A DNA stretch of 64,000 bases, taken from NCBI GenBank assembly GCA_028692545.1, contig JAQUXC010000002.1, positions 28,082-92,081 on the forward strand, written 5' to 3'. A model generated the notes under the pieces. The model was not told the DNA's origin, made no database searches, and worked only from the letters and a program-made list of their open reading frames with translations. This document shows, piece after piece, positions 1 through 64,000 of this stretch (positions are counted from its first letter, which is position 1; each line of letters begins with the position of its first letter). The position numbers were made by a program, and so were the translations under genes. The DNA comes from Patescibacteria group bacterium. GTDB taxonomy: Bacteria > Patescibacteriota > Patescibacteriia > UBA1558 > S5-K13.

Positions 1-1775
1 ATTGTGGACCTACCGCTCATATAGAATCAGATTATAATGGCCAATGTCCTCCTTCTGGATATGGTCCTGATCCAGCAAAATGTTGTATACCAAACTGTTC
101 AGGTGATGAGTCATGTCCTCCATGTTATTCATGTAAAGCTATGACAGGTGGTTTTACTGGATACAGATGCGAATTAAAACCTTTAGAACGCAATAAATGT
201 GGTGATTTATGTGGCTTTTGTGATAGTAATGGTACTTGTACAAATCCTAGTAGTCTTGTTTGTTATGGCACATGTGGTACAAATGCATATCCAGGACAAT
301 GTTCTACTTCAGACTGTGAAGACTATAATTATATAGAAAATACAATTTTTAATAATACTTGTGAATCTGGGTCTCATTGTTGTTCACCTAAATGTACCAG
401 TAATGAAGACTGCCCTGCTTGTTATTCATGTAATACTAGTAGTCATCTATGTGAAATAAATAATGCTGACAATAATAAATGTGATAGCAGTTCATGTAAT
501 CATTGTATTGGTGGCTTCTGTAGCGGATGTATTGATGGACATATTTGTATCGAAGATTTAGATTCTTGCGTTCCATCTTGTTCTACTAAAAATGGTGTTT
601 GTAGAAACCTGTGTCGTGCTAATGAAATTTTCAGCGACCCTAACGTTCTTGATGATTGCACCAACTCTGGAAAAATTTGTTGTATTGGGGGTGATAACGA
701 CACAGGAACACCATGTGCAGATCAAGGTGGAACATGTGTAGATTCTGGTACATGCGTCGGAGTGCCTGAAATAATTACTGAATGCGATGAAATAGCTGGA
801 AAAGTATGTTGCACAACTCCTTGTGTAACAGACTTTAAAGGCAAATGTGAAACAACTACCTACATACCTGAAATAGGAGAATATCCTATAGATGCTATAA
901 CAGAATGTGACTCTCTAAATAAAAAATGTTATACAAAGAAATGCTCTGGAGATGTGTTTACAGGATGGTGTCCAGAGGGATCTACATGCAATCTTGGTAA
1001 TTGTGAAATAGCTGATTCCGAATGTAAAAAAACAGAAGGATTTGTGCTAGTACCAAGAGGAACTGAATGTCCTGCTGGTAAAATAGAAAATGAATCATTT
1101 ACAGCTTCATTAGCAGAAAGCGATGCTGATAAAATTTGTTGCGTACCTTTTACAGAAACAGTGATAGTAGAAACAAGTATGTTTTTTCAAGGTATTGGAA
1201 ATGAATGTATGAACAATGGAAATTGTAGTGTAAACGATATACTAAATGTTGTAATAAATATAACAAAATTTTTGACAGGTATAATAGGAAGTATAGCTTT
1301 GTTGTTTTTCATAATTTCTGGAGTAATGATGATATTTTCTGGTGGAAGTGAAGAAAAAGTAACAAAAGCAAAAACTATGATGACTCAAACTGTAATAGGA
1401 TTATTTATATTTCTAGGTGCATTTATGATAGTATCCTTTATACAAAACAGCTTAGATATAGGAAATCAATATAAAATAACGAGTGCACCACCACAAATGG
1501 TAGAAGTAGTGGTGGAAGAAGAAGAGGAAGAAGAGCAACGACCATGTGAAACAGATCCTGTTCACTGGAGATGTAATTCTGCGCATCCAGGATGGAAGTG
1601 TAGAACATTTACCAATACTACTGTCCGTGATGATCTTGTAGATGTAGATAGATGTGATGACAACAACCATTGCCCAGATGATTCTAATACAATATGTTGT
1701 GCCAATGATGTTACAGAAGGATCTATTTATAGTGGCAATAAGACTTGCCCATGCACAGGCAATTGCACATATTAA
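1..1775 (+). CDS. Cys-rich secreted/membrane protein, 5'-truncated at the window edge, with an embedded TrbC/VirB2-like pilin hairpin. The frame is open from nt 3, so the true start lies upstream.
   Basis: Repeated CPxCYSC and CxxC modules. An internal two-helix hydrophobic segment, IISGVMMIFSGGSEEKVTKAKTMMTQTVIGLFIFLGAF, matches the motif of the downstream pilin paralogues. A poly-Glu linker and a second Cys-rich C-terminal domain follow. Confidence 0.7.
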   Translation, partial: CGPTAHIESDYNGQCPPSGYGPDPAKCCIPNCSGDESCPPCYSCKAMTGGFTGYRCELKPLERNKCGDLCGFCDSNGTCTNPSSLVCYGTCGTNAYPGQCSTSDCEDYNYIENTIFNNTCESGSHCCSPKCTSNEDCPACYSCNTSSHLCEINNADNNKCDSSSCNHCIGGFCSGCIDGHICIEDLDSCVPSCSTKNGVCRNLCRANEIFSDPNVLDDCTNSGKICCIGGDNDTGTPCADQGGTCVDSGTCVGVPEIITECDEIAGKVCCTTPCVTDFKGKCETTTYIPEIGEYPIDAITECDSLNKKCYTKKCSGDVFTGWCPEGSTCNLGNCEIADSECKKTEGFVLVPRGTECPAGKIENESFTASLAESDADKICCVPFTETVIVETSMFFQGIGNECMNNGNCSVNDILNVVINITKFLTGIIGSIALLFFIISGVMMIFSGGSEEKVTKAKTMMTQTVIGLFIFLGAFMIVSFIQNSLDIGNQYKITSAPPQMVEVVVEEEEEEEQRPCETDPVHWRCNSAHPGWKCRTFTNTTVRDDLVDVDRCDDNNHCPDDSNTICCANDVTEGSIYSGNKTCPCTGNCTY

Positions 1776-1809
1776 ATAAATTAAATTAATATTTATAAAT
1801 ATTACCAAC

Positions 1810-2163
1810 ATGAAAAACAAACTAATCAAAAAAAATATTCTATCTTTTCTTATAATACTTGTGGGATTATTTGTATTCCAAAATATATGTCTTGCTGCTA
1901 CACTCACAAATCCACTTGACCCACAAGGCACAGGATTAACAGTTGCCCAATTAATAGGAAAAATTATAAGGGCAATACTTGGTATTGTAGGGTCTCTATC
2001 ATTACTAATGTTTATATATGGTGGCGTCTCTTGGATGACAGCAGGTGGAAGTGAAGAGAAAGCAAAAAAGTCAAAACAAATTTTGGTCAATGCTGCTCTC
2101 GGTATAGTAATAATATTTTCAAGCTACTCAATTCTCAATTGGATATTTGCTATTATACAATAA
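1810..2163 (+). CDS. TrbC/VirB2-like (CPR T4SS-pilin-like) small membrane protein, paralogue 1
   Basis: Signal-peptide-like N-terminus and C-terminal hydrophobic hairpin with conserved G-G-x-x-W-M-T-A-G-G-S-E-E-K motif. Confidence 0.75.
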   Translation: MKNKLIKKNILSFLIILVGLFVFQNICLAATLTNPLDPQGTGLTVAQLIGKIIRAILGIVGSLSLLMFIYGGVSWMTAGGSEEKAKKSKQILVNAALGIVIIFSSYSILNWIFAIIQ

Positions 2164-2241
2164 AAATATTTGTGAATAAATAAAAAAAATAGTATAATCT
2201 TTATATAAAATAAATTAATTAATTCTCATCTATAAATTTAT

Positions 2242-2655
2242 ATGATGGGAAAGAAAGGACAATTAAAAATGTCAAAAACAGTAAAACACATCGTAAGTTT
2301 CATGTTGATACTTGTGATGTCATCATTTATTGTGATGAATGTAAGCGCAGTAACAAGCATGACTGGAACAGGAGCTGTTACTATTCCTACAGTTGGAAGA
2401 TTAGGAACAAATGATATCGATACAACAGCTACAACAATAATAAACTCTGCTTTAGTATTGTTGGGTCTTGTAGCATTAGTAATAGTACTAATGGGTGGAT
2501 TCAAATGGATGACTAGTGCTGGAAATGAAGAAAAAGTAGGAGAAGCAAAAAAACTATTAGGCGCTGGAGTAATAGGGCTTATAATAGTATTTGCTGCTTG
2601 GGGTATAGCAAACTTTATAATGAATGCTGCACAATCAGCTGCAACAACCACATAA
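2242..2655 (+). CDS. TrbC/VirB2-like pilin paralogue 2. The start may instead be 2269 (MSKTVKH), which has an AAAGGA upstream.
   Basis: GGFKWMTSAGNEEK motif plus two hydrophobic helices. Confidence 0.7.
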   Translation: MMGKKGQLKMSKTVKHIVSFMLILVMSSFIVMNVSAVTSMTGTGAVTIPTVGRLGTNDIDTTATTIINSALVLLGLVALVIVLMGGFKWMTSAGNEEKVGEAKKLLGAGVIGLIIVFAAWGIANFIMNAAQSAATTT

Positions 2656-2716
2656 TCAGCGTATATTTTAAACTCAACCCTAAACCTAGACAAAATAAAT
2701 GGTTTAGGGCTGGAAT

Positions 2717-3133
2717 TTGAAATATAAAACTATGAAACTTACAAAAAAAATATTTATTTTTATTTATTTACTTATTTTAGTCAATTTTTTTCAGATTACA
2801 CTATTTACAGCAAAGGCAATTGAAACACCAGCGGGTGGAAGTTATGGACTTACTGACACAGCTAGACAAGCAGGACTTACTGAGGATGGAAAAGTAGAAC
2901 AACCACAAGACATAGCTTCAAGAATAGTAGGTTTTATTCTTGCATTTGTAGGCGTAATAATACTAAACAATATGATATTTGCAGGATATGCATGGATGAC
3001 AGCAGGTGGAAGCGAAGAAAAAATAAAAGCTGCAAAGCAAAAAATGACAAATTCAATAATAGGATTAATTATAATCTTAGCTTCATATATCATAGTAAAT
3101 AGTGTCTTGGGGCTTCTCAACCAAGTCTTATGA
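2717..3133 (+). CDS. TrbC/VirB2-like pilin paralogue 3
   Basis: AGYAWMTAGGSEEK motif. Its stop overlaps the next start (ATGA). Confidence 0.7.
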   Translation: MKYKTMKLTKKIFIFIYLLILVNFFQITLFTAKAIETPAGGSYGLTDTARQAGLTEDGKVEQPQDIASRIVGFILAFVGVIILNNMIFAGYAWMTAGGSEEKIKAAKQKMTNSIIGLIIILASYIIVNSVLGLLNQVL

Positions 3134-3531
3134 TAAAAAACAAAATAATAACTTTTATTATATTAATTTCTATTAGCACTCCTCTCCTAGTTGGTGCTGC
3201 AATACCAATATTACAAAGCGGTGCTGAGGTTCAAAAAGATTTAGACACATCTGCAGAAATACAAGGCTTCAATACATACTCCCAAAATGAAATGATGTCG
3301 GTAAGAATGAAAACTATAAATACAATAATATCTTATGCGCTAAGCTTTATAGGTATAATATTTCTTATAAATATAATAATCGGCGGATTCAAATGGATGA
3401 CTGCAGGTGGAAATGAAGAAAAAATCACCAGCGCAAAACACACTGTAAATAATTCTATACTAGCACTCATTATAGTACTCGGTGCATATATAATAAGTAA
3501 TCTTATAACACAACTAATATCATTATTTTAA
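3130..3531 (+). CDS. TrbC/VirB2-like pilin paralogue 4
   Basis: GGFKWMTAGGNEEK motif. Confidence 0.7.
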   Translation: MIKNKIITFIILISISTPLLVGAAIPILQSGAEVQKDLDTSAEIQGFNTYSQNEMMSVRMKTINTIISYALSFIGIIFLINIIIGGFKWMTAGGNEEKITSAKHTVNNSILALIIVLGAYIISNLITQLISLF

Positions 3532-3540
3532 TTTAATATT

Positions 3541-3969
3541 ATGTTCAAAAAAATTACACTTTCTCTAATAACAATTACAGTAATTATATCTATATTTCAA
3601 TTAAGCATTCCAACAACACAAGCTACGGGAACTGGTGGCAATACTTCTATACCAAATATACCAAATTTAAAAAATAGCAAAACCATATTAGATACATCTG
3701 CTGTTATGATAGGATTTGATACAAGTAAAAGTATAGAAGCAACTATTGGAAATGTTATAAAAATAGCATTGTCTCTTATAGGAATATTGTTTTTGATACT
3801 TATTATAATAGCTGGATTTCAATGGATGACAGCAGGTGGAAATGAAGAAACGGTTACTAAATCAAAAGCAAGAATAAAAAATAGTGCAAATGGACTTCTT
3901 ATAATACTTGGTGCATATATGGTAACTTACTTTATATTAGATATAGTTTTAAAACAAACATTAAAATAA
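3541..3969 (+). CDS. TrbC/VirB2-like pilin paralogue 5
   Basis: AGFQWMTAGGNEET motif. The DNA is near-identical to paralogues 6-8 across the motif. Confidence 0.7.
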   Translation: MFKKITLSLITITVIISIFQLSIPTTQATGTGGNTSIPNIPNLKNSKTILDTSAVMIGFDTSKSIEATIGNVIKIALSLIGILFLILIIIAGFQWMTAGGNEETVTKSKARIKNSANGLLIILGAYMVTYFILDIVLKQTLK

Positions 3970-3983
3970 ATTCAACTAATACC

Positions 3984-4020
3984 AGCTCAGTCGAGTTAAA
4001 CCCGATCAACTGGTTGAGCT
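3984..4020. repeat. Imperfect palindrome containing CAGTCGAGTTAAAC(C/T)CGATCA; a member of a three-copy intergenic motif
   Basis: Inverted repeat agctcagtcgagtt/aactggttgagct. Related copies lie at 7681-7722 (minus orientation) and 45485-45510. Confidence 0.5.
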
Positions 4021-4029
4021 AAAAAATAT

Positions 4030-4446
4030 ATGAAAAAAAATATAACAAAATATTTACTAACACTAATAATTACTATATTTGTTTTTAATATTATCTTGAC
4101 TCCTATAAGTCACGCTGTTACGGGTGTTTCTGGATCAGACACTACTTCAGCACAAATAATGAAAAATCTTCAAACAACTGCAGTGACTAGCGCTGGATAT
4201 AAACAAGGTGATGTTGTAAGTACAATAGCAATTATAGTAAGAATTGTACTTAGCTTGCTTGGAGTATTTTTCCTCATACTTATAATAATGGGCGGATTTC
4301 AATGGATGAGTGCAGGTGGAAATGAAGAAACAGTTACGAAGGCTAGAAAAAGGATAACAGATGCATCAATAGGTCTTGCTATTATAATATTTTCGTATTT
4401 AATATCAATGTTTATAATGGGATTCTTTTATTCTGCTACAATTTAA
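4030..4446 (+). CDS. TrbC/VirB2-like pilin paralogue 6
   Basis: GGFQWMSAGGNEET motif. Confidence 0.7.
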   Translation: MKKNITKYLLTLIITIFVFNIILTPISHAVTGVSGSDTTSAQIMKNLQTTAVTSAGYKQGDVVSTIAIIVRIVLSLLGVFFLILIIMGGFQWMSAGGNEETVTKARKRITDASIGLAIIIFSYLISMFIMGFFYSATI

Positions 4447-4488
4447 TATAAATAAATATCCAGTTATAAAAACTGGACAATCATAACT

Positions 4489-4956
4489 ATGAATAAAAAA
4501 TTAGACGAAAAAATCATCAAAATATCGAAAAGTATAATTATTGTATTTATAATATTTTTTTCAATAACAAATATACAAAATATATTAGCCACTGGGACAG
4601 AACCAAATGATGCAATACTAAGTGGCGGTGAAAAATTACAACAATTTGCTGGTGAAGCTGGAATCAAACAATATACAGATCCAGTAGTAGTTATTACAAG
4701 TATAATAGGTTTTGCACTTGGATTTCTAGGGTTGTTTTTTTTGATACTTATACTGGTAGGTGGATTTCAATGGATGAGCTCTGCTGGAGAAGATGAAAAA
4801 ATAAACAAAGCAAAAGCAATTATAAAAAGTGCTACTATAGGATTGTTCATTGTACTTACTTCATGGATTATAGCAACTACTATTTTTGCATTAATTAATC
4901 ATGGTGCTGGCGGACCAGAAGCTTGGTGGGGTTTTGGATGGTCGTTTGGTTCTTAA
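4489..4956 (+). CDS. TrbC/VirB2-like pilin paralogue 7
   Basis: GGFQWMSSAGEDEK motif and a C-terminal Gly/Trp-rich tail. Confidence 0.7.
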   Translation: MNKKLDEKIIKISKSIIIVFIIFFSITNIQNILATGTEPNDAILSGGEKLQQFAGEAGIKQYTDPVVVITSIIGFALGFLGLFFLILILVGGFQWMSSAGEDEKINKAKAIIKSATIGLFIVLTSWIIATTIFALINHGAGGPEAWWGFGWSFGS

Positions 4957-4977
4957 TAAATTTCTATTTTTAAACTT

Positions 4978-5008
4978 TAAAGGGGAGCCATGCAACTCCC
5001 CTTTTTTA
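4978..5008. terminator. Bidirectional intrinsic terminator between the convergent pilin array and the 5020-5496 gene
   Basis: aaaggggag-ccatgcaa-ctcccctttttt: a GC stem flanked by an A-run and a T-run. Confidence 0.7.
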
Positions 5009-5019
5009 TTTACCTTAAA

Positions 5020-5496
5020 TTATTTTTTGTATTTTCCAAAGACCTCATCGATATCAATTACAATATCAACGGAATGACCTTGGAAATTTTCTTTTGTGGT
5101 GATACGAGGTATATTGATTTCAATATTGACTTTATAAGGATCCCTACCAAAAGACCTACAAACTTTTACAAAATCTGACATAGGTTCAGAAACTGTAAAA
5201 ATCCTACTTACCACAACACTATAACTTCCTGGTAATACATTATGCACAACAATATACGCTCCAGGCTCCAAATCTAAATTAACATCATTCCCATACCACC
5301 AATGACATGTAATATTATTAATGAAAATGTGGTATCTGGAATTCCCAGGGTTAGTGATGACAATGCTTTTATCCTTACTTTGCCTGGGGTTAACTTTTTT
5401 CATCATGCCATTAGACAGCTGATAATACTCAATATTTGAGCATATCAAAGTACCAAAAACTAACAACAAGATAGCTATTAAAAAGATGTGTTTCAT
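5020..5496 (-). CDS. Secreted hypothetical protein
   Basis: N-terminal signal peptide MKHIFLIAILLLVFGTLICS. Convergent with the pilin array. Confidence 0.55.
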   Translation of the reverse strand: MKHIFLIAILLLVFGTLICSNIEYYQLSNGMMKKVNPRQSKDKSIVITNPGNSRYHIFINNITCHWWYGNDVNLDLEPGAYIVVHNVLPGSYSVVVSRIFTVSEPMSDFVKVCRSFGRDPYKVNIEINIPRITTKENFQGHSVDIVIDIDEVFGKYKK

Positions 5497-5634
5497 TATT
5501 CCTCCATGTTATTTTTCGCTAAAGCTACGAATAACACATTTTTTATTTAGTTTTAATTTGTATTTATACCACAATATTTATATAATGTCAAATAATCATC
5601 GACCTATAACAAAAATTCCTATATAATAGGCAAT

Positions 5635-7665
5635 ATGGACAAAGTAGCAAAATTCATAAAACTTAGGTATTGGCTTATATTTACATTTTTTATATTTGTT
5701 TATATAGGAATTGTATTTTCATTTGTAATAATAAAATACAGCAATTTTGGATACAATTGCATGGATCTTGGTATATTCAACCAAGTCTTTTTTAATTCCT
5801 CAAACGGAAGCTTTTATTATTTTACAATTCACCCACATTCATATCTTGGAGATCATTTCAATCCATTTTTAATGCTACTACTTCCAATATATATGATATT
5901 CAAGTCTCCTCTTACACTATTGTTTTTACAAACTCTCATAATAGCACTATGTGCAATACCAATACATCTAATAGCAAAACACAATCTAAACAAAACATGG
6001 GGACTTATTATTCCGATTCTATGGCTTATAAATCCCATTGCTATAAATATGAATTTTTTTGAATTTCATCTATTACCATTTGCAATGTTTTTTTTATTAT
6101 TCTGTGTATATTTTTATCAAAAAGAAAAATTTGGACTATTTGTACTTTTTACTATTTTATCACTTAGTGTAAGAGAGGATGTGTTTTTGGCGGTTATAAT
6201 GTTTTCTATTTTGGCGCTAATACAAAAAAGAAAATTCAAATGGATATTATGGCCAACACTGGTATCCCTTATATATTTTCCCATAACTCAAATTATAATA
6301 TCAAAATATAATCCTGAAGGAAGAATAAAATTTGTACCATTTTACAATTGGCTTGGCGGAAATAATATAACAGAAATTACAAAAAATTATATCAACCATC
6401 CTATAAAAGTAATTCTTCATATATTTTCACTTTCAAATATGGTAATGATAATATCACTACTTATTTCATTTTTATTTATACCTCTTATTAGTCCTATATT
6501 TATGATTCTTGTTTTACTTATATTTTTACAATATGCACTTACCCAGCTCGGTGGCGGAGATTTAATTTACCAAACTCACTATGGGGCACTATTTATACCA
6601 GGGTTAGTAGGAGCTTATATATGTTCTATAAAATCCATATATAATAAAAATGAAAACAATACAAAATTAAAAAAAATTCTTCAAAAGAATAAAGAATTAA
6701 TTACTATATATATACTATCTGGGAGTATATTTTTATTATTCTTATTATCACCAATACAAATACAGAATTTTGAAAAAGTATATTATGACAAAAATGTAAA
6801 AAATATAAAACAAGAAATGGTAAATTATATACCAAAAAATGAAGTTGTTGCGTCTACATATGAATTCTTACCAGCATTATCAAGTAGGCTAAAATTATAT
6901 TCTCTAAATTATGCATATTCTGGATACAAGCAACTATCATACATTCCCTATGAATTACCAAAAGACACTGAATATATGATAATAAATTTTGATGATACTC
7001 TATCTTATAAAATTCAATATTTACAAGACGGAAATTATAATTACAAAAATTCTTATATAAATTGGCAAAATGTTTGGAAAAACAATAATTTTTCTCCAAT
7101 AAAAATAATAGACACTTATAGTTTATGGAAATATGATCCAAATATGGAACAAACAAACAAAAATAATGATTATAATTTTCCATTATACAAAGTGATCAGA
7201 GACAAGATAAATATAGGCAATGCAAGAAATGTAAATATAAACAATGAAATAACTTTTTTGGGTTGGGATAACATAGAAATAACAAGTATTAATAAATTTG
7301 AAAAAATAAATGCAAAAATAATCCCACTTGCATTATATTTCAAAAAAAGTAATACAGAAAAAATAGAAAAAGATTATGAATTACAATTAAGATTATCTTC
7401 AAAAAAAGTATTTAGAAACAAATTTGAAAAAATATATCCACTTACTTATGGATTTTATCCCACTTCAAAATGGAAAGATGATGAAATTATAAAAATAAAT
7501 TATTGGTTCCTTGTACCAGACAAACTATCAAATGAAGATTATAATATAGAAATAAATCTTGTAGACATAGAAGGGGATATAGTATTGGATAACCAAAAAT
7601 CTTTTATAAAAAAATATTCTAAGAAAGATATCCTAGAATCTACTATAAAAATTGAATTAGAATAA
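5635..7665 (+). CDS. Polytopic membrane protein with a large C-terminal extracytoplasmic domain, possibly a DUF2079/ArnT-like glycosyltransferase
   Basis: More than 10 predicted TM helices in the N-terminal 400 aa, then an Asn/Lys/Tyr-rich soluble domain. Only the membrane topology supports the family guess. Confidence 0.6.
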   Translation: MDKVAKFIKLRYWLIFTFFIFVYIGIVFSFVIIKYSNFGYNCMDLGIFNQVFFNSSNGSFYYFTIHPHSYLGDHFNPFLMLLLPIYMIFKSPLTLLFLQTLIIALCAIPIHLIAKHNLNKTWGLIIPILWLINPIAINMNFFEFHLLPFAMFFLLFCVYFYQKEKFGLFVLFTILSLSVREDVFLAVIMFSILALIQKRKFKWILWPTLVSLIYFPITQIIISKYNPEGRIKFVPFYNWLGGNNITEITKNYINHPIKVILHIFSLSNMVMIISLLISFLFIPLISPIFMILVLLIFLQYALTQLGGGDLIYQTHYGALFIPGLVGAYICSIKSIYNKNENNTKLKKILQKNKELITIYILSGSIFLLFLLSPIQIQNFEKVYYDKNVKNIKQEMVNYIPKNEVVASTYEFLPALSSRLKLYSLNYAYSGYKQLSYIPYELPKDTEYMIINFDDTLSYKIQYLQDGNYNYKNSYINWQNVWKNNNFSPIKIIDTYSLWKYDPNMEQTNKNNDYNFPLYKVIRDKINIGNARNVNINNEITFLGWDNIEITSINKFEKINAKIIPLALYFKKSNTEKIEKDYELQLRLSSKKVFRNKFEKIYPLTYGFYPTSKWKDDEIIKINYWFLVPDKLSNEDYNIEINLVDIEGDIVLDNQKSFIKKYSKKDILESTIKIELE

Positions 7666-7680
7666 ACTTTTACAGTTTAA

Positions 7681-7722
7681 CCGGCTGATCGAGTTTAACT
7701 CGACTGAGTTGATCTTAGCTGG
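7681..7722. terminator. Hairpin plus T-run between convergent genes; carries the palindromic motif tcgagtttaactcga
   Basis: ccggctgatcgagtttaactcgactgagttgatcttagctgg followed by atttatttttt. Confidence 0.5.
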
Positions 7723-7724
7723 AT

Positions 7725-8423
7725 TTATTTTTTGAATTTCAATCTCAACATATTTACAAGAAAATAAAATACTTCACCAAACCCCAATTTTGAAACTCCT
7801 TTTTGCCTATCCACGAATGTAATTGGAATTTCTTTTATTTTAAAATTATTTCTCTCTAACAAATATATCATTTCTTCCTGAAAAGAATAACCATTACTTT
7901 TTATATTATTTAAATCTATTACATCAAACACTCTTTTGTGATAACATCTAAAACCGCCTGTTACATCTTTTGTTTTTAGACCAAGAAATAATCTAGAAAA
8001 ATCTTGAGCCGCTCGAGACATAAACTTTCTTTTGAAACTCCAGCCTATCACTCCTCCACCCTTTACTCTTCTAGAACCAAGACACATATCTGCACCGTTT
8101 TTTACACCATCAATAAGATTTGGTATCTTGTTTGGAAAATGAGAAAAATCGGCATCCATTTCCATCAACATATCAGCATTATGAGACAGTGCATATTTAA
8201 ATCCTGCCACATAAGCACTACCAAGACCGAGTTTTTCTGGTCTTTTTATAATTTCTACTGGATATTTACTAATCAAAGATTCTACGATTTCGGCTGTACC
8301 ATCTGGAGAATTGTCATCTACTACCAAAATATGAAGATCTTCAATATCTTGCTCACAGATTTTCTCTATAAGAGCTCCAATATTGTCCTTTTCTTTATAA
8401 GTTGGTATCACTATATAAACCAT
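7725..8423 (-). CDS. GT2 polyprenol-phosphate mannosyl/glucosyltransferase (Dpm1/GtrB-like)
   Basis: N-terminal IVIPTYKEKDNI, VVDDNSPDGT and DADFSH motifs typical of GT-A Dpm1-like enzymes. Confidence 0.8.
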   Translation of the reverse strand: MVYIVIPTYKEKDNIGALIEKICEQDIEDLHILVVDDNSPDGTAEIVESLISKYPVEIIKRPEKLGLGSAYVAGFKYALSHNADMLMEMDADFSHFPNKIPNLIDGVKNGADMCLGSRRVKGGGVIGWSFKRKFMSRAAQDFSRLFLGLKTKDVTGGFRCYHKRVFDVIDLNNIKSNGYSFQEEMIYLLERNNFKIKEIPITFVDRQKGVSKLGFGEVFYFLVNMLRLKFKK

Positions 8424-8467
8424 AAAATTTCATGTTAATACAAGTATATAATTAATTACATTATTTT

Positions 8468-10264
8468 TCAATATCCCACTATTCCCTTACAATTATTATA
8501 TATATCCAAAAATTCAAATTGAGTAATATTTTTTTTGTTTTTCTCATATTTATCACTTAAAATATCAAAATAATAAGCTTCTTTCCTTCTAATATTATAA
8601 ATATAATGTTTATTATTATAAAAAAAAGTTATATATTTATCTGAATAAGGCTGAACTGATATAGAACAATTTTCTATATCTGATTCTTTTTTATTATTCA
8701 ATAAATTTTGATAAAAAGAATTCCCTAAATATTCATTGCCTGTTTTTATACTAAGTAAATCCAAAACTGTTTTTAAAAAATCTAACTCACTATATGAATC
8801 TGAGACTCTATTTTTTAAATCAAAATAATTAGCTTCATTTCCGAAATATAAAAATGCAAAAGGTATATGAAAATTTTCCATATAAGCATTACTCTCATTT
8901 ATAATATTTCCATAATGATATCCAAGGGGCCAACTATGATCACTAAAAATAAAAATGTATTTATCCTTTTTGTCATTTTTTAATTCTTCTAAAATAATTT
9001 TAAGGTATTGATCTTGTATATATATTGTATTTTTCATTTTATCTGTTATAGATCTAGTATTTTTTATAGGTAAATCAAAACTCTTATCATAAACAATAAA
9101 TGGATAATGATTGGTCGTAGAAACTGCTATATAAACAAATTTTCTATTATTTCCATATTCCTGAAGATATCCATAAACCCTTTTATAAAAAAAATCTTCT
9201 CTAAATCCCCAATCATATTGCATATCTTCATTTTCCATTATGTCAGCATTGTGAGTTTCTTGGAATCCTATATTAGACATGAATTGACCTGTCTTACTAA
9301 ATTCCAAATTATGACTTTTGAAAAATAAAGTTTTATAACCATACTTATCAAGAATTTTTGGTATACAAATTAATTTTTTTTCATCTAATCCTATCCTAAA
9401 GCGTGCATCCATTGATGGTGGTAATGCACATAAAATAGACTCCTGTGATTTTAATGTTTGCACAGAATTACTAAAAAAATTATTAAAAATAATACCATTT
9501 TTAGAAGAATATTTTTCAAAATTAGGAATTATAGATTGATTTATCAAATCACTATTTACACTCTCCAAATGTATAAAATATATATCCGGTAAAGAGTGGT
9601 TTTCATCTCTTATAAAGTTATCTAAATCGAAATTCATATATCTTTGAATTATAGCAGAATAATCCTTTTGATATTGACTATACACAACATCTTTACCAGT
9701 AAAAAATTGACCTACAAAATCCGAAAAAATACTTTTTTCAAATTTAAAATGAAATTGCACTCCAACCAAAAGAATAAGCAACAATAATAAAAAAAATATT
9801 ATATATTTTAAGTCATTTCTATTAATATTTTTTATTCTTGACAAAAAATTTACAGAAATGAAGAATGATACTATAAATAAAATAAGAAAAAAAAGAGACA
9901 TAAAAAGCTCCATATTATTAACTACTGTAAATATTGTAAAAAAAGAATCTCTAAAGTTATCTATAAAAAAATCTAAATTAAAAAATCCTAATGTAGTAAC
10001 CAAATAAATAAGTAAAAAAAATAATACAAAATAATACAAACACGATGCTATAAACAAAAAATACCAAAAATATATATTTTTTTTATTCCTTTGAAAATAA
10101 GAAAAAAATAAAAATGGCATTATACATAATATAAAACTAGTAATAATTCTAAAAATATTTTCTATTCCCCCTACTAAAAAATTTGTATGAGTAAACTGTA
10201 TTTCAAAAAAATAAAACACTAAAATATAAAATGCAAAAATAAATAAAAAAATTATATTTTTCAT
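8468..10264 (-). CDS. LtaS-like sulfatase-family phosphoglycerol/phosphoethanolamine transferase
   Basis: About five N-terminal TM helices, then an alkaline-phosphatase-superfamily domain with IYFIHLESVNS and SDHSWPLG. Confidence 0.55.
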   Translation of the reverse strand: MKNIIFLFIFAFYILVFYFFEIQFTHTNFLVGGIENIFRIITSFILCIMPFLFFSYFQRNKKNIYFWYFLFIASCLYYFVLFFLLIYLVTTLGFFNLDFFIDNFRDSFFTIFTVVNNMELFMSLFFLILFIVSFFISVNFLSRIKNINRNDLKYIIFFLLLLLILLVGVQFHFKFEKSIFSDFVGQFFTGKDVVYSQYQKDYSAIIQRYMNFDLDNFIRDENHSLPDIYFIHLESVNSDLINQSIIPNFEKYSSKNGIIFNNFFSNSVQTLKSQESILCALPPSMDARFRIGLDEKKLICIPKILDKYGYKTLFFKSHNLEFSKTGQFMSNIGFQETHNADIMENEDMQYDWGFREDFFYKRVYGYLQEYGNNRKFVYIAVSTTNHYPFIVYDKSFDLPIKNTRSITDKMKNTIYIQDQYLKIILEELKNDKKDKYIFIFSDHSWPLGYHYGNIINESNAYMENFHIPFAFLYFGNEANYFDLKNRVSDSYSELDFLKTVLDLLSIKTGNEYLGNSFYQNLLNNKKESDIENCSISVQPYSDKYITFFYNNKHYIYNIRRKEAYYFDILSDKYEKNKKNITQFEFLDIYNNCKGIVGY

Positions 10265-10270
10265 CTTTAA

Positions 10271-11296
10271 TTATTCCCTCATTCTTTTTTTTAAATAATC
10301 AACCCAAGGGTTTGGTTGTGGATCTATGTTGTTAAAATATGCCAAATAAAAAGATATATATGATGATAATCCAAGAACGTACATTGACTCATCCCAAACG
10401 TTTAAACCCTTTGGAATAATTTCTATAAATTTTATCTTTTTTTTACTCAAAATTTCCTTAAAAATATTATAACGTTTTTGATTCCTATCATCATATAATT
10501 TAGAATTTATGAGTACATAAATAATATTTTTATTTAAATCTTTCGGAGAACCAAGTCCTTCAAACTGATGATGACAAATCTCCGGCATTTGAAAATGAGT
10601 AGAAAATATTTTTCCTGTTTCATTTAATTGATTTTGAAAAACATGAGCATTACCAAACAAATGCTCTGATGCAACTATAATAGGAATTTTATTTAAAATA
10701 TTTTTTGCAAACTTCTCTGTAGTTTCTTTTCCAATACTAAAATATTTAGTCCCTTTTTTAATATCATTCAAATCAAATTTCAAAATATTTAATCCAATAA
10801 ACAAAGAAATCATACTAGCTATTGAGTATCCTATAGCAAATCTTGGATTTTGTGCAAAATTATATTTTGGATCAAACAAATATCCTGAAGTATTTGAAAT
10901 ATCAAAAGTTTTTCCACCTATACAATATATATTCATTTTTCTTTTCCTTGCATTTTTGAAACATTGTATTGACTCTTCCGTTGTTCCAGAAAAACTAGAA
11001 ATTACAATAAGTGTTTTGTTGTCCACCCAAGCTGGTAAATTGTAATCATTCAAAACAAGAATTGGTAATTTTATATTTTTGCAAAATACATTTCTCACAA
11101 GATCTGCACCGAGCGCAGAGCCCCCCATTCCACAAATCAAAACTTTGTTTATATCTTTGAATTTATTCTTCAAAGAACTAATTTTAAATTCACCAAAAAC
11201 TTGATCAAATTGTTTATGGGTATTTTCATAAGTTTTGAAAACATCACCTTTATCGAAAATAGCTATTTTTGATAAATTAGTATTTTTTGTTGTCAT
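10271..11296 (-). CDS. SIS-domain bifunctional phosphoglucose/phosphomannose isomerase-like protein
   Basis: LICGMGGSALGADLV SIS nucleotide-binding motif. The length of about 340 aa fits the archaeal-type PGI/PMI. Confidence 0.55.
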   Translation of the reverse strand: MTTKNTNLSKIAIFDKGDVFKTYENTHKQFDQVFGEFKISSLKNKFKDINKVLICGMGGSALGADLVRNVFCKNIKLPILVLNDYNLPAWVDNKTLIVISSFSGTTEESIQCFKNARKRKMNIYCIGGKTFDISNTSGYLFDPKYNFAQNPRFAIGYSIASMISLFIGLNILKFDLNDIKKGTKYFSIGKETTEKFAKNILNKIPIIVASEHLFGNAHVFQNQLNETGKIFSTHFQMPEICHHQFEGLGSPKDLNKNIIYVLINSKLYDDRNQKRYNIFKEILSKKKIKFIEIIPKGLNVWDESMYVLGLSSYISFYLAYFNNIDPQPNPWVDYLKKRMRE

Positions 11297-11300
11297 ATAT

Positions 11301-12545
11301 TTATTTTTTATTTATAAAAAAATCATATAATATTCTAAGCAAAATAACAAATAATAATACATTTCTTATAAGTAATAAAATAATAGAAACATAGCCAAAT
11401 GATACCAAATTTGCATAATAAAAAGGAAAAATTATTATAGTCAAAAATATTATAAATAAAAATATTTTACTAACAAAATTATTTTTCCTATGAGAGAAAG
11501 TATCTAATAAAAATATAAATGGAAACAACCAAATTAAATATTGTGGTGAAAAAACCTTATTCAATAAAATATATGTCAAAGTCACAATACTAAAGGAAAA
11601 AATAATATTCTTTGACAAATTTTCACTCCAATCATTCTTTTTGTATATAAAATACAATATAACAATATAAAAAAATAAGAATATATATAATGAAATTTTA
11701 GAAATAAATTCCAAAAAACTTCCAGAAATAATCCAACAAGCTCCATCGTTAATTATCTCTATTCCAGATATAATATTTGTTTTTGATAAAAATAAAATTA
11801 TAGAACTATAAAAACTTTCAATCTGTAATCCTCTATTTGAGTGAAAATTGAAAAAATAAAAAACACCATCTCTTCCAAAAAATAGAAAAATAATATTCAA
11901 TACAAAAAATAAAAAACTATAAAAATAACTTTTCAAAAAAATGTTTATATTTTTTTGTCTAATATCTGAAATAAACATTACTGGTAAAAGTAAAAATGGA
12001 TATAATTTCAAAAATCCAGCTAGTATAACAAAAATATAAGATAACACATGATGAGTATATTTTTGCTTTTTATATGAAAGTAAATAAAAATATATCCCCA
12101 AAACAACAAAAAATACAGGATAAATATCATAGCGTAATAGAAGAAGCCACAAAAATATAAATATAAATATAATTTGATAAATAATCGTTTTGAAATTTAT
12201 ATCTTTTTTATATAATTTTAAAATTTTCATAGAAGCAAAACTTGTAAAAAATACTATCACAAAATTAAAAAAAGAAAATATATAAAAATAAGATGTTATA
12301 TCTTTACTAAAAATTCTTGGCAATAAAAAAATATATGACGCCAACAATGGATATTCAAAATCAAAATCAATATATGGAATAAACCCCATCATTATATTGT
12401 CGGCTATACTTTTATAGAGATGTATATCTGTAAGTAGATATGAAAATTGGAATGATAAAAAATATAATACAATAAAAATTACAAAAAATAATACAATCAA
12501 AAATATATGTGGCAAAAAAAACAATAAATTTCTGTTTTTATTCAT
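11301..12545 (-). CDS. Polytopic membrane protein, possibly a GT-C glycosyltransferase (DUF2029/GT87-like)
   Basis: Extremely hydrophobic with about 11 TM helices. In an operon with the GT2, LtaS-like and SIS genes. Confidence 0.5.
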   Translation of the reverse strand: MNKNRNLLFFLPHIFLIVLFFVIFIVLYFLSFQFSYLLTDIHLYKSIADNIMMGFIPYIDFDFEYPLLASYIFLLPRIFSKDITSYFYIFSFFNFVIVFFTSFASMKILKLYKKDINFKTIIYQIIFIFIFLWLLLLRYDIYPVFFVVLGIYFYLLSYKKQKYTHHVLSYIFVILAGFLKLYPFLLLPVMFISDIRQKNINIFLKSYFYSFLFFVLNIIFLFFGRDGVFYFFNFHSNRGLQIESFYSSIILFLSKTNIISGIEIINDGACWIISGSFLEFISKISLYIFLFFYIVILYFIYKKNDWSENLSKNIIFSFSIVTLTYILLNKVFSPQYLIWLFPFIFLLDTFSHRKNNFVSKIFLFIIFLTIIIFPFYYANLVSFGYVSIILLLIRNVLLFVILLRILYDFFINKK

Positions 12546-12652
12546 ATTTTCTATATCAATCCTATATATTATACCCCAGTTTTATTCTTTACACGAATAA
12601 AAAGAATTGTTAATATTGATTTATACTTTAATAATAACTAATAGTTAATAAT

Positions 12653-13354
12653 ATGTCTGGACACTCAAAATGGGCCACAACAAAACACAAAAAAGCACTT
12701 GTTGATGCTAAAAAATCATCAATTTTTACAAAACTTGCAAAAATAATATCAGTTGCAGCAAGAAATGGTGCTGACTCTGATATGAATTTTCAATTGCGAA
12801 TGGCTATAGATAAAGCTCGTGCTTTTTCTATGCCAAAAGAAAATATAGAAAGAGCAATAGCAAAGGGCGCTGGTATTGGAGAACAAAACAATCTTGAAGA
12901 AATTACATATGAAGGATATGGTCCAGAAGGAGTTGCAATAATAATAGAACTTGTAACAGACAACAAAAATAGATCTGCATCTGAAATAAGACATATTTTA
13001 TCAAAAACTGGTGGATCACTTGGAGCAAGTAATTCTGTACTGTGGCAATTTGAAAAACGTGGAGTAATATATTTAAAAAATACAGAACTCTCTGATGAAC
13101 AAGAACTCCTTATAATAGATGCTGGGGCAGATGATATAGAAAAAACTGAAGATGGAATAATGATTCTCACATCTATAGAAAATTTACAAAAAACCCAAGA
13201 AAAATTAAAAGATGTAATAGAAATAGAAAATGCAGAAGTAGAATACATTGCAAAAAACAAAGTAAAAATGCAAAATCCTGAAAAACTAGAAAAACTCATA
13301 GAAATGCTTGATGAAAATGATGATGTAAATAATTTTTATACAAACGCAGAATAA
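12653..13354 (+). CDS. yebC: YebC/PmpR family DNA-binding transcriptional regulator
   Basis: N-terminal MSGHSKWATTKHKKA signature and colinear YebC fold motifs. Confidence 0.85.
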   Translation: MSGHSKWATTKHKKALVDAKKSSIFTKLAKIISVAARNGADSDMNFQLRMAIDKARAFSMPKENIERAIAKGAGIGEQNNLEEITYEGYGPEGVAIIIELVTDNKNRSASEIRHILSKTGGSLGASNSVLWQFEKRGVIYLKNTELSDEQELLIIDAGADDIEKTEDGIMILTSIENLQKTQEKLKDVIEIENAEVEYIAKNKVKMQNPEKLEKLIEMLDENDDVNNFYTNAE

Positions 13355-13430
13355 TAATAAAGTACCAAGTTTAAAGTTGTAAAAAAAATCCAAAACTTTA
13401 CAACTTTATAACTTTTAACTTGCATAAATA

Positions 13431-13925
13431 ATGCCTCAAATACAAAAAAAATCCCCAAAAATTATCTTAGGAATCGATCCTGGCCTTGCAACAGTAGGTT
13501 ATGGATTTATAACACAAGAAAAAGAACCACAACTTATCAGCTGTGGTTGTATTGAAACACAAGCAGGAGTTGATTTCAACAAAAGACTAAACACAATCCA
13601 CAAAGAACTCACACTTTTAATAAAAAAATACAAACCTGATTTTGTTGGAGTTGAAAAACTGTACTTCTGTAAAAATGTAAAAACAGCAATGGACGTAGGT
13701 CACGCTCGGGGTGTAATAATTCTTACATTGTCAGAGGCAAAACTTCCTATTTATGAATACACTCCACTTGAAATAAAGCTAGCTATTGCATCGTATGGAA
13801 AGGCTGACAAAAACCAAATAAAAGAAATGGTAAAAATTATTCTAAAATTAAAACAAGTTCCAAAAAAAGATGATACGGCAGATGCTCTTGCAATAGCACT
13901 TACTTGTAAATATAGAATGAGATAA
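13431..13925 (+). CDS. ruvC: Crossover junction endodeoxyribonuclease RuvC
   Basis: ILGIDPGLATVGYGF N-terminus and DDTADALAIALT C-terminal catalytic motif. Confidence 0.85.
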   Translation: MPQIQKKSPKIILGIDPGLATVGYGFITQEKEPQLISCGCIETQAGVDFNKRLNTIHKELTLLIKKYKPDFVGVEKLYFCKNVKTAMDVGHARGVIILTLSEAKLPIYEYTPLEIKLAIASYGKADKNQIKEMVKIILKLKQVPKKDDTADALAIALTCKYRMR

Positions 13926-14032
13926 TATATTAAAATATTGACTTTTTACTTTATAACTGCTTAAATATTATATACAGGTTTCAAATATAAAAGTTAATTC
14001 AAAATTCATAATTTGAAATTCACAATTAATAT

Positions 14033-14108
14033 GCGGGTGTCGTATAGTGGCTTATTATGTCAGCCTTCCAAGCTGAAGAGGGCGGTTCGATTCCGCTCAC
14101 CCGCTCCA
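14033..14108 (+). tRNA. tRNA-Gly (anticodon TCC)
   Basis: 76 nt cloverleaf. Acceptor GCGGGTG/CACCCGC, T-arm GGCGG-TTCGATT-CCGCT, anticodon stem TCAGC/GCTGA with loop CTTCCAA, and a 3' CCA. The alternative Trp(CCA) reading gives a mismatched stem. Confidence 0.7.
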
Positions 14109-14300
14109 TCCTTCGTTCGCTTAGCGAACTTCGGATGGCGCGCCACTCCTTCGAAACTTTATATAAAGAAGAAAGCCATCCGTATTCCCAAAAGGAATAG
14201 AAGGATAGTCCACCGAAGCCGTAGGCGAAGGCGGACGTGTATCCCAACTCTATTATATTTATATACACGTTTCGAATGACGCAACTATTCAAAGTCAACC
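14109..14300 (+). ncRNA. Candidate structured GC-rich RNA or leader downstream of tRNA-Gly; unclassified
   Basis: GC content is far above the local background. Nested helices include gttcgc/gcgaac, ggatggc...gccatcc, tattcc/ggaata and acgtgtat...atacacgt. No convincing ORF: 14013-14279 overlaps the tRNA. Confidence 0.3.
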
Positions 14301-14411
14301 ATCAAAAAATAATCTTTAAAAGATTATTTTTTGTTTTATATTAAGTTGATTTTTCCTTATTTCTCTGCTAAATTTAGATATATTAAACAATTAAAAGAAA
14401 GGTTTATAGCA

Positions 14412-15710
14412 ATGAAAATAATCAAAAAAGAACTCCCAAAAAATCAAGTAGAACTTACTATTGAAATAGAAGAAAAAGAATACCAAAAATTCGTAGAAAA
14501 AACTGCGGAAATTATGGCAAAAGAATCAAAAATACCAGGATTTAGACCTGGAAAAGCACCTTATGAAATAGTAAAACAAAAATTTGGTGAAAATGCGGTT
14601 TTACAAAATGCATTAGATGATATTCTTACTCATTTTTATTTTGAAGCTGTAATACAGGAAAAATTGGAACCAATTTCACATCCAAAAGTAGATATAGAAA
14701 AACTAGCTCCTAAAAATCCAATAATTTTCAAAGCAACAATAAATATTCTTCCCAATATAAAATTGGCCGATTTGGAAAAAATTGAAATAAAAAAGAAAAA
14801 AGCGAAAGTAGATAACAAGGAGATAGAAAAAGCAATTGAAACAATGAGAGACTTTGAAGCGAAAGAAACTCTTAAAGATACAGAAGCCAAAATTGGCGAC
14901 AAAGTAGAAATAGATTTTGTTGTGAAAATGGGTGATGTTGTAATAGAAGGTGGAACTGAAAAAAATTATCCACTTATTCTTGGCAAAGGACAAATGATTC
15001 CTGGCTTTGAAGAACAAATTGTAGGTCACAAAAAAGGTGATGAGTTCAAATTTAAATTGAGTTTTCCAACAGAATATCACAACAAAGGAATTGCTGGAAA
15101 GGAAGCAAATTTTGAATTGAAATTAAATTCTGTATTTGAAAGAGAATTGCCAGAAGTAAATGATGAATGGGCAAAAAGATTACAAGCAAAAGATTTGAAA
15201 GATTTGAAAGAAAAAATAAAAGAAAATTATCAAACTGAAGAAAATGCAAAAATAGAAAAAGAAACAGAAATGGAAATGCTAAATAAAATTATAGAAAATT
15301 CTGAAATAGGTGAATTTTCAGATGAAATAGTAGCTCAAGAAGCTCAAAAAATGATTGAGGAACTAAAGCATGAAATAGGTCATCGCGGAATAGAATTTTC
15401 TGATTATATTACAAAGCTTGGCAAAAAAATAGAAGAAATAGAGAAAGAATTTATGCCACAAGCAAAAAAAAGACTTGAGTCCTCTCTTGTGATAAGAAAA
15501 GTAATTGATGATCAAAAATTTGAAATCAAAGATAATGAATTAAATTCAGAAGTAGAAAAAGCAAAGATGATGTATGGAAATGGAGATGAAAAAACAAACA
15601 AACATATAGAGTCAGATCATTATAAGAATTATCTTATAAATACTCTCTTGAATAAAAAAGTAATGGAATATTTAACAGAAAAAATAATCCATGATGATGG
15701 GGAAAAATAA
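14412..15710 (+). CDS. tig: Trigger factor
   Basis: N-terminal ribosome-binding motif GFRPGKAP, length 433 aa and an FKBP-like middle domain. The 14412 start has an AAAGAAAGG RBS; the track ORF begins further upstream at 14331. Confidence 0.85.
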   Translation: MKIIKKELPKNQVELTIEIEEKEYQKFVEKTAEIMAKESKIPGFRPGKAPYEIVKQKFGENAVLQNALDDILTHFYFEAVIQEKLEPISHPKVDIEKLAPKNPIIFKATINILPNIKLADLEKIEIKKKKAKVDNKEIEKAIETMRDFEAKETLKDTEAKIGDKVEIDFVVKMGDVVIEGGTEKNYPLILGKGQMIPGFEEQIVGHKKGDEFKFKLSFPTEYHNKGIAGKEANFELKLNSVFERELPEVNDEWAKRLQAKDLKDLKEKIKENYQTEENAKIEKETEMEMLNKIIENSEIGEFSDEIVAQEAQKMIEELKHEIGHRGIEFSDYITKLGKKIEEIEKEFMPQAKKRLESSLVIRKVIDDQKFEIKDNELNSEVEKAKMMYGNGDEKTNKHIESDHYKNYLINTLLNKKVMEYLTEKIIHDDGEK

Positions 15711-17193
15711 AAAATTATTTATTTTCTTGGTATTACTATTATTGCTTTGTGGTTGTGATATAAAAAGTAATAACTCATCCAGTTATACGACTGGACAAAA
15801 CAATATGAATAAAAATGAAGAAAAAATTATCAGACTTCCAGCAGTTAGTGGTTCATTTTATCCATCTGACAAAAATGAATTAGGGACCATGATAAATAAT
15901 TTTTTGAATAATACTGAAAACAAAAATTATAAAAATATTAGAGCAATAGTCTCTCCTCATGCAGGAATGATTTATAGTGGACAAACTGCAAGTTATGGAT
16001 TTAAACAACTTGAAAATCAGAATATAGAAAAAGTAATAATAATTGGTCCAGTTCATAGTGAATATATAGATAATTTTGGACTTTCTCATGCTGATTATTG
16101 GCGTACTCCACTAGGAGATATAGAAATAGACAAAGAAATAAATTTTGAATTAGAAAAAAATGCCATATTTGAATTTACTGATTTAGCACTAGAAGAAGAA
16201 CATTCACAAGAAGTACAAATTCCATTTTTACAAGTTGTAATAGCAAACAATTGGAAACTTGTTCCTATATTAGTCGGACAAGTAAATTCTGAAGAAATTA
16301 TAAGTGCCTCTAAAATTATATCCAAATTATTGGATGATAAAACTATTATAGTAATAAGTACCGACTTGTCTCATTATTATAAAAAAGTCATTGCGAATGA
16401 AATGGATAAAAAATGTTTGGAATCAATAAAAAATTTGAAATATAATGAAGAATGTGAAGCATGTGGGGAAATTCCTTTGAAATTATTATTTGAAATTGCA
16501 AAAAATAATAATTGGGAATCGGAAGTGTTGCACTACAGTGATAGCGGAGAAATTACAGGAGACAAAAATGTTGTTGGATATGCTTCTGCAATATTTACAG
16601 GTGACTTGTCCACCGAAGCTTCAACGAAGGTGGAAGAAATAAAAAATTCAAATTATTCGAATGAAGACAAAAAATATTTATTAAATCTTGCAAGAAATAC
16701 TATAGATTATGCTCTCAAAAATAATGGGGAATTGATGAAAGTTGATGAAGATAAAATTCCAAAAAATCTCAAACAAAAAAGAGGTGTTTTTGTAACATTA
16801 AATAAATATGATAAACTTCGTGGTTGTATTGGCTACATCGAAGCAATTGAAAAATTATATAAAGCAGTTCAGCTAAATGCAATTTCAGCTGCGTTTGAAG
16901 ATACAAGATTTTCTCCCCTATCTCAAGATGAATTGAAAGATATAAAAATAGAAATATCAGTTCTCACAGTTCCACAAAAAGTAGAATTTGATGAAATCAG
17001 AAAAGATATTGATGGTGTTGTTTTGAAAAATGGCAAATATGGAGCAACTTATTTACCACAAGTTTGGGAAAATGTTACGGACGCTGATGAATTTTTTGGC
17101 TCACTTTGTCAAAAAGCAGGACTAGATTGGAATTGTTATGAAGATAATGATACAAAATTTTTTACATATCAAGTGGAAGTTTTTAGTGAATAA
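15691..17193 (+). CDS. Memo-like (AmmeMemoRadiSam system protein B) fused to an AMMECR1 domain, with a lipoprotein signal
   Basis: LLLCGC lipobox. The Memo motif is VSPHAGMIYSG and the AMMECR1 motif is RGCIGYIE...FEDTRFSPL. Confidence 0.7.
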   Translation: MMMGKNKKLFIFLVLLLLLCGCDIKSNNSSSYTTGQNNMNKNEEKIIRLPAVSGSFYPSDKNELGTMINNFLNNTENKNYKNIRAIVSPHAGMIYSGQTASYGFKQLENQNIEKVIIIGPVHSEYIDNFGLSHADYWRTPLGDIEIDKEINFELEKNAIFEFTDLALEEEHSQEVQIPFLQVVIANNWKLVPILVGQVNSEEIISASKIISKLLDDKTIIVISTDLSHYYKKVIANEMDKKCLESIKNLKYNEECEACGEIPLKLLFEIAKNNNWESEVLHYSDSGEITGDKNVVGYASAIFTGDLSTEASTKVEEIKNSNYSNEDKKYLLNLARNTIDYALKNNGELMKVDEDKIPKNLKQKRGVFVTLNKYDKLRGCIGYIEAIEKLYKAVQLNAISAAFEDTRFSPLSQDELKDIKIEISVLTVPQKVEFDEIRKDIDGVVLKNGKYGATYLPQVWENVTDADEFFGSLCQKAGLDWNCYEDNDTKFFTYQVEVFSE

Positions 17194-17203
17194 AACAAAA
17201 AAA

Positions 17204-17557
17204 ATGAAAAAAATATTTTCAGAAAATACAGCTAAAATTGGAAAAAATTATAAACAATGGATTATTGGAAATAGTATAGATAAATACCCGGAGCTTATGT
17301 CTGATAATGTAATGATAAAATGGGGTAAACATAAAAAAGGTGAAAAAAGAAAAAATTTTGTTTGTGATAAAAATATGTTTACCGTAACAATTCTTGTATA
17401 TGGAAAAATGCAACAAATATTTGAAAACAAAAAACTCCTACAAACAAAGGAAGGTGACCTTGTATATTATGCGCCAGGAGTTTATCACAAATGGATTGCA
17501 CTTGAAGACTCACTTATTATAACAATTAGATCATTTAATAAAATAAAAACCCAATAA
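17204..17557 (+). CDS. Hypothetical small protein, possibly cupin-like
   Basis: ORF with codon usage like its neighbours and GDLVYYAPGVYHKW. Start chosen at MKKIFSEN to avoid overlap with the previous gene. Confidence 0.4.
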   Translation: MKKIFSENTAKIGKNYKQWIIGNSIDKYPELMSDNVMIKWGKHKKGEKRKNFVCDKNMFTVTILVYGKMQQIFENKKLLQTKEGDLVYYAPGVYHKWIALEDSLIITIRSFNKIKTQ

Positions 17558-17589
17558 ATAATCTTAATATCACAAATAAATTTATATAT

Positions 17590-18627
17590 ATGAAAATACT
17601 AGGTATAGAATCTTCTTGTGATGAAAGTGCATTATCTCTTATTGAAATTGATAAGAATAACAAGATTACACTTTTAAAAAATCTCATTTCATCTCAGATA
17701 GAAATTCATAAACAATATGGTGGAATAGTTCCAGAAGTTGCAGCACGATGTCATGCTGAGAATTTTTTCCCATTGCTAAAAAAATTAGATATTGATATCG
17801 CGCGTGATGTTGACCTAATAGCAGTTACTTATGGCCCAGGACTTATTACATCTCTTATTATAGGACTAGAACTTGCAAAAACACTTTCATATATTTACAA
17901 AAAACCATTGATAGAAATTAATCATATAGAAGCGCATATTTATAGTAATTGGCTTACTTATCCAGAATTATTTAATGAGAAAACAACTTTTCCAGCACTT
18001 GCCGTAGTAATCTCTGGTGGTCACACTCAAATATTTTTAATGAAAGATTATGGAAAATATAAACTATTAGGAGCTACAGTTGATGATGCAGTTGGTGAAG
18101 CATATGACAAAGTTGCAAAAATATTAGAACTTGGCTATCCAGGTGGTCCAATAATAAATAAGCTAGCCAGCGAATATTCTAAAAAACCAAGCTTTGAATT
18201 TCCTAGACCAATGCTAAACACAAAAGATTATAATTTTTCTTTTTCTGGACTTAAAACTTCTATATTATATAAGTGGCGTGACGACCCCTCGACTTCGCTC
18301 GGGCCAGGAAAAAAAAATAAAGTAATAAGTGAATATTGCAAAGCTTTTGAAAACGCGATCTGTGATGTACTTTCAAAAAAAATTATTAGCGCTGCAAAAA
18401 ATTATAATGTAAAAAATATAATTTTAGGTGGTGGAGTAAGTGCAAATAGTTCTATAAAAAGTAGAATAAAAGCTGATGCTGAAAAATTAAGCATAAAAAC
18501 ATATTTTCCGGAACTAAAACATACCGGAGACAATGCTGCGATGGTAGCAGTTGCTGGGTATTTTAATAGAAATCGTGCTCGTAAAAATAATTTCAAAATA
18601 ACAGCTGATTCTAATTTGAGCTTGTAA
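17590..18627 (+). CDS. tsaD: tRNA N6-adenosine threonylcarbamoyltransferase TsaD (Kae1/YgjD)
   Basis: MKILGIESSCDESA N-terminus and HIEAHI metal-binding motif. Confidence 0.9.
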   Translation: MKILGIESSCDESALSLIEIDKNNKITLLKNLISSQIEIHKQYGGIVPEVAARCHAENFFPLLKKLDIDIARDVDLIAVTYGPGLITSLIIGLELAKTLSYIYKKPLIEINHIEAHIYSNWLTYPELFNEKTTFPALAVVISGGHTQIFLMKDYGKYKLLGATVDDAVGEAYDKVAKILELGYPGGPIINKLASEYSKKPSFEFPRPMLNTKDYNFSFSGLKTSILYKWRDDPSTSLGPGKKNKVISEYCKAFENAICDVLSKKIISAAKNYNVKNIILGGGVSANSSIKSRIKADAEKLSIKTYFPELKHTGDNAAMVAVAGYFNRNRARKNNFKITADSNLSL

Positions 18628-18707
18628 ATATTTCAAATATATTTTTTAATTTTAAAAGGATGATGCTCATAGAACACCATCCTTTATATTCTGTTGAGAC
18701 CAGAAAA

Positions 18708-19070
18708 TTAGTATTTCCCGGTCTCAAACATTCTTTGTTCAATTCTATTGGCCCAAAGTTGGGCCTGTTCTTCATTAAGGGGCAATGTCTTCTCAAGCTT
18801 TTTAGACTTGTAATAACTACCCCTTTTTGTCACATGGGACTGACATACTATACTATCCTTGATAAAAATGACGTTGCCAGAGTAAGCTTCCGGCATCGAT
18901 GACTCTTCAAATGTCTGAAGATATGCCGTCTTGCCATCAACAAATACCCACGGGGATTTTGGCTCAGACTTTGACGAACATTGACCAAGAAACATTAGTA
19001 TCAATATAATTATAATGATACCAAGTTGATAGTTCATGGCAGAAATTTTTGTTTGTACTTCATCACTCAT
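18708..19070 (-). CDS. Putative lipoprotein, hypothetical
   Basis: TM/lipobox LILMFLGQCSS. GC is higher than the surrounding genes. It overlaps a probably spurious plus-strand ORF at 18660-18902. Confidence 0.4.
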   Translation of the reverse strand: MSDEVQTKISAMNYQLGIIIIILILMFLGQCSSKSEPKSPWVFVDGKTAYLQTFEESSMPEAYSGNVIFIKDSIVCQSHVTKRGSYYKSKKLEKTLPLNEEQAQLWANRIEQRMFETGKY

Positions 19071-19347
19071 GATTCCTCCATATTTTACCTATTTTCTAGG
19101 ATTTTATATATTCTATCTATATTAACATATATTTATGCAATTGTCAAGTATAACAGCCTCAAATCTCAATTGCCCAAACCCCCCATTTTTGTTATGCTTT
19201 ATTGTATGAAATCAATTACATTATTAAAAATTAGCAGATTTAAACTATCATTTGCGTGGTATGATTTTTGGATTGGCATATATATTGATAGAGATAATAA
19301 AAAGTTATATATTTGTCCTATTCCAACATTACTTATTACTATAAATT

Positions 19348-19779
19348 TTGGAAATGACTAAACATATTACAAAATCACTAAAAGAAACCAGATTGCTTGG
19401 AAAAAAATTAACAAAAAATTTTAATTTTCATGTAATAGGATTAAATGGTGATTTGGGTGCAGGAAAAACTGCAATTACAAAGGGAATTGGTGGGTATTTT
19501 GGCATAGAAAATATTACAAGTCCAACATTCGTAGTAATGAAAATTTATAAAACGCTAAAAAATAATTCCAAAATAAAAAACGTAGTACATATTGATTGCT
19601 ACAGACTCGAAACTTATGACGCACTTCTTGATATTGGACTTGAAGATTATATAAATGATGAAAAAAATCTTATAATTTTAGAGTGGGCTAATAAGATTTG
19701 TGACTATTTACCAAAAGAGACAATTTATGTAAACTTTAAACTAGGGACTCATGAAAATGAAAGAATAATAGAATATTAA
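19348..19779 (+). CDS. tsaE: tRNA threonylcarbamoyladenosine biosynthesis ATPase TsaE (YjeE)
   Basis: P-loop GLNGDLGAGKT and HIDCYRL motif. Confidence 0.8.
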   Translation: MEMTKHITKSLKETRLLGKKLTKNFNFHVIGLNGDLGAGKTAITKGIGGYFGIENITSPTFVVMKIYKTLKNNSKIKNVVHIDCYRLETYDALLDIGLEDYINDEKNLIILEWANKICDYLPKETIYVNFKLGTHENERIIEY

Positions 19780-19800
19780 AATTTTTGCACTTTGTGTTTT

Positions 19801-19925
19801 AGGGTAGTCACCTCGACCGATCCCGCAATGCGGGAGAATGGAGAGGTCTCGAAGTTATTTAATTAAATACAATTTCGAGGTTTCTCGACTTCGTCCCGCT
19901 CAGCGGGACTTCGCTCGAAACGACA
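19801..19925 (+). promoter_or_regulatory. GC-rich multi-hairpin element immediately upstream of valS; candidate leader or regulatory RNA
   Basis: Hairpins cccgc-aat-gcggg, ctcgaa...ttcgag and gtcccgc-tca-gcgggac. No T-box consensus is recognisable. Confidence 0.35.
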
Positions 19926-19955
19926 TAGGAAACAAAAATCATACAAAATAAACAC

Positions 19956-22900
19956 ATGAAAATAGAATTAGACAAAGCATACGAAGCGAAAAAATTTGAA
20001 GACGATATATATCAAGAGTGGCTAAACTCTGGATATTTTAATCCTGACAATTTACAAAAAAGAAATAATAAAAGTTTTTCTATAGTCTTACCTCCTCCAA
20101 ATGTCACTGGACAACTTCATATTGGTCATGCAGCAATGCTTGCATATCAAGATTTAATAGTTAGATATCATAGAATGAGAGGTGATAAAACTCTATGGCT
20201 TCCAGGTATGGATCACGCTGCTATTGCAACACAAACTGTGGTTGATAAAAAATTAAAAGCAAAAGGAATAGATAGGCATGAAATTGGAAGAGAAAAATTT
20301 TTGGAAGAAGTAGATAATTTCGTACAAGAATCAAAAACAGTTATAAAAAATCAACTCCAAAAAATGGGCTCATCTCTAGATTGGTCAAGAGAGAGATATA
20401 CAATGGACAAAGGAATTACCAAAGAAGTTCAACATGTTTTTAGAAAATTGTATGAAGATGGACTTATATATAGAGGCGAAAGAGTTATAAATTGGTGCCC
20501 ACATTGTAAATCCACTTTGGCCGATGATGAAGTTGAGCATCGCGAACAAAATACAAAGTTATATTATTTCAAATATTCTAAAGATTTTCCTATCACAATA
20601 GCAACATCCCGCCCTGAGACAAAACTTGGTGATACTGCAGTTGCAGTAAATCCAAAAGATGAAAGGTACAAAAAATATATCGGAAAAACATTTGATATAA
20701 CTTTTTGTGGCATAAAATTACATATAAAAATTATTGCTGATAGAAATGTAGATATGAATTTTGGAACAGGTGCACTTGGTGTAACGCCAGCTCACTCAGC
20801 AATAGATGCAGATCTTGCAAAAGAACATAATTTAAAAATAATAAAAGTTATAGACAAAGATGGAAAGATTTTACCAGGATTTGGAAAATTCTCTGGACTC
20901 AATACAAAAGAAGCAAGTAAAAAAATCATAGAAGAATTAAAGAAAAATAAGCTCATAGAAAAAATTGATGAATATAATAATAATTTATCAATATGTTATA
21001 GATGTGATACTCCAATAGAGCCAATGCCACTTGAGCAATGGTTTGTAAATGTAAACAAAAAAATAAAAAGTAAAAACAATAAAACTCTCAAACAATTATC
21101 AACAGAGGTTGTAAAAAATGGATCTATAAAAATTATTCCGCAGAGGTTTGATAAAGTATATTTTGAATGGATGAATAATTTGAAAGATTGGTGTATTTCA
21201 AGGCAACTTTGGTTTGGACACAGAATGCCTGTTTGGTACAAAGACAAAGAAATTTGGGTACCAAAAACTATTACAGAATTATATGTGATGAGACATGGGG
21301 CGACAGACTGGAATAAAGAAGGAAAAATCCAAGGAAAAACCGATGTTCCAATTGATGAAGACAATGTAAAAAATATAGAAAAAATTGCAGAAAATTTAAA
21401 GAATGAAAAATTTGATATTATAATTTCTTCAACACAAAAAAGAGCAAGACAAACAGCAGAAATAATAAATCAAAAATTAAATATTACTCTTCTTACAAAT
21501 GAATTACTAGTAGAAAGAGATTATGCGGGATTTGAAGGAAAAGAAGCAAAGAAAGTTGCTAAAGAATATCCAGAATATAAAAATAATAAAATTAAATTTG
21601 ATATTCCTGGAGAAGAAGAGAGCTACGATGATATGAAAAAACGTGTAGAAAAATTTTTAGAATACATTAATAAAAATTATAGCAACAAAAAAATACTTAT
21701 AATAACTCACAATGCTGTTATAAGAACTTTTAATATAATTATCAATGAATTAAATGATGAAGAAGCTTCAAAATATAAATTACAACATGAAAAAATAGAA
21801 AAATATCAAATACTTGATGGAAAATATAAAATAAAAGACTGGAAACAAGACCCTGATACATTGGATACTTGGTTTTCTTCTGCACTTTGGACATTTACAA
21901 CACTTGGTGGACCAAACAAAACAAAAGATTTGAAAGATTTTCACCCCACATCTGTAATGGAAACGGGTTATGATATATTATTTTTCTGGGTTGCAAGAAT
22001 GATACTTCTTACAACATATATATTAGATGATATTCCATTTCACACTGTATATCTTCATGGGCTCGTAAGAGACAAAAATGGCAAAAAAATGTCCAAATCA
22101 CTTGGAAATGGAATAGATCCGCTTGATGTAATAAAAAAATATGGAGCAGATGCCTTAAGACTTTCTATGATAATAGGATCAACGCCAGGAAATGATGTAA
22201 AATTGTATGATGAAAAAATATCTGGTTATAGAAATTTTATAAATAAATTATGGAATATTTCAAGATATATTCTTACAAATATAGAAAATCCTAAACTAAT
22301 AGAAAAAAAACCAGAGGCTATTACACTTTCTGATAAATGGATACTAGATGAACTTGATAAAATAATTTACAATACAACTTTAAAAATAGAAAACTTTCAA
22401 TTCTCCCCTGCTGGAGAAGATTTATATGAATTTACTTGGAACAAATTAGCTGATTGGTATATTGAAATTTCAAAATTAGAAAAATCCGCCGACGCTAAAG
22501 CTATGGCGGACAAGGATGAAATATTATTATATATACTTCAAAATTTGTTAAAATTATGGCATCCATTTACTCCATATATAACAGAAGTAATATGGAAAAA
22601 TTTTAGCAATGAATTACTCTTGATACAAAAATGGCCTGAAGTAAAAATCAAGCTAAGCTCGAAGAAATACAAAGAAAACAAAAAGGTAAAGGATGAATTT
22701 TTTATAATACAAAATATAATAACTGAAATAAGAAAATTCAAAAATATAAATAAAATAGACCCGGCAAAAATTATCAATTGTCATATAGAATCAAAAAAAT
22801 ATGAAAAATTGATAAAAGAAAATTCAAAAATCATAGAAATCCTATCTAGAATAAAATTACAAAATAATTTGTACAAAGAAAAAATCCATATTCCAAATAT

Positions 22901-23093
22901 AGATATATATATTGAAATAATTATAGATAAAAAAGAAACCGAAAAACAGATTATCGAACTAGAAAAATATATAAATACTCTTGAAACAAAATTAGCAAAT
23001 AAACAATTCATAGACAATGCGCCAAATGAAATTGTAGAAGCTGAAAAAAAGAAATTAAGAGATGCAAAAGAATTATTAAATAAATTAAAATAA
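19956..23093 (+). CDS. valS: Valine--tRNA ligase carrying an inserted histidine-phosphatase (PGAM-like) domain
   Basis: PPPNVTGQLHIGHA (HIGH), KMSKS, WCISRQLWFGHRMP and DTLDTWFSS motifs. A roughly 190-aa insert with RHGATDWN and IITHNAVIR lies between the last two. Confidence 0.9.
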   Translation: MKIELDKAYEAKKFEDDIYQEWLNSGYFNPDNLQKRNNKSFSIVLPPPNVTGQLHIGHAAMLAYQDLIVRYHRMRGDKTLWLPGMDHAAIATQTVVDKKLKAKGIDRHEIGREKFLEEVDNFVQESKTVIKNQLQKMGSSLDWSRERYTMDKGITKEVQHVFRKLYEDGLIYRGERVINWCPHCKSTLADDEVEHREQNTKLYYFKYSKDFPITIATSRPETKLGDTAVAVNPKDERYKKYIGKTFDITFCGIKLHIKIIADRNVDMNFGTGALGVTPAHSAIDADLAKEHNLKIIKVIDKDGKILPGFGKFSGLNTKEASKKIIEELKKNKLIEKIDEYNNNLSICYRCDTPIEPMPLEQWFVNVNKKIKSKNNKTLKQLSTEVVKNGSIKIIPQRFDKVYFEWMNNLKDWCISRQLWFGHRMPVWYKDKEIWVPKTITELYVMRHGATDWNKEGKIQGKTDVPIDEDNVKNIEKIAENLKNEKFDIIISSTQKRARQTAEIINQKLNITLLTNELLVERDYAGFEGKEAKKVAKEYPEYKNNKIKFDIPGEEESYDDMKKRVEKFLEYINKNYSNKKILIITHNAVIRTFNIIINELNDEEASKYKLQHEKIEKYQILDGKYKIKDWKQDPDTLDTWFSSALWTFTTLGGPNKTKDLKDFHPTSVMETGYDILFFWVARMILLTTYILDDIPFHTVYLHGLVRDKNGKKMSKSLGNGIDPLDVIKKYGADALRLSMIIGSTPGNDVKLYDEKISGYRNFINKLWNISRYILTNIENPKLIEKKPEAITLSDKWILDELDKIIYNTTLKIENFQFSPAGEDLYEFTWNKLADWYIEISKLEKSADAKAMADKDEILLYILQNLLKLWHPFTPYITEVIWKNFSNELLLIQKWPEVKIKLSSKKYKENKKVKDEFFIIQNIITEIRKFKNINKIDPAKIINCHIESKKYEKLIKENSKIIEILSRIKLQNNLYKEKIHIPNIDIYIEIIIDKKETEKQIIELEKYINTLETKLANKQFIDNAPNEIVEAEKKKLRDAKELLNKLK

Positions 23094-23183
23094 AAACACA
23101 AAACTTCGACCAAAAACCGAAGTTTTAAAATATTGACAAATTTCTATTATAGAATAAACTATACAATTACATTGGGAGGAAAG

Positions 23184-23576
23184 ATGAATATAGTTAAAAT
23201 TCTTATTGCCGATTCAAACGTAGTAAACAGAACAAAGTTAATTAGATTACTAAAAAAACTCACAGAAAATGATAATTGTTATCTATTATTTGACGAAGCA
23301 TGTTCTGGAGATGAATGCATCAAATCAATCGCAAAAAAAGGAAATCCAAATCTCCTTATATTAGAAGATTTCTTCTATGAAAAAGAAAATGGTCCAAATA
23401 TTGTTGCAAAACTCCGAATGAAAAGATCCACCAGATATCTTCCGATAATTGCTATTGGAAATGGAGCCAGATTAAAACAAGAATTTGAAGCAGTAGAGGT
23501 AAATGGATTTATAAATTTTTTAACGTTCAAACCAGAATCACTCTGGATAATGGTAAAAGATGCTATACAAAACTAA
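23184..23576 (+). CDS. Stand-alone CheY-like receiver domain protein
   Basis: ILIADSN...LLILED...IIAIG pattern. Strong GGGAGGAAAG RBS before the ATG at 23184. Confidence 0.5.
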   Translation: MNIVKILIADSNVVNRTKLIRLLKKLTENDNCYLLFDEACSGDECIKSIAKKGNPNLLILEDFFYEKENGPNIVAKLRMKRSTRYLPIIAIGNGARLKQEFEAVEVNGFINFLTFKPESLWIMVKDAIQN

Positions 23577-23603
23577 AGACCCTTGTTTTTCTGGGGTCTT
23601 TTA
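23577..23603 (+). terminator. Intrinsic terminator
   Basis: agaccc-ttgtttttct-ggggtct followed by ttt. Confidence 0.6.
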
Positions 23604-23716
23604 GATATATAAATATAATAAAAATAGCAATTATGAATAAAATTTTAAAATTGACAAAAGCTCGAAAATAAGCTAAAATCTTGATATAATATTAACAAAA
23701 TAACAAATAAATATTT

Positions 23717-23953
23717 ATGTCCGTACCAAAGAAACATCATACTTCGTCTGCCAGAGATCAAAGAAGATCACATCATGCACTTAAAAAAACTACTTTAGTA
23801 CAATGTCCAAAATGCAAACAAACAATTGCACCTCATAGAGTTTGTAAATATTGTGGTTATTACAATGGAGAAGAAATAATAAAAATAAAAACTACTTTAG
23901 ATAAGAAAAAAGCTAAAAAAGAAAAAGAAGCAAAAAAAGAGGCAAAGCAATAG
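23717..23953 (+). CDS. rpmF: 50S ribosomal protein L32
   Basis: MSVPKKHHTSSARDQRRSHHALK plus a CxxC...CxxC zinc ribbon. Confidence 0.85.
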   Translation: MSVPKKHHTSSARDQRRSHHALKKTTLVQCPKCKQTIAPHRVCKYCGYYNGEEIIKIKTTLDKKKAKKEKEAKKEAKQ

Positions 23954-23987
23954 CTCTCCTCTTTTTTTGTTATTAAAATAAAAATCT

Positions 23988-24437
23988 ATGTCTAATAGAC
24001 ATCTGTCTAGAACAATAGTTTTACAAACACTTTTTACTTGGGACTTCAATAAAACCCCTGGGAATCCAGAGAAACTATTAGAATACATCACAAAAGAAGT
24101 TACTCCAGATATAGACAAAGATGAATTTGCAAAAATTTTATTAAATGGTGTTGTAACAAAATGGAAAGAATTAAATGGTTTAATACTAAAATACGCCCCT
24201 GAGTGGCCATTAAAACAAATAAACATAATAGATAGGAATATCCTTAGAATTGGTATATATGAACTAAAATATTCCAAAGAAATTCCACCAAAAGTAGCTA
24301 TAAATGAATCAATAGAACTATCTAAAAATTATGGCAGTGATAATAGTAGTAAATTTATAAATGGAGTACTTGGATCAATATATAAAGAACTTGGTGGAAA
24401 TATTGAAGATTTGGAAATAAAAATAGAAGAAGAATAA
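23988..24437 (+). CDS. nusB: Transcription antitermination factor NusB
   Basis: RIGIYEL...[15 protein letters not shown]...KFINGVL, colinear with NusB. Confidence 0.8.
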
Positions 24438-24492
24438 ATAATATTCATTTAGCTGACAGCCATTAGCCTTTGCGGAGCTAAAAACAAATACA

Positions 24493-25188
24493 ATGAAAGA
24501 CAAAACACAAGAATTTGCAAAAAAAATAAAAATATCATTTAATGATATAGATTTATTAAAACAGGCTTTTGTACATAAATCTTTCTTAAATGAAAATCAA
24601 AATTTCAAATTAAAAAATAATGAGAGATTGGAATTTCTTGGAGATGCAGTATTAGAACTTATAACAACTGACTTTTTATTTCGTCAATTTCCAGAAAAAC
24701 CAGAAGGAGATCTTACTAATATAAGAGCAAGTTTGGTAAATTCAAATACATTATCAGATGTTGCTCAAAATTTAGAGATAGATAAATATCTTTTTCTAAG
24801 TCGAGGTGAATCAAAGGACAAAAATAGTAAAGCTAGAAGATATATTATGGCTGATTCAGTAGAGGCTATAATAGGAGCGATTTATATAGACAAAAACTAC
24901 GATGAAGCAAAGAAATTTGTAGAAAAAAATATATTATATAAAATAGATGAAATATTAGAAAAAGAATTATACATGGATCCAAAAACAAAGTTTCAAGAAA
25001 AAGCACAAGAACAATACAATATAACACCAAAATACAAACTAATTGGCGAAAAAGGACCAGATCACAATAAAATATTCACAGTAGGGCTATATATAGATGA
25101 AAAACTAATATCAAAAGCAGAAGGAAGCTCAAAACAAGAAGCAGAAATAAATGCTGCAATATTGGGACTTAAAAAACAAAACTGGTAA
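24493..25188 (+). CDS. rnc: Ribonuclease III
   Basis: ERLEFLGDAVLEL signature and a C-terminal dsRBD. Confidence 0.9.
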   Translation: MKDKTQEFAKKIKISFNDIDLLKQAFVHKSFLNENQNFKLKNNERLEFLGDAVLELITTDFLFRQFPEKPEGDLTNIRASLVNSNTLSDVAQNLEIDKYLFLSRGESKDKNSKARRYIMADSVEAIIGAIYIDKNYDEAKKFVEKNILYKIDEILEKELYMDPKTKFQEKAQEQYNITPKYKLIGEKGPDHNKIFTVGLYIDEKLISKAEGSSKQEAEINAAILGLKKQNW

Positions 25189-25274
25189 AATAAAAAAATA
25201 TACAAATTCATACCAATATAACACAAATGATTAGTATAATTAGTAAAATTCGCATACAAAAATAAAACAAAACA

Positions 25275-27893
25275 ATGTTCTTAAAGAAAATAGAAATCCA
25301 AGGATTTAAATCCTTTGCACATAAAACTGAATTACAATTTAATAGAAATCTCACGTCAATAGTTGGACCAAATGGTTCTGGAAAATCAAACATATCTGAT
25401 GCTATAAGATGGGTTACTGGTGAACAAAGCCAAAAACTTCTTCGTACAAAAAAAGCTGAAGAGATTATTTTTGCTGGCTCAGACAAAAAAAGCAAATTAG
25501 GAATGGCCGAAGTAAGTATTTTTTTGGATAACAAAAACAAAAAAATTCCACTAGACTTTGATGAGGTTGTTATTACAAGACGAATTTTCAGAAATGGAGA
25601 AAGTGAATATATAATAAACAAAAATAAAGTAAGGTTATTAGATATACAACTACTACTAGCTAGAGCGAATTTTGGACAAGGTAATTATTCAATAGTAGGA
25701 CAAGGAATGATAGATTCTATATTAAACCAATCCTCTGCTTCAAGAAAAGATTTCTTTGATGAAGCAACTGGTGTAAAAGAATATCAAATAAAAAAAGAAA
25801 AGTCACAAAACAAGTATATAAGCACTCAAAACAATTTAAAACAAAGCAATCTTATACTAAATGAAATTTCTCCTAGACTTAAATATCTTACAAAACAAGT
25901 AAATAAATTAAAGAAACAAGAAGAAACAAAAATTCAATTAGAAGAACTTCAAAACAACTACTACGGATTTATAATTTCTGAAATGAATACAAAAATAAAA
26001 GAAATCGAACAAAAACTCAAAGAAAAAAACAAAGAAAAAGAAAACCTTCAAATAAAACTTGAGCATGAACAATCTGAAATAGAAAAAGAAAAAAATAAAA
26101 ATACTTATAGCAGAGAATTTTCTGATTTGCAATTGGAATATCAAAAACTTATAGATACAAGGAACAACTTATCACACGACAAGGTAGTTTATCAAGGAAA
26201 ATTAGATATAGAATTTTCTTCCAATGGAAAAAGTAATCTTATTTGGCTTGGAAATCATAAAGAAGAACTTGAAAAAGAATACGATCAAAATGAATCTGAA
26301 ATTACAAATGAAGAAAAAAATATAACATCCATACAAATTCATCTTGATGAAAAAATCGTAAAGCAAGAAAATTTTATATCAAAAATAAATGAAATAAAAT
26401 CTCAACTAGAGGAAATATCTAACTCAAATACAAATAAAGATTCTATAAATATAAAAGAAAGAATAAAAAGATTAAATGATTCAATACAAAATGTTGTCAA
26501 AAACATAAAGAATCTCAGTAAAGATGAATTGGAAAAAGAGTTTTATTTTATAGAAAAAGAAGTTCAATATATAAATAAATCAGTCAATAATGAAAATTCA
26601 GATGTAAAGACAAAATATGAAGAAGTACAAAAGGAATTTAATAAATATCTAAGTAGTAAAGATTCTTTAGTAAATGAAATTTTTGAATTAAAAAATCAAA
26701 AAAATATAATAGAAAATAAATTAACTAATCTAAAAAGAAGACAAGAAGATATAAAAATTAAACTTAATAAAATAAAAATTGATATAGAAATATCTAATTC
26801 AGAAGACAAATCAAAAAATCAAAAACAAATAGAAGAAATGATAGGTGATATTGATAAAAAAACTGAAATTCTAAATGAGAAAATATCAATCTCAAAAAAA
26901 GAAATAGAAAATCTAGACAAAAAAAATCAAGAAAACAGAAACAAATTGTTTGATGCTCAAAAACAGGCACAATCAATACAAAATGCACTAAATATAATAA
27001 ATTCAGAAATACAGGATTTAAATATAAACATAGCTAGACTTCAAACCAAAAAAGAAGATATAGACAACGAAATAAAATATGAAAATATAGATTTAGAAAA
27101 ATTAAATTATAATGCAAAAGATATAGACAAAGATTACAGCTTATCTCAAATCAATAAATACAAAAATCAATCTGCTCAGATTGGAGAAATAGAAGAAAAT
27201 GTAGAAGAAGAATACACAAAAGTAAATGAAAAATATGAATTTCTAGAAAAACAACTTACAGATCTAGAAGAAGCATCAAAAAATTTAAAAAGAATCATTG
27301 AAGATTTAGAGATAAAAATAGAAGAAAGATTTAATACGAATTTCAAAAAAATAAATGAGGCTTTTAATAAATATTTTCAAGTGCTCTTTGAAGGCGGAAA
27401 TGCTGGTCTTGTTATAAAAAAAGAGGAAAATATAAAAACAACAAATACTGAAAATGAAAATAGTGAAGAAAATGAAGAAGAGAAAGAGGATATAGAAAAT
27501 GAAGAATCAAATATATATAATGACAGAAAATGTATAGCTGATATAATAATTTCAGTAAAAATTCCAGGTAAAAAGCTCACAAGTATGAATGTATTGTCGG
27601 GTGGAGAAAGATCTCTTACATCAATTGCACTAATTTGTGCAATCATAGACAACAATCCATCTCCATTTGTAGTACTAGATGAAGTAGATGCAGCACTTGA
27701 TGAAGCAAACTCTGAAAGATTTGCAGAAATAGTAGATATGTTAAAAAACAAAACCCAATTTATATGCATAACACACAATCGTGCCACAATGCATAAGTCA
27801 AATACATTATATGGAGTTACAATGGATGACAATGGAATATCAAAAATACTTTCTATAAGTTTTAATGAAGCAGAAAAATATAGCGAACAATAA
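25275..27893 (+). CDS. smc: Chromosome segregation protein SMC (short form)
   Basis: N-terminal Walker A GPNGSGKSN, a long coiled coil, C-terminal LSGGERSLTSIAL signature and Walker B VLDEVDAALD. Confidence 0.8.
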   Translation: MFLKKIEIQGFKSFAHKTELQFNRNLTSIVGPNGSGKSNISDAIRWVTGEQSQKLLRTKKAEEIIFAGSDKKSKLGMAEVSIFLDNKNKKIPLDFDEVVITRRIFRNGESEYIINKNKVRLLDIQLLLARANFGQGNYSIVGQGMIDSILNQSSASRKDFFDEATGVKEYQIKKEKSQNKYISTQNNLKQSNLILNEISPRLKYLTKQVNKLKKQEETKIQLEELQNNYYGFIISEMNTKIKEIEQKLKEKNKEKENLQIKLEHEQSEIEKEKNKNTYSREFSDLQLEYQKLIDTRNNLSHDKVVYQGKLDIEFSSNGKSNLIWLGNHKEELEKEYDQNESEITNEEKNITSIQIHLDEKIVKQENFISKINEIKSQLEEISNSNTNKDSINIKERIKRLNDSIQNVVKNIKNLSKDELEKEFYFIEKEVQYINKSVNNENSDVKTKYEEVQKEFNKYLSSKDSLVNEIFELKNQKNIIENKLTNLKRRQEDIKIKLNKIKIDIEISNSEDKSKNQKQIEEMIGDIDKKTEILNEKISISKKEIENLDKKNQENRNKLFDAQKQAQSIQNALNIINSEIQDLNINIARLQTKKEDIDNEIKYENIDLEKLNYNAKDIDKDYSLSQINKYKNQSAQIGEIEENVEEEYTKVNEKYEFLEKQLTDLEEASKNLKRIIEDLEIKIEERFNTNFKKINEAFNKYFQVLFEGGNAGLVIKKEENIKTTNTENENSEENEEEKEDIENEESNIYNDRKCIADIIISVKIPGKKLTSMNVLSGGERSLTSIALICAIIDNNPSPFVVLDEVDAALDEANSERFAEIVDMLKNKTQFICITHNRATMHKSNTLYGVTMDDNGISKILSISFNEAEKYSEQ

Positions 27894-28057
27894 AACTATA
27901 AAACTAAAAAAACTTATTATATAATAATTATATTACAAAATTGAATTACAAATATACTTGTAAAACCTCATCAATATTGACATAAATCACAAAATGCGAT
28001 ATTATACTCCCAAGCGTCACGGCTCAAAAATTTATTAAATTTAATCTAAAATAATGT

Positions 28058-28627
28058 ATGTTAAGTATTAGATTCAAAAGAGTTGGAAGAAAAAAAGCTC
28101 CATCCTATAGAATAGTTGTAATGGAAAAACAAAAAGATCCATGGTCAAACTATATAGAAAAGCTAGGATTTTTCGATCCAAAAACCAAAGAAACAGTATT
28201 AAAAGAAGACAGAATAAAATATTGGCTTAGTGTTGGAGCACAAGCTTCAAACACAGTAAGTAATTTACTTCTAAAAAATGGTATTATCGAAGATATAAAG
28301 AAAAAAGCTGTAAAAATCAGCAAAAAAAGACAAACAAAAATAGGTGATAAGAAAAAACTAGAAGAAGAGACAAAAGCCAAAAAAGAAGCAAAAGCTATAG
28401 CAGATGAAGAAGCAAGAGTTATGAAAGAAGCAGAAGAAGCAAAAACTAAAGAAGTTGTAGTAGAAGAAACACCCACTCCTGAAGAACCAAAAACTGAAAC
28501 TACAGAATCTACCCCTACTGAAGTTGCAGAAAATAAAGAAGCTCCTATTACTGAAAAACCTGTAGAAGAAATTCCAACTAAAGATTCTGTTGAAACATCA
28601 AAAATAGTAGAAGAAAAAACTGAATAA
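28058..28627 (+). CDS. rpsP: 30S ribosomal protein S16 with a Lys/Glu-rich C-terminal extension
   Basis: IRFKRVGRKKAPSYRIVV N-terminus. Confidence 0.85.
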   Translation: MLSIRFKRVGRKKAPSYRIVVMEKQKDPWSNYIEKLGFFDPKTKETVLKEDRIKYWLSVGAQASNTVSNLLLKNGIIEDIKKKAVKISKKRQTKIGDKKKLEEETKAKKEAKAIADEEARVMKEAEEAKTKEVVVEETPTPEEPKTETTESTPTEVAENKEAPITEKPVEEIPTKDSVETSKIVEEKTE

Positions 28628-28667
28628 TTTCACATTTCCACCAGGTCATTCGACCTGATGGAATTAA

Positions 28668-28742
28668 GCGAGTATCGTATAGTGGCTATTATACGGCCTT
28701 GCCAAGGCTGAGAGACGGGTCCGATTCCCGTTACTCGCTCCA
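28668..28742 (+). tRNA. tRNA-Gly (anticodon GCC); integration target
   Basis: Acceptor GCGAGTA/TACTCGC, anticodon arm CGGCC-TTGCCAA-GGCTG, T-arm ACGGG-TCCGATT-CCCGT, and CCA. Confidence 0.8.
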
Positions 28743-28773
28743 TTAAAGACGCCTATTTATGGGTCTTTTTTGT

Positions 28774-29853
28774 TTATGGCAAACAAATTGTGGCCATATT
28801 GTGGCCAATATTATATTTCTGTTCACTTAAAGACCTTATTGCATCAACTGTCGCAAGTGGTCCAAGATGAGAATATCTCATTGTAGTTTTAACATCAGAA
28901 TGCCCCAATAACTCTTTTACAACAAGTATTGAAATTCCTCTTTGAACTAAATGAGAAGCAAATGTATGTCTTAAATTATGCCATCCTATTTTTCTTAAAC
29001 CACTTAACTGACAGGCACTATGAAGTTTGTTTAGTGCCAAATTTGAAGTATAAGATTTTCCATTAACATTTGGGAATACTAAACCTGTTTTTATAGATCT
29101 GGCTTCAAGCATATCAAGAAGTTGTGGTGCAAGAGGGATATATCTAATCTTATTACTTTTTGTGCTCCCAATTAATCCTCTGGTAATAGAACGACGAATA
29201 ATAATTTTCTTATTCTTAAGGTCAACATCACTCCAATCAAGGACTGCCAATTCCCCAAATCTTAAACCAGTCATATAAACCATCAGAATCATTTCTCCTA
29301 TTATTTCATTTGCGCCAATTAGAAGTGAAGATAACTCTTCATTACTTAGAAAATCAAATTTCTGTGGTGGAACATTTAATAACCTCATTTTTGGAACTTG
29401 ATTTACACACTCCCATTCTTGAGCCGTCTTAAGACATTTACTTAGAATTGTTAAAATATTGTTGATTGTCTTTGGACTTAATCCTTCCTCAAGTTTCTTT
29501 GCTTTGAACTCCTCTATCTTCAGCACACTTATCTTGTTTAGTGGGAGTTTACCAAAAAAAGGAATTAAATGTTTATCAAGAATATACTTTTTTCCTACTT
29601 GCTCAGATGGTTTATTATTATTCATTACATAGGTTTTATGCCATTTATATGAAAACTCTTCAAATAATGGAATCTTAATCTCTTTTACTTTTTCAACTAT
29701 CTCTTCACCACGAGCTAATTTCTGTCTAATCAAAGACTCGTAAACTTTGGCCCCAGCAAAGCTATTTTCAGGACTAGGCATTCTATATCTTATTCTATTG
29801 AATCTAAAACCTATCCAATATTTTTTTCCTCTCTTAAAAATACTCATATTCAT
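28774..29853 (-). CDS. int: Tyrosine site-specific integrase (phage integrase family)
   Basis: C-terminal catalytic box WHNLRHTFAS...LLGHSDVKTTMRYSHL (R, HxxR, Y). It sits adjacent to the tRNA. Confidence 0.9.
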   Translation of the reverse strand: MNMSIFKRGKKYWIGFRFNRIRYRMPSPENSFAGAKVYESLIRQKLARGEEIVEKVKEIKIPLFEEFSYKWHKTYVMNNNKPSEQVGKKYILDKHLIPFFGKLPLNKISVLKIEEFKAKKLEEGLSPKTINNILTILSKCLKTAQEWECVNQVPKMRLLNVPPQKFDFLSNEELSSLLIGANEIIGEMILMVYMTGLRFGELAVLDWSDVDLKNKKIIIRRSITRGLIGSTKSNKIRYIPLAPQLLDMLEARSIKTGLVFPNVNGKSYTSNLALNKLHSACQLSGLRKIGWHNLRHTFASHLVQRGISILVVKELLGHSDVKTTMRYSHLGPLATVDAIRSLSEQKYNIGHNMATICLP

Positions 29854-30077
29854 TTTGAGATTACGTTGACTTGGACATTGTCTAAATAAGCCAGAACATC
29901 TTCTTTCTTAAATCTTAAGCTACCACCAATTTTGTAAAACTTGATTACTCTTTGATCTACCAACCTATAAACAGTTGGAGTAGAAATACTAAAAAATTTA
30001 GCAAGATCAATTGGTGTTAAGAATGGTTTATTTATAATTTTGTCCAAATCTTCAATCATTTTATTGTTAAGGAACAA
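29850..30077 (-). CDS. xis: Excisionase/MerR-type HTH DNA-binding protein
   Basis: 75 aa; the ISTPTVYRLV helix-turn-helix overlaps the integrase start. Confidence 0.65.
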   Translation of the reverse strand: MFLNNKMIEDLDKIINKPFLTPIDLAKFFSISTPTVYRLVDQRVIKFYKIGGSLRFKKEDVLAYLDNVQVNVISK

Positions 30078-30251
30078 TATTGGTGAGATAAAAACCTCTA
30101 TCTCTGGACAATATCATCCTATCATTTATTAACCTTAATTTAAAGTTATTTTATAGGTTAATTTTAAGTTTTCTTAAATATTTATAATTTAGAATTTTTA
30201 GAGGAATTGACTATTAATTGATAATTAATTTAATTTTTAATAGTATTTTTT

Positions 30252-30355
30252 ACCTGTTAATTTACAGGAAAAGCAGATAAATTTATTTTTGCTGTTAACT
30301 TGCTGATAAAACAGCATTGATTACCTGATATTTATCTGATAAAGCAGATAATTTA
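30252..30355. promoter_or_regulatory. Iteron/operator cluster upstream of the xis-int operon
   Basis: At least five copies of CWGATAW (gcagataaa, gctgataaa, cctgatatt, tctgataaa, gcagataat), including the palindrome atctgataaagcagat, plus the cctgttaatttacagg palindrome. Confidence 0.5.
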
Positions 30356-30557
30356 TACTATCATTTATTTATCCTTTGTTAATCAAAATAGATAATTACA
30401 ATATAAATATTCAATTTTGTAAAGATTTCTATTTGATATAACAAGTAAATAACATATAGTCACAATACAGTAATAATATATTTATTTATCTTATAGGGAA
30501 AAACTATATAGTAACTGTATCTATTCTGTAACAATATATAGTTACATTGTTACTATA

Positions 30558-30941
30558 CTAGTTATTGAACTTTATATTCTCAATTTCGAGTTCTTCTTCA
30601 CTGTTATCTTGTACCTTAAATTTCTTCTTATAATATTCCTGTTGGGATTTTTTAAATTGTATTATTATTGCTTCCTCCATTTTTTTCCATTCTTCCTTTG
30701 GTTCTAAAAAAAACATTGGTTGATAACGCCCTGCAAAATAAGAAGGTGGCTGTATCCATATTTTGTCTCCAAACACATTATCATATTCAGAGTCCATAAT
30801 TCTAAATCCTTTAATGTTGATATTCTTATATCTTAATATTGCCGTGGCTTTTAACTTACCTTCATCTTTAATTTTAATAATGACTTCTACATCATTAACA
30901 TTAATTAAATTTTGATCACTTTTTTCATTTTCATTTTCCAT
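30558..30941 (-). CDS. Hypothetical element protein, possibly SpoVG-like nucleic-acid binding (weak)
   Basis: The central region KLKATAILRYKNINIKGFRIMDS...IQPPSY is loosely colinear with SpoVG. The operator-like repeats tatatagtaac lie 3' of it. Confidence 0.35.
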   Translation of the reverse strand: MENENEKSDQNLINVNDVEVIIKIKDEGKLKATAILRYKNINIKGFRIMDSEYDNVFGDKIWIQPPSYFAGRYQPMFFLEPKEEWKKMEEAIIIQFKKSQQEYYKKKFKVQDNSEEELEIENIKFNN

Positions 30942-31028
30942 ATTTTTTTGCTTTATTTGAATTAATTATTTAAAAATGTAACTATATTCATTTCTTTAAT
31001 TTAAATATCTATAAACGTCTATATACCC

Positions 31029-31256
31029 CTAAAATTTGTTGTCGTCAGATGGTTTTGAAAGACACTCGAGATAAAATAATAATTGCTTAACCTCATTTTT
31101 TACATAATCATCTTTTTCTACTAATTTATAAAACCAACGATGAATTGTTTGATTACTAAATCCTTGATCTTTAATTGCTTCTACAAAACAAATATATGAG
31201 TTCCAATATGGATTTCTTTTTTGTATTTTATTAAGTCTTCTTTCTAGTGATTTCAT
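31029..31256 (-). CDS. Small hypothetical protein on the element
   Basis: 75-aa ORF in an operon-like run on the minus strand. Confidence 0.4.
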   Translation of the reverse strand: MKSLERRLNKIQKRNPYWNSYICFVEAIKDQGFSNQTIHRWFYKLVEKDDYVKNEVKQLLFYLECLSKPSDDNKF

Positions 31257-31267
31257 AATGTTATTAA

Positions 31268-31504
31268 TTATTCTTTAATATAAATCAAATTTTTAATCTC
31301 TTTTATTAAACTAAAAAACGCTATTGGCTCAACCAATAACTCTTTTTTCCAAAATCCTTCTATTAATTTGTCTAAATCATTTTCTCTCTTGAAATAGAAT
31401 TGGACTCTTAATGGATTTATTTTGTCTATTCCCTCTATTTTGCAACCAAAATAGCAAAGAACTACACAAAGACTCAAATCACTTGTTGAAAATAAGTTTT
31501 TCAT
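31268..31504 (-). CDS. Small hypothetical protein on the element
   Basis: 78-aa ORF. Confidence 0.4.
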   Translation of the reverse strand: MKNLFSTSDLSLCVVLCYFGCKIEGIDKINPLRVQFYFKRENDLDKLIEGFWKKELLVEPIAFFSLIKEIKNLIYIKE

Positions 31505-31660
31505 ATTAGTCTTTTTCCTTTCATATAATTTTTATTAATATTAATTTTCTATTCTTCTTATGTAGGTATATTGTGAAATTTCACAAAATACAAAAAAATG
31601 GCTTGAAATAGCCATTTTTTTACAATTCTAAGTCTAAAAACTATATGTTTTTTTCACAGA

Positions 31661-32641
31661 TTACACATCATCTACACCTGGTAAATATTGTTTTTTTGTA
31701 TTTTTTGATAAATACCGTTTTTCTATATCTTTAAAACCATATATTTCTCCATTTCCACGTAAACTCTGTTCAGGATATATTTCAAATTTAGTTTCATACC
31801 CCCCACGCTCTTTAGTTGGATAAAATGGATCATCATCTATGGAAAAATAATTTTTTAAAACTTTAGATAATTTTGATTTAATTTGTCTAGTTTTTTCATT
31901 ATAATTTATACCAAAACACTCCTTATTTAAATTAAACTTTCCTTTATTTATAGAAAGCATTTTTAAAAAAAGCCATTGTTTATTTGGTTTTTTACTTTTT
32001 TGATGACATAAACACATTTTTTCAGAATTCGTTTTTTCTAAAAATTTATTTTTTACATATATATTTATATCATCTCCATTTAAAAAATTAATCCTTATAT
32101 CTTCCCATCCAGTACCCTCTGGAAATTTTTTTGATATTTTACAATTTTTTTCAATCTTTCTTGACTTTACAGTAATAAATTTATTTTCTAATTCTTCCTT
32201 ATATTCTATTAATTTTTTTATATTTGGCTTTGTAACTACAAAACACGTATTTCCTACACGTTCTACACTTTCAAAACACCTCTTTTCTTTAAGTTTAATT
32301 AAAAGACTATAACGTTCCACAATAGTCATCAAATTTTCTTCAATACCTAAATCATATGCTTCCATTTCGATTCTTTCTCTCCCTTCACGAGCTATACATT
32401 TTTCAATAATTTTGTCCATCATATAAACAAGTTCGTCTTTGTCACTTTTACTAATACGTTCTATTCTTATTCTTTCACGACTTTCTCGTTTTTTATCATT
32501 CTCTTCCATTCGTTGTTGATATGCACGATTCTCTTGTTCTTCTACGTCTTTAGAGCGAAGAAATTGATTAAATCCCAATTCTTGGAGGGTATGTTTATTA
32601 TTTTGTCCTAAACTATTAGTTAAATTATTATTTTTTTTCAT
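31661..32641 (-). CDS. Hypothetical protein with a charged coiled-coil N-terminus; candidate element replication/regulation protein
   Basis: 326-aa ORF with no recognisable catalytic motif. Confidence 0.5.
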   Translation of the reverse strand: MKKNNNLTNSLGQNNKHTLQELGFNQFLRSKDVEEQENRAYQQRMEENDKKRESRERIRIERISKSDKDELVYMMDKIIEKCIAREGRERIEMEAYDLGIEENLMTIVERYSLLIKLKEKRCFESVERVGNTCFVVTKPNIKKLIEYKEELENKFITVKSRKIEKNCKISKKFPEGTGWEDIRINFLNGDDINIYVKNKFLEKTNSEKMCLCHQKSKKPNKQWLFLKMLSINKGKFNLNKECFGINYNEKTRQIKSKLSKVLKNYFSIDDDPFYPTKERGGYETKFEIYPEQSLRGNGEIYGFKDIEKRYLSKNTKKQYLPGVDDV

Positions 32642-32786
32642 ATAATCTTCATATTAATCTATATTAAACTTAGCTGAAATTGATTTATTTTTCAAGATTT
32701 CAAGTTGATTTTTGTTAACAAAATTAACTTTACCCTCATAAATAAAGGAGGTATAATGGAAATATCTATAATTAAAAAATAAATAT

Positions 32787-34886
32787 ATGAAAAAAACATT
32801 TTTACTCCTTATAGTGTTTTTATGTCTAGGAGCAATACCTTATAATTTTAGTAATGCTGTTACACAAAGTCAAATTAGTTCTACGGTTCAAATTGTATGT
32901 CCAGATAATTATGGAAATTGGTTCAGTGGATCGGGAACGATAATAGACCAGAAAGGAATTATTTTAACCAATAAGCACGTTGTTACAGATGAATATGGTG
33001 GAATAATAGATACTTGTTTTATAGGATTTGTTGAATCAATAAGTAAAGAACCAAATTTTGGAACAGAAATAAACCCTAATTTAGCTGAAGTAAAATATCA
33101 TACCACTTCTCAGGATATGGATGTAGCACTTCTATACCTAGACAATCCTACTAATAAAACATATACATATGTTGATATTTGGAATTCTAATTCTGATAAT
33201 TTAAAATTTGGAGATAAGATTGAAGCTGTTGGGTTTCCTGGAATTGGTGGATCCACTATAACATACACATCTGGTGATTTTAGTGGTTTTGGTAGTAACT
33301 CTGATGGAACACAAAATTATATAAAAACAACAACTCCACTAGAACATGGAAATTCAGGAGGATCTGCATATAATTCTACGGAACAATTTATTGGTATTCC
33401 AACGATGGTTGTAGCTGGCACATTGAATTCATTAAGTTATTTGTTATCTGTAAATAGTATTAAAAATTGGTTATCTGAAATTTTAGGGAGTCAATATCAA
33501 CAAGGTATTGTAGAACAGGAACCCATTATAGAAAGACCGACTACTAGCATTCAAAATGATATCACTCCACCGAATTTTAACTTGTCAGGTCAGCTCTGTT
33601 ATTGGGTCTATGAAGATAATTATGATTTTATAGGAGGAAGATGTTTTCCAAAAAATTTAGGAAAATTAGAACCATATAATCATATACAATTTATATTATT
33701 TACTGAAGATCTATATAAAATTGATCCTAATGGGTTAGCAAAGACATATTATTATTTTGATACAGTTCCACATAGTAAAATTGATAATAATGTTATTAAA
33801 TATGTGCCAAAGTATTTGAATTCAGCACAGACTACACTTGCTCTAACGGAAATTATTGATATAGATAGCCCTGGTAAATACTACCTTACCTTTTTTGGGG
33901 AAGATAATCTTGGTAACGTTTCTAGTCCGTATATTTATGAATACGAATACCAACCAGAAATTTTTAAAACGATAAAAAATTTATATTTTTACAAAGATTC
34001 TAATAAAAAACAGCCATTAAAAGCTTACAATGTAGATTTTGATAAAATTGACCAAGGATGGATGTGGGAACCTTTAGAGTGCTACACTAGATTAGATAAT
34101 ATTACTGTAGATTGGAAATATCCAGTTGTTTATGAAGGGTATTCAACAAAGAAAATAAATAGTTTTACAGATTTTGGGGGTACTAAATTTACTGGGAATT
34201 TACAAAACTCTAACCAATATACTATTACAAATATATCTAATGGAAAAATAGTTCAATGGAAAGAGAATCACTATCAAAACGGATTGTCACCCGAAGAACA
34301 AATTTACCAGAAAAGTTTGTCTCCTCATAACAATATATATTATGAATTTTATATGAATCCAACAAATAGTAATATTGTTGAATTAGAACATAAACATAGA
34401 TTTTTAAAATTGATATATAATGAAAATCTTGAACAAGACTTATTATGTAATGATAACTTAGTTTTTGCAGAGACAAATGATTATCCAATTATTGTAGACC
34501 AGGGATTATCTAATCGTTTAAAAGGTAAGTTACTTCTTCAGGTAAACCAAGGAGGTAGAGTTTGGTATGTAAATCCAGATGATGGTAAAAGATTTGAAGT
34601 AACCTTTGCTAATGCATTACCTCTATTTGAAAAATTTGCTCTTGGAATATCTAATAAAGATTTAGAAAAAATTTCATTACACACTAATAATTGGACATCT
34701 GCTACAGGGAATAGATTGAAAGGAAAATTACTTTTACAGGTAGAAGATGGCGGTAGAATTTGGTATGTAGATTTTGATGGCAAAAGATGGGAAGTAACTT
34801 GGGCTAATTTAATGACTTTATTTGAAAGTTTGTCATTAGGTATTACAAACGATAATCTAAATAAAATAGAAATTGGGAGTTTATAA
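32787..34886 (+). CDS. Secreted trypsin-like (S1/chymotrypsin fold) serine protease with a C-terminal tandem GKLLLQV-GGRIWYV repeat domain
   Basis: Signal peptide. Catalytic triad context TNKHVV (His), DVALLYLD (Asp) and GNSGGSAY (Ser). Two roughly 55-aa C-terminal repeats end in KIEIGSL. Confidence 0.8.
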   Translation: MKKTFLLLIVFLCLGAIPYNFSNAVTQSQISSTVQIVCPDNYGNWFSGSGTIIDQKGIILTNKHVVTDEYGGIIDTCFIGFVESISKEPNFGTEINPNLAEVKYHTTSQDMDVALLYLDNPTNKTYTYVDIWNSNSDNLKFGDKIEAVGFPGIGGSTITYTSGDFSGFGSNSDGTQNYIKTTTPLEHGNSGGSAYNSTEQFIGIPTMVVAGTLNSLSYLLSVNSIKNWLSEILGSQYQQGIVEQEPIIERPTTSIQNDITPPNFNLSGQLCYWVYEDNYDFIGGRCFPKNLGKLEPYNHIQFILFTEDLYKIDPNGLAKTYYYFDTVPHSKIDNNVIKYVPKYLNSAQTTLALTEIIDIDSPGKYYLTFFGEDNLGNVSSPYIYEYEYQPEIFKTIKNLYFYKDSNKKQPLKAYNVDFDKIDQGWMWEPLECYTRLDNITVDWKYPVVYEGYSTKKINSFTDFGGTKFTGNLQNSNQYTITNISNGKIVQWKENHYQNGLSPEEQIYQKSLSPHNNIYYEFYMNPTNSNIVELEHKHRFLKLIYNENLEQDLLCNDNLVFAETNDYPIIVDQGLSNRLKGKLLLQVNQGGRVWYVNPDDGKRFEVTFANALPLFEKFALGISNKDLEKISLHTNNWTSATGNRLKGKLLLQVEDGGRIWYVDFDGKRWEVTWANLMTLFESLSLGITNDNLNKIEIGSL

Positions 34887-34903
34887 ATAATAATTTTAAA
34901 TAT

Positions 34904-36388
34904 ATGAAAAAAATTTATATTCCTTTATTAATCTTATCATTTGTATTTATCATATTACCACAAAAAATAAAAGCATCTGGATGTATGGAATATGGAATGT
35001 GGGCTTATGAAGATTTTACTGGTTATTGTAAGTGTATGAGTGGGTATGTATGGGGTAAATTTATGGGTCAAGATTATTGTATTTCTGGTGGTTCATATTG
35101 TTATGATAAATATGGTTATGGGTCACAATATGATTCAATCTCGAAAAGCTGTGAATGTAAAAATGGATATGTATGGGATGATGGTTTATTTGGTAATTCA
35201 ACTTGTGTATCTTGTTCTAGTAAATACGGTTTTGGTGCGACTTCAGATTATCTAGGTAGTGGCTGTAAATGTATGAGTGGATATGTATGGGGTAAAAATT
35301 TCCTCGGGGAAGATTATTGTGTTTCTGGGGATTCAAAATGTTCTAGCCTTTATGGTTACGGTTCAGAATATAATTCTATATCTCAAAAATGTGAATGCAA
35401 AAGTGGATATGTTTGGGACACTAATGCATCTAACGATTTAATATGCATATCTTGTTCTAGTAAATACGGTTTTGGGTCAGAATATGATTCACTCTCAAAA
35501 AGTTGTGAATGCAAAAGTGGATATGAATTATCCTATAAAACTTTTGGTAGCGGATTAGAATGTATTAGTTGCTCTACTAAATATGGTTCTCATTCCTCTT
35601 ATGACTATATTACTGAAAAATGTAAGTGTAATGACGGATATACATTAGATTCAGATAATAAATGTGTTGAAAAACAAAACAACGTTTATTTTATATTAAA
35701 AGAACTTGATGAAAATAATGATAAAGCAATTATAGAAAATGAATATACAAGCTCACGATATTTAGTAGAGTATGGAATTGGATGTCTTTTAATAGACAAT
35801 TATGTAGACGAAAAAATAGTTATAAATCTAGGAACAGATTTTAATATTGATGTATGGGATAAAATAGTTTTACAAAATGATAATGATACTTGTTCTATTT
35901 TAGATGTTTCTAATGTTAATTATAACTATAGTTTAAAAGAACAAGATAGTAGTGATGATAGTATATTATATACAATTCCACAAAAAATAGAGCCTAATAC
36001 TAAAATAGACAAAACATTATCCAAAAAAATGAGTGGGAAGTTACTTTTACAAGTTGAGGAAGGTGGTAGAATTTGGTATGTGGATACAAAAGAAAATAAA
36101 AGATATGAAGTTATTTTTGCGAATGCCTTGGCTTTATTTGAAAAATTATCCATTGGAATAACGAATGCAGATCTTGATAAAATATCAGACAAAAAATCTA
36201 CGACATTAGGTAATTCAAATAAAGGAAAATTATTTTTACAAGTAGAAGAAGGTGGGAGGATATGGTATATAGATACAAATGGATTAAAACACGAAGTAAC
36301 ATTTGCAAATTTAATGAATTTATTCAAAAGCCTATCTCTTGGTATTACAAATGAAAATCTTGATAAAATAGAAATTGGAAGTTTATAA
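34904..36388 (+). CDS. Secreted Cys-rich repeat protein sharing the same C-terminal tandem repeat domain
   Basis: Six or seven CKCMSGYVWG/CECKSGYVWD modules, then two GKLLLQVEEGGRIWYVD...LSLGITN..LDKIEIGSL repeats. The DNA paralogy with 34500-34880 is visible. Confidence 0.8.
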   Translation: MKKIYIPLLILSFVFIILPQKIKASGCMEYGMWAYEDFTGYCKCMSGYVWGKFMGQDYCISGGSYCYDKYGYGSQYDSISKSCECKNGYVWDDGLFGNSTCVSCSSKYGFGATSDYLGSGCKCMSGYVWGKNFLGEDYCVSGDSKCSSLYGYGSEYNSISQKCECKSGYVWDTNASNDLICISCSSKYGFGSEYDSLSKSCECKSGYELSYKTFGSGLECISCSTKYGSHSSYDYITEKCKCNDGYTLDSDNKCVEKQNNVYFILKELDENNDKAIIENEYTSSRYLVEYGIGCLLIDNYVDEKIVINLGTDFNIDVWDKIVLQNDNDTCSILDVSNVNYNYSLKEQDSSDDSILYTIPQKIEPNTKIDKTLSKKMSGKLLLQVEEGGRIWYVDTKENKRYEVIFANALALFEKLSIGITNADLDKISDKKSTTLGNSNKGKLFLQVEEGGRIWYIDTNGLKHEVTFANLMNLFKSLSLGITNENLDKIEIGSL

Positions 36389-36401
36389 ATATATTAAATA
36401 T

Positions 36402-36641
36402 ATGAACATTAAATTATTTTTTATTTTATTCTCATCAATCTTAATTTTGTCTGGTTGCACAACAAATAGCGCTAGTAATTATGATACAGTGAGTCACCCC
36501 ACCATAGAAGAAAGAGAAAGGGATGATTCCAGATTCGAATTGTGTAGTAAGAAATGTGCTGGACTTGATGCTAAAAATTGTATGAACAGTGCTGGTCAAG
36601 CAAGTTGTCCATATTCTGATTGTCTTGATGAGTGTTTCTAA
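36402..36641 (+). CDS. Small Cys-rich lipoprotein
   Basis: LILSGC lipobox. Start placed at the in-frame MNIKLFF, downstream of the track start at 36375. Confidence 0.5.
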   Translation: MNIKLFFILFSSILILSGCTTNSASNYDTVSHPTIEERERDDSRFELCSKKCAGLDAKNCMNSAGQASCPYSDCLDECF

Positions 36642-36665
36642 AAAAACTTTAAAATTTATAATAAT

Positions 36666-36956
36666 ATGAAGAGGATATTAAAATTCATTAAAAAAGATAT
36701 AAAAAATAATTTACGATTTTATATAGTCGTAATATTTTTAATAATAGGATTTTTGTTATTAAACTCGGCTATAGAAGATTTACAATGGTCCACTAATAAA
36801 ACATATCGTGAGTGTAGAAATGCTCAATCTTATTGTGTTGAAGCTCAATCTAGTTGTTCTGGTTGTGAAGATACTATGTATTATTGTGATGAAGCTCAAT
36901 CTAGTTGTCAAAATGCCGAATCGATGTGTGAGAAATGTGAATATTATAGCTGGTAA
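36666..36956 (+). CDS. Small Cys-rich secreted/membrane protein
   Basis: N-terminal TM, then 12 Cys in the 50 aa CVEAQSSCSGCED...CEKCEYY. Confidence 0.5.
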   Translation: MKRILKFIKKDIKNNLRFYIVVIFLIIGFLLLNSAIEDLQWSTNKTYRECRNAQSYCVEAQSSCSGCEDTMYYCDEAQSSCQNAESMCEKCEYYSW

Positions 36957-36978
36957 ATCTCATATTGATATAAAAGAT

Positions 36979-37356
36979 ATGAAACCAATATTTAAAAAAA
37001 GGATACATCTATTGTTAATACTTATATTTATTATTCCATTTTTAAGTGGATGTGATGAGGTTATGGATAATACAAGTTATCATAATAATTATTCACAGCC
37101 ACCAGCTATAGAAAATATTGTAAAACAAGAACAACCAATAAAAAATGTAATACCAGAAGTTAATACAGAAACTAATAATAATTTATCCAATGATAATCAT
37201 TACACGAATGTAGATGGTAATAAGGTTCATTCACCAGCATATTCTGACACTATTCCAGTTGGTGCATCAGCAAAATGTAGAGATGGGAGCTATAGTTTCA
37301 GCCAACATAGAAGTGGAACTTGTTCTCATCACGGTGGGGTGGCTAAATGGTATTAA
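36979..37356 (+). CDS. Lipoprotein with a DUF3761-like C-terminal motif
   Basis: FLSGC lipobox. C-terminal CRDGSYSFSQHRSGTCSHHGGVAKW resembles the DUF3761 signature. The track ORF 36808-37356 includes an implausible overlapping upstream extension. Confidence 0.55.
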   Translation: MKPIFKKRIHLLLILIFIIPFLSGCDEVMDNTSYHNNYSQPPAIENIVKQEQPIKNVIPEVNTETNNNLSNDNHYTNVDGNKVHSPAYSDTIPVGASAKCRDGSYSFSQHRSGTCSHHGGVAKWY

Positions 37357-37375
37357 TAATTAATATATAAAATAT

Positions 37376-37630
37376 ATGAAAAAAATAATAATTTTAATAA
37401 TAGTGTTATTAATTCTAGGAGTTGCTGGATTTTTCTTTTATGAAAAACAAAAGGAGCGAAAATATGAAAATTGTGTAAGTGTTTGTTGTTCTGGTAGCGA
37501 AGTTTATGAAAATGGAGATTGTTATACTAATATGATTCATAATGCATCTACCGGGGAAATAATTAAAGAATATTCATTAGCGGTCACAGACAAAGAATGT
37601 AAAAATATTTGTATACAAAAATATAAATAA
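37376..37630 (+). CDS. Small membrane-anchored Cys-containing protein
   Basis: N-terminal TM; 84 aa. Confidence 0.45.
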   Translation: MKKIIILIIVLLILGVAGFFFYEKQKERKYENCVSVCCSGSEVYENGDCYTNMIHNASTGEIIKEYSLAVTDKECKNICIQKYK

Positions 37631-37642
37631 TAAATAAACCAT

Positions 37643-38239
37643 ATGTTTTGTCATAGATGCGGAAAAGAGTTATTAGAAAATGCTAAATTTTGTTCTTCCT
37701 GTGGAACAGAGGTTCATCAGATAGACAAATCAAAAAATAACAATCAAACTTCTACTCAACAAAAAGGAGGAAAAATTTCTGGACAAAAAATATTTAAAAT
37801 AATTGTTATAATAATTCTAATTTTAACGTTTATTAGCCCGTCTATATCACAAAAGCAAATTGCTTTATTAGATGGAGTAATTAATATAACTATTTGGGCT
37901 ATTATTTTATATATAATATCACTTTTTATATCTCCACAAACAAAATCTTTGAAAGCAAAAAATAATGAAATAAAGAAAGAAATAGCAAAAGAAGATAAAG
38001 AAATAAAAGAACTAAAAACAAAATTATTAGAAAAAGAAGATTTATTGGCAATATTATATGTATATAGTTTAATTATAATATTTTTTATTATAATAATTTT
38101 ACTTGTATTATTAAATAATTTTAACAGAAATCTTCTTGCAGTAAATATAATTCTTTTAATAATTATCATAATTTTAATGATATTTATTAAAAAAATAAAA
38201 ATAGAGACTAATTTAATTAGACAACAATTAAAAAAATAG
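37643..38239 (+). CDS. Zinc-ribbon membrane protein
   Basis: N-terminal CHRCGKEL...CSSCG zinc ribbon, then TM helices and a charged coiled-coil segment. Confidence 0.55.
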   Translation: MFCHRCGKELLENAKFCSSCGTEVHQIDKSKNNNQTSTQQKGGKISGQKIFKIIVIIILILTFISPSISQKQIALLDGVINITIWAIILYIISLFISPQTKSLKAKNNEIKKEIAKEDKEIKELKTKLLEKEDLLAILYVYSLIIIFFIIIILLVLLNNFNRNLLAVNIILLIIIIILMIFIKKIKIETNLIRQQLKK

Positions 38240-38250
38240 AAGAATAAAGT

Positions 38251-38667
38251 ATGAAAATATTTTCAAAAAAAGAATTTCCTTATATTTTAACATTGTTTAG
38301 CATTTGGATTTTTGCCTTAGCTTACTATTTTCCAAATTTTCCTGCTAACTTTCCAGCTGGTGCTGGAAGAATAAAAATATATAATTATAATACAAATTAT
38401 CTCAAGTTGATATCTGTGATATTATTTACAATAGGATTTTACATATCAATTAGAAGAAGATTATTTCCTAAGACTATAGATGAAATCGCAGAAGAATCAT
38501 ATGAAAAGGCTAAAAAAATTGTTGTAACTTTTAATAAGATATCTGCTACTGCTATACAAAGAGAATTAAAAATTGGTTATGCAGCATCTGCTAGATTATT
38601 AGATATGTTAGAAGATAATGGAATAATCGGACCAGCTAATGGTCCCAGACCAAGAGAAGTTTTATAA
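38251..38667 (+). CDS. Membrane protein with a C-terminal FtsK-gamma (winged-helix DNA-binding) domain
   Basis: ISATAIQRELKIGYAASARLLDMLEDNGIIGPANG matches the FtsK gamma domain consensus. N-terminal TM helices. Confidence 0.65.
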   Translation: MKIFSKKEFPYILTLFSIWIFALAYYFPNFPANFPAGAGRIKIYNYNTNYLKLISVILFTIGFYISIRRRLFPKTIDEIAEESYEKAKKIVVTFNKISATAIQRELKIGYAASARLLDMLEDNGIIGPANGPRPREVL

Positions 38668-38711
38668 ATAATTTGGTAATAATATAAACATAATTATTAT
38701 TTTTAAAAAAT

Positions 38712-39257
38712 ATGGACGAAATAAATAAGTACAAAGACTCTATAGAATATATAGAGAATGAATTTCAAAAAATAATAAAGGAGAATCCATTAAATTTTGA
38801 TAAGGAATATTTATCCCAAATAAGGTTTAAAGTTACTAGTTTTAAAAAAGGTGATGATCAATCTTATGATGTAAATTACGAAATAAAAGGCTTTGACTAT
38901 GGAGATGATTATAGTAATGGTTTAATTTTAAGTTCTAGAGATGGACTTTCAATCGAAGAAGAAATTGCAAAATCAATCTATGACGATATAGTAATGGGTA
39001 CAGACTTAATGAGGAAAGATCCTAAAGTAAGAGAATGCATAGATAGGGCAGAAGAAGAAGCAGAAGAAATACTTGAAAACAAAAAGAAGAAAGATAAAAA
39101 GAAATTTTGGGGTTGGGCTAGACCAGAAATAGGAAAAGGTCATCATTTAGGAGATTGTCATATCTTTTGGGAAGAAAAGAAAAGAATCTTAAAAGAAAAA
39201 TATAATATAGATTGGAAAACTCCTGCGGAGATAAACCCAAGTGCTAAATTTGATTGA
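38712..39257 (+). CDS. Hypothetical charged protein
   Basis: 181-aa ORF. Confidence 0.45.
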   Translation: MDEINKYKDSIEYIENEFQKIIKENPLNFDKEYLSQIRFKVTSFKKGDDQSYDVNYEIKGFDYGDDYSNGLILSSRDGLSIEEEIAKSIYDDIVMGTDLMRKDPKVRECIDRAEEEAEEILENKKKKDKKKFWGWARPEIGKGHHLGDCHIFWEEKKRILKEKYNIDWKTPAEINPSAKFD

Positions 39258-39375
39258 TATAATTAAATCAATCTTATAAACTCATTAAAAAGTGATTTAA
39301 AAAAATAAAGATTCTAATATAAAAATATATGAGAGACAAGATTTTAGATAGAATTAAGAAATCTAATAGGTTTCT

Positions 39376-40530
39376 TTGGCTTGGAAACTATTGTATAATA
39401 TTTATATGGATAAAGTTAAATCAATAAATAAAGAAAATTTAGAAATTGCAAGAAATAATGTCGGTCTGAGTACTATGTCGGCAACAAGAAAAATTTCAAA
39501 ATCAAAAATTGATTTAGTTTTTGAATGGGAAAATGGAACATCACTGCCAACGTGGAATCAAATAACTAGATTAGCAAAAATATATGATATTCCTGAGGTA
39601 CTCTTTTTTTCTAGAGAGTCTATTAAGAAGAACAAAACAATTCCAGACTATAGGATTGGACAAGATTCATATAATGATGAAAAAATACAGAAACTCATTA
39701 ATATTGTTATTAGAAGACAACGATGGTTAAAACAAAATATTAAATATAACCTAAAAAAAAATGTTTTACAGGGTAGTGGTAAAGAGATTCAAAATCCAGA
39801 TCAATTAGCTTTATTAATAAAAGAAAAACTAAATATTGATTCTTATGAAATAAAAAATATTTCTGGAGTAAGCTCTCGCAAAAAAGTATTGGATTATTTA
39901 ATAAGAAAAGCAGAGGATTGTGGAATATTTATTGGAAAAACCATACATTACCATAGAATAAAAGTAGACGATATGAGAGGCCTTTATATTTCTGATGATT
40001 ATTGTCCTTATATTATTCTTAATAGAAGAGATGCTCTTTCTGCACAGATATTTTCGCTTATACACGAGTTAGCTCATTTGTTTAGAAAAACTGACTCAAT
40101 ATCAAATAGCTTAGAGTTTAGACATTTAAATAAAAACATAAACTACGAGGAAATATTTTGTAATAAAGTTGCCGCTGAATTGTTATTGCCTACAAAAGAT
40201 CTTAAAAAAACATTTTATGATATATCCGACATTAATAATATGGCAGAAATTTACAAAGTTAGTAGATTAATGATTTTTTATAGACTTAAAGATCTAAATA
40301 AAATTGATAAAAATGATATAGATAATTTAGAAGAAAAAATACGTAAAGAAACTGATGAAGACGTTATACATAAAAATAATAAAAAAAATACTGGCGGAAG
40401 TTATGTTAATAATATGAGAGATTCAAATGGAAAACTTTTTAATAACATTATTTTAGAACTTTATTTTGATAAAAAAATAAATTACGTAGAGGCATCTAAT
40501 TTACTCAAATTCTCTGTTGAAAGTCTATGA
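39376..40530 (+). CDS. XRE-family HTH fused to an ImmA/IrrE (COG2856) zinc metallopeptidase
   Basis: N-terminal HTH LEIARNNVGLSTMSATRKISKSKIDLVFEWENG and C-terminal HEXXH (HELAHLF). Confidence 0.75.
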   Translation: MAWKLLYNIYMDKVKSINKENLEIARNNVGLSTMSATRKISKSKIDLVFEWENGTSLPTWNQITRLAKIYDIPEVLFFSRESIKKNKTIPDYRIGQDSYNDEKIQKLINIVIRRQRWLKQNIKYNLKKNVLQGSGKEIQNPDQLALLIKEKLNIDSYEIKNISGVSSRKKVLDYLIRKAEDCGIFIGKTIHYHRIKVDDMRGLYISDDYCPYIILNRRDALSAQIFSLIHELAHLFRKTDSISNSLEFRHLNKNINYEEIFCNKVAAELLLPTKDLKKTFYDISDINNMAEIYKVSRLMIFYRLKDLNKIDKNDIDNLEEKIRKETDEDVIHKNNKKNTGGSYVNNMRDSNGKLFNNIILELYFDKKINYVEASNLLKFSVESL

Positions 40531-41015
40531 TAAATAATTTAACAAAAATAAAATACTTAGTTGATACAAATGTTTTAATAGAGCTTTCTCTCTGGAAGCC
40601 TATTGCTCTAAATTTAAACAAAGATTTTTGGTATAGACTCTCAGATGCTTTAAAGAATGATAAATGGGTACTTCTCGATGTTGTCGTTTGGGAGGTGCGT
40701 TATGATAAAGACTTAAAAAAATGGCTCTCTGAACAAAAAAATAAAGGGTTGGTTAAAAAAATTAATGATAATAATAAAAATCGTGCTGTTGAAATCAATA
40801 ATCAATACAAAATAATTGATGACATTACTGGCAAATCAACGGTAGACACTTATTTGTTAGCTTATGCAGAAGCCGAAAATTTAGGTATTTTTTCAAGAGA
40901 AAGCTCTAGAATTAATTCTAATCAATTATACAAAATTCCAGATATATGTAATATTTTAAATATCAATAAAACTAGAAGCCCTAAGGCTTTTTTAAAAGAA
41001 ATAGGATTTAATTAA
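40527..41015 (+). CDS. DUF4411-like PIN-fold protein; candidate toxin partner of the HTH-ImmA protein
   Basis: 4-nt overlap with the upstream gene. N-terminal YLVDTNVLIE acidic PIN-like motif. Size about 160 aa. Confidence 0.5.
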   Translation: MINNLTKIKYLVDTNVLIELSLWKPIALNLNKDFWYRLSDALKNDKWVLLDVVVWEVRYDKDLKKWLSEQKNKGLVKKINDNNKNRAVEINNQYKIIDDITGKSTVDTYLLAYAEAENLGIFSRESSRINSNQLYKIPDICNILNINKTRSPKAFLKEIGFN

Positions 41016-41075
41016 TAAATAGTCATAATTTTTTAGATACATATAAATTCTTTTTCTTTTTTATTGATTTATTTT

Positions 41076-41120
41076 AGCAATTCCCTACAATCACAGTTCT
41101 AACGTCCTCCACTAAGGAGT
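41076..41120 (+). repeat. Copy 1 of a roughly 40-bp repeat, (agcaattccc)tacaatcacagYYctaacRtcc...aaggag
   Basis: Copies 2 and 3 lie at 44171-44208 and 45443-45480. Each precedes a higher-GC gene or region. Confidence 0.6.
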
Positions 41121-41225
41121 ATATAATAGTCTTAAATGACTATTTTTGTTTATTATTATATTTGACATAAACTAAACATTATTGTAATGTGTAAACAAAT
41201 TTAACATTCTAATCATCAGGAGGAA

Positions 41226-42935
41226 ATGATGAAAAAGCTTCTTATTGTGGCCATTTTAATGGCTTTTTGCCTAGTTTTAATAGCACAAGCACCTGATACT
41301 CTTTGGACAAGGACCTTTGGCGGTCCAAACAATGAGTGTATGGAAAATATTAAAGCTACCAGTGATGGGGGTTGCATAATGGTTGGATCAACCAATTCTT
41401 ATAGGAGTGGTGGTCAAGATGCATACATAATCAAAATTGATATTTATGGAAATTTACAATGGAGTAGAACTTTTGGCGGTAGTCAACAAGACATTGCTTA
41501 TTGTGTTGATGAAACACCAACTGGTTATTGCATAACTGGATTTACAAGGTCTTATGATAGTCCAGACAATACCAATCTTTGGCTTTTTAAAGTTGATACA
41601 GCCGGAAGTTATCAATGGATGAGAACTTACGGTGGCAGTCAAGATGATGTCGGCGTATCTTTGCAATATACCACAGACAACGGATATATTATTACTGGTT
41701 ATATTCGTTCAAATAACGAATTATCAGGTGATCCATCCGGCGACATATGGCTTATTAAAACGAACTGGTTTGGTGAAAGAGAATGGCACAGGCGTTTTGT
41801 TTTTGATGATTGTTGGGATGTCGGAAGATCTGTTACTCAAACATCTGACGGAGGCTATGCAATAGCCGGAAAACAAAACAATAAAGCCTGCTTGATTAAA
41901 ACTGATTCTAATGGTTCTTTACAGTGGACAAGAGATTTTCCTGGTTATCCAGATTGCTATTCCATGCAACAGATTTCTGATGGTGGTTATATCTTATGCG
42001 GTGCTACCACTAACATATCTGGCACTTGGGATTTCTATTTACTCAAAACTGACTCAGATGGAAATTTACAATGGAGTAGAAATTTTGGTGGTACTCAAGA
42101 AGATTATGGTCGTTCTGTAGCCCAAACATCAGATGGTGGATATGTAATATTTGGAACGACAAACTCTTTTGGTTTAGGAAATTATGATACTTGGGTAATC
42201 AAAACCGATGCTAATGGAAATGAACAATGGAATAAAACTATTGGCACCACTGGAGATAATCAAGGTTATTCAATAGCACAAACATTGGATGACGGATATG
42301 TAATGGCCGGATATTCAGATGAACAAGCATATGCAATTCGTCTCAGAGGTAGACTCGTATTATTTAATGGAACCCCAACATCTGGATATATTCCACTAAC
42401 GGTTACTTTTTCTGATCAATCAATAATTCAAAATTTAGTAACTTCCTGGCAGTGGACATTTGGTGACGGTCAAACCTCATTAGAACAAAATCCAATCCAT
42501 ACCTATACGCAAGCTGGGCAGTATTCCGTGAAATTAAAAATCATTGATTCGAGCGGTGTTGCTGATTCGCTTATCAAAACCAATTACATCACAGTCCTGG
42601 AAGTGCCACCTGCTCCACCTGAGAACTTAACAATTACAATTTCAGGTCGCAATGCAATTTTGAATTGGGAACCAGTTACTACAACAATCTTCAATAACCC
42701 AATAACTATTACTGGTTACGTAATATACTTCAGTGAAATTCCTGATACAAACTTTTGGTATCTCGGATGCACCGAAGCCATAACCTACACACATTATCGC
42801 GTGACTCAATATGCCAGCGGTATGTTCTACAGAGTTGTTGCTGTCACAGATGATTGGAATCGAATAAGAAGCATAACACAAAGAAATCCTCATATTCAAC
42901 TTGGGCAACTAAATGCCTTGTTGAAAAAAGAGTGA
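41226..42935 (+). CDS. Secreted beta-propeller-repeat (SBBP-like) protein with a PKD domain and a C-terminal Ig/FN3-like region
   Basis: Signal peptide. At least eight repeats of TFGG(S/T)QxDxG.S...DGGY...G.T.S. PKD motif WQWTFGDGQTS...HTY. Strong AGGAGG RBS. GC is visibly higher than in the neighbours. Confidence 0.75.
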   Translation: MMKKLLIVAILMAFCLVLIAQAPDTLWTRTFGGPNNECMENIKATSDGGCIMVGSTNSYRSGGQDAYIIKIDIYGNLQWSRTFGGSQQDIAYCVDETPTGYCITGFTRSYDSPDNTNLWLFKVDTAGSYQWMRTYGGSQDDVGVSLQYTTDNGYIITGYIRSNNELSGDPSGDIWLIKTNWFGEREWHRRFVFDDCWDVGRSVTQTSDGGYAIAGKQNNKACLIKTDSNGSLQWTRDFPGYPDCYSMQQISDGGYILCGATTNISGTWDFYLLKTDSDGNLQWSRNFGGTQEDYGRSVAQTSDGGYVIFGTTNSFGLGNYDTWVIKTDANGNEQWNKTIGTTGDNQGYSIAQTLDDGYVMAGYSDEQAYAIRLRGRLVLFNGTPTSGYIPLTVTFSDQSIIQNLVTSWQWTFGDGQTSLEQNPIHTYTQAGQYSVKLKIIDSSGVADSLIKTNYITVLEVPPAPPENLTITISGRNAILNWEPVTTTIFNNPITITGYVIYFSEIPDTNFWYLGCTEAITYTHYRVTQYASGMFYRVVAVTDDWNRIRSITQRNPHIQLGQLNALLKKE

Positions 42936-43174
42936 TAAACAATTTCAAAATCAATAAAAGAAGCCTTGGGATAATATCTCGAGGCTTCTCTATTTTTTTG
43001 CATTTCTACCAATATTGTTGTGGCCATATTGTGGCCATATTGTGTCCAAGAAATGATTATATGTAATGAAGTTAATAGGAATTGATGGCATTTGATAATC
43101 AATATTATTCAGTATTAATGGGCTTTTATTCACTTTACTCAATGTTTATCAAATGTTTGTAAAAACTGCTTTCT

Positions 43175-43203
43175 CGGGTCCGATTCCCGTTACTCGCTCC
43201 ATT
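43175..43203 (+). repeat. attR: a 29-bp direct repeat of the tRNA-Gly 3' end
   Basis: Identical to 28716-28744. Confidence 0.8.
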
Positions 43204-43337
43204 CGAAAGAGCCCATTTATATTGGGTTTTTTTGATACCATTAAAGAAAAAAGCAAACTGAGATATATTTTTATTTGGATTGTTGATATAATTAAATTAG
43301 GATAATTAATGTCGAGCTGAGCTCAAAATATATTTTT

Positions 43338-44126
43338 ATGAAAAAAATTATAATTTTATTAGTAATAATATTTTTATTAAGTGGATGCACTATAATAGAT
43401 ACTGTTTCCAATAAATTTACAAAGAAAAATTCTATTAAAAATACTTCTGAAACAAAAAATGATAAATTTAATAACCCAGTAAAAAAAAGTGACCTAGGAT
43501 CTGATATTTTTTTTGATAAACAATATCAAGCACCATTAGTTATTAGCAGAGAGGATTTTGATAATAGTTGTTCTCGTGCAATAGATACTGGTGGTAAGTA
43601 TAATTGGGTCTGTAATTCAACCATGAATGAAAAAATTGGCTGTATATCAAAAATAGGACCTCACTATCTTAATTTTCATAGTAATATAGATATGTTAGAT
43701 ATCTATAGGTGTAATAGTGTAGAGGACCCAATGGGTAAACATACCGGATTAACAAATAGTAGCTATTCATTTATATATTTATCAATTGGTGAAAAAAGAG
43801 TAATCGTTTATTATGATTGGGATGATTTTATAAAAGACTATAAACCAATTATAGATTCTAAAAAATCAGCGCGATATTATCTTTTTAGCGCGGGTTTTAC
43901 TATACCCCCAATAGAGGAAGCACTGATAAGTAAAACTGAGGATGGTTATTTAATACCTGGTTTTCATTATTATGATAATCGCAAATGTGATTATAGTAAT
44001 AAGTCTGGCGATTATAAGATTTATAAAGCAGATTTTTTAGTCGACCTTAATGGCATAATAAAATTATTTGGTGATAACAAATTTGTCGGCACAACAGAAT
44101 GTTTTCCTAAAATAGAACTAAATTAG
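43338..44126 (+). CDS. Putative lipoprotein, hypothetical
   Basis: LLSGCTI lipobox; 262 aa. Confidence 0.55.
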   Translation: MKKIIILLVIIFLLSGCTIIDTVSNKFTKKNSIKNTSETKNDKFNNPVKKSDLGSDIFFDKQYQAPLVISREDFDNSCSRAIDTGGKYNWVCNSTMNEKIGCISKIGPHYLNFHSNIDMLDIYRCNSVEDPMGKHTGLTNSSYSFIYLSIGEKRVIVYYDWDDFIKDYKPIIDSKKSARYYLFSAGFTIPPIEEALISKTEDGYLIPGFHYYDNRKCDYSNKSGDYKIYKADFLVDLNGIIKLFGDNKFVGTTECFPKIELN

Positions 44127-44366
44127 GACATGAAATACTTTATTATTTTTATAGGATAATTATAAATTACTCACAATCACAGCTCTAACATCCTCTACCA
44201 AGGAGCTCCATAAAAAAGTCCTTTATTTAAAGGGTTTTTTGTTATACCCGTAAATAGAATTGAACTACTATTGACAAATATAAAAATTTATTTTTATATT
44301 TGACTTAATTTTACCATATTGATACCATTATATGTTAAAAAATAAATAAAATATTAGGAGGACAAC

Positions 44367-45086
44367 ATGGAGCTTATAATTATATTTATAGTCACCTTTA
44401 TTACTCAAATGCTTGGGGTTATGGTGGGCGGAAATAGAAATGTTTTACTTCCACTGCTTATGTTTATGGGTTTACCATCAAATGAGGCTTTGGCTACATT
44501 TAAAACAGGAGGATTGGGATCGTTTGCGTCATTGATAAAATTCCATAAACATCACTATATAAAATGGAAAATGGCAATTTATCTAATTCCATTTATAACA
44601 ATCGGCAGTTCAATAGGAAGTATAATTGTTATAAATATGAATCCAGAATTATTTAAAAAAATAATATCTATTTCAGTTCTTATTTCTTTACTAATGTTCT
44701 CGTTTAGAAAAAAGAATAAAATAAGAGAAATTAAAATAAAAAATAATTTCTGGATTTATATAATGTCACTTTTTACTGGGCTTGTGAGCGGATGTATAGG
44801 TTTCATGGGAATTTTTCTACAATATCTTTATATGGGAAGTGGAATGACTTTTATAGAAGCAACCGCCACAAAGAAAATCACAAATTTCGTAAGTAACATT
44901 GTTTCTTTTATAATATTTGTACTCGCAGGCATAATAAATTGGCGCATTGCCGGTATAATGTTTGTTGCTTCATTTTTCGGATCATGGATAGGAACATCAT
45001 TGGGTATAAAAGTTGGTAATGTTTGGCTAGAAAAGATTTTTGTTATAGTAACATTTGTCGGCGTAATAAAAATACTATTCTATTAA
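44367..45086 (+). CDS. TSUP (TauE/SafE) family membrane transporter
   Basis: Seven or eight TM helices with the two-repeat architecture typical of TSUP. AGGAGG RBS and elevated GC. Confidence 0.5.
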   Translation: MELIIIFIVTFITQMLGVMVGGNRNVLLPLLMFMGLPSNEALATFKTGGLGSFASLIKFHKHHYIKWKMAIYLIPFITIGSSIGSIIVINMNPELFKKIISISVLISLLMFSFRKKNKIREIKIKNNFWIYIMSLFTGLVSGCIGFMGIFLQYLYMGSGMTFIEATATKKITNFVSNIVSFIIFVLAGIINWRIAGIMFVASFFGSWIGTSLGIKVGNVWLEKIFVIVTFVGVIKILFY

Positions 45087-45665
45087 TAGAATATATTAGG
45101 CTCTGTGCAACGATAGCACAGAGCCTTTTAATTATACGTTAAAAATCAAAAATTTTACCTATAAAAATAATATATTTTATAAAAATCATTTTGGAATAAA
45201 AATATTATTAAAATTATGGCACCAAAAGATGAATTTGATAAGAAAAAACCACTAAAAAATTCTCCTAATTTTTTATCATATATTTGGATATATAAGTTTG
45301 GGAATAGCCATTTATTTTATTCTTTGTTTTGTATTGCATTGATGCTGGACAAGCTTGATAGTGTTATAGTGAAGTAGTAATTTTACTATCAATAAAAGGT
45401 GACTTTAAAGTCTTCCCCTTTTCTCTTTTTGATAAAATTTTCTAGCAATTCCCTACAATCACAGTCCTAACGTCCATAACCAATGAGCTCAATCGAGCTT
45501 AACTCGACCAACAAAAAAATCCATTTTTATAGGCTTCATATCCGGTCGTATAACTGGATTTTTGTTATACCACTAAATTAAAATGTATGAGATTTAACAT
45601 CTTTACAACCAAAACCACTATTAACATGATGTTGATGGTGATTTATTCGCGAACTCGTTTTATAC

Positions 45666-45851
45666 TTAAGCGCTATGCTTGGTATTTATAGAAAGTTGCA
45701 AGCACATTCCCATGATCGCGATAAACATCATTATTGTTGCACCAGACCAATCATTGGCGCCATTACCGCGATAGACAATAGCATACAAAATCATCAATAT
45801 TCCAACGATGAAAGTTAGTATAGAACTTACTGACGAAGAATTCATTGCCAT
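45666..45851 (-). CDS. Small two-TM membrane protein, hypothetical
   Basis: 61-aa ORF with elevated GC. Confidence 0.3.
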   Translation of the reverse strand: MAMNSSSVSSILTFIVGILMILYAIVYRGNGANDWSGATIMMFIAIMGMCLQLSINTKHSA

Positions 45852-45975
45852 ATATTTATTAGTTATAATTTAGTTTTGATATATAAATTGTTAATTATTC
45901 AAAAAATTTTTGTTTATCTAAAGTAAAAAATTAAACTTGTTTGTACAAATTTAAAAGAGTTTAAAAGGTTCTTTA

Positions 45976-46122
45976 TTAAACCCTTTTTCCCTTTATTAAT
46001 CTTACCAAAATCATAATAACCGCTATTACTAAAAGAGCGTGGATAAATCCACCAAGAGTATAAGATGTTACTAGACCTACAAGCCAAAGAACAATGAAAA
46101 TAATTGCAATTGTTGTTAACAT
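45976..46122 (-). CDS. lmo0937-family-like small membrane protein (48 aa); below the ORF-track cutoff
   Basis: Manual translation gives MLTTIAIIFIVLWLVGLVTSYTLGGFIHALLVIAVIMILVRLIKGKRV. The architecture resembles the lmo0937 small-protein family. Confidence 0.45.
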   Translation of the reverse strand: MLTTIAIIFIVLWLVGLVTSYTLGGFIHALLVIAVIMILVRLIKGKRV

Positions 46123-46324
46123 AAGCGTTTTTATTTATTATTTATTAGTTATATTAACCATAGCACCATTTGGATTATTAAGATATAGAAGTTAAATTGA
46201 ATTGTTTTTGTTTTTTTTAAAGCCTTTTAATAGGCTTTTTTGTTATATTGAAAAATAAATCAAACTAAAATATATTAAAAGATTCAAAAAAGGAGCTTAT
46301 TAGCTCCTTTTTTATAATATTCTA

Positions 46325-47338
46325 CTATTTATTAAACAAACTTTTTGCCAAATCCCAATATTCTGGATTTCCATTCAATTTTTGTAAATACCACCACTCT
46401 ACACCCCACAAATAACACTGATTGAGGTCTGAATCAATTGCATATTGAAGATTTGCTTCAAATTGTTTTAGATCAAAAGATTTATTTGATTCATCTGGTT
46501 TCAAATCTTTAAGCGTTCCCTTTGGAACCCATGGCTCTGCTTGAAGCTCACTTATTATCATATTATCAGAACGCAATTTCAAAAAACTTGCCTTGAATTT
46601 ATAAAACCAAGCTGGAATTGGATACCTAAAATACCCAAAAATAGGATTCCATACCACACGATACATTGTAGTACCAAATTTGTCTCCAATATCCCACTCT
46701 CTTCTCCATGAAGAAAGTTCTCCTGATGCAGTTATAAGAATTGGTCTTTTGTCTAATTCTTTTACTAATTTTACCTCTCTTCCTAGAAATGCTTCATCAC
46801 CATCTGGACATATTCCAAAAGTATTTAAAAGTGGTTCATTTTCTACCTGCCACATTATTATTTCATCTCTATCTCTATATTTAGAAACTACATGATCAAT
46901 CATGATAAGTGTTTGATCTTTTATATTTGAAACTCCCATAGAAAAAGTCCAACTTGGTGCATGACACTCTGGCCATCTTGGAAGACGCCAACCAATATTT
47001 GCAACAAATTTTACTCCTCTTTTTTTACCTTCATTAAACATATAATCATAATCACTAAAATCATATTTCCCCTTTTCAAATTCTATATCATCCCAATAGA
47101 TAGGAATTCTCACATATTTTACTTTCAAATCATCAAGCATAGAAATATAAACTTCTTTCCAATCAAGACCTATTTCACCACAAAGTTTTTTGGAAAACGT
47201 TACTGCCCAATAATTTTCTTTTGTATTATGAAGATTAATTTTGCCAGGATAATGCTTTGCAAATTTTAAATACCACAAAAGAAATATTATTAAAAATATT
47301 AATAGAATATATATAATCATTTTTTTGTTTAATTTCAT
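46325..47338 (-). CDS. Membrane-anchored clan GH-A (GH5-like) glycoside hydrolase
   Basis: N-terminal TM. The WQVENEP motif carries the acid/base Glu of the NEP signature, and Trp-rich barrel motifs are present. Confidence 0.6.
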   Translation of the reverse strand: MKLNKKMIIYILLIFLIIFLLWYLKFAKHYPGKINLHNTKENYWAVTFSKKLCGEIGLDWKEVYISMLDDLKVKYVRIPIYWDDIEFEKGKYDFSDYDYMFNEGKKRGVKFVANIGWRLPRWPECHAPSWTFSMGVSNIKDQTLIMIDHVVSKYRDRDEIIMWQVENEPLLNTFGICPDGDEAFLGREVKLVKELDKRPILITASGELSSWRREWDIGDKFGTTMYRVVWNPIFGYFRYPIPAWFYKFKASFLKLRSDNMIISELQAEPWVPKGTLKDLKPDESNKSFDLKQFEANLQYAIDSDLNQCYLWGVEWWYLQKLNGNPEYWDLAKSLFNK

Positions 47339-47353
47339 ATTAATAATAAAAAA

Positions 47354-48286
47354 TTATGATATAAGATATAAACCAATAGCAATTATAAATATTGATATTG
47401 CTTTTTGAATAATTATTGATTTTGATATATCTTCTTTTATAGCTTTTGGCCTTAACATTGTAATTACAGCTCCAAGAATTAAAAGAAATGCATACTGTAC
47501 ACCCTGTAATGCATTTACAAAAACCACAGACCCGAGTGCAATTGCATAATTTTGTAAAAAAGAGCCTACAGCTGCGAGACCTTGATTTCCAAAAAACAAA
47601 AACTTATTTTTTGTTTTCTTTAATAATTTTATGCTCTTAAATATTCCTTCTCTATCTTTTTTATCAACAAGTAAAAATAGTACCATAATAAAACTTCCCA
47701 ATCTTATCCAAATAAAACCACTCATAAATGGCTGAATATTGTACATATATTTTGTACCAATAAAAAACAAAGAAAAAAATAATGCTGCCAGAATTGCAAC
47801 AATTATTCCTTTTGTATCATCATCATCTGTATCACCAAACCACATTGCAAATTTATGCCATATAGTTTTTTTATTTGGAATCCAAGAAATAATCAAAGTA
47901 CCAATAAGAAGTAATATTATACCAATCCATTCGCGAACACTAAATTTTTCATTAAAAAATGAAATTGAAAAAAATATTGTAAATATTGGAATAGAACCAC
48001 CAATAAGAGTAATAACTTTTGAAGTATCACCATCTTTTAATGCCTTATACATCAAAAGTAATGCCAAAGGAAACATGGCTCCAATAATAATATTTAAAAG
48101 AAATGTCACAATTCCAGGCCAAATAAGATAAAAAGGAGCAAGGACAAAAACAATCATTCCAAGACATCCCACAAAAAACGTATAAGCTTTACTATTAGGA
48201 ACTACATTTCCTAAAATAAACTTATCTCCAATGTTTACAAAAGCCATTATCAAATAAGCTATAATTGCTATTAAAAACCAAGACAT
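47354..48286 (-). CDS. EamA/DMT-family-like 10-TM transporter
   Basis: 310 aa in two roughly 5-TM halves. Confidence 0.45.
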   Translation of the reverse strand: MSWFLIAIIAYLIMAFVNIGDKFILGNVVPNSKAYTFFVGCLGMIVFVLAPFYLIWPGIVTFLLNIIIGAMFPLALLLMYKALKDGDTSKVITLIGGSIPIFTIFFSISFFNEKFSVREWIGIILLLIGTLIISWIPNKKTIWHKFAMWFGDTDDDDTKGIIVAILAALFFSLFFIGTKYMYNIQPFMSGFIWIRLGSFIMVLFLLVDKKDREGIFKSIKLLKKTKNKFLFFGNQGLAAVGSFLQNYAIALGSVVFVNALQGVQYAFLLILGAVITMLRPKAIKEDISKSIIIQKAISIFIIAIGLYLIS

Positions 48287-48313
48287 ATTTTTTCTTATTA
48301 TTTATTAAAATTA

Positions 48314-49645
48314 TTACAAACTATTAATTATTTCTTTTAAATTTTTCATTTTTAGAGAATTAAAATCTTCTTCTGTAATAGAAGACGATGCATACAAAGC
48401 ATTTTCTGATTTACTATCATATTTCTGATATTTTCTTGGATAATTTGCTTCCAAGTCACCATTTGGCAATACAAAAATTCTATATTTTTTTAATTCTTTT
48501 ATAAAATTATCACCTGATACATTTTTCAATTTCAAATCAATACGATTTAGTAAGTCTCTCAAATAATTACCTTGTAACATATCTCTATCAAAAATCATAA
48601 CATAAGGAATATCAAAAATATTCAAAACTTCAGCATACACAACAGCATTTCCTTTTCCATATGTTTGAATTACTTTTATATCTTTTTCACCCATATAAAA
48701 ATTATTTATCAAAGATGTAAACAACAACTTGTCTGATACACCTTCTACAAGTACAACTTCATCAGAGAAAAACATTTCTAAATTATCCGCATTTAATTCT
48801 TTTATTAGTCTATCTAAATTATAATTTTTGTTTTTTATTGTAAGAACACTTGTAATATTTTCTTTTTTCACAACTTTTATAAGTTGAGGTAAGGAAACTG
48901 GAGTTATAAATAAAGGAGAATGTGTAGTAAATAAAATTTGACCAGAATTGCTATTTTGCATTGCCCACAACAATTTTCTTATCATAGCAGGATGCAAATG
49001 ATTTTCTGGTTCATCTATCATTATAATATTATATTCTGGATGATAAATATATAAAAGTATAGTAAATACCCTACTAAAACCACTTCCAAGCCAATCAATG
49101 GTAGCATCTCTATCCCCTTCTTTTATACCTTTGTGTTCATAATTTATATCCAATGCATTTTTTGTAGTAGATATTTTTGGAAAGTGCTTTTTTAAATTAT
49201 ACTGAAACTCATAAAAATTTTGTTTGTATTTAAAAATATTTTTAAAATCTTCATTTATACAATCAAGATCCAAAAATACATTTTCATTTAATCTTTTTAT
49301 TTTTGAAGATAGATAATTAGATATTTTTTCATCATATTCAATGTCTTTTTTTTTAAATGACAATATTCTTTTTTGATTTTTTAAAATCAGATTTGCCCTA
49401 TCACTTGGAAATAAAAATTCTTTCACCTCAAATTCTGTAAATTCAATATTTAAAATAATATTTGATTTATCATAAAATAGAGATGTATTATCTTTTGTTG
49501 GGTCAATACAAAGCTCTATTGCATCTAAAATATTTGATTTACCAGAGTTATTTTGTCCAATAAAAGTATTCATCAAATTCAAATCCAAATCTATAGGATT
49601 TTTTATACTTTTATAAAGATTAATTTTTATTTTATCTAAAAACAT
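48314..49645 (-). CDS. OLD-family ATPase-Toprim nuclease (class 1, stand-alone)
   Basis: Walker A GQNNSGKSN, ABC-type IMIDEPENHLHP and a C-terminal Toprim VLVEGVSDKLLF. There is no adjacent UvrD/helicase gene. Confidence 0.75.
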   Translation of the reverse strand: MFLDKIKINLYKSIKNPIDLDLNLMNTFIGQNNSGKSNILDAIELCIDPTKDNTSLFYDKSNIILNIEFTEFEVKEFLFPSDRANLILKNQKRILSFKKKDIEYDEKISNYLSSKIKRLNENVFLDLDCINEDFKNIFKYKQNFYEFQYNLKKHFPKISTTKNALDINYEHKGIKEGDRDATIDWLGSGFSRVFTILLYIYHPEYNIIMIDEPENHLHPAMIRKLLWAMQNSNSGQILFTTHSPLFITPVSLPQLIKVVKKENITSVLTIKNKNYNLDRLIKELNADNLEMFFSDEVVLVEGVSDKLLFTSLINNFYMGEKDIKVIQTYGKGNAVVYAEVLNIFDIPYVMIFDRDMLQGNYLRDLLNRIDLKLKNVSGDNFIKELKKYRIFVLPNGDLEANYPRKYQKYDSKSENALYASSSITEEDFNSLKMKNLKEIINSL

Positions 49646-49647
49646 AT

Positions 49648-50985
49648 TTATAACAAATTTACATCATCAATCTCATCTATTTTATTGTTTAACACAATAT
49701 TTTCTATATGATACGTACCCAGCTTTGGTGCATTCATAAATCCCTCCATAGCTGCCTCAGCCATCCAACCAGAATCAATCCAATCAAAAAGCCACTCATT
49801 TACATATTTTGGATTTTTACTATCAACCCCTGCACCAATAGAAAGTAACCATCTTCTATTATAATTTTCTTGGGATCCAAGTGGTTCAGACATTATAATT
49901 GGAATTCCAAGTCCCGCATAAAAACTAAGCTCAGATGGTTTTGTCCATAATATATCTGTGGTTTTCAATTGTTCATTAAACATTTTGAAATATGTCATCT
50001 TGTCCTCTGAATATAAAATTTTTACATTTTTGGAATTATCTATCTTATTATTCTTCAAATATTTTTCATAGTACAAATAAACATCATTTCTATTACCAGC
50101 AACTAATATAAGTCTAAGCTTTCCTTTTTTGATATGATCTCTTAGGCTTTCCAAAATTGTAACTCCTAAATCACGCTGAGCACCAGCACCACCAACAGCA
50201 AACATTATTGTAAGTGGATGTGCATTTTTCTTTATTTGAGAAACTGGACACAGATATCCTTCTATAAATTTTGCATACTTTTTTCTATATATTCCCTTTG
50301 GATCCAAATTATATATTCTTGATTTCAAACTATTCTTTAATATATTCATATTCACTCCACCAATATTTTCTTTTGGCAAAGGAAAACCTGTCAAGAATAT
50401 ATTTTTTGAATTTACTCCATAAAGCATCAGCCTTTCTTTTACTCTTTTATTTGGGACTAAATATTTTATTCTACTTGTTTTTGGGTGATACGGAGCCCAA
50501 GCACGAGCAATATCTGCATCACAAACTATACAATATATTTCACCTTTATATCCATAATATTCTGCAAAATATGCTGGTACAAAAAAAGTAGTTACAAAGG
50601 GAAGCGGATTTTTATTTAATTCATCTATTAATTTTTTGCCAAGACCGTGTTTAACTTGATTGAAAAAATATTTTTGTTGATAAGAATTATTTGACAAATC
50701 TCTTTTTGGGTAATATGGATCTATTTTTTGCATATCATCCATTATGCCAAAAGCCAAATTTCCTAAAATTGGAAAATTCTTATACATTGATATTATTTCA
50801 TACCATTTTCTTCCACCTTGCCAAGATTTTTTTTCTTTTTTACTAATCCCTTGATAACTATTTGCATTTATTATTCCACCTTCAGAAACAGAAACAAATG
50901 GATAAGCAGCGCGCTGATGACCATATCCCATATCTACAGCTACTACATACATTTTGCTGTTTTTTAAAGATTTTTTATCCTTCAT
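49648..50985 (-). CDS. GT-B glycosyltransferase (MGDG-synthase/UgtP/MurG-like)
   Basis: N-terminal VVAVDMGYGHQRAA (G-x-GH motif) and a second-domain FAVGGAGAQ. Confidence 0.5.
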   Translation of the reverse strand: MKDKKSLKNSKMYVVAVDMGYGHQRAAYPFVSVSEGGIINANSYQGISKKEKKSWQGGRKWYEIISMYKNFPILGNLAFGIMDDMQKIDPYYPKRDLSNNSYQQKYFFNQVKHGLGKKLIDELNKNPLPFVTTFFVPAYFAEYYGYKGEIYCIVCDADIARAWAPYHPKTSRIKYLVPNKRVKERLMLYGVNSKNIFLTGFPLPKENIGGVNMNILKNSLKSRIYNLDPKGIYRKKYAKFIEGYLCPVSQIKKNAHPLTIMFAVGGAGAQRDLGVTILESLRDHIKKGKLRLILVAGNRNDVYLYYEKYLKNNKIDNSKNVKILYSEDKMTYFKMFNEQLKTTDILWTKPSELSFYAGLGIPIIMSEPLGSQENYNRRWLLSIGAGVDSKNPKYVNEWLFDWIDSGWMAEAAMEGFMNAPKLGTYHIENIVLNNKIDEIDDVNLL

Positions 50986-51123
50986 TTTATTATAAATATT
51001 AATTTGTTTAATTTAATTATAACATAAAAATTATATTAAAAAACCAATATTGACATATCGTTTTTGATATGATAATATTTAGATAGTTATCTAAATATCT
51101 AAATACAATTTAAAAATAATTAT

Positions 51124-51387
51124 ATGGGATTAAACGAAACACTAAATGCATTATCAGATCCTTCAAGAAGAAAAATACTAGACCTTTTGAAAAAAAAAGA
51201 TATGTCGGCAGGAGAGATTAGTAAATATTTTGATATAACCCTACCCTCTATTTCTCATCACTTAAATATTTTAAAGCAAACAAATCTTGTAACATTTCAG
51301 AGAAGTGGCCAACAAATAATTTATTCTCTTAATTTGAGCATATTTGATGAAGTGGCAGAATTACTTATAAAATTTTTCAATAAATAA
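51124..51387 (+). CDS. ArsR/SmtB-family transcriptional regulator (SdpR-like)
   Basis: LSDPSRRKILDLL...ISHHLNILK HTH. Confidence 0.8.
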   Translation: MGLNETLNALSDPSRRKILDLLKKKDMSAGEISKYFDITLPSISHHLNILKQTNLVTFQRSGQQIIYSLNLSIFDEVAELLIKFFNK

Positions 51388-51406
51388 CAAAACTAAAGAA
51401 AAAATT

Positions 51407-52063
51407 ATGAAGAACCCAATAAAAATGAATTTAAAAACAGAAATATTACCAATATTATGTGTAATATTTAGTGGAGTCTCATCTATCATGCTGTATCCAA
51501 AAATGCCTGAAAAAATTCCTATACATTGGAATTTTAGAGGTGAAATAGATAATTGGGGAAATAGCTTTTCGCATGTAATTGCTATAAATGCAATGATAAT
51601 AGGAATTTACCTAATGTTTATATTTATGCCATATCTTGATCCCAAAAAAGAAAGATATGAACAATTTGAAAAAATATATCATATAATAAAAAATGTACTT
51701 ATGATATTTTTGACTGGTATATTGTTTATGACAAATCTTAGTGCAATTGGTTATCCTATTAATGTAGCACTATATATTCCTATTGCTGTTGGAATATTGT
51801 TTATAATACTTGGAAATTATATGGGAAAAATAAAACCAAATTGGTTCGTAGGAATAAGAACTCCATGGACACTTTCTTCTGAAGAAACCTGGAATAAATC
51901 TCATAGATTGAGCGGAAAAATATTTATGTTATCAGGATTTCTTATTGCAATTAATGGATTCTTGCCAGAAATTTTAAGACTTCCTGTGTTTATTTTTGCA
52001 ATTGTTATTATCTTATTTGGAACACTTGTTGGTTCTTATATAATTTATAGAAAAAATAAATAG
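51407..52063 (+). CDS. SdpI/YhfL-family membrane protein (DUF1648 plus SdpI)
   Basis: PIHWNFRGEIDNWG and NWFVGIRTPWTLSSEETWNKSHR motifs; six TM helices. Confidence 0.7.
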   Translation: MKNPIKMNLKTEILPILCVIFSGVSSIMLYPKMPEKIPIHWNFRGEIDNWGNSFSHVIAINAMIIGIYLMFIFMPYLDPKKERYEQFEKIYHIIKNVLMIFLTGILFMTNLSAIGYPINVALYIPIAVGILFIILGNYMGKIKPNWFVGIRTPWTLSSEETWNKSHRLSGKIFMLSGFLIAINGFLPEILRLPVFIFAIVIILFGTLVGSYIIYRKNK

Positions 52064-52083
52064 TAATAATATTCTTCAAAACC

Positions 52084-52111
52084 AAAAAACCCTTTATTTA
52101 AAGGGTTTTTT
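52084..52111. terminator. Bidirectional intrinsic terminator
   Basis: aaaaaa-cccttt-attt-aaaggg-tttttt. Confidence 0.7.
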
Positions 52112-52133
52112 GGTTATATAATTAAAATAAAAA

Positions 52134-53828
52134 TTAATCCGCTACTTTGAATACTTCTTCGATAGAAGTTATTCCATCTTTTGCTTTTAAAAGTCCGTCT
52201 TGAACCATTGTTATCATTCCATTTTTCTGAGCTAATTCTTGAATTACATATTCTGAAACTTTGTTTTCAAGTATTACATTTTCTATTTCCGGAGACATTG
52301 TAAGAACTTCATATATACCTACTCTGCCTTTATACCCCAAACCATGACATTTTTCACATCCACGACTTTTATAAAATTTTATATTATTAAGTTCTTCTTG
52401 ATCTAATTGAGAACCAGAATTTACTGGAATAGAAGATAAAATATTTAATATCTGTGTCATTTTTTCATTATCTATTTTTTCTTCCTCTTTACAATCTGGA
52501 CATATTTTTCTTACAAGTCTCTGACCTATAATAGAGTTTATTGCGGGAGATAATAAAAATGGTTTTACTCCCATTGCAAGTAATCTTGGTATAGCAGCAG
52601 AACTAGAGTTTGTATGAAGTGTAGATATTACGAGATGTCCAGTTAGAGCTGCATTTATAGCAGTATCAGCTGTTTCTAAATCTCTTATTTCTCCTACCAT
52701 TACAATATCAGGATCTTGTCTTAAAATAGATTTGAGTCCTGACGCAAAGCTATAATCTTTGTCTTTTTGAATTTGTGATTGATTGACACCTTGTAATCTA
52801 TATTCAATTGGATCTTCTAAAGTTATAATTTTATTCTCTGGTGAATTTAATTTTTTGAGTATTCCATATAATGTAGTAGTTTTACCAGATCCTGTAGGGC
52901 CAGTGGTTATTATCATCCCGTTTGGTCTTTTTATTTGTTGATCCAAGTCTACAAATGATTTACCACGAATACCCAAACTTTCAAATCCCAAGCTATTTGT
53001 AGAAGACCTGAGTAATCTCATAACAACACTCTCTCCAAAATTTGTAGGTATTGTTGAAACTCTAACATCTATATCCTCTTTACTTAAATGTATCGTAAAT
53101 CTTCCATCTTGTGGTTTTTCTGTAATATTTATTTTGAGCCCTGAAATAAGCTTTATTCTAGAAATAATTTTAGACCATATTTCCGAATCAAGTGATGCTA
53201 CAATATGGAGTACTCCATCTATTCTCATTCTTACTTTTATTCCATCCTCCTGTGCCTCTATATGAATATCCGAACTTTCAACCTGTACTGACACCGCCAC
53301 TATAGCAGTCATTATTTCTGACACTCCAGCTCTTTTAAGTAAAGAATCTATTTTATCAAAAGTAAAATTTTCTTGCCTATATTTATTTATATCATCTTCT
53401 GTAATTTCAACCCCTTTTTTTGTAATGATCAATTTTGGTAATTTTTCATAAATACTAATTGCATACTCTAGACTATTATCTGATATCAAAAATAATTCAA
53501 CACTTTTTTGATTTGCTATAATTTCATCTATTAATTTTTTGACTTGTGGATTGGATGGGTTTGTAGTCCCCACTTTAACACTATCATCCAAAATTGCAAA
53601 ACAAACAATTTGAAAATTCTTTGACTTTTCAATTGGTATAAAACTCAAAGCATCTGGAGCTATAGGAAAACCTTTTAAATTTATATATGGAACATCACAA
53701 GATACAGCAGAAGCTTTTGCTTCTTCTTCAAGGTTGTCTATTTTTATATCATGAAGCTTCTCTTTTAATTTTATAGAATCCTCATTATCCTGATTTTCTT
53801 TGAGTAAATCACCAATATTTTGTGTCAT
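52134..53828 (-). CDS. Type II/IV secretion / type IV pilus assembly ATPase (GspE/PilB family)
   Basis: Walker A GPTGSGKTTTLY, Asp and His boxes, and a CxxC tetracysteine. Confidence 0.85.
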   Translation of the reverse strand: MTQNIGDLLKENQDNEDSIKLKEKLHDIKIDNLEEEAKASAVSCDVPYINLKGFPIAPDALSFIPIEKSKNFQIVCFAILDDSVKVGTTNPSNPQVKKLIDEIIANQKSVELFLISDNSLEYAISIYEKLPKLIITKKGVEITEDDINKYRQENFTFDKIDSLLKRAGVSEIMTAIVAVSVQVESSDIHIEAQEDGIKVRMRIDGVLHIVASLDSEIWSKIISRIKLISGLKINITEKPQDGRFTIHLSKEDIDVRVSTIPTNFGESVVMRLLRSSTNSLGFESLGIRGKSFVDLDQQIKRPNGMIITTGPTGSGKTTTLYGILKKLNSPENKIITLEDPIEYRLQGVNQSQIQKDKDYSFASGLKSILRQDPDIVMVGEIRDLETADTAINAALTGHLVISTLHTNSSSAAIPRLLAMGVKPFLLSPAINSIIGQRLVRKICPDCKEEEKIDNEKMTQILNILSSIPVNSGSQLDQEELNNIKFYKSRGCEKCHGLGYKGRVGIYEVLTMSPEIENVILENKVSEYVIQELAQKNGMITMVQDGLLKAKDGITSIEEVFKVAD

Positions 53829-53843
53829 AAGTATTAAAATTTA

Positions 53844-54914
53844 TTAATCCCTAGCCTTTGGTCTACCTCTTCTTCTTTTTAATTTAGCATCAGCTGGGAT
53901 TTTATTTATATCAGAAACTTTTACAATTTGATTTTTCGTTTTCATATAATTTGATAAAGACGCTACCACTCTAATCACCTTACTATATTTTTTACCAGAT
54001 GTAAGTTCATTGAAAAGAAGTGCCCATGCAGATGTTTGAAATACTGATATAAACATTCCAACAAATAAATATAATACAACAAGTGGAATTATCTTAAACA
54101 AAACCATTGTTATATCCCCATTTGTAAATGCATATATTACAAGCAAATCCATATTGTAAGGACCAAGTATTACTAATGTTAAATATATCACTATAAGACC
54201 TATAAAAGTATTTATAATCAAAAGAGTCGCCATCATCTCTATACTAATAAGCCAATTTGTTTTGAATAAATTCCATGCTTTTGATATGGATGGGACAAAT
54301 TTTTCACCTTTAATAATAACAAAATTTATAGCATATTTAATAACAAAAGAAATAATTGTAGCAACAGGTAGAAAGAATAACCAAACTATTATACCTATAA
54401 CAAATTTAAATTTTTCTCCACCAGCCTGAATAACAAAAAGAAGTAGTGGTATTGCTATAACAAGTACAATAAGAGTTATCAAAAATTTTGATACAAAATT
54501 CAAACCTAAAACTTCTATAAAATAATCTTTGGATTTATTGAAAATATCTTTGAATTTTACGGGTTTATTTTCTGCTATATCATTTGTAGCTTTTATAATA
54601 GCCGTCTGGGAAATTATAATAATCCATATCACTATAATTGCAATAATAATCATTATAAGTACCATAGTTGCCCAATTCAAAATACCTAAAAATCCTTGAG
54701 CGTTATGAAGTGCATCTAGTAAAAAGAAATCTCTCACACCTTGTGGAATTATAGAAGATGTCATATCTTCTACACTATACATGGTATTGAAAAATATTTG
54801 CATTTCTCCACCATTTCCAAGCCAAAGAGCAAATACACCAAAGAACCATAAAAATTTATACTTCCAAGTTATCTGCCATGCCTTTTTTAAAATAGATCGA
54901 TATAAAGGTTCCAT
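53844..54914 (-). CDS. Polytopic membrane protein, hypothetical; not recognisably PilC
   Basis: Eight to nine TM helices and a basic C-terminal tail. Co-oriented with the PilB ATPase. Confidence 0.45.
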   Translation of the reverse strand: MEPLYRSILKKAWQITWKYKFLWFFGVFALWLGNGGEMQIFFNTMYSVEDMTSSIIPQGVRDFFLLDALHNAQGFLGILNWATMVLIMIIIAIIVIWIIIISQTAIIKATNDIAENKPVKFKDIFNKSKDYFIEVLGLNFVSKFLITLIVLVIAIPLLLFVIQAGGEKFKFVIGIIVWLFFLPVATIISFVIKYAINFVIIKGEKFVPSISKAWNLFKTNWLISIEMMATLLIINTFIGLIVIYLTLVILGPYNMDLLVIYAFTNGDITMVLFKIIPLVVLYLFVGMFISVFQTSAWALLFNELTSGKKYSKVIRVVASLSNYMKTKNQIVKVSDINKIPADAKLKRRRGRPKARD

Positions 54915-55060
54915 AATTTTAGTTTTTATTTTTTTAATTATTTATTTTAAAATATAAAATAGCAAGAAATATCCCTCTCATATATTATAGTAAAAAAATG
55001 AAAATATAACAAAATAAAAAATGCCAGATTAGACAATCTGACATTTTTTTAGTACAAATA

Positions 55061-56866
55061 TTAAAACATATTTTCAAATTCTTCTTTCTCAATTGTTTCT
55101 TTTTCTAATAATTTATTTGCTATTTGATCTAATTTTTCTCTATTTTTTATAATAATATCTTCTGCTTTTTTATAGCACATATCTACCAAATCTTTTATCT
55201 CTAAATCAATCTTCTTTGCTACATCTTCACTATAATCTTTATTTTCATGAATTTCTCTACCCAAGAAAACCATCTCCGTATTTTGACCAAAAGACCTATA
55301 ACCTAAGTCTTCATTCATTGCATACTTTGTAATCATTTTTTTTGCTATGTCTGAAACCTGTTGTAAATCAGAACTTGCACCATTTGTAATCTCTCCAAAA
55401 ATAATCTTTTCTGACACCAAACCTCCCAAGGTCATAGCTATATCATCTATAAATTCTGTTTTTGTATGAAGATGCTTATCTATATCTGGCAATTTCATTG
55501 TATATCCAGCCGCTCTTCCACGAGATATGATAGAAATCTTATGTATAGGATCACAGCCTGACAATAAGTGGCCAACCAAAGCATGCCCTGCTTCATGATA
55601 TGCTGTAATACTTTTTTCTTTTTCAGATAAAATGTGACTTTTTCTCTCAGGTCCAAGCATTACTTTTTCTATACTATTTAATATGTCTAATTGTGAAATT
55701 CTTTTTTTGTTTTGTTTTGCTGCTAATATTGCAGATTCATTTAAAACATTTCTTAAATCCGCTCCAGAAAATCCAGGAGTTCTTTTTGATATCATTTCTA
55801 AATCTACATTTTCTTCAAGTGGCTTGTTTGCAGCATGAAGTTTTAAAATTGAATACCTATCATTCATATCTGGAAGATCTATTATAACTTGTCTATCAAA
55901 ACGACCAGGACGAAGAAGTGCAGGATCTAAAACATCTGGCCTATTCGTAGCAGCGAGAACTATAATATTTGTTTCATTATCAAATCCATCCATTTCTACT
56001 AATATTTGATTTAGAGTCTGTTCTCTTTCATCATGACCTCCACCAAGTCCCGCACCACGATGTCTTCCTACAGCATCTATTTCATCTATGAAAACTATAC
56101 ATGGAGAAGCTTTCTTGGCTTTTTTAAATAAATCTCTAACACGAGATGCACCAACACCTACAAACATCTCTACAAATTCAGAACCAGAAATATGAAAAAA
56201 TGGAACATCAGCCTCTCCAGCAACAGCTCTTGCTAATAATGTTTTTCCTATTCCAGGAGCACCAAGAAGTAATACACCCTTTGGTATTTCTGCTCCAAGT
56301 TTTATAAATTTTTGAGGATCTCTAAGAAACTCTACGACCTCTCTAAGTTCTTCTTTTGCCTCAATAGCCCCAGCAACATCTTTGAAAGTAAATTTTTTCT
56401 TTTTATCTGCTAATTTTGCTCCTGATTCTCCAAAACTAAGTGCCTTTGAATTTGCACCCTGAACTCTTCTAAACATAAACCAAATAAAAATTCCAACAAA
56501 CAAAAATGGCAATAAAAAAGGTAAAATTGTTGTAGCCCAAAAAAGTAGTCCAGACTCATCCTTTACAGATATATCTACTTTATTTAATTTATCTTTATCA
56601 GATCCTAAATTTATAAGCGTTTGAGTCAAACTTTCATCTTTTTCTTTTTGTGCTTTATTAAGTTCACCATTATTTAACTCTATATCCAATGAATCTCCTA
56701 CAATTTCTATTTTTTTCACTTCTTCATTTTGAATTTTGGAACTCAAATTAGCCAAAGATATATTTTCTGGTTTTTTTGGTTGTTCTATATTGTAGAAACT
56801 AAAGACAATAGCAATTAGTAATATAGCAACAACAAATATAAAAAAATTTTTGAAAGCATTTTTCAT
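55061..56866 (-). CDS. ftsH: ATP-dependent zinc metalloprotease FtsH
   Basis: GAPGIGKT Walker A, an SRH region and HEAGHAL. Confidence 0.9.
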
Positions 56867-56931
56867 TGTTTAGTGCTTATTATTTAGTACTTTAAGTATA
56901 TATAATTATATACAAATTTCAAAGTAGACTT

Positions 56932-58200
56932 TTATTCTTTATTTTTTGAAGACTTCTTTTTTTGTTCTTTTTTATCATCATTTTCTACTTCTTCCAAAGC
57001 AGAGTCTTTGATGTCTTCTTTTGTAGATTCTTCATGTGCTTCAACTTCTTTTTCAGACTTTTCTTTCTTTATTTTTGAAGCTTTGAGTGATAATCCCAAT
57101 CTATGATCTTTTGATTCTAGATTAATAATAGTAAAATCATATGTCTCACCTATTACAACAACATCTTCTGGGCTATTTATTATATGATCGCTAAGTTCTG
57201 AAATATGAGCCAAACCATGAATATCTTTATCAAGCTCTATAAATGCTCCAAAAGGATTTATTTTCAAAACCTTGCCTTTTACTTTTCCACCAATTTTATA
57301 TTTTTTCTCTATATCTTTCCATGGATCACTTATAAGTTTTTTCATACTCAAGGAGATTCTACCATCATCAACTGATATTATTTCTGCTTTTACTTTATCA
57401 CCTACCTTTATTACATCATTTGGATTATCTATTCTCTGCCAAGCCAATTCTGATATATGAACGAGACCTTCTAAATTATCTCCAAATTCTACAAAAGCTC
57501 CAAAATCTGCAACTCCAGTAATTTTTCCTTCTATTACTTTTCCCATTCCATATTCTTCTAATGTCTTCTTTTGTTCTTCTGCCCATGCAGATTTTTGAGA
57601 TACTATAAGTTTTGATTCTTTTTCATCTACATCTATTACTACTGTCTTAAAAGCTTTTCCTATAAAACTTTTCAAATGACTTAATATTTTTGATTTATCA
57701 CCACCTTCTACTCTTGGATAATATTTTGTAGTAAGTTGTGAAACTGGTAAAAATCCTACAATATTGCCAACTTTTACCATAAGACCACCTTTATTTGCAT
57801 CAATAACTTTTGCTTCAACGATAGATTCTTCTTTCATTATTTTTTCAAGATCTTCCCATGCTTTTTGATGACTTGCATATCTAAAAGAAAGCTCCATATA
57901 GCCCTTTTCATTATCCAAATCCAAAACTGTGGCTGAAACTAAATCATCTAATTTATAATCTACATTTACACCGCCCTCATCTTGCACTTCTTTTCCTCTT
58001 ACAACACCAGACAATATTCCATTGTAATCTAAGACTACTTCATTTTTACCAACAGCAACTACCTTACAATCAATAAGATCTCCTACTTGTGGCAATCTAA
58101 TATCATCATGTGCTTCTAATATATTCGCAAAAGCACTATTATTTTTCTCTTTTGTTTCTTTTGTACTCATAAAATTATTACACTCTTTCGAGTTATTCAT
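56932..58200 (-). CDS. rpsA: 30S ribosomal protein S1 (four S1 domains)
   Basis: Repeated S1 OB-fold motifs (G.V.G.V....GAFV.L......G..HISE). Confidence 0.8.
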   Translation of the reverse strand: MNNSKECNNFMSTKETKEKNNSAFANILEAHDDIRLPQVGDLIDCKVVAVGKNEVVLDYNGILSGVVRGKEVQDEGGVNVDYKLDDLVSATVLDLDNEKGYMELSFRYASHQKAWEDLEKIMKEESIVEAKVIDANKGGLMVKVGNIVGFLPVSQLTTKYYPRVEGGDKSKILSHLKSFIGKAFKTVVIDVDEKESKLIVSQKSAWAEEQKKTLEEYGMGKVIEGKITGVADFGAFVEFGDNLEGLVHISELAWQRIDNPNDVIKVGDKVKAEIISVDDGRISLSMKKLISDPWKDIEKKYKIGGKVKGKVLKINPFGAFIELDKDIHGLAHISELSDHIINSPEDVVVIGETYDFTIINLESKDHRLGLSLKASKIKKEKSEKEVEAHEESTKEDIKDSALEEVENDDKKEQKKKSSKNKE

Positions 58201-58344
58201 TTACCCAAAAGATGGATAAATAAAAAAACTGACCTTTAATTATTATATCCTTGCATTAATCGGTCTTATTAATCCAAGTCATATGAAATTTTACTATAAA
58301 ATCTATATAATTGCAAGCTCTTAAATATATGATAAAATGTAGCT

Positions 58345-58977
58345 ATGAATAAACTGGATTTAATAATAGACACAATAAATCTAAAATCACAAAAAGTCAG
58401 GCAAAAACTATTTTTACCTATTATTGCATTTTTATCAAAAATTGGGATAAAAGCCAATACAATAAGTATATTTAAAATCGTTCCTGCAATATTTTATATA
58501 TTTTTAATACAAACAAATCCAATAATTGCTTTTTTGATAATATTTTTTGGAGTAGTGCTAGATTTTTTTGATGGACCACTCGCAAGATATGCAAATACAG
58601 TAAGTGATCGTGGAAAATTTATAGACATGTTGTCTGACTATATAATTTATGCGTGTTTTGTATTTGGTTTGATAATTATAAATTCAGGAGATGTAAAATT
58701 ATTATCTTATAATATAATAATAATGCCTATATTATATTTACTTATAATATTGAATAAGAATGAAAATAAAAAAACAGATTGGATAATACATCCTGAAGCA
58801 AAAGCAACATTTCATAGAATAATCATAGAAATATCTGCTTTATGTTATTTATTATTCAAACTACCGATTTTATATTTTAATTATATATTATTTTTTGCAA
58901 ATATACTTGCAACTATTCACGCTACATTTCACTTCTTTGTTTTTATAAAAAAAAATAATAATCACCAAAAATGTTGA
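58345..58977 (+). CDS. CDP-alcohol phosphatidyltransferase family protein
   Basis: DFFDGPLAR...G...D...D signature and multiple TM helices. Confidence 0.65.
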   Translation: MNKLDLIIDTINLKSQKVRQKLFLPIIAFLSKIGIKANTISIFKIVPAIFYIFLIQTNPIIAFLIIFFGVVLDFFDGPLARYANTVSDRGKFIDMLSDYIIYACFVFGLIIINSGDVKLLSYNIIIMPILYLLIILNKNENKKTDWIIHPEAKATFHRIIIEISALCYLLFKLPILYFNYILFFANILATIHATFHFFVFIKKNNNHQKC

Positions 58978-59053
58978 TTTTCAAAATAATTTCCACATAA
59001 ACAAAACTATCCGACTCAGCTGGATAGTTTTTATAATAAAAATAATTTCGAAT

Positions 59054-60787
59054 TTATTTTCTTGAACGTTTAGAAATTCTTGTGTCTAATTTTGTTACCA
59101 TATCTGGATTACTAGAATACATAACACCTGGATTCTTTTTGAGTTCTTCTAATTTTTTATCTCTTATTTTATTTTTTTTACGTGCCTCTAGTGTTTTGTA
59201 TGATTTCATAAATTTCTTACGCTCTGTAAGTGTTGTAAGTTCTCTTGCCTTAGGTCTATCGTATGCATTTTTGTAAAGAGTTCTATCGTCTTCTTTTCCT
59301 ACATCATATACATTAATTTTTATATTATTTTCTGAACATTTTAAAATTAATTCTTTAAAAACATCTTCTCCACTCAAATATGATAATACCTCTGATTTAA
59401 ATTTTCTTAATGCTGATATTTTACCAAATGTTCCATCAAATAACTTGGACATTTCAGTTCCCCAAACTTTTATGTTAAGACTTCCACCATGTAAAACTCT
59501 TGCCATTATTTTTATAAATTTATCATCAACTGGCAAATCTCCAATTGCTGTTTCATGGACACCAACAGTCTTTTTTTTATTTTTTTCAAATTCTTCTAAA
59601 AGTTTTAACCAATATTTATTTTGATCTAATAATATAGAATGTGATGTAAATTCACCAAACTCTGATTGTGGCTTAGCATTGCCATTTGCTAAAGCTTTTT
59701 GACGTTGTCGTGAAACAAATGATCCTATAGCATCTAAAAATCCTGGGCAATGTTCAATAGCACCCATAATTAATTTAGGAATTACTCTCAAACCAGGGAA
59801 GTAGCTCATACTATAATGCAAATTTGGTTCTTTTTCATATAAATATTGAAGTGTTTGTGGAAACCAAGAAACAATATTTACTCTATGTTCAAAATGATTT
59901 TTTCTAATTAAATTTAAAATATCATCAGCCATTTTTGTATCAAAATCTTTTATATCAATATTTATTTTTGTGACCTGATTATCCAACTTTTTTACCATTT
60001 CAAAAAAATCATCTAAAGTAGTTAGATGCTCCCCATGTATAAGTTCAATTTTTTGTAATTCCCCCCAAGTTAAATCATTGATAGCTTCCAATCTATTTGC
60101 AGATGAACCAAGTGTCACATTATGATGAATAATAATTCTGCCATCCTTACTAAGTCTTACATCAAATTCTAATTCACTTATATTTTCCTTTATAGCATTT
60201 AGAAGTCCTTCTTTAGAAGCCTCGTCTTTGCCAAAACCTCTTTCACGATGAGATAATACTGGATTTTCTCTACTATCTTTCAAAGTTTTCATTACAAGAC
60301 CAATCTCTTTTTCCATAAGTCCATTTAAAAAATCTCCATAATCTTTTTTTGTAATAGCCGTACCAGTTCCTTCTGTTAAAATATTAAATAAAAATTTTGA
60401 ATAATCTTCAAGTGGTGCTTTTGATTTCAAAATATCATCCGCAGATCTTTCTAATGTTAAAATTATAGACAACAAAGCACTTTTAAAATCTTCTTTTAAA
60501 CCATCATTTACTTCATACACAGAACAAAACATTTCAAAACTTTCTTCATTTTCATAAATATCTTTAAATGTCTTTCGCAAAATATGTATAGCCCTTACTT
60601 GTTCAAAATAAATATCACGTCTTTCCATTATTCTATCTTTATCTTCTATTTCTGTTTTATAATCTACTGGATTTCTTAAATCAATTATTCTATCATTATT
60701 TATTTCATCTTCATTATAAAAAATAGTATCTACATTTCCTTCTGAAACTATTTCATTTTTATCAAAATTAAATTTTTCTCTATTCAT
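59054..60787 (-). CDS. Glycerophosphodiester phosphodiesterase (GDPD)-domain protein with an N-terminal extension
   Basis: VLSHRERGFG...E.DVRLSKDGRIIIHHN GDPD motifs. Confidence 0.5.
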   Translation of the reverse strand: MNREKFNFDKNEIVSEGNVDTIFYNEDEINNDRIIDLRNPVDYKTEIEDKDRIMERRDIYFEQVRAIHILRKTFKDIYENEESFEMFCSVYEVNDGLKEDFKSALLSIILTLERSADDILKSKAPLEDYSKFLFNILTEGTGTAITKKDYGDFLNGLMEKEIGLVMKTLKDSRENPVLSHRERGFGKDEASKEGLLNAIKENISELEFDVRLSKDGRIIIHHNVTLGSSANRLEAINDLTWGELQKIELIHGEHLTTLDDFFEMVKKLDNQVTKINIDIKDFDTKMADDILNLIRKNHFEHRVNIVSWFPQTLQYLYEKEPNLHYSMSYFPGLRVIPKLIMGAIEHCPGFLDAIGSFVSRQRQKALANGNAKPQSEFGEFTSHSILLDQNKYWLKLLEEFEKNKKKTVGVHETAIGDLPVDDKFIKIMARVLHGGSLNIKVWGTEMSKLFDGTFGKISALRKFKSEVLSYLSGEDVFKELILKCSENNIKINVYDVGKEDDRTLYKNAYDRPKARELTTLTERKKFMKSYKTLEARKKNKIRDKKLEELKKNPGVMYSSNPDMVTKLDTRISKRSRK

Positions 60788-60851
60788 ATAAAAAATTATT
60801 TTATTTTTTATAATAACATAATTTTAACATTTTTTCAAGTATACTAAAATA

Positions 60852-61382
60852 TCAAAATTTATTTTTTTGAAAACCTAAAACATAGCCTATTAAATTAAAT
60901 ATTGGATGAATTGCACCAAAAAATATTATTGCAATAGCACAGTCTTTAAAAGATAAATTTACATAAAAACTTACAAAAATTACAGCACCAACTATCCAAT
61001 CAATTTGATCAAATGGAATCCATGACTTTCCTGAATCAATATTTTTTTGTCTCTTAAAAAAACTCTTAAAAGAATCTCCAAAAAGTGCACCAAATCCTAA
61101 CAGAAAACCCAATAAAACAATATTAATATTTGAATAATCTATCATTGAAATAGAAATTGTACTTGCATAAAAAAACTTTTGCAGAAAAACACAAAATATT
61201 GCTATTAATACTCCAAACAAGAAACCTCTAAATGTTTTATTTTTACCTAATAATGGTTTTTCTCTAAATTTGAACCCAAAATCAATAGGATAATTCAAAA
61301 AATTAACTGATCTAAATATAGAAGCAGTTATATTTGCAATTGATGCTGGTAAAAATAACCAAATTAATTTCAAAATAATCAT
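60852..61382 (-). CDS. CarS (DUF46)/CTP-transferase-like membrane protein
   Basis: LGKNKTFRG and GDSFKSFFKR motifs as in the CDP-archaeol synthase-like family. Four or five TM helices. Confidence 0.5.
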   Translation of the reverse strand: MIILKLIWLFLPASIANITASIFRSVNFLNYPIDFGFKFREKPLLGKNKTFRGFLFGVLIAIFCVFLQKFFYASTISISMIDYSNINIVLLGFLLGFGALFGDSFKSFFKRQKNIDSGKSWIPFDQIDWIVGAVIFVSFYVNLSFKDCAIAIIFFGAIHPIFNLIGYVLGFQKNKF

Positions 61383-61476
61383 ATACTTTATATAAATTAT
61401 TCCATTTTTTTATAAAGAAGTAAACTAATTTCATTTTTGTTATAATTTGCTATAATAGCAATATTATCAAAAAACT

Positions 61477-62724
61477 ATGACAAAATTAAAAAAACCAGAA
61501 CTTTTAATTCCAGCAGGAGACTTGGAAAAATTAGAAACAGCTTATCTTTATGGTGCTGATATTTGCTATATGGGAGTAAAAGGTTTTTCACTTAGAACAA
61601 AAAAATCTGAAATAGATTTTGATGAAATAAAACAAGCAATAAGTATTGCAAGGCATTACAAAAAGAAAATTTTTTTAGCTCTCAATTCTTTTATATATGA
61701 TAATGAGATAAAACAAATTGAAAAAATTATAAAAGAATTAAATATAATAAAACCAGATGCACTTATAATTGCAGATCCCGGAATAATAAATATTGCTACA
61801 AGATTGAAAAACAAAATTCCAATTCACTTATCTACTCAGGTAAATACGCTAAATTCTGAAAGTATAAAGTTCTGGAAAAAAAATGGGGTAAAAAGAATAG
61901 TTTTGGCTCGAGAATTATCACACAAACAATTAATACAAATTAAAAAAAATGTTTCAAATATAGAGCTTGAAATATTTGTTCATGGTGCACTCTGTGTATC
62001 ATATTCCGGCAGATGCTATTTGAGTAAATATTTAGTAGACAAAGATTCAAACCGTGGAGAATGTACTCAGCCTTGTAGATGGCAGTGGCAAGCACATGAA
62101 ACAATAAAGTCAGATAGAGTCCTAAATTTCGAACAAATTGATAATACAAATTATATTCTAAATTCAAAAGACTTATGCTTGATAGAAAAATTTCCAGAAA
62201 TATTCAAACTCAATTTTTCATCTCTAAAGGTAGAGGGTCGAATGAAAAGTTCATATTATGTAGCAATTGTCTCTATGATTTATAAAAATGCAATTGATGA
62301 TTATTTCAAATCTCCAAAAATATTTTTAAAAAATTTAAAATATTACAAAAAAGAATTAAAAAATATTTCTCACCGAGACTATACAATAAACTTTTTTGAT
62401 GGATATAATGATAATACTATGAATTTTAAAAATTCTGGATATATAAAAAATTATACGATGATAGGAATCGTAGAAAAATACGATACAAATAAAAAAGAAT
62501 TATATATAAATTGTAGAAATGAAATAAAAGAAAATAGTACTATAGAAATACTTAATTGGAGACAAGGAAATATAGAAAAAATAAAAACAAACAAAGTATT
62601 TGATTTAAACAAAAAAGAATTTATAAAAAGTGCTCACAATGGATATTATATAAAAATTTCTTGTGACAAAAAATTTGAAAAAAATTCTATAATTCGAAAA
62701 AAAATAAAGGTCATCAGTAAATGA
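61477..62724 (+). CDS. Peptidase U32 family protein
   Basis: N-terminal PELLIPAG..E...A...GADICY and an E.FVHGALC core. Confidence 0.75.
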   Translation: MTKLKKPELLIPAGDLEKLETAYLYGADICYMGVKGFSLRTKKSEIDFDEIKQAISIARHYKKKIFLALNSFIYDNEIKQIEKIIKELNIIKPDALIIADPGIINIATRLKNKIPIHLSTQVNTLNSESIKFWKKNGVKRIVLARELSHKQLIQIKKNVSNIELEIFVHGALCVSYSGRCYLSKYLVDKDSNRGECTQPCRWQWQAHETIKSDRVLNFEQIDNTNYILNSKDLCLIEKFPEIFKLNFSSLKVEGRMKSSYYVAIVSMIYKNAIDDYFKSPKIFLKNLKYYKKELKNISHRDYTINFFDGYNDNTMNFKNSGYIKNYTMIGIVEKYDTNKKELYINCRNEIKENSTIEILNWRQGNIEKIKTNKVFDLNKKEFIKSAHNGYYIKISCDKKFEKNSIIRKKIKVISK

Positions 62725-62754
62725 CAACCCTTACAATTCCTATACATAAAGTTA

Positions 62755-63180
62755 CTAGCTATAAGCCAATACCTTTATAATTTTTCTATTACCGTCAAAC
62801 TCGTAATGGTGTTTCTTTATTACGCGTTCTTTTGTGGAATTACTTACCACTATTCCATTGCCAATATAGAACCCTAAATGATTACGACCATTTTCATTTT
62901 CTTCGTAAATCACTATATCACCTGGTTCAATATTTTCCAGTGAAACTTCCACCCATCCAAAGTTTTCCATATCCTTGATTGTTGACTTAATTGTCGCATG
63001 CGGAAAAGATATCAAATCAAAGTACTTCAGAACTTCTGAAATAAATTTTGCACAGGAACGTTTTCCATCTACTAATACATCAACTCCATATACAAAGAAA
63101 TTTCTATATTTCTCTGAACCAACTTCAGAAATAATATAGCTCAGAAAATCTTCTGGATAATTTCTCATTGATTCCTCCAT
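62755..63180 (-). CDS. NlpC/P60-like papain-fold hydrolase (tentative)
   Basis: Cys...GDIVIY....HLGFYIGNG pattern; no signal peptide. Confidence 0.4.
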   Translation of the reverse strand: MEESMRNYPEDFLSYIISEVGSEKYRNFFVYGVDVLVDGKRSCAKFISEVLKYFDLISFPHATIKSTIKDMENFGWVEVSLENIEPGDIVIYEENENGRNHLGFYIGNGIVVSNSTKERVIKKHHYEFDGNRKIIKVLAYS

Positions 63181-63329
63181 TTTTTATAATTTACTATTTA
63201 AACACAAAAATATAAAAAAATCAAGACCTTATTCCAACAGACCTAATATACCATATTTTCAATAATTATCATTTTATTAAAATAACAAGGGTTGCCAAAA
63301 ATGACAACCCTTTCTTATAAAATAATATT

Positions 63330-63869
63330 CTATACCTTTTGGACTATATAGTCCTTTTTTATTGCCCCAAAAGCATCTTTTCTAAGAAGTTCTATGGCCA
63401 GCTTTCTCTCATCTTTGCTAGGGTTTTGTTTACTTGAAGCACATGAAATTGGATCATGAATTATTACGTTTACAAATCCTGAATTCACAATATTAGGATT
63501 TATCTTATTATGAATACAAAAAGATCCATTGATAGTAACGGGTACTATTTGTGCCTTAGACATATAACCCAAAACAAAAGGGCCTTCTTTAAATTCACGC
63601 AAATTACCATCGAACGATCTAGTTCCTTCTGGGAACATAACAATGTTATTTCCCAATTCCAATGTAGCAACCACATTCTTTATGGTAGATGATTTTAAAT
63701 GCTCTCTATCTACAGTAATATTTCCACTTCTTCGAAGTACCCAACCAAAAACTGGAATTTCTCCTAGTTCTTGTTTGAATACAAATCTAATTTGCCCTGA
63801 GATCGCAAGATACAAAAAAAGAATATCAAAATGCGACATATGATTCGGAGTAAAAATCACATTTTTCAA
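63330..63869 (-). CDS. plsC: 1-acyl-sn-glycerol-3-phosphate acyltransferase
   Basis: NHMSHFD (HxxxxD) and FPEGTRS motifs. The true start may lie further upstream. Confidence 0.8.
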   Translation of the reverse strand: MKNVIFTPNHMSHFDILFLYLAISGQIRFVFKQELGEIPVFGWVLRRSGNITVDREHLKSSTIKNVVATLELGNNIVMFPEGTRSFDGNLREFKEGPFVLGYMSKAQIVPVTINGSFCIHNKINPNIVNSGFVNVIIHDPISCASSKQNPSKDERKLAIELLRKDAFGAIKKDYIVQKV

Positions 63870-64000
63870 ATCTTTTATCTTTTCAATCCCATAAACTCTG
63901 AGTTTTATACAACAAAAATGTATTATAACCCAGGACCAAACTTTGCCACAGAAATTATACCATCTCGGTCCTCTATTTTTGCCACCAAATACAAGACAAA

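What the first reader, a model, noticed from the sequence alone, without database searches (positions are those of the whole stretch)
1..4956. Eight tandem VirB2/TrbC-like pilin paralogues, the first fused inside a giant Cys-rich protein
Seen in sequence: seven small ORFs (117-155 aa) follow one another head to tail. Each has a signal-like N-terminus and a hydrophobic hairpin around an almost invariant G-G-F-x-W-M-T/S-A-G-G-N/S-E-E-K core. The upstream gene of more than 590 aa embeds the same hairpin (IFSGGSEEKVTKAK...) between a roughly 400-aa Cys-rich N-domain with CPxCYSC modules and a roughly 130-aa Cys-rich C-domain. Established knowledge: this motif architecture matches the conjugative-pilin-like (VirB2/TrbC, 'T4SS pilin') proteins that are expanded in CPR bacteria. 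Inference: the giant Cys-rich fusion could be a tip or adhesin-bearing pilin variant used for host-cell attachment by an episymbiont. No VirB4, VirB6 or VirD4 gene lies in this window.
Basis: partly seen in the sequence, partly recalled or inferred. Interest (0 to 1): 0.75.

Follow-up and report, generated by a model that had tools for sequence, protein, structure and literature searches.

The report
Conserved eight-gene pilin operon, cysteine-rich leader
A candidate-phyla-radiation (Patescibacteria) bacterium carries an operon of eight conjugative-type pilin genes whose first member bears a huge, fast-evolving, disulfide-rich outer domain; such arrays are already described, but the fixed eight-gene layout and the adhesin-like leader suggest how these tiny bacteria might recognise host cells.

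Summary
Eight co-oriented genes (window 1-4956, + strand) each pass Pfam's PF18895 T4SS_pilin threshold. The first gene is cut by the window edge. In the source contig (GCA_028708725.1) it encodes 774 aa: a signal peptide, a 572-aa ectodomain with 80 Cys, the pilin hairpin, an acidic linker and a 76-aa domain with 10 Cys.

Tandem VirB2-like pilin arrays (2-11 genes) in Patescibacteria were published in 2025, and one is essential in Southlakia. The array as such is therefore known.

Three points are new here:
- The same layout (NTP-transferase, sugar-type binding lipoprotein, Cys-rich leader, seven short pilins) recurs in eight further loci from related genomes and metagenomes.
- Orthology follows gene position: 80% of best hits between loci fall at the same position, against 12.5% by chance. 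All eight genes are under purifying selection.
- The leader's ectodomains evolve about ten times faster than its neighbours, with gain and loss of modules.

This argues for a co-expressed, mixed-subunit surface structure carrying an adhesin-like subunit, not for antigenic switching.

No VirB4, VirB6 or VirD4 gene lies in the 81 kb examined. Pilus assembly and adhesion remain untested. Structure prediction and fold searches were uninformative.

The parts
1..1775 (+). 3' 1775 nt of the leader pilin gene. The full gene is 2325 nt (774 aa) and starts 550 nt upstream of the window, at L001:7642. NCBI names the product 'pilin'.
   Evidence: PF18895 37 bits and PF04956 26.7 bits. 90 Cys against a window background of about 1% Cys.
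1..1241 (+). Part of the leader's N-terminal Cys-rich ectodomain (aa 185-597 of aa 26-597; 80 Cys in the whole domain). It contains repeated CPxCxxC...NKC...CxxCxxGxC modules. The distal half varies with indels; the half near the membrane is conserved.
   Evidence: (internal DNA repeat 81-141 / 378-438). No Pfam family matches. dN 0.25-0.58 against 0.03 for the neighbouring SBP gene.
1242..1451 (+). Pilin hairpin of the leader (aa 598-667): two hydrophobic helices around the loop SGGSEEKVTKAK. No Cys. About 95% identical to its orthologue.
   Evidence: helices 594-629 and 634-673. dN/dS 0.15.
1452..1775 (+). Acidic linker (aa 668-698, VEVVVEEEEEEE), then the C-terminal 10-Cys domain (aa 699-774) and the stop codon.
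   Evidence: The same C-domain occurs in P0002, P0004, P0005 and P0012. It has exactly 10 Cys in three loci.
1810..2163 (+). Pilin 1 (117 aa). It is the shortest and the most VirB2/TrbC-like, and has a conserved LTNPL motif after the signal peptide.
   Evidence: PF18895 39.7 bits and PF04956 29.4 bits, above its cut-off of 27.9. Position-1 orthologues are the best hit in 100% of locus comparisons.
2242..2655 (+). Pilin 2 (137 aa).
   Evidence: PF18895 44.9 bits. NF045849 40.4 bits against a cut-off of 40. Positional orthology 100%.
2732..3133 (+). Pilin 3 (133 aa from ATG 2732; an upstream TTG at 2717 would give 138 aa).
   Evidence: PF18895 33.7 bits. The start follows the gene call and the orthologue. 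Positional orthology 82%.
3130..3531 (+). Pilin 4 (133 aa). It overlaps pilin 3 by 4 nt.
   Evidence: PF18895 28.1 bits. dN/dS 0.10.
3541..3969 (+). Pilin 5 (142 aa).
   Evidence: PF18895 35.8 bits. The AF2 model has a helical hairpin at 65-97 and 102-141 with pLDDT 80-89. Positional orthology 95%.
4030..4446 (+). Pilin 6 (138 aa).
   Evidence: PF18895 30.4 bits. dN/dS 0.14.
4489..4956 (+). Pilin 7 (155 aa), with a Gly/Trp-rich C-terminal tail that recurs in position-7 orthologues.
   Evidence: PF18895 34.8 bits. Tails compared.
4979..5004 (+). Terminator-like hairpin (9-bp stem, 5 GC pairs, then TTTATTT), 23 nt after the last pilin stop. It is the likely end of the operon.
   Evidence: L001 13170-13195 = window 4979-5004. 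Only one weak + strand candidate (5-bp stem, L001 7997-8009, upstream of the window) lies inside the array.

Best explanation
The locus is a chromosomal, vertically inherited operon of a Parcubacteria-type (Komeilibacteria-like) Patescibacterium. It encodes eight VirB2/TrbC-superfamily (PF18895) pilin-like proteins with fixed roles.

Shown here:
- Each protein has a Sec-type signal peptide and a two-helix hydrophobic hairpin.
- The eight genes are old paralogues (32-46% identical).
- Gene order and identity are conserved position by position across related genomes, and each gene is under purifying selection.
- The genes are tightly packed on one strand and end at one terminator.
- The first gene carries a 572-aa ectodomain with 80 Cys and a 76-aa C-terminal domain with 10 Cys. 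These flank the hairpin and evolve far faster than the hairpin.

Inferred:
- After signal-peptide cleavage the hairpins sit in the cytoplasmic membrane with both ends outside and the GG(N/S)EEK loop inside.
- A T4SS encoded elsewhere in the genome extracts them and assembles a pilus-like surface structure of mixed subunits. One or a few short pilins (pilin 1 is the best candidate) would form the shaft, and the others would act as minor or adaptor subunits.
- The leader, too bulky to polymerise on its own, would be incorporated in small numbers, at the tip or sparsely along the shaft. It would display its disulfide-knotted, variable domains to bind the host-cell surface.
- The lipoprotein-type sugar-binding protein encoded 15 nt upstream is probably a partner of the system.
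For: Family:
- PF18895 is above its cut-off for all eight proteins. PF04956 is above its cut-off for pilin 1.
- NF045849 (Mycoplasma ICE pilin-like protein) hits all seven small pilins.

Topology:
- Hydrophobicity analysis finds a signal segment plus two transmembrane segments in every protein.
- AF2 predicts the hairpin at pLDDT 80-89.
- Leader cysteines lie only outside the hairpin. The N-side Cys count is even in 9 of 10 related leaders, and the C-side count is 10 or 0. This is the pattern expected of disulfide-bonded domains outside the cytoplasm.

Conservation:
- Eight further loci (L003, L005, L007-L012) share the order NTP_transferase, SBP, Cys-rich leader, seven pilins.
- The best inter-locus hit lies at the same position in 80% of comparisons overall, and in 100% for positions 0-2.
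- Same-position pairs average 99 bits, against 65-67 bits for other pairs.

Selection:
- dN/dS is 0.10-0.33 for the small pilins, 0.15 for the leader hairpin and 0.47-0.57 for the ectodomains.
- Ectodomain dN is about 10 times that of the neighbouring SBP gene, and the orthologue differs by about 176 aa of indels.

Operon:
- Gaps between genes range from -4 to 78 nt. There is a single terminator after gene 8.
- There is no recent gene conversion; DNA identity between the hairpin cores is 60-80%.

Recurrence of hairpin-ectodomain fusions:
- 72 of the 150 closest cluster representatives are 200 aa or longer, and many are Cys-rich.
- A PF18895+PKD fusion lies next to a PKD-repeat protein.
- In L018 three pilin-domain proteins of 472-556 aa occur in one array, and the SBP gene sits inside that array.

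Literature:
- VirB2-like arrays lie near virB4 in many Patescibacteria.
- The pilin array is essential in Southlakia.
- T4SS pilins are among the secreted adhesion-related genes singled out in the metatranscriptome of a Patescibacteria-methanogen culture.
- Komeilibacteria genomes are listed as VirB4-positive.
Against: - No VirB4, VirB6, VirD4 or other T4SS machinery gene lies in 81 kb of the contig (record positions 53,089-134,003). None lies within 10 kb of the array in any related locus. Whether this genome has a T4SS at all could not be checked.
- No filament made of PF18895 proteins has been seen in any organism, according to the literature found.
- The leader model is unusable (pLDDT 33).
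- A profile of the pilins finds no solved pilin by sequence.
- Adhesion is inferred only from architecture and evolutionary rate.
Confidence: 0.55

Rival explanations
1. Membrane-anchor or display model. The PF18895 hairpin is a two-helix membrane anchor, possibly part of a monoderm T4SS channel or an envelope complex. No extended pilus is made. The leader is a membrane-tethered, Cys-rich surface protein. The seven short proteins form a membrane complex of mixed subunits.
For: - Gram-positive-type T4SSs, the closest relatives of the Patescibacteria system, generally lack pili.
- The hairpin matches a Mycoplasma ICE protein, from a wall-less monoderm.
- Hairpins are fused to very diverse ectodomains: Cys-rich, PKD, a GHSGG hydrolase-like domain, and a domain with HxH-type motifs. 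This is what a generic anchor would show.
- No machinery genes lie nearby.
Against: - A plain anchor would not need eight conserved, position-specific paralogues with a near-invariant loop motif.
- Homologues elsewhere sit inside T4SS clusters and are essential together with them.
- Poly-pilin proteins with 4-8 hairpins in one chain suggest that hairpins pack side by side, as in a polymer.
Confidence: 0.25
2. Variation model. The paralogues are alternative major pilins that are used interchangeably, or switched, to evade host defences or broaden host range. This has been suggested for Patescibacteria arrays by analogy with Bartonella and Anaplasma.
For: - The published interpretation of such arrays is of this kind.
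- The paralogues are divergent, at 32-46% identity.
- The N-terminal segments of the small pilins evolve somewhat faster than their hairpins in some genes.
Against: - Each position has its own orthologue across lineages that are only about 50-60% identical in housekeeping neighbours.
- All eight genes are under purifying selection.
- There are no recent duplications, conversion tracts or silent cassettes.
- The operon structure implies co-transcription.
- Only the leader's ectodomain shows the rapid change expected of a variable surface determinant.
Confidence: 0.1
3. T4SS-independent uptake apparatus. Together with the co-transcribed orphan sugar-binding lipoprotein, the octet forms a CPR-specific surface organelle or conduit. 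It captures host-derived carbohydrates or other molecules, and is assembled without VirB4-type machinery.
For: - The SBP gene lies directly upstream (15 nt) in all ten related loci. It lies inside the pilin array in L018/L019.
- It is carbohydrate-type and looks like a lipoprotein.
- No ABC permease or ATPase gene was found next to the SBP or in the 72 kb from the SBP gene to the end of the window.
- A recent review speculates that the pilus serves as an uptake conduit.
Against: - Wider synteny of the region is also conserved, so adjacency alone is weak evidence in the close loci.
- No alternative assembly ATPase is linked to the array.
- SBPs are normally partners of ABC importers, which may be encoded elsewhere.
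Confidence: 0.1

Closest known systems
VirB2-like pilin arrays of Patescibacteria (Quinonero-Coronel et al. 2025, PMC12102498; the essential six-pilin array of Southlakia epibionticum ML1, Wang et al. 2023, PMC10633639)
   Same: - Same Pfam family (PF18895/PF04956).
- Same tandem arrangement. Eight genes falls within the reported range of 2-11.
- Same low identity between paralogues.
- Same phylum.
   Different: - This array is not next to virB4 or other T4SS genes.
- It is preceded by an SBP gene.
- It has a fixed 1+7 composition with position-specific orthologues in related genomes.
- Its first member carries about 650 aa of Cys-rich ectodomain.
- None of these points is mentioned in the papers found.
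VirB2/TrbC/TraA conjugative pilins of diderm T4SSs (Pfam PF04956)
   Same: - A signal peptide followed by two hydrophobic helices joined by a short polar loop.
- Small size of the seven short members.
- Pilin 1 passes the PF04956 threshold.
   Different: - Most members fail PF04956.
- The mature proteins have an extra variable N-terminal segment of 20-40 aa.
- The organism is a monoderm.
- No fusion of a classical VirB2 pilin to a large ectodomain is known to me (from memory, not tested).
- No solved pilin is detectable by sequence or specifically by fold.
Mbov_0395 / ICE_MMCAP2_0565 pilin-like conjugal transfer protein of Mycoplasma ICEs (NCBIfam NF045849)
   Same: - The hairpin aligns end to end (80-position model) with all seven small pilins, at E 1e-5 to 2e-10.
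- The host is a monoderm.
   Different: - Only pilin 2 reaches the equivalog cut-off.
- In Mycoplasma it is a single gene in a mobile ICE. Here it is an eight-gene chromosomal operon.
Minor-pilin and tip-adhesin sets of other filaments (type IV pilus minor pilins with PilY1/PilC, T2SS pseudopilins GspH-K, VirB5 or CagL on T4SS pili, FimH on chaperone-usher pili). These are functional analogies recalled from memory.
   Same: - A conserved set of several distinct, co-transcribed subunits.
- One bulky, fast-evolving subunit is suited to receptor binding.
   Different: - The protein folds and assembly machineries are unrelated.
- Here the adhesin-like domain is fused into a pilin-family subunit instead of being a separate protein.

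Membership tests
Pfam PF18895 T4SS_pilin | Whole-protein HMM score at or above the gathering cut-off (26.6 bits) | tested here: met
   All eight proteins score 28.1-44.9 bits. The full-length leader scores 37.0 bits.
Pfam PF04956 TrbC/VirB2 pilin | HMM score at or above the gathering cut-off (27.9 bits) | tested here: inconclusive
   Pilin 1 scores 29.4 bits (met). The leader scores 26.7-27.2 bits (just below). The other six have no reported hit.
VirB2/TrbC-type conjugative pilin | Cleavable signal peptide followed by two hydrophobic helices joined by a short polar loop | tested here: met
   Hydrophobicity segments are present in all eight proteins. Small-x-small sites end each signal segment (sequence). 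AF2 predicts the hairpin at pLDDT 80-89. No dedicated signal-peptide predictor was available.
VirB2/TrbC-type conjugative pilin | Fold specifically resembles solved conjugative pilins | tested here: inconclusive
VirB2/TrbC-type conjugative pilin | Encoded with, or dependent on, T4SS machinery (VirB4 ATPase, VirB6, VirB3/PrgI) | tested here: not met
   None lies in 81 kb around the array or within 10 kb in the related loci.
VirB2/TrbC-type conjugative pilin | Polymerises into an extracellular filament | not testable with these tools
   This needs microscopy or proteomics. The literature says it is still only a possibility for Patescibacteria.
Patescibacteria VirB2 array (as defined in PMC12102498) | Two or more PF18895/PF04956 genes in tandem, or separated by one non-pilin gene, in a Patescibacteria genome | tested here: met
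   Eight consecutive genes. The source is annotated as a Patescibacteria group bacterium.
NCBIfam NF045849 Mbov_0395 pilin-like conjugal transfer protein (equivalog) | Score at or above the cut-off (40 bits) | tested here: inconclusive
   Pilin 2 scores 40.4 bits. The other six small pilins score 22.9-33.8 bits. The leader has no hit.

The most novel reading that the evidence does not exclude
The NTP-transferase, SBP, leader and seven-pilin operon encodes a previously unrecognised, ordered surface organelle of mixed subunits in Parcubacteria-type CPR bacteria. Eight non-interchangeable pilin-family subunits would build a filament or conduit. Its head is a hypervariable, disulfide-knotted host-recognition domain fused directly into a pilin. 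Its partner is an orphan sugar-binding lipoprotein. More generally, the PF18895 hairpin would be a CPR-wide 'plug-in' module that mounts adhesins and enzymes (Cys-rich, PKD, hydrolase-like) on this structure. That would make it the long-sought host-specificity determinant of these episymbionts.
Probability: 0.2. Interest if true: 0.8.

Novelty: new variant of a known kind. Interest (0 to 1): 0.5.

Why it matters
Patescibacteria make up a large share of bacterial diversity and appear to live attached to other cells. How they recognise hosts is mostly unknown. The 2025 survey of their T4SS explicitly found no adhesins.

A pilin-family protein with a large, rapidly diversifying, disulfide-rich ectodomain is a concrete candidate host-recognition determinant. 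It is always encoded first in a conserved eight-pilin operon.

The position-specific conservation of the other seven pilins changes how these arrays should be read. They look like a fixed multi-subunit assembly, not a set of interchangeable variants.

Both ideas can be tested by comparative genomics (leader variation against host identity), by transcriptomics and proteomics of enrichment cultures, and by genetics in tractable relatives.

Tried and rejected
- AlphaFold2 of the 774-aa leader with its single orthologue gave mean pLDDT 32.9 and pTM 0.18. Only secondary structure was usable, so no fold search was run on it.
- A profile of 29 pilins against PDB sequences gave no meaningful hit.
- The word-indexed homologue search found only one relative of the leader. 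The exhaustive HMMER search found 8371 clusters, so the first result understates the family.
- The promoter scan showed no enrichment over shuffled sequence (62 found against 55 expected). No Shine-Dalgarno motifs lie upstream of the genes.
- Rfam found nothing in the operon region.
- The source assembly is not in the held part of the supplementary tables of the 2025 survey, one of which is truncated. Its VirB4 status could therefore not be read off.
- One gene at the end of the window was not on record for contig look-up.
- I considered that the array might be part of a mobile element. I rejected this because housekeeping synteny is conserved on both sides across loci.
- I considered recent tandem duplication or gene conversion. 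I rejected this because DNA identity between copies is only 60-80% even in the core.
- I considered assembly by the type IV pilus ATPase (PilB) found in the window and next to the array in L018. I judged it unlikely because these proteins lack the class III (N-methyl) signal of type IV pilins.

Full report
**What is there**

On the + strand of window 1-4956 lie eight consecutive genes. The first reading frame is open from base 3 and runs off the left edge of the window.

An exact-protein look-up placed the window on contig JAQVYI010000002.1 (158,562 bp) of assembly GCA_028708725.1. NCBI labels this MAG 'Patescibacteria group bacterium'. Window base 1 corresponds to base 8192 of locus L001, and the 12,163 nt of overlap are identical.

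The first gene is 774 aa long and starts 550 nt before the window. It has these parts:
- a signal peptide (MTKKILIFSIIFTFFGLINFDKVFA)
- a 572-aa N-terminal domain with 80 cysteines
- a cysteine-free two-helix hydrophobic hairpin (aa 598-667)
- an acidic linker
- a 76-aa C-terminal domain with 10 cysteines

The seven following genes encode proteins of 117-155 aa. Each has a signal-like N-terminus ending in a small-x-small site, a variable stretch of 20-40 aa, and the same hairpin around a ...WMTAGGNEEK... loop. They contain at most one cysteine each. The average cysteine content of the window's other proteins is about 1%.

**Family**

All eight proteins exceed Pfam's gathering cut-off for PF18895 (T4SS_pilin). 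Pilin 1 also exceeds the cut-off of PF04956 (TrbC/VirB2), and the leader falls just below it. All seven small pilins also match NCBIfam NF045849, a pilin-like conjugal-transfer protein of Mycoplasma ICEs. Pilin 2 reaches that model's cut-off.

The Cys-rich domains match no Pfam or NCBIfam family. The leader model was unusable (pLDDT 33).

**What was already known**

A 2025 survey of 3,035 Patescibacteria genomes used these same two Pfam models. It reported 441 VirB2 arrays of 2-11 pilin genes in 383 assemblies, with about 25% mean identity within arrays. It suggested a role in antigenic variation or host range. It also stated that no adhesins such as PrgB were detected.

In Southlakia epibionticum a six-pilin array inside the T4SS cluster is essential for epibiotic growth. 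Whether a pilus is made is still open.

None of the papers found mentions Cys-rich or other ectodomain-bearing pilins. The array itself is therefore a new member of a known kind.

**What the comparison adds: a conserved octet**

One close relative (L003) carries the whole locus. Its small pilins are 79-87% identical to those of the window, and its leader is 57% identical.

A scan of species-representative genomes with the leader subfamily found ten loci. Six of them (L005, L007, L008, L010, L011, L012) contain eight pilin genes, each beginning with a Cys-bearing leader of 194-402 aa. A seventh (L009) has the same start but is cut by the contig end.

All share the flanks. Gmk and RluD lie on one strand, then NTP-transferase, a solute-binding protein of about 460 aa, the leader and the pilins. 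Most loci then have GT2, sulfatase-family and PGI genes. The neighbouring housekeeping proteins are only 47-85% identical, so this is old vertical inheritance and not a mobile element. One locus is labelled Candidatus Komeilibacteria, in the Parcubacteria group.

Orthology follows position. Among seven complete loci, the best hit in another locus is the gene at the same position in 80% of cases, against 12.5% by chance. By position:

| Position | Best hit at same position |
|---|---|
| 0, 1, 2 | 100% |
| 5 | 95% |
| 3 | 82% |
| 6 | 68% |
| 7 | 55% |
| 4 | 38% |

Same-position pairs average 99 bits, against 65-67 bits for all other pairs. Position-specific features recur, such as LTNPL at the mature N-terminus of pilin 1 and an aromatic tail on pilin 7.

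Between the window and L003, every pilin is under purifying selection (dN/dS 0.10-0.33). DNA identity between paralogous cores is only 60-80%, so there has been no recent duplication or conversion. Gaps between genes range from -4 to 78 nt. The one strong + strand terminator-like hairpin follows the last gene, at window 4979-5004.

Together these results argue for eight co-expressed, non-interchangeable subunits, and against a switching repertoire.

**The leader**

Its hairpin is about 95% identical to the orthologue's (dN/dS 0.15). Its ectodomains have dN of 0.25-0.58, against 0.03 for the adjacent SBP gene. The distal N-domain differs from the orthologue by about 176 aa of inserted or deleted modules.

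Repeated CPxCxxC...NKC...CxxCxxGxC modules are visible at both protein and DNA level.

Across ten related leaders, cysteines are almost confined to the regions flanking the hairpin. The N-side count is even in nine of the ten, and the C-side count is either 10 or 0. This is what fully disulfide-bonded extracellular domains on both outer ends of an in-out-in hairpin would show.

In solved conjugative pili the loop faces the lumen and both termini face outward (my knowledge, not tested here). If the leader enters such a filament, both Cys-rich domains would be exposed. Their bulk would preclude a homopolymer, hence the inference of a minor or tip subunit.

The exhaustive HMMER search shows that this protein is the extreme of a continuum. 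It found 8371 clusters with E of 1e-3 or less, nearly all matching through the hairpin. Of the 150 closest, 72 are 200 aa or longer, and many are Cys-rich (598, 570, 422, 402 and 399 aa among them). Others have different ectodomains.

Contexts of three of these were retrieved:
- A 570-aa leader is followed by a pilin-1-like gene.
- A more distant lineage has twelve PF18895 genes, three of them 472-556 aa long. The SBP gene sits inside that array.
- A locus has an eight-hairpin 'poly-pilin', a pilin fused to a PKD domain, and a PKD-repeat protein.

The PF18895 hairpin is thus recurrently joined to adhesion-type or other ectodomains.

**What is missing**

No T4SS machinery gene lies in the window, in the 7.6 kb upstream, in the 10 kb downstream, or within 10 kb of any related array.

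The only secretion ATPase nearby is a PilB-type type IV pilus ATPase. It is unlikely to handle these proteins, because they lack the class III signal of type IV pilins.

The survey's Table S1 lists Komeilibacteria genomes as VirB4-positive. This assembly is not in the held part of that table, and I could not search the rest of the genome. Dependence on a T4SS, filament formation and adhesion therefore remain inferences.

**Verdict**

The 'tip or adhesin pilin' idea is plausible and is now better supported.

The array is a known phenomenon. Three things go beyond what I could find described:
- the conserved 1+7 operon with position-specific orthologues
- its link to an orphan sugar-binding lipoprotein
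- the large, fast-evolving, disulfide-rich ectodomains fused into the first pilin

I rate this a new variant of a known kind, of moderate interest.

Noticed in passing
L001:6232-7626 (15 nt upstream of the leader gene, just outside the window); L018:8612-9991: A carbohydrate-type solute-binding protein (SBP_bac_1/8, with a lipoprotein-like N-terminus LIITSGFGC) directly precedes the leader pilin in all ten related loci. In the more distant L018/L019 it sits between two pilin-domain genes. No ABC permease or ATPase gene was found nearby. It may be a functional partner of the pilins.
   Followed up: partly
P0008 = L020:9925-12387; also P0011, P0015, P0026 and P0063: 'Poly-pilins': single polypeptides of 427-820 aa containing 4-8 tandem PF18895 hairpins. 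A whole pilin array appears to be fused into one protein.
   Followed up: partly
L020:13152-14303; L018:11526-13196; L013:9995-10876 and L014:1276-2211: PF18895 hairpins are fused to other ectodomains. One carries a PKD domain (27.3 bits, above its cut-off) and lies next to a 718-aa PKD-repeat protein. One is a 556-aa protein with a GHSGG serine-hydrolase-like motif. One has a C-terminal domain with HxH-type motifs and lies beside glycosyltransferase and Wzy genes.
   Followed up: partly
window 19956-23093 (+): The valyl-tRNA synthetase (1045 aa) has a complete histidine-phosphatase domain (His_Phos_1, aa 442-630, E 4e-43) inserted within the catalytic tRNA-synt_1 domain.
   Followed up: no
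window 28668-45100: A tyrosine integrase (28774-29853, - strand) abuts tRNA-Gly(GCC) (28668-42). Genes typical of an integrated element follow: a trypsin-like 699-aa protein, a 494-aa secreted protein with 5% Cys and a cEGF hit, DUF3761, an FtsK-gamma protein, an M78/IrrE and PIN(DUF4411) pair, and a PKD protein.
   Followed up: no
window 48314-50985 (-): An OLD-family nuclease (AAA_21 plus OLD-like TOPRIM) lies next to a DUF6938 protein. This looks like a defence gene pair.
   Followed up: no
window 58345-61382: A CarS-like CDP-archaeol synthase family protein (PF01864, E 2.5e-30) lies beside a CDP-alcohol phosphatidyltransferase and a GDPD-domain protein. An archaeal-type lipid enzyme family in a bacterial genome is unusual.
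   Followed up: no
L005, L007, L012 (records CAZXFD01, CAYRHT01, CAZWKI01): Three MAGs titled 'uncultured Gammaproteobacteria bacterium' carry the same Patescibacteria-type pilin locus and flanking synteny. Their taxonomic labels are probably wrong.
   Followed up: no
window 52134-56866 (-); L018:18557-21518: The trio of FtsH, a 320-356-aa membrane protein and a PilB-type ATPase lies 47 kb from the pilin array in the window. In L018 it follows the array directly, after one GT2 gene. This may be coincidental synteny.
   Followed up: no
L001:542-3327 (5-7 kb upstream of the leader, outside the window): DsbD_2 (CcdA-like), thioredoxin, ArsP and ArsR-type genes lie upstream of the 90-Cys leader gene. 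They are not conserved at this place in the orthologous locus L003.
   Followed up: no

What the first reader, a model, noticed from the sequence alone, without database searches (positions are those of the whole stretch)
21270..21850. Valyl-tRNA synthetase with an inserted complete histidine-phosphatase (PGAM-like) domain
Seen in sequence: within one uninterrupted valS frame, about 190 extra residues sit between the conserved WCISRQLWFGHRMPVWY and DTLDTWFSSALW blocks. The insert begins with the hallmark RHGxTxWN motif (VMRHGATDWNKEGKIQGKTD) and contains the second catalytic His context LIITHNAVIR. Established knowledge: RHG...H is the catalytic signature of the phosphoglycerate-mutase/histidine-phosphatase superfamily. 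ValRS normally has only about 40-50 residues at this position. Such a fusion is not a textbook ValRS architecture. It could couple aminoacylation to a phosphatase activity, or it could be a degenerate inserted domain.
Basis: partly seen in the sequence, partly recalled or inferred. Interest (0 to 1): 0.7.

Follow-up and report, generated by a model that had tools for sequence, protein, structure and literature searches.

The report
Valyl-tRNA synthetase with embedded phosphatase
An essential protein-synthesis enzyme (valyl-tRNA synthetase) of an ultra-small Patescibacteria bacterium carries a complete, apparently active histidine phosphatase inside its catalytic core, one example of a widespread, repeatedly gained and swapped insertion that no paper I could find describes.

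Summary
Window 19956-23093 (+) is one uninterrupted 1045-aa valS gene. Residues 442-630 (nt 21279-21845) are a full-length His_Phos_1 domain (E=4e-43), nested between WCISRQ and DTLDTWFSS in the variable CP3 subdomain. All five catalytic residues are present (R446, H447, R496, E520, H585). The insert is under purifying selection (dN/dS 0.21).

It is not an artefact: the identical protein occurs in three assemblies. It is also not unique. 58 of the 120 best ValRS hits (Patescibacteria) carry such a domain. All 120 best hits to a Peregrinibacteria IleRS fusion carry it, 113 of them with two copies.

The domain sits at three or more micro-sites in the same loop and at other sites around KMSKS, with up to four or more copies per protein. 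Insert and host histories are uncoupled. Orthologous genes about 88% identical in DNA carry unrelated cassettes with sharp breakpoints.

Standalone relatives lie next to lysS, leuS, pheT and trpS more often than I estimate by chance. The phosphatase substrate is unknown. The closest characterised relatives are PhoE/PspA-type small-molecule phosphatases. I found no publication, although automated annotations already record the architecture.

The parts
19956..23093 (+). valS gene: one uninterrupted ORF of 1045 aa plus stop codon
   Evidence: NF004349 valS equivalog, 970 bits against cut-off 704; identical protein in three assemblies; housekeeping synteny tsaD-tsaE-valS-rpmF-nusB-rnc-smc.
19956..21239 (+). 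ValRS N-terminal part (aa 1-428): first half of the Rossmann fold, CP1 editing domain and CP2, ending at strand PVWY
   Evidence: aligns to 1gax residues 2-418; tRNA-synt_1 18-461; model against 1gax_A, TM 0.84.
20118..20129 (+). HIGH signature motif (aa 55-58)
   Evidence: H55, G57 and H58 are invariant or nearly invariant in alignment A2.
21189..21206 (+). WCISRQ motif (aa 412-417), the CP2-CP3 linker that lines the tRNA 3'-CCA / reveromycin pocket in IleRS
   Evidence: for coordinates. PMC7955072 for the role of the homologous ScIleRS segment 453-ARDWNVSRNRYWG-465.
21240..21278 (+). N-side remnant of the CP3 hairpin and short linker (aa 429-441, KDKEIWVPKTITE)
   Evidence: homologous to KxxEIxV of insert-less relatives; strands 427-429 and 432-434 precede phosphatase strand 439-446.
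21279..21845 (+). Inserted histidine phosphatase domain (His_Phos_1, aa 442-630)
   Evidence: E=4.3e-43, profile 1-192/194; closest solved: PspA 4ij5, PhoE 1ebb/1h2e; pLDDT 90-97; dN/dS 0.21.
21291..21296 (+). R446-H447 of the RHG motif (H447 is the predicted phospho-accepting nucleophile)
   Evidence: The His is invariant in every aligned copy.
21441..21443 (+). R496, second phosphate-binding arginine (SSTQKRARQTA)
   Evidence: 100% conserved in embedded and standalone copies.
21513..21515 (+). E520, predicted general acid/base (LVERDYAGFEG)
   Evidence: 98-99% conserved.
21708..21710 (+). H585, second catalytic histidine (LIITHNAV)
   Evidence: 99% conserved.
21855..21881 (+). DTLDTWFSS motif (aa 634-642), where the ValRS catalytic core resumes
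   Evidence: 1gax alignment resumes at query 630. D634, L636, D637, T638, W639, F640 and S641 are invariant in A2.
22086..22100 (+). KMSKS signature loop (aa 711-715)
   Evidence: K711, S713, K714 and S715 are invariant in A2.
21846..23090 (+). ValRS C-terminal part (aa 631-1045): second half of the Rossmann fold, anticodon-binding domain and C-terminal coiled-coil tRNA-binding arm
   Evidence: Anticodon_1 793-937; Val_tRNA-synt_C 995-1045; aligns to 1gax 447-850.

Best explanation
This is the organism's housekeeping valyl-tRNA synthetase, converted into a two-enzyme polypeptide. A complete PhoE/PspA/CobC-like histidine phosphatase (aa 442-630) is inserted, through very short linkers, into the hairpin of the CP3 subdomain. 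CP3 is the variable loop that leaves the Rossmann fold just after the WCISRQ segment lining the tRNA-acceptor pocket, and returns at DTLDTWFSS.

Shown:
- The synthetase parts are intact (HIGH, KMSKS, editing domain, anticodon domain, coiled coil).
- The phosphatase has the full catalytic set (R446, H447, R496, E520, H585) and is under purifying selection.
- The same kind of domain occurs in about half of related Patescibacteria ValRS and in apparently all Peregrinibacteria IleRS sampled.
- It was inserted independently at several micro-sites and sites around the KMSKS-bearing half of the core.
- It is lost, regained and exchanged as a cassette by recombination between the conserved flanking motifs.

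Inferred: the ValRS moiety charges tRNA-Val normally, and the insert hydrolyses a phosphomonoester through a phospho-H447 intermediate. Repeated independent fusion to two synthetases, plus operon-like adjacency of standalone relatives to lysS, leuS, pheT and trpS, suggests that the phosphatase's job is tied to aminoacyl-tRNA synthetase function and is not random. The substrate is not determined. My leading candidate is a phosphorylated component of the charging reaction: an inhibitory phospho-serine on the synthetase's ATP-binding loop, or a blocking phosphate on the tRNA 3' end. The second candidate is a small-molecule phosphoester.
For: Architecture and integrity: pLDDT 91.2, pTM 0.82; TM 0.84 to 1gax_A.

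Not an artefact: three assemblies; syntenic insert-less orthologue.

Catalytic competence: pentad RHREH in 76/96 embedded copies and in 117/120 plus 118/119 IleRS copies; same conserved active-site set as standalone enzymes; omega 0.21 for the insert against 0.09-0.11 for the backbone, dS about 0.5.

Recurrence:
- 58/120 ValRS hits.
- every long protein found with the insert as query is ValRS or IleRS.
- 120/120 IleRS hits, 113 with two copies.
- three micro-sites plus sites A', B and pre-WCISRQ, with up to four or more copies.
- Sungiibacteriota, Peribacteria and Saccharibacteria genomes.

Cassette dynamics:
- insert-bearing and insert-less genes interleaved on the host tree.
- Spearman 0.05 between host and insert identity; 86% against 27% for P0139/P0156.
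- the window's backbone matches the P0123-P0127 clade, but its insert matches P0140.
- syntenic loci with 85-94% nucleotide identity, dropping to 33-57% exactly between PVWY and QDxDTLDTW.

Link to synthetases beyond fusion: (lysS overlapping by 1 nt or separated by 3 nt, leuS, pheT at 3 nt, trpS twice, one Glu/Gln-type).

Position next to the acceptor pocket: (PMC7191050, PMC7955072).

Precedent for inhibitory serine phosphorylation of synthetase ATP-binding motifs: (PMC7029023).
Against: - No activity was measured. The substrate and any coupling are inference.
- The closest characterised relatives are small-molecule phosphatases, and every specific NCBIfam model is below its cut-off.
- Embedded copies conserve the same residues as standalone ones and are not more basic than their hosts. 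Nothing in the sequence points to a protein or RNA substrate.
- The neighbourhood enrichment is modest: 7 of 83 standalone loci, in 5 independent arrangements, against my own rough expectation of 1.5-3.5. Only 2 of the 6 closest relatives are adjacent to a synthetase.
- Close relatives do without the insert, so it is dispensable for ValRS function.
- From fold topology (my inference, not measured), the phosphatase active site lies at the end of strand 1 opposite the attachment point, so it may face away from the synthetase.
- The trees are simple neighbour-joining trees on p-distances.
Confidence: 0.6

Rival explanations
1. Uncoupled passenger. A generic small-molecule phosphatase (PhoE/PspA/CobC-like housekeeping or salvage enzyme) has been parked in a structurally permissive surface loop of a large, constitutively expressed protein. 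It works independently of aminoacylation, and the fusion only secures expression in a minimal genome.
For: - The closest solved and curated relatives are small-molecule phosphatases.
- The conserved residues are identical to those of standalone enzymes and there is no basic shift.
- CP3 is known to vary in topology between IleRSs (PMC7191050). The same site also hosts other unrelated inserts (P0226, P0229) and site A' hosts an ASCH domain.
- Close relatives function without the insert.
- valS alleles recombine generally, not only at the insert.
Against: - Every long host found with the insert as query was ValRS or IleRS, and no other large protein appeared.
- There were at least five or six independent insertion events, at several sites, in two synthetases.
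- Up to four or more catalytically intact copies occur in one protein, which is hard to explain by expression needs alone.
- The insertion is fixed, with both pentads intact, across the Peregrinibacteria IleRS sampled.
- Standalone relatives sit in operon-like positions after lysS, pheT and leuS and before trpS.
Confidence: 0.3
2. Non-catalytic module. The domain serves as a structural, oligomerisation or ligand-sensing element (a pseudo-phosphatase) that modulates ValRS, for example by dimerising as dPGM-family proteins do.
For: Eight of 55 ValRS inserts lack the first arginine of RHG (the 'xVHGTTxDNE' type). The insert evolves about twice as fast as the backbone. Multi-copy arrangements could build intramolecular dimers.
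Against: The nucleophile His, second Arg, Glu and second His are essentially invariant across very divergent copies, at 20-40% identity. That pattern is expected for catalysis, not for a scaffold.
Confidence: 0.06
3. Selfish or mobile insertion. The cassette spreads like an intein or homing element that targets a conserved site of an essential gene, which would explain the sporadic distribution and the incongruent phylogeny.
For: Location between two of the most conserved motifs of an essential gene, presence and absence among close relatives, and a cassette history uncoupled from the host.
Against: - There are no intein, Hint or homing-endonuclease hits.
- The junction residues (…VPKTITELYVM… and …KDWKQDPD…) lack the splicing Cys/Ser and His-Asn.
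- The active site is conserved and omega is 0.21.
- The insertion is fixed across the Peregrinibacteria IleRS sampled.
- Mosaicism also affects other valS regions, which fits ordinary homologous recombination.
Confidence: 0.03
4. Assembly or annotation artefact that joins a valS gene with a separate phosphatase gene.
For: None found. It was considered only because the source is a metagenome-assembled genome.
Against: The frame is continuous with ValRS sequence on both sides. The identical protein occurs in three assemblies. There are dozens of diverged homologues with the same architecture. The full-length model is confident.
Confidence: 0.01

Closest known systems
Canonical bacterial valyl-tRNA synthetase (T. 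thermophilus ValRS, PDB 1GAX/1IVS; NCBIfam NF004349, TIGR00422)
   Same: It has HIGH, KMSKS, the CP1 editing domain, the anticodon-binding domain and the C-terminal coiled coil. The equivalog score is above the cut-off, and the model superposes on 1gax_A with TM 0.84.
   Different: About 199 residues, including a whole enzyme domain, replace the loop of about 29 residues (a zinc knuckle in Thermus) between PVWY and DTWFSS. NCBI's pipeline therefore names the protein only 'class I tRNA ligase family protein'.
Short histidine phosphatases of superfamily branch 1: PhoE (G. stearothermophilus, 1EBB/1H2E), PspA phosphoserine phosphatase (4IJ5), CobC alpha-ribazole phosphatase (6NRU)
   Same: Full-length His_Phos_1 match, the same catalytic residues, a similar size of about 180-200 aa, and 30-40% identity to standalone PhoE-named proteins.
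   Different: It is embedded inside another enzyme instead of free-standing. It scores below the curated cut-off of every specific family (CobC 110-115 against 163; PspA 86-89 against 350; SixA 32 against 74.5; dPGM models 34-66 against 82-421). The substrate is unknown.
Peregrinibacteria/Peribacteria IleRS with two His_Phos domains (for example the Candidatus Peribacter riflensis isoleucyl-tRNA synthetase; JGI auto-name 'isoleucyl-tRNA synthetase/bisphosphoglycerate-dependent phosphoglycerate mutase')
   Same: The same phosphatase subfamily is inserted in the homologous CP3 loop of the sister class Ia synthetase, with the catalytic pentad intact.
   Different: The host is IleRS, not ValRS. 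There are usually two copies, and the insertion is present in all 120 hits, whereas in ValRS it is sporadic and swapped. This exists only as database records; the Peribacteria genome paper does not mention it.
IleRS with an embedded N-acetyltransferase domain (NCBIfam NF040702, ileS_w_GNAT)
   Same: A class Ia synthetase that carries an additional catalytic domain and is recognised as an 'exception' family (seen).
   Different: The added enzyme is different (GNAT against histidine phosphatase). Its insertion site and distribution were not examined here. The window protein scores 168 against a cut-off of 1999, so it is not a member.
Bifunctional RNase H / CobC-type acid phosphatase (Rv2228c type, NCBIfam NF005567)
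   Same: A CobC-like histidine phosphatase fused to a nucleic-acid enzyme. The insert matches its phosphatase half (E=6e-23).
   Different: That is an end-to-end fusion, not an internal insertion, and the partner enzyme is different. The score of 82-85 is far below the cut-off of 326.

Membership tests
Valine--tRNA ligase (class Ia; NCBIfam NF004349 / TIGR00422) | Whole-protein score above the curated equivalog cut-off | tested here: met
   NF004349 scores 970.1 against 704, and TIGR00422 scores 908.8 against 612.1, each matched in two stretches that flank the insert.
Valine--tRNA ligase (class Ia; NCBIfam NF004349 / TIGR00422) | HIGH and KMSKS signature motifs | tested here: met
   HIGH at aa 55-58 and KMSKS at aa 711-715. 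Both are invariant in the 65-sequence alignment.
Valine--tRNA ligase (class Ia; NCBIfam NF004349 / TIGR00422) | CP1 editing domain, anticodon-binding domain and C-terminal coiled-coil arm in ValRS order | tested here: met
   Alignment to 1gax over 4-430 and 630-1040. Pfam Anticodon_1 and Val_tRNA-synt_C. Foldseek TM 0.84 to 1gax_A.
Valine--tRNA ligase (class Ia; NCBIfam NF004349 / TIGR00422) | Valine-specific aminoacylation of tRNA-Val | not testable with these tools
   This needs an enzyme assay. Housekeeping synteny identical to an insert-less orthologue supports it indirectly.
Histidine phosphatase superfamily, branch 1 (Pfam PF00300) | Full-length profile match above the gathering score | tested here: met
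   147.7 bits against 21.7, covering profile positions 1-192 of 194.
Histidine phosphatase superfamily, branch 1 (Pfam PF00300) | Catalytic core: RHG nucleophile His, two Arg, a Glu acid/base and a second His | tested here: met
   R446, H447, R496, E520 and H585, aligned to the invariant columns of 248 copies.
Histidine phosphatase superfamily, branch 1 (Pfam PF00300) | Alpha/beta fold of the superfamily | tested here: inconclusive
   The model has pLDDT 90-97 over the insert, with alternating strands and helices that start with strand 439-446 ending at RHG. The insert was not fold-searched on its own.
Histidine phosphatase superfamily, branch 1 (Pfam PF00300) | Phosphomonoesterase or mutase activity through a phosphohistidine intermediate | not testable with these tools
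   This needs biochemistry. Purifying selection (omega 0.21) supports function.
Cofactor-dependent phosphoglycerate mutase (gpmA; TIGR01258 and NF0107xx equivalogs) | Score above the curated cut-off | tested here: not met
   TIGR01258 scores 57.7 against 81.7. NF010713 scores 55.7 against 305. The other models score 27-57 against 316-421, and the matches cover only the N-terminal ~100-120 residues.
Alpha-ribazole phosphatase CobC (TIGR03162) | Score above the curated cut-off | tested here: not met
   109.6-114.5 against 162.9. It is the best-scoring specific model but is below the threshold.
Phosphoserine phosphatase PspA (NF045917) / phosphohistidine phosphatase SixA (TIGR00249) | Score above the curated cut-off | tested here: not met
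   PspA scores 85.7-89.4 against 350. SixA scores 32.3 against 74.5.
Intein / homing element | Hint splicing blocks (N-terminal Cys/Ser, C-terminal His-Asn followed by Cys/Ser/Thr) and usually an endonuclease domain | tested here: not met
   Pfam gives no Hint, intein or LAGLIDADG hits. The junction sequences lack the splicing residues.

The most novel reading that the evidence does not exclude
The embedded phosphatases are built-in repair or immunity modules for the charging machinery. Tethered beside the synthetic site, they would remove an inhibitory phosphate. One target could be the serine of the KMSKS/ATP-binding loop, which HipA-family kinase toxins phosphorylate in GltX, TrpS and LysS. 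The other could be the tRNA 3' end (3'-phosphate or pyrophosphate). The gain, loss and swapping of cassettes, and the copy-number expansion, would then reflect an arms race. The operonic standalone copies after lysS, leuS and pheT and next to trpS would be the unfused version of the same system.
Probability: 0.2. Interest if true: 0.85.

Novelty: new variant of a known kind. Interest (0 to 1): 0.62.

Why it matters
Aminoacyl-tRNA synthetases are among the most conserved enzymes known. In bacteria, extra catalytic domains inside their core are, as far as I know, rare and mostly concern editing. Here a second, apparently active enzyme has been inserted repeatedly and independently next to the active site of two synthetases across large branches of the Candidate Phyla Radiation. 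It reaches up to four or more copies per protein and shows cassette-like exchange. If the phosphatase acts on the synthetase, on its tRNA or on a reaction product, this would be a new layer of control or repair of tRNA charging. It would also give a handle on the unknown physiological role of the very common PhoE-like phosphatases. Even if the domain is uncoupled, the case documents enzyme-in-enzyme insertion and recombinational domain swapping in an essential gene. It also has a practical consequence: annotation pipelines downgrade these proteins to 'class I tRNA ligase family protein', which may make ValRS or IleRS look absent in genome reconstructions of these bacteria.

Tried and rejected
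- **Junction-spanning homology search.** It returned only proteins of 506 aa or shorter, all on short contigs. It showed that other fusions exist but missed the full-length ones, so I repeated it with the full protein.
- **Exhaustive search with the insert alone.** It did not return the window's own cluster. It was useful only for standalone relatives and for discovering the IleRS fusions.
- **Glycolytic phosphoglycerate mutase.** Rejected, because all dPGM models are far below their cut-offs.
- **Intein or homing element.** Rejected, because there are no splicing motifs and no endonuclease.
- **Tandem duplication as the origin of multi-copy proteins.** Rejected for P0153 and P0157, whose two site-A copies belong to different insert types.
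- **Single specialised synthetase-adapted clade of phosphatases.** Not supported. Embedded copies fall into many clusters and are as close to standalone proteins as to each other. The standalone sample was biased towards the window's type, which works against this conclusion.
- **Basic-charge test for an RNA-facing surface.** No signal.
- **Rfam scan for a leader or riboswitch or other RNA near valS.** Only two tRNA-Gly genes reached threshold.
- **Genome-collection scan.** It served only as a rough neighbourhood sample.
- **Other domains at the same ValRS site (P0226, P0229).** No Pfam match.
- **Geometry of the two active sites.** I could not compute it, because model coordinates are not exposed to scripts.
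- **Literature searches.** I found no description of the architecture. One search was badly specified and uninformative.
Full report
**1. Observation**

Window 19956-23093 (+) is one open reading frame of 1045 codons. Pfam finds the class I synthetase catalytic family in two pieces, the anticodon-binding domain and the ValRS C-terminal arm. Between the two catalytic pieces it finds a full-length His_Phos_1 domain at aa 442-630 (E=4.3e-43, profile 1-192/194). The finder's own interval, scanned alone, gives E=1.6e-44.

NCBIfam's valS equivalogs are passed (970 bits against 704), again as two stretches. T. thermophilus ValRS aligns to residues 4-430 and 630-1040, so about 199 residues replace a loop of about 29 residues.

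The same 1045-aa protein is encoded in an NCBI MAG (GCA_028708725.1) and in two independent Logan assemblies. It lies in the housekeeping context tsaD-tsaE-valS-rpmF-nusB-rnc-smc.

**2. Anatomy**

The insertion lies in the CP3 subdomain. This is the segment between CP2 and the second half of the Rossmann fold. It carries a zinc motif in T. thermophilus IleRS and differs in topology among IleRSs (PMC7191050). CP3 begins right after the WCISRQ-type 'CP2-3 linker'. In yeast IleRS that linker forms part of the pocket for reveromycin A, which the paper describes as occupying the tRNA binding site (PMC7955072).

Insert-less Patescibacteria ValRS have a short hairpin here (PVWYKxxEIxVGxxxPxGxGWxQDxDTLDTW). 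In the window protein the phosphatase sits between the two hairpin strands, with linkers of only about 4 and 10 residues.

An AlphaFold model built on 65 homologues is confident throughout (mean pLDDT 91.2, pTM 0.82, insert 90-97). Its synthetase body superposes on 1gax_A with TM 0.84. I could not access the coordinates, so the relative orientation of the two active sites is untested.

**3. Is the insert a working enzyme?**

All five catalytic positions are present. Across 55 ValRS inserts that share as little as 18-30% identity, the nucleophile His, the second Arg, the Glu and the second His are invariant. The first Arg is replaced in eight inserts of one sub-type.

Over all 248 copies collected, RHREH is intact in 76 of 96 synthetase-embedded copies. 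Most exceptions are truncated at contig ends or lack only the first Arg. Embedded and standalone copies conserve the same residue set.

Against the closest relative (89% identical protein, L091), dN/dS is 0.21 for the insert and 0.09-0.11 for the backbone, at dS of about 0.5. The 'degenerate domain' option is therefore not supported.

The domain is not a phosphoglycerate mutase, CobC, PspA or SixA by NCBI's curated thresholds. Its closest solved relatives are the small-molecule phosphatases PspA (4ij5) and PhoE (1ebb/1h2e). Sources name the closest standalone proteins 'broad specificity phosphatase PhoE'.

**4. Distribution**

Of the 120 best ValRS hits, 58 carry the domain. Where named, they come from Komeilibacteria, Moranbacteria, Falkowbacteria, Parcubacteria or 'Patescibacteria group'.

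An exhaustive search of 1.84 billion representatives with the insert alone found mostly standalone proteins of 175-210 aa at 35-43% identity, plus 11 proteins of 780 aa or more. Nine of these were scanned, and all nine are class I synthetases: four ValRS and five IleRS. The tenth (P0286) was not family-scanned but carries synthetase motifs.

A search with a full-length IleRS fusion returned 120 of 120 hits with the domain (1256-1654 aa; one further hit of 1007 aa is a fragment of the query's own cluster), named Peregrinibacteria or Peribacteria and including Candidatus Peribacter riflensis. Of these, 113 have two copies, and both pentads are intact in about 98%.

Species-representative genomes of Sungiibacteriota, Peribacteria and Saccharibacteria also encode embedded copies.

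**5. Repeated, independent insertion**

Within the ValRS CP3 loop there are three micro-sites:
- between the hairpin strands (the window type);
- before an intact hairpin;
- between retained CxxC...CxxCG zinc-knuckle halves.

Further copies occur after DTWFSS...STLGWP (site A'), after KMSKS in IleRS (site B), and before WCISRQ. Single proteins carry two, three or at least four copies. In P0153 and P0157 the two site-A copies are of different types, so they arose by successive insertion and not by duplication. The embedded domains are not one clade. The window's insert is as similar to standalone proteins (39-41%) as to other embedded types.

**6. Cassette dynamics**

On a tree of the synthetase backbone, insert-bearing and insert-less genes are interleaved even among close relatives. 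A syntenic orthologue (L004) lacks the insert and has no standalone copy nearby.

Host and insert identities are uncorrelated over 1431 pairs (Spearman 0.05). Examples are P0139/P0156 at 86% against 27%, and P0134/P0136 at 95% against 54%.

The window protein is itself a mosaic. Its backbone is 67-79% identical to the P0123-P0127 clade, but its insert is only 41-47% identical to theirs. Against P0140 the insert is 69% identical and the backbone only 54-59%.

The clearest case is L006 against L007. The loci are perfectly syntenic. Nucleotide identity is mostly 85-94% in the valS sequence flanking the cassette and drops to 33-57% over about 630 nt, exactly between the PVWY and QDxDTLDTW codons. 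Other valS segments also switch affinity. Ordinary homologous recombination anchored in the conserved flanks is therefore the simplest mechanism. There are no intein or endonuclease features.

**7. Function**

Shown: an intact ValRS and an intact, selected phosphatase in one chain. The rest is inferred.

Two arguments support a functional link with synthetases.
- *Host specificity and recurrence.* See sections 4 and 5.
- *Gene neighbourhood of standalone relatives.* A 167-member cluster starts at the stop codon of lysS (L008/L009), and another relative lies 465 nt after leuS (L010). In 80 loci from species-representative genomes, 3 copies are embedded in synthetases and at least 5 are immediate neighbours of one: lysS at 3 nt, pheT at 3 nt, trpS twice, and one Glu/Gln-type. 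My rough expectation is about 2-4% per locus, and some arrangements are related to each other. The enrichment is suggestive, not conclusive. Four of the six closest relatives examined have no such neighbour.

HipA-family kinases inactivate GltX and TrpS by phosphorylating a serine in the ATP-binding motif, and they also phosphorylate LysS (PMC7029023). This gives a concrete, testable candidate role for a synthetase-tethered phosphatase. A blocking phosphate on the tRNA 3' end is another candidate.

Against such readings:
- the nearest characterised relatives act on small molecules;
- no sequence feature distinguishes embedded from free copies;
- the insert is dispensable in close relatives.

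**8. Novelty**

The sequences are public, and their domain content is recorded by automated pipelines. JGI even names some 'isoleucyl-tRNA synthetase/bisphosphoglycerate-dependent phosphoglycerate mutase'. Six literature searches and the Peribacteria genome paper gave no description or analysis of this architecture. The library does not cover subscription journals, so the absence is not proof.

I class this as a new variant of a known kind (a synthetase with an accessory catalytic domain). The recurrence, the cassette exchange and the possible general phosphatase-synthetase link are the interesting parts.

Noticed in passing
window 28668-28742 (+) and about 28774-30059 (-): A tRNA-Gly(GCC) gene is followed immediately by a phage-type integrase (Phage_int_SAM_3/Phage_integrase) and an HTH_17 gene, then several small ORFs without family matches. 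This looks like an integrative element inserted at the tRNA gene (coordinates converted from L001).
   Followed up: no
window 23184-23576 (+): A 130-aa ORF lies between valS and rpmF. It is absent from the syntenic insert-less relative L004, and a 130-aa ORF also occurs downstream of valS in the closest relative L091 (homology not checked). By eye it resembles a CheY-like receiver domain (ILIADSN...LLILED...), but it has no Pfam or NCBIfam match.
   Followed up: partly
window 18650-19100 (both strands): A GC-rich bump (0.36-0.39 against about 0.28 background) lies between tsaD and tsaE, with overlapping ORFs on both strands. The called minus-strand ORF 18708-19070 has no family match, and no Rfam family reaches threshold.
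   Followed up: partly
window 20586-20945 and 22833-23015 (valS aa 211-330 and 960-1020): valS is mosaic beyond the insert. The editing-domain segment drops to 38-50% identity against P0124 and P0125 while staying at 67-88% against P0123, P0126 and P0127. The C-terminal coiled coil is closer to the P0134 group (64-68%) than to the backbone's own clade (40-49%).
   Followed up: partly
P0160 aa 647-732 (ValRS relative; site A' between DTWFSS and KMSKS): An ASCH domain (from memory, a PUA-like module proposed to bind RNA) is inserted a short distance downstream of the phosphatase in the same protein. P0226 and P0229 carry 114-155-aa inserts at the CP3 site with no Pfam match. This region of ValRS is a general insertion hot spot in these bacteria.
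   Followed up: partly
L006 4164-5001 and L007 3142-4001: An unannotated stretch of about 840 nt lies between tsaE and valS and is conserved between the two genomes (53-90% identity). In the window the corresponding gap is only 177 nt.
   Followed up: no
L008/L009 2949-7737; L016: A conserved arrangement dus - RDD - lysS - His_Phos - ackA occurs in L008/L009. L016, from an uncultured Bacilli MAG, shows lysS followed by the phosphatase and then a 399-aa ORF in the acetate-kinase position. The phosphatase start overlaps the lysS stop by 1 nt, or lies 3 nt after it. Its cluster has 167 members seen on hundreds of contigs.
   Followed up: partly
P0245, P0248, P0249, P0258, P0278, P0296, P0306, P0312, P0355, P0388: These proteins of about 370-450 aa consist of two tandem His_Phos domains and have no synthetase motifs. 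They may be free-standing double phosphatases or fragments of IleRS-type fusions from short contigs.
   Followed up: no
database records of P0121, P0139, P0253, P0397 and others: NCBI's pipeline names the insert-bearing ValRS and IleRS only 'class I tRNA ligase family protein' or 'hypothetical protein', while insert-less relatives are named 'valine--tRNA ligase'. This may make these synthetases appear absent in automated reconstructions of CPR genomes.
   Followed up: no

Follow-up and report, generated by a model that had tools for sequence, protein, structure and literature searches.

The 14.46-kb integrative element located in the 3′ end of tRNA-Gly(GCC) in this Patescibacteria genome carries, just inside each of its ends, tandem 11-bp units which very probably serve as P and P′ arm-type sites for the heterobivalent tyrosine integrase (Int) that the island itself encodes. 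This reading is founded on comparative data, namely, the rarity of the repeat, the layout of related elements, the matching of the units between the two arms, the nature of the Int N-terminal domain, and the association of the unit with Int residue 13, and it agrees with the first-pass annotation, in which the repeats had been likened to the P-arm integrase sites of phage lambda.

Tandem units at the ends of a tRNA-associated island

The window, by which is meant the entire 64-kb stretch of DNA that was analyzed, harbors an insert which is a tRNA-integrating genomic island, as int is located beside a tRNA gene and the 3′ part of that gene recurs as a direct repeat on both sides of the insert (Table 1). 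The left copy of this 29-bp repeat corresponds to the 3′ part of tRNA-Gly(GCC) and recurs at the opposite end of the insert, where no tRNA was called by ARAGORN. The island contains cargo, without capsid or conjugation genes, and its recombination module, in which the tyrosine integrase gene is paired with an HTH gene of the excisionase family, adjoins attL. The island also supplies a terminator-like hairpin to the tRNA, and a counterpart conserved hairpin block (AAAAAACAGGCTTTT...) is present in relatives (alignment A4).

Table 1. Coordinates of the island's recombination features within the window (unit sequences are given in the int orientation)
Feature	Position	Strand	Basis or remark
tRNA-Gly(GCC), integration target	28668..28742	+	ARAGORN; overlaps the 29-bp direct repeat
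attL core, left member of the 29-bp direct repeat pair CGGGTCCGATTCCCGTTACTCGCTCCATT	28716..28744	.	Longest exact string common to both end regions
Terminator-like hairpin and T run, island-supplied, directly after the tRNA	28747..28775	+	Sequence; between core and near-arm units
Tyrosine integrase, 359 aa (357 aa from second ATG)	28774..29853	-	Pfam PF14659 and PF00589; PHROG 1
Near (P′-like) arm, two tandem 11-bp units, GGCCACAATAT GGCCACAATTT	28785..28811	-	Sequence, Tandem Repeats Finder
Xis-like excisionase-family HTH protein, candidate recombination directionality factor	29850..30059	-	Pfam HTH_17, 1.7e-13; L003 gene call
Lone unit-core copy ATTGTGGCCATTT	41244..41256	+	In first codons of gene 41226-42935
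Far (P-like) arm, three tandem 11-bp units, GGACACAATAT GGCCACAATAT GGCCACAACAA	43015..43050	-	Sequence, Tandem Repeats Finder, relatives
Far-arm spacer, ~124 bp, units to core	43051..43174	.	Four far arms compared in alignment A3
attR core, right member of the 29-bp direct repeat pair	43175..43203	.	tRNA 3′ end fragment, no complete tRNA

Three exact copies of TGTGGCCATAT are present in the window, every one of them just inside the ends of the island and at most approximately 160 bp from the att repeats, compared to a mean of 0.03 copies in 100 dinucleotide-preserving shuffles of the window, none of which reached three. The left set is composed of an exact copy at positions 28789 to 28799 followed by TGTGGCCAATAT at positions 28800 to 28811, which contains one extra A, and the right set is composed of two exact copies (43019 to 43029 and 43030 to 43040) followed by the degenerate TGTGTCCAAG (43041 to 43050). 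Tandem Repeats Finder detected a period of 11 at positions 28787 to 28812 and 43018 to 43048. All left and right copies are located on one common strand. The tandem repeats within both ends and their shared orientation are thus as the first-pass annotation had described them, and the distances which it had given, approximately 45 and 130 bp from the att sites, are likewise correct, because the left set begins 44 bp past the left 29-bp repeat and the right set ends approximately 124 bp short of the right one.

When read in the int orientation and in the register which is kept by relatives, the left (near) set comprises two units and the right (far) set three, all of which point in the same direction and are unrelated in sequence to the 29-bp core. 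The near set is not intergenic, being located within the last ~12 codons of the integrase ORF, where its units encode G-H-N-M-A-T-I in two reading frames. One extra copy of the 9-nt core of the unit, isolated and intragenic, was found within the window at positions 41244 to 41252; no counterpart of this copy is kept in relatives, and it is probably due to chance. The far-arm spacer displays short A/T-rich motifs with a weak periodicity of 10 to 12 bp (alignment A3; Tandem Repeats Finder row 43134 to 43158) and would be the expected place of bending-protein or Xis sites; no IHF, Fis, or Xis sites were identifiable in the arms of the island, the spacers of which show only such weak A/T-rich periodic motifs.

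Layout of the units in related elements and covariation with the integrase

Related elements were located by means of Int homologues, and four complete elements from Patescibacteria (L164, L172, L168, and L176; 51 to 56% identity) were found to carry a unit pair in the int tail together with two to three or more far units (Table 2). The first-pass annotation had pointed to the presence or absence of repeats at the same positions in homologous elements as a means to assess its reading, and tandem 11-bp units are indeed situated there in all four. Across the five complete elements, the window's included, the far units lie 118 to 127 bp inside the far att repeat, and the far triplet of L164 is homologous to that of the window and positioned at the same distance of 127 bp. 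The unit itself varies among elements (GGCCACAAT, GGrGACAAT, TGGCACCA, and GGGTACAAT), yet it is common to both arms within each of them. Of 10 integrated elements, 5 are thus known to have this layout in both arms, the fetched DNA of L002, L165, L173, L174, and L179 having ended before the far end.

Table 2. Near- and far-arm units of the four complete related elements
Element	tRNA	Near units	Far units	Far units to att repeat
L164	tRNA-Thr(GGT)	GGCCACAATAT GGCCACAATCC	GGACACAATAT GGCCACAATGT GGCCAGGAC	127 bp
L172	tRNA-Ala(TGC)	CTGGCACCATAG TGGCACCACT	CTGGCACCATAG TGGCACCACTT TGCCAC	127 bp
L168	tRNA-Glu(CTC)	GGGGACAATGC GGAGACAATTT	GGGTACAATGC GGGGACAATTT	118 bp
L176	tRNA-Glu	GGGTACAATAT GACTACAATTT	GGGTACAATAC GGGGACAATGT	118 bp

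Units are likewise located in the int tail of L002 (75% identity), which retains GGCCACAATAT GGCCACAATCC, and of L178 (76% identity), which carries TGTCACAATAG TGTCACAATTG. The near-arm units are separated from the tRNA 3′ end by 62 bp in the window, versus 101 bp in L002 and 122 to 124 bp in four relatives, and the window's copy, with its atypical near-arm spacing, may have arisen by deletion and have changed in activity or lost it. Three viral contigs (L089, L099, and L133) harbor paired units twice, once within the int tail and again 129 to 216 bp past the stop codon, and in L089 and L133 a tRNA-like fragment, which was not called as a tRNA by ARAGORN, is readable between the pairs. From this arrangement, it is apparent that the viral contigs present the contiguous attP layout expected of unintegrated forms.

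Among the Int columns outside the tail, residue 13, located in strand 2, is most strongly associated with the repeat class (normalized mutual information of 0.545 versus 0.366 for the next column), an association which is confounded by shared ancestry and which includes few clearly independent contrasts, such as P0001 and P0002 versus P0003. This residue is G, A, or S in conjunction with GGCCACA, D or N with GGTCACA, and R with GGAGACA (12 of 12 cases), and S-I-Y or N-I-S at residues 13 to 15 accompanies CACCAC units. As judged from these comparisons, the sites keep their position in related elements and change together with the integrase.

Proposed role of the units and alternative explanations

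The integrase, which is matched by PHROG 1 across residues 5 to 343, comprises an N-terminal strand-strand-strand-helix domain (residues 1 to 50), a SAM-like core-binding domain, and a catalytic domain. In the AlphaFold model (mean pLDDT of 84.8), the N-terminal domain (pLDDT of 85 to 88) is followed by a linker of low confidence (residues 52 to 56), which leads into the SAM-like and catalytic domains, and the C-terminal tail is disordered (pLDDT of 45 to 57). Foldseek matched the model to Tn1549 Int and to full-length lambda Int, 354 columns being aligned between the full-length model and lambda Int 1z1b. No Pfam arm-binding model, including Arm-DNA-bind, matched the N terminus even at an E value of 10. 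When the modeled N-terminal domain was compared by Foldseek, 3rmp and 3ju0 ranked among the best matches, which were weak (E values of 0.4 to 1.2). The modeled topology is that of arm-binding domains, and this domain represents a candidate reader of the 11-bp units. The Xis-like gene overlaps the start of int by 4 nt, and its product contains the NCBIfam TIGR01764 excisionase-family domain (45.8 bits versus a cut-off of 28.8).

The roles which we infer for Int, for Xis, and for a bending protein are as follows. The N-terminal domain of Int, with its three strands and helix, would bind the 11-bp units, and the 29-bp core region would be bound by those protomers through their core-binding and catalytic domains. 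As successive units begin at an interval of one helical turn, neighboring N-terminal domains would be presented on nearly the same face of the DNA, making cooperative binding possible. Arm-core bridging by Int, coupled with DNA bending and the activity of the Xis-like protein, would fold attL and attR into an excisive complex, and after excision both sets would be united in a single attP of approximately 251 bp, in which three units, 124 bp, the 29-bp core, 44 bp, and two units follow one another, with all units co-directional.

It is unlikely that the units are bound not by Int but by the Xis-like HTH protein, acting as a recombination directionality factor, or by another element-encoded regulator, even if an excisionase-family HTH gene is located directly upstream of int in nearly all relatives and directionality factors typically bind short direct repeats approximately one helical turn apart (lambda X1, X1.5, and X2; PMC4880445). 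Characterized directionality-factor sites are confined to a single arm, in which they are flanked by the core and the arm-type sites (PMC4880445), whereas here one unit is located at the outer end of both arms, in the manner of the P1P2 and P′1P′2 pairs of mv4. The Xis sequences, which are too few and too similar to tell whether Xis rather than Int follows the unit, differ too among elements with different units, but the protein position which correlates best with the unit belongs to the N-terminal domain of Int, and L164 and L179 possess the repeats with no HTH_17 gene called beside int.

Iterons typically form a direct-repeat cluster beside the gene of their initiator, usually accompanied by an AT-rich unwinding region. 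The suggestion that the repeats are iterons, which the first-pass annotation had raised as its second option, or some other origin or partition element by which the excised circle replicates, found no support and is very unlikely. Short direct repeats with helical periodicity would suit such a function, and an AAA_25 (RepA/DnaB-like) gene is located near int in some relatives, as is a REP_ORF2-G2P gene in L170; however, searches of the island with Pfam, PHROGs, and NCBIfam revealed no replication initiator, each cluster contains merely two to three units, and the two clusters, one of which is inside the int ORF, are tied to the att core at fixed distances and would be united only upon excision. 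The layout, moreover, persists in elements with differing cargo.

A GHNMATI-type peptide is conserved at the integrase C terminus in >100 homologues, which would accord with the left repeat being kept as a functional peptide and the right repeat being a leftover int 3′ end from an earlier tandem insertion, an explanation that is less probable still. Of 119 homologue tails, 89 include a stretch of 7 aa which a perfect 11-nt tandem could encode, versus 16.5% of shuffled tails and 0.29% of such stretches in the protein body. The tail variants (GHNMATI, GHNMVTI, GDNTETI, WHHSGTT, and GQQVGNT) obey this two-frame rule at the nucleotide level rather than amino acid similarity, with A, V, D, and G being exchanged alongside silent changes of Gly codons, and the codons used are rare in the genome (GGC, 8.6% of Gly; CAC, 21% of His; GCC, 6.2% of Ala). 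[quoted passage not shown] On the evidence of these sequences, the “conserved peptide” is to be regarded as a DNA-level constraint. Finally, chance repetition in AT-rich DNA, for which one may cite the lack of enrichment of the 11-mer in the window when two mismatches are allowed (19 matches versus 14.2 expected), is of negligible probability, having already been refuted by the excess of exact copies over the shuffles, by their placement at the element ends in every case, and by the recurrence of the layout in independent elements.

Comparison with known systems and implications

By analogy, the closest known case to the proposed arm-type sites is the attP of phage mv4, followed by that of lambda, and the island would constitute a further instance of such sites. 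The attP of mv4, a phage of Lactobacillus delbrueckii whose integrase belongs to the Tn916-Int subgroup, is approximately 215 bp in length and carries 11-bp arm sites in direct repeat, with two of them side by side at the outer end of each arm, and Int binding is stabilized only by adjacent pairs of full 11-bp sites (bioRxiv 10.1101/2023.11.06.565760). As in mv4, integration occurs at the 3′ end of a tRNA gene, and the reconstructed attP of the island (~251 bp) bears 3 + 2 adjacent 11-bp units in direct repeat at its outer ends. It differs in unit sequence (mv4 sites contain AACTAG) and in host phylum, and the element is a cargo island, known here by sequence comparison, rather than a phage. 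The near arm of the island is located inside the int ORF, whereas no statement to this effect was found for the mv4 sites (bioRxiv 10.1101/2023.11.06.565760).

The P and P′ arm logic is that of lambda, whose attP is approximately 240 bp in length (PMC4880445). Features in common with lambda include the heterobivalent Int architecture (here predicted), with a small N-terminal domain in addition to the core-binding and catalytic domains, arm sites situated away from the core on both sides of it, sites adjoining in tandem in the int-side arm, and a Xis gene upstream of int. In contrast, the island integrase shares just 15 to 16% identity with lambda Int, a tRNA is targeted rather than an intergenic attB, and the sites are arranged as 3 + 2 rather than 2 + 3, the int-distal arm holding the triplet. 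The three-stranded sheet packed on a helix resembles, through weak matches, the arm-type domains of P4-like and HAI7 integrases (PDB 3rmp and 3ju0) and the AP2-like fold, whereas P4-like integrases possess a DUF4102-type domain and differently arranged arm sites.

With tRNA-targeting genomic islands in general, the element shares the position of int beside the tRNA 3′ end, the direct repeat of the tRNA 3′ part, the provision of a replacement tRNA 3′ end and terminator, and cargo unrelated to phage or conjugation functions. To our knowledge, arm-type sites have never been mapped in most such islands; here, unlike in most of them, these sites can be read straight from comparative data, and the classic lambda-like arrangement is encountered in a poorly studied bacterial group, the Patescibacteria.

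We tentatively suggest, as a possibility somewhat short of an even chance, that the GHNMATI-type motif is not a protein motif but the two-frame translation of P′ arm sites through which the int ORF is read. If this is true, the large, mostly Patescibacteria integrase family would represent a ready-made covariation set of Int N-terminal domain versus 11-bp unit, since the unit is readable from each protein sequence. Such a set could provide a recognition code for arm-binding domains, for which residues 13 to 15 of strand 2 would be the specificity candidates, and Int, by binding within the 3′ end of the gene that encodes it, could exert feedback on the expression of int.

The island, its target and its 11-bp units

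The insert has a G+C content equal to that of its flanks (28%) and encodes, besides the integrase (Int) and an excisionase-family (Xis-like) protein, a secreted trypsin-like protease, a cysteine-rich EGF-like repeat protein, a DUF3761 protein, a small FtsK-gamma protein, an IrrE/M78 peptidase with its DUF4411/PIN partner, and a PKD/propeller protein. Capsid, terminase, conjugation and replication-initiator genes were absent from among the island genes. An integrase identical to that of the island is attributed in NCBI to the Patescibacteria MAG GCA_028708725.1, while a scan of the contigs of species representative genomes with the integrase returned a 25%-identical Serratia sequence as its sole match, and this representative set was therefore scored as lacking the island.

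The first-pass annotation had described two 11-bp tandem sets of the same motif at the element ends, and their sequences are as it described, with a period of 11 being called at both sets by Tandem Repeats Finder (TRF). The exact 20-mer GGCCACAATATGGCCACAAT returned zero matches in the viral contigs searched. A lone copy of the unit core within the opening codons of the PKD/propeller gene, of which no equivalent was seen in relatives, is probably due to chance. The period-11 and 45-nt repeats upstream of the xis-int operon may represent operator or regulatory sites.

Features of the window and of related loci (own coordinates of each locus)
Feature	Position	Strand	Remarks
Ribosomal protein S16 gene	28058-28627		189 aa; S16 domain match limited to residues 8-64, remainder a repetitive Lys/Glu/Ala-rich C-terminal extension
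tRNA-Gly(GCC)	28668-28742		ARAGORN
29-bp exact direct repeat CGGGTCCGATTCCCGTTACTCGCTCCATT	28716-28744; 43175-43203		bounds insert of 14,459 bp
Terminator-like hairpin, island-supplied	28747-28775		right after the tRNA
Tyrosine integrase, 359 aa	just inside left end	minus	PF14659 + PF00589; PHROG 1
Left set, exact TGTGGCCATAT	28789-28799		then TGTGGCCAATAT with one additional A
Excisionase-family HTH protein	overlaps int start	minus	HTH_17; TIGR01764 exceeding its cut-off
Four short period-11 tandem repeats	intergenic 30135-30341		TTAATTTAAAG, AATTGACAATT, TTGCTGATAAC, TTACCTGATAT
45-nt imperfect direct repeat	30239-30283; 30310-30354		same intergenic region
~390 nt of homologous 3' sequence	34495-34889; 36006-36391		71-77% identity; trypsin-like protease and adjacent EGF-like gene
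240-nt internal tandem repeat	35027-35475		EGF-like cysteine-rich gene
PKD/propeller gene	41226-42935
Lone unit core ATTGTGGCCATTT	41244-41256		1.8 kb from far arm
Right set, exact TGTGGCCATAT	43019-43029; 43030-43040		then degenerate TGTGTCCAAG
Far-arm spacer	43051-43174		A/T-rich motifs, 10-12 bp periodicity, adjoining arm units
TTTACTCAAATG x2.2	43134-43158		within far-arm spacer (TRF)
Original hairpin	43206-43235		moved to far end
L164 att repeat copies	527-549; 1544-1567		third copy 1 kb past far att
L172 TTATCAA, four times	3700-3768		far-arm spacer
L176 far arm	1940-2000		~five GGAC-type units, 10-11 bp spacing, some weaker
L008 tandem pairs	1324-1345; 1589-1610; 1895-1916		int tail; 200 and 506 bp beyond int stop

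Matched units in both arms of related elements

Whether homologous elements conserve the repeats in position had been raised by the first-pass annotation, and repeats are indeed present in both arms of four related elements. The comparison comprised the island and the four other complete elements that could be delimited via their att repeats, loci L002, L165, L173, L174 and L179 being left out because their far ends lie beyond the 10-kb flanks or the contig. All units of both arms run in one direction in the five elements, and in each the near-arm core is elsewhere absent or almost absent from ~20 kb of the locus. The unit varies between elements yet matches between the arms within each, the pattern to be expected if the sites are read by a protein specific to each element.

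Arm units of five complete elements ("near" denotes the int side)
Element	tRNA	Length	Near units	Far units	att to far units	Near units to tRNA 3' end
Window	Gly(GCC)	14.5 kb	GGCCACAATAT GGCCACAATTT	GGACACAATAT GGCCACAATAT GGCCACAACAA	127 bp	62 bp
L164	Thr(GGT)	9.6 kb	GGCCACAATAT GGCCACAATCC	GGACACAATAT GGCCACAATGT GGCCAGGAC	127 bp	123 bp
L172	Ala(TGC)	7.6 kb	CTGGCACCATAG TGGCACCACT	CTGGCACCATAG TGGCACCACTT TGCCAC	127 bp	122 bp
L168	Glu(CTC)	8.8 kb	GGGGACAATGC GGAGACAATTT	GGGTACAATGC GGGGACAATTT	118 bp	124 bp
L176	Glu	9.4 kb	GGGTACAATAT GACTACAATTT	GGGTACAATAC GGGGACAATGT	118 bp	123 bp

An unintegrated layout was evident in three IMG/VR contigs (L089, L099 and L133), in which the pair in the int tail is accompanied by a second pair 129-216 bp beyond the stop codon; a tRNA-like fragment, which ARAGORN does not score as a tRNA, is readable between the two pairs in L089 and L133. 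Units are more numerous in some relatives than in the window, the short metagenome contig L008 carrying three tandem pairs and the far arm of L176 about five GGAC-type units.

The third att copy of L164 is separated from the far att by an NYN-domain gene, and may reflect a small tandem islet or the remnant of another insertion. In five Patescibacteria contigs (L165, L168, L174, L176 and L179), family elements occupy a tRNA-Glu gene beside fmt/def, which lies ~30-60 bp past the int stop in each case; this tRNA gene looks like an integration hot spot, since the arm units differ among its five elements. The A/T-rich periodic motifs of the far-arm spacers, seen in the window and, as TTATCAA, in L172, are candidate sites for Xis or a bending protein.

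The integrase tail and N-terminal domain

The left repeats are not intergenic but lie inside the last int codons, where, in int orientation, GGC CAC AAT ATG GCC ACA ATT places two 11-nt units in two frames and is translated as G-H-N-M-A-T-I. This heptapeptide or variants of it recur in over 100 homologues (50-76% identity), within a C-terminal tail that is variable elsewhere, the variants being those predicted from a tandem 11-nt repeat: GHNMVTI corresponds to the unit GGTCACAATAT, GHNMDTI to GGACACAATAT, GDNTETI and GDIVETI to GGAGACA..., WHHSGTT to TGGCACCACTC and GQQVGNT to GGGCAACAAGT. Dynamic programming over synonymous codons showed that 89 of 119 tails contain a 7-aa window which a perfect 11-nt tandem could encode, compared with 16.5% of shuffled tails and 0.29% of protein-body windows; as this best-window-in-tail statistic has a marked background (those 16.5% of shuffled tails reaching 0 mismatches), it supplements the DNA evidence and is no substitute for it.

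At the DNA level, the int tails of about eleven relatives sharing 50% identity or more (the fragment L178 besides ten integrated elements) were inspected, and a tail tandem of at least 9/11 was present in L002, L005, L164, L165, L168, L169, L172, L173, L178 and L179, with L174 and L176 reaching merely 8/11. The more distant, high-GC relatives L007-L010 also possess tail tandem pairs. Scans of metagenome and viral contigs with the family alignment yielded, among the matches listed, mostly distant integrases of 25-35% identity, the only informative loci being L005-L010, L089, L099 and L133; of the 155 integrases that could be scored, most of them distant, only 13 showed a tandem pair reaching 9/11 or better in the tail, versus 0 in int-body controls. 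The tail repeat pair is thus a trait of this integrase family and some neighbours, not of tyrosine integrases generally. The unit codons are rare genome-wide (GGC, CAC and GCC representing 8.6%, 21% and 6.2% of their codon families), and the C-terminal tail is disordered in the structure model. Because of the two-frame variants, the DNA tandems, the rare codons and the disordered tail, the conserved "peptide" is best read as a DNA-level constraint which is read through by the int ORF.

The near units lie closer to the tRNA 3' end in the window (62 bp) than in L002 (101 bp) or the four relatives tabulated (122-124 bp), and an alignment of the near-arm regions of these six loci indicated that ~60 bp of variable sequence separating the units from the tRNA terminator hairpin is missing from the window (28745-28811), so that Int stops just four codons past GHNMATI; the window copy may be a deletion derivative. 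The equivalent hairpin block of relatives (AAAACCCAATAAAAAACAGGCTTTT...) is kept as DNA, either inside or beyond the int ORF.

AlphaFold modelling, performed with full-length Int and 30 homologues and with the N-terminus alone and 27, returned the same N-terminal domain in both cases, in which residues 1-50 form three strands and a helix (pLDDT 85-88), followed by a low-confidence linker and the SAM-like and catalytic domains. Tn1549 Int and, across its whole length, lambda Int are structural matches of the full-length model. Pfam searches of the isolated N-terminus at E values up to 10 gave no match, arm-binding models included, and coverage in a PDB profile search was confined to the core-binding and catalytic domains. 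The likeness of the N-domain to arm-binding domains is consequently one of topology, given this absence of a Pfam arm-binding match and scores that fall short of significance in a domain of this size.

Across 109 homologues, the non-tail column most associated with repeat class was residue 13, midway along strand 2 (normalized mutual information of 0.545, versus 0.366 for the next column), an association which is supportive but not proof, as shared ancestry inflates such values. Glycine, alanine or serine at this position pairs with GGCCACA, aspartate or asparagine with GGTCACA, and arginine with GGAGACA (12/12 cases), while S-I-Y or N-I-S at residues 13-15 pairs with CACCAC-type units. One close contrast is provided by the homologue P0003, which is 76% identical to the window Int and combines D13 with TGTCACAAT units.

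A predicted arm-type recombination system

The first-pass reading of the repeats as arm-type sites is supported by the matched two-arm units of relatives, the unintegrated contigs and the covariation of Int residue 13; the repeats are real and, judged from sequence, very probably represent Int-binding sites of this type. That they instead serve Xis or another regulator appears quite improbable: such sites normally occupy a single arm, where they lie between arm sites and core, and two relatives that possess the repeats lack a neighboring HTH_17 gene, although a comparison of Xis across unit classes involved too few sequences to tell Int from Xis as the unit reader. The first-pass alternative of iterons is rejected, as Pfam, PHROGs and NCBIfam yielded no initiator gene in the island, whose repeats are divided between its two ends. 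Likewise rejected is the proposal that the int-tail repeats encode a functional peptide and that the far repeats are the remnant of an int tail, a view at odds with the two-frame rule of the peptide variants, the rare codons in the unit, and the position of the far units across the core from the near units at a different but conserved distance. Chance is excluded by the three exact copies of the unit in 64 kb, against a mean of 0.03 in dinucleotide-preserving shuffles, none of which attained three; permitting two mismatches produced no enrichment in the window, and the repeat signal therefore rests on exact tandem copies.

For the putative arm-type sites, the best-supported mechanism is the classical heterobivalent one, as described for lambda (PMC4880445): the Int N-domains would bind the arm units and each of these protomers would contact the core through its C-terminal domains, while DNA bending and the Xis-like protein would bring arms and core together. 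Joining of the island ends predicts an attP of ~251 bp, in which three units, 124 bp, the 29-bp core, 44 bp and two units follow one another, all units in direct repeat; neither a circular junction nor an empty site was recovered. The nearest characterized example is phage mv4, whose attP of ~215 bp harbors an adjacent pair of 11-bp sites at the outer end of each arm, all in direct repeat, Int binding being stabilized only by adjacent full-length site pairs (bioRxiv 10.1101/2023.11.06.565760). Both systems share a tRNA target and adjacent 11-bp units in direct repeat at the outer arm ends, and differ in unit number and attP length, mv4 having two plus two sites where the island has three plus two. 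As the mechanism is the classical lambda/mv4 one, a known principle is extended here and none is newly revealed.

Arm-type sites have been experimentally mapped for the integrases of lambda, HP1, L5, P2, P22, Tn916, CTnDOT and mv4; beyond this handful, those of most genomic islands are, to our knowledge, not known, and we are aware of almost no genetic tools for the phylum Patescibacteria. In a large, Patescibacteria-centered integrase family, predicted arm sites are readable directly by comparison, each lineage having its own 11-bp unit, a trace of which is also visible in the integrase protein: the integrase appears to owe a pseudo-conserved peptide to these sites, which covary with one particular residue of its N-domain. 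For annotation, this serves as a warning that conservation of a C-terminal peptide can arise secondarily from selection on the DNA. The sites and candidate reader residues constitute concrete predictions for a Patescibacteria recombination system, and the predicted sites could help to define a minimal attP for integration vectors.
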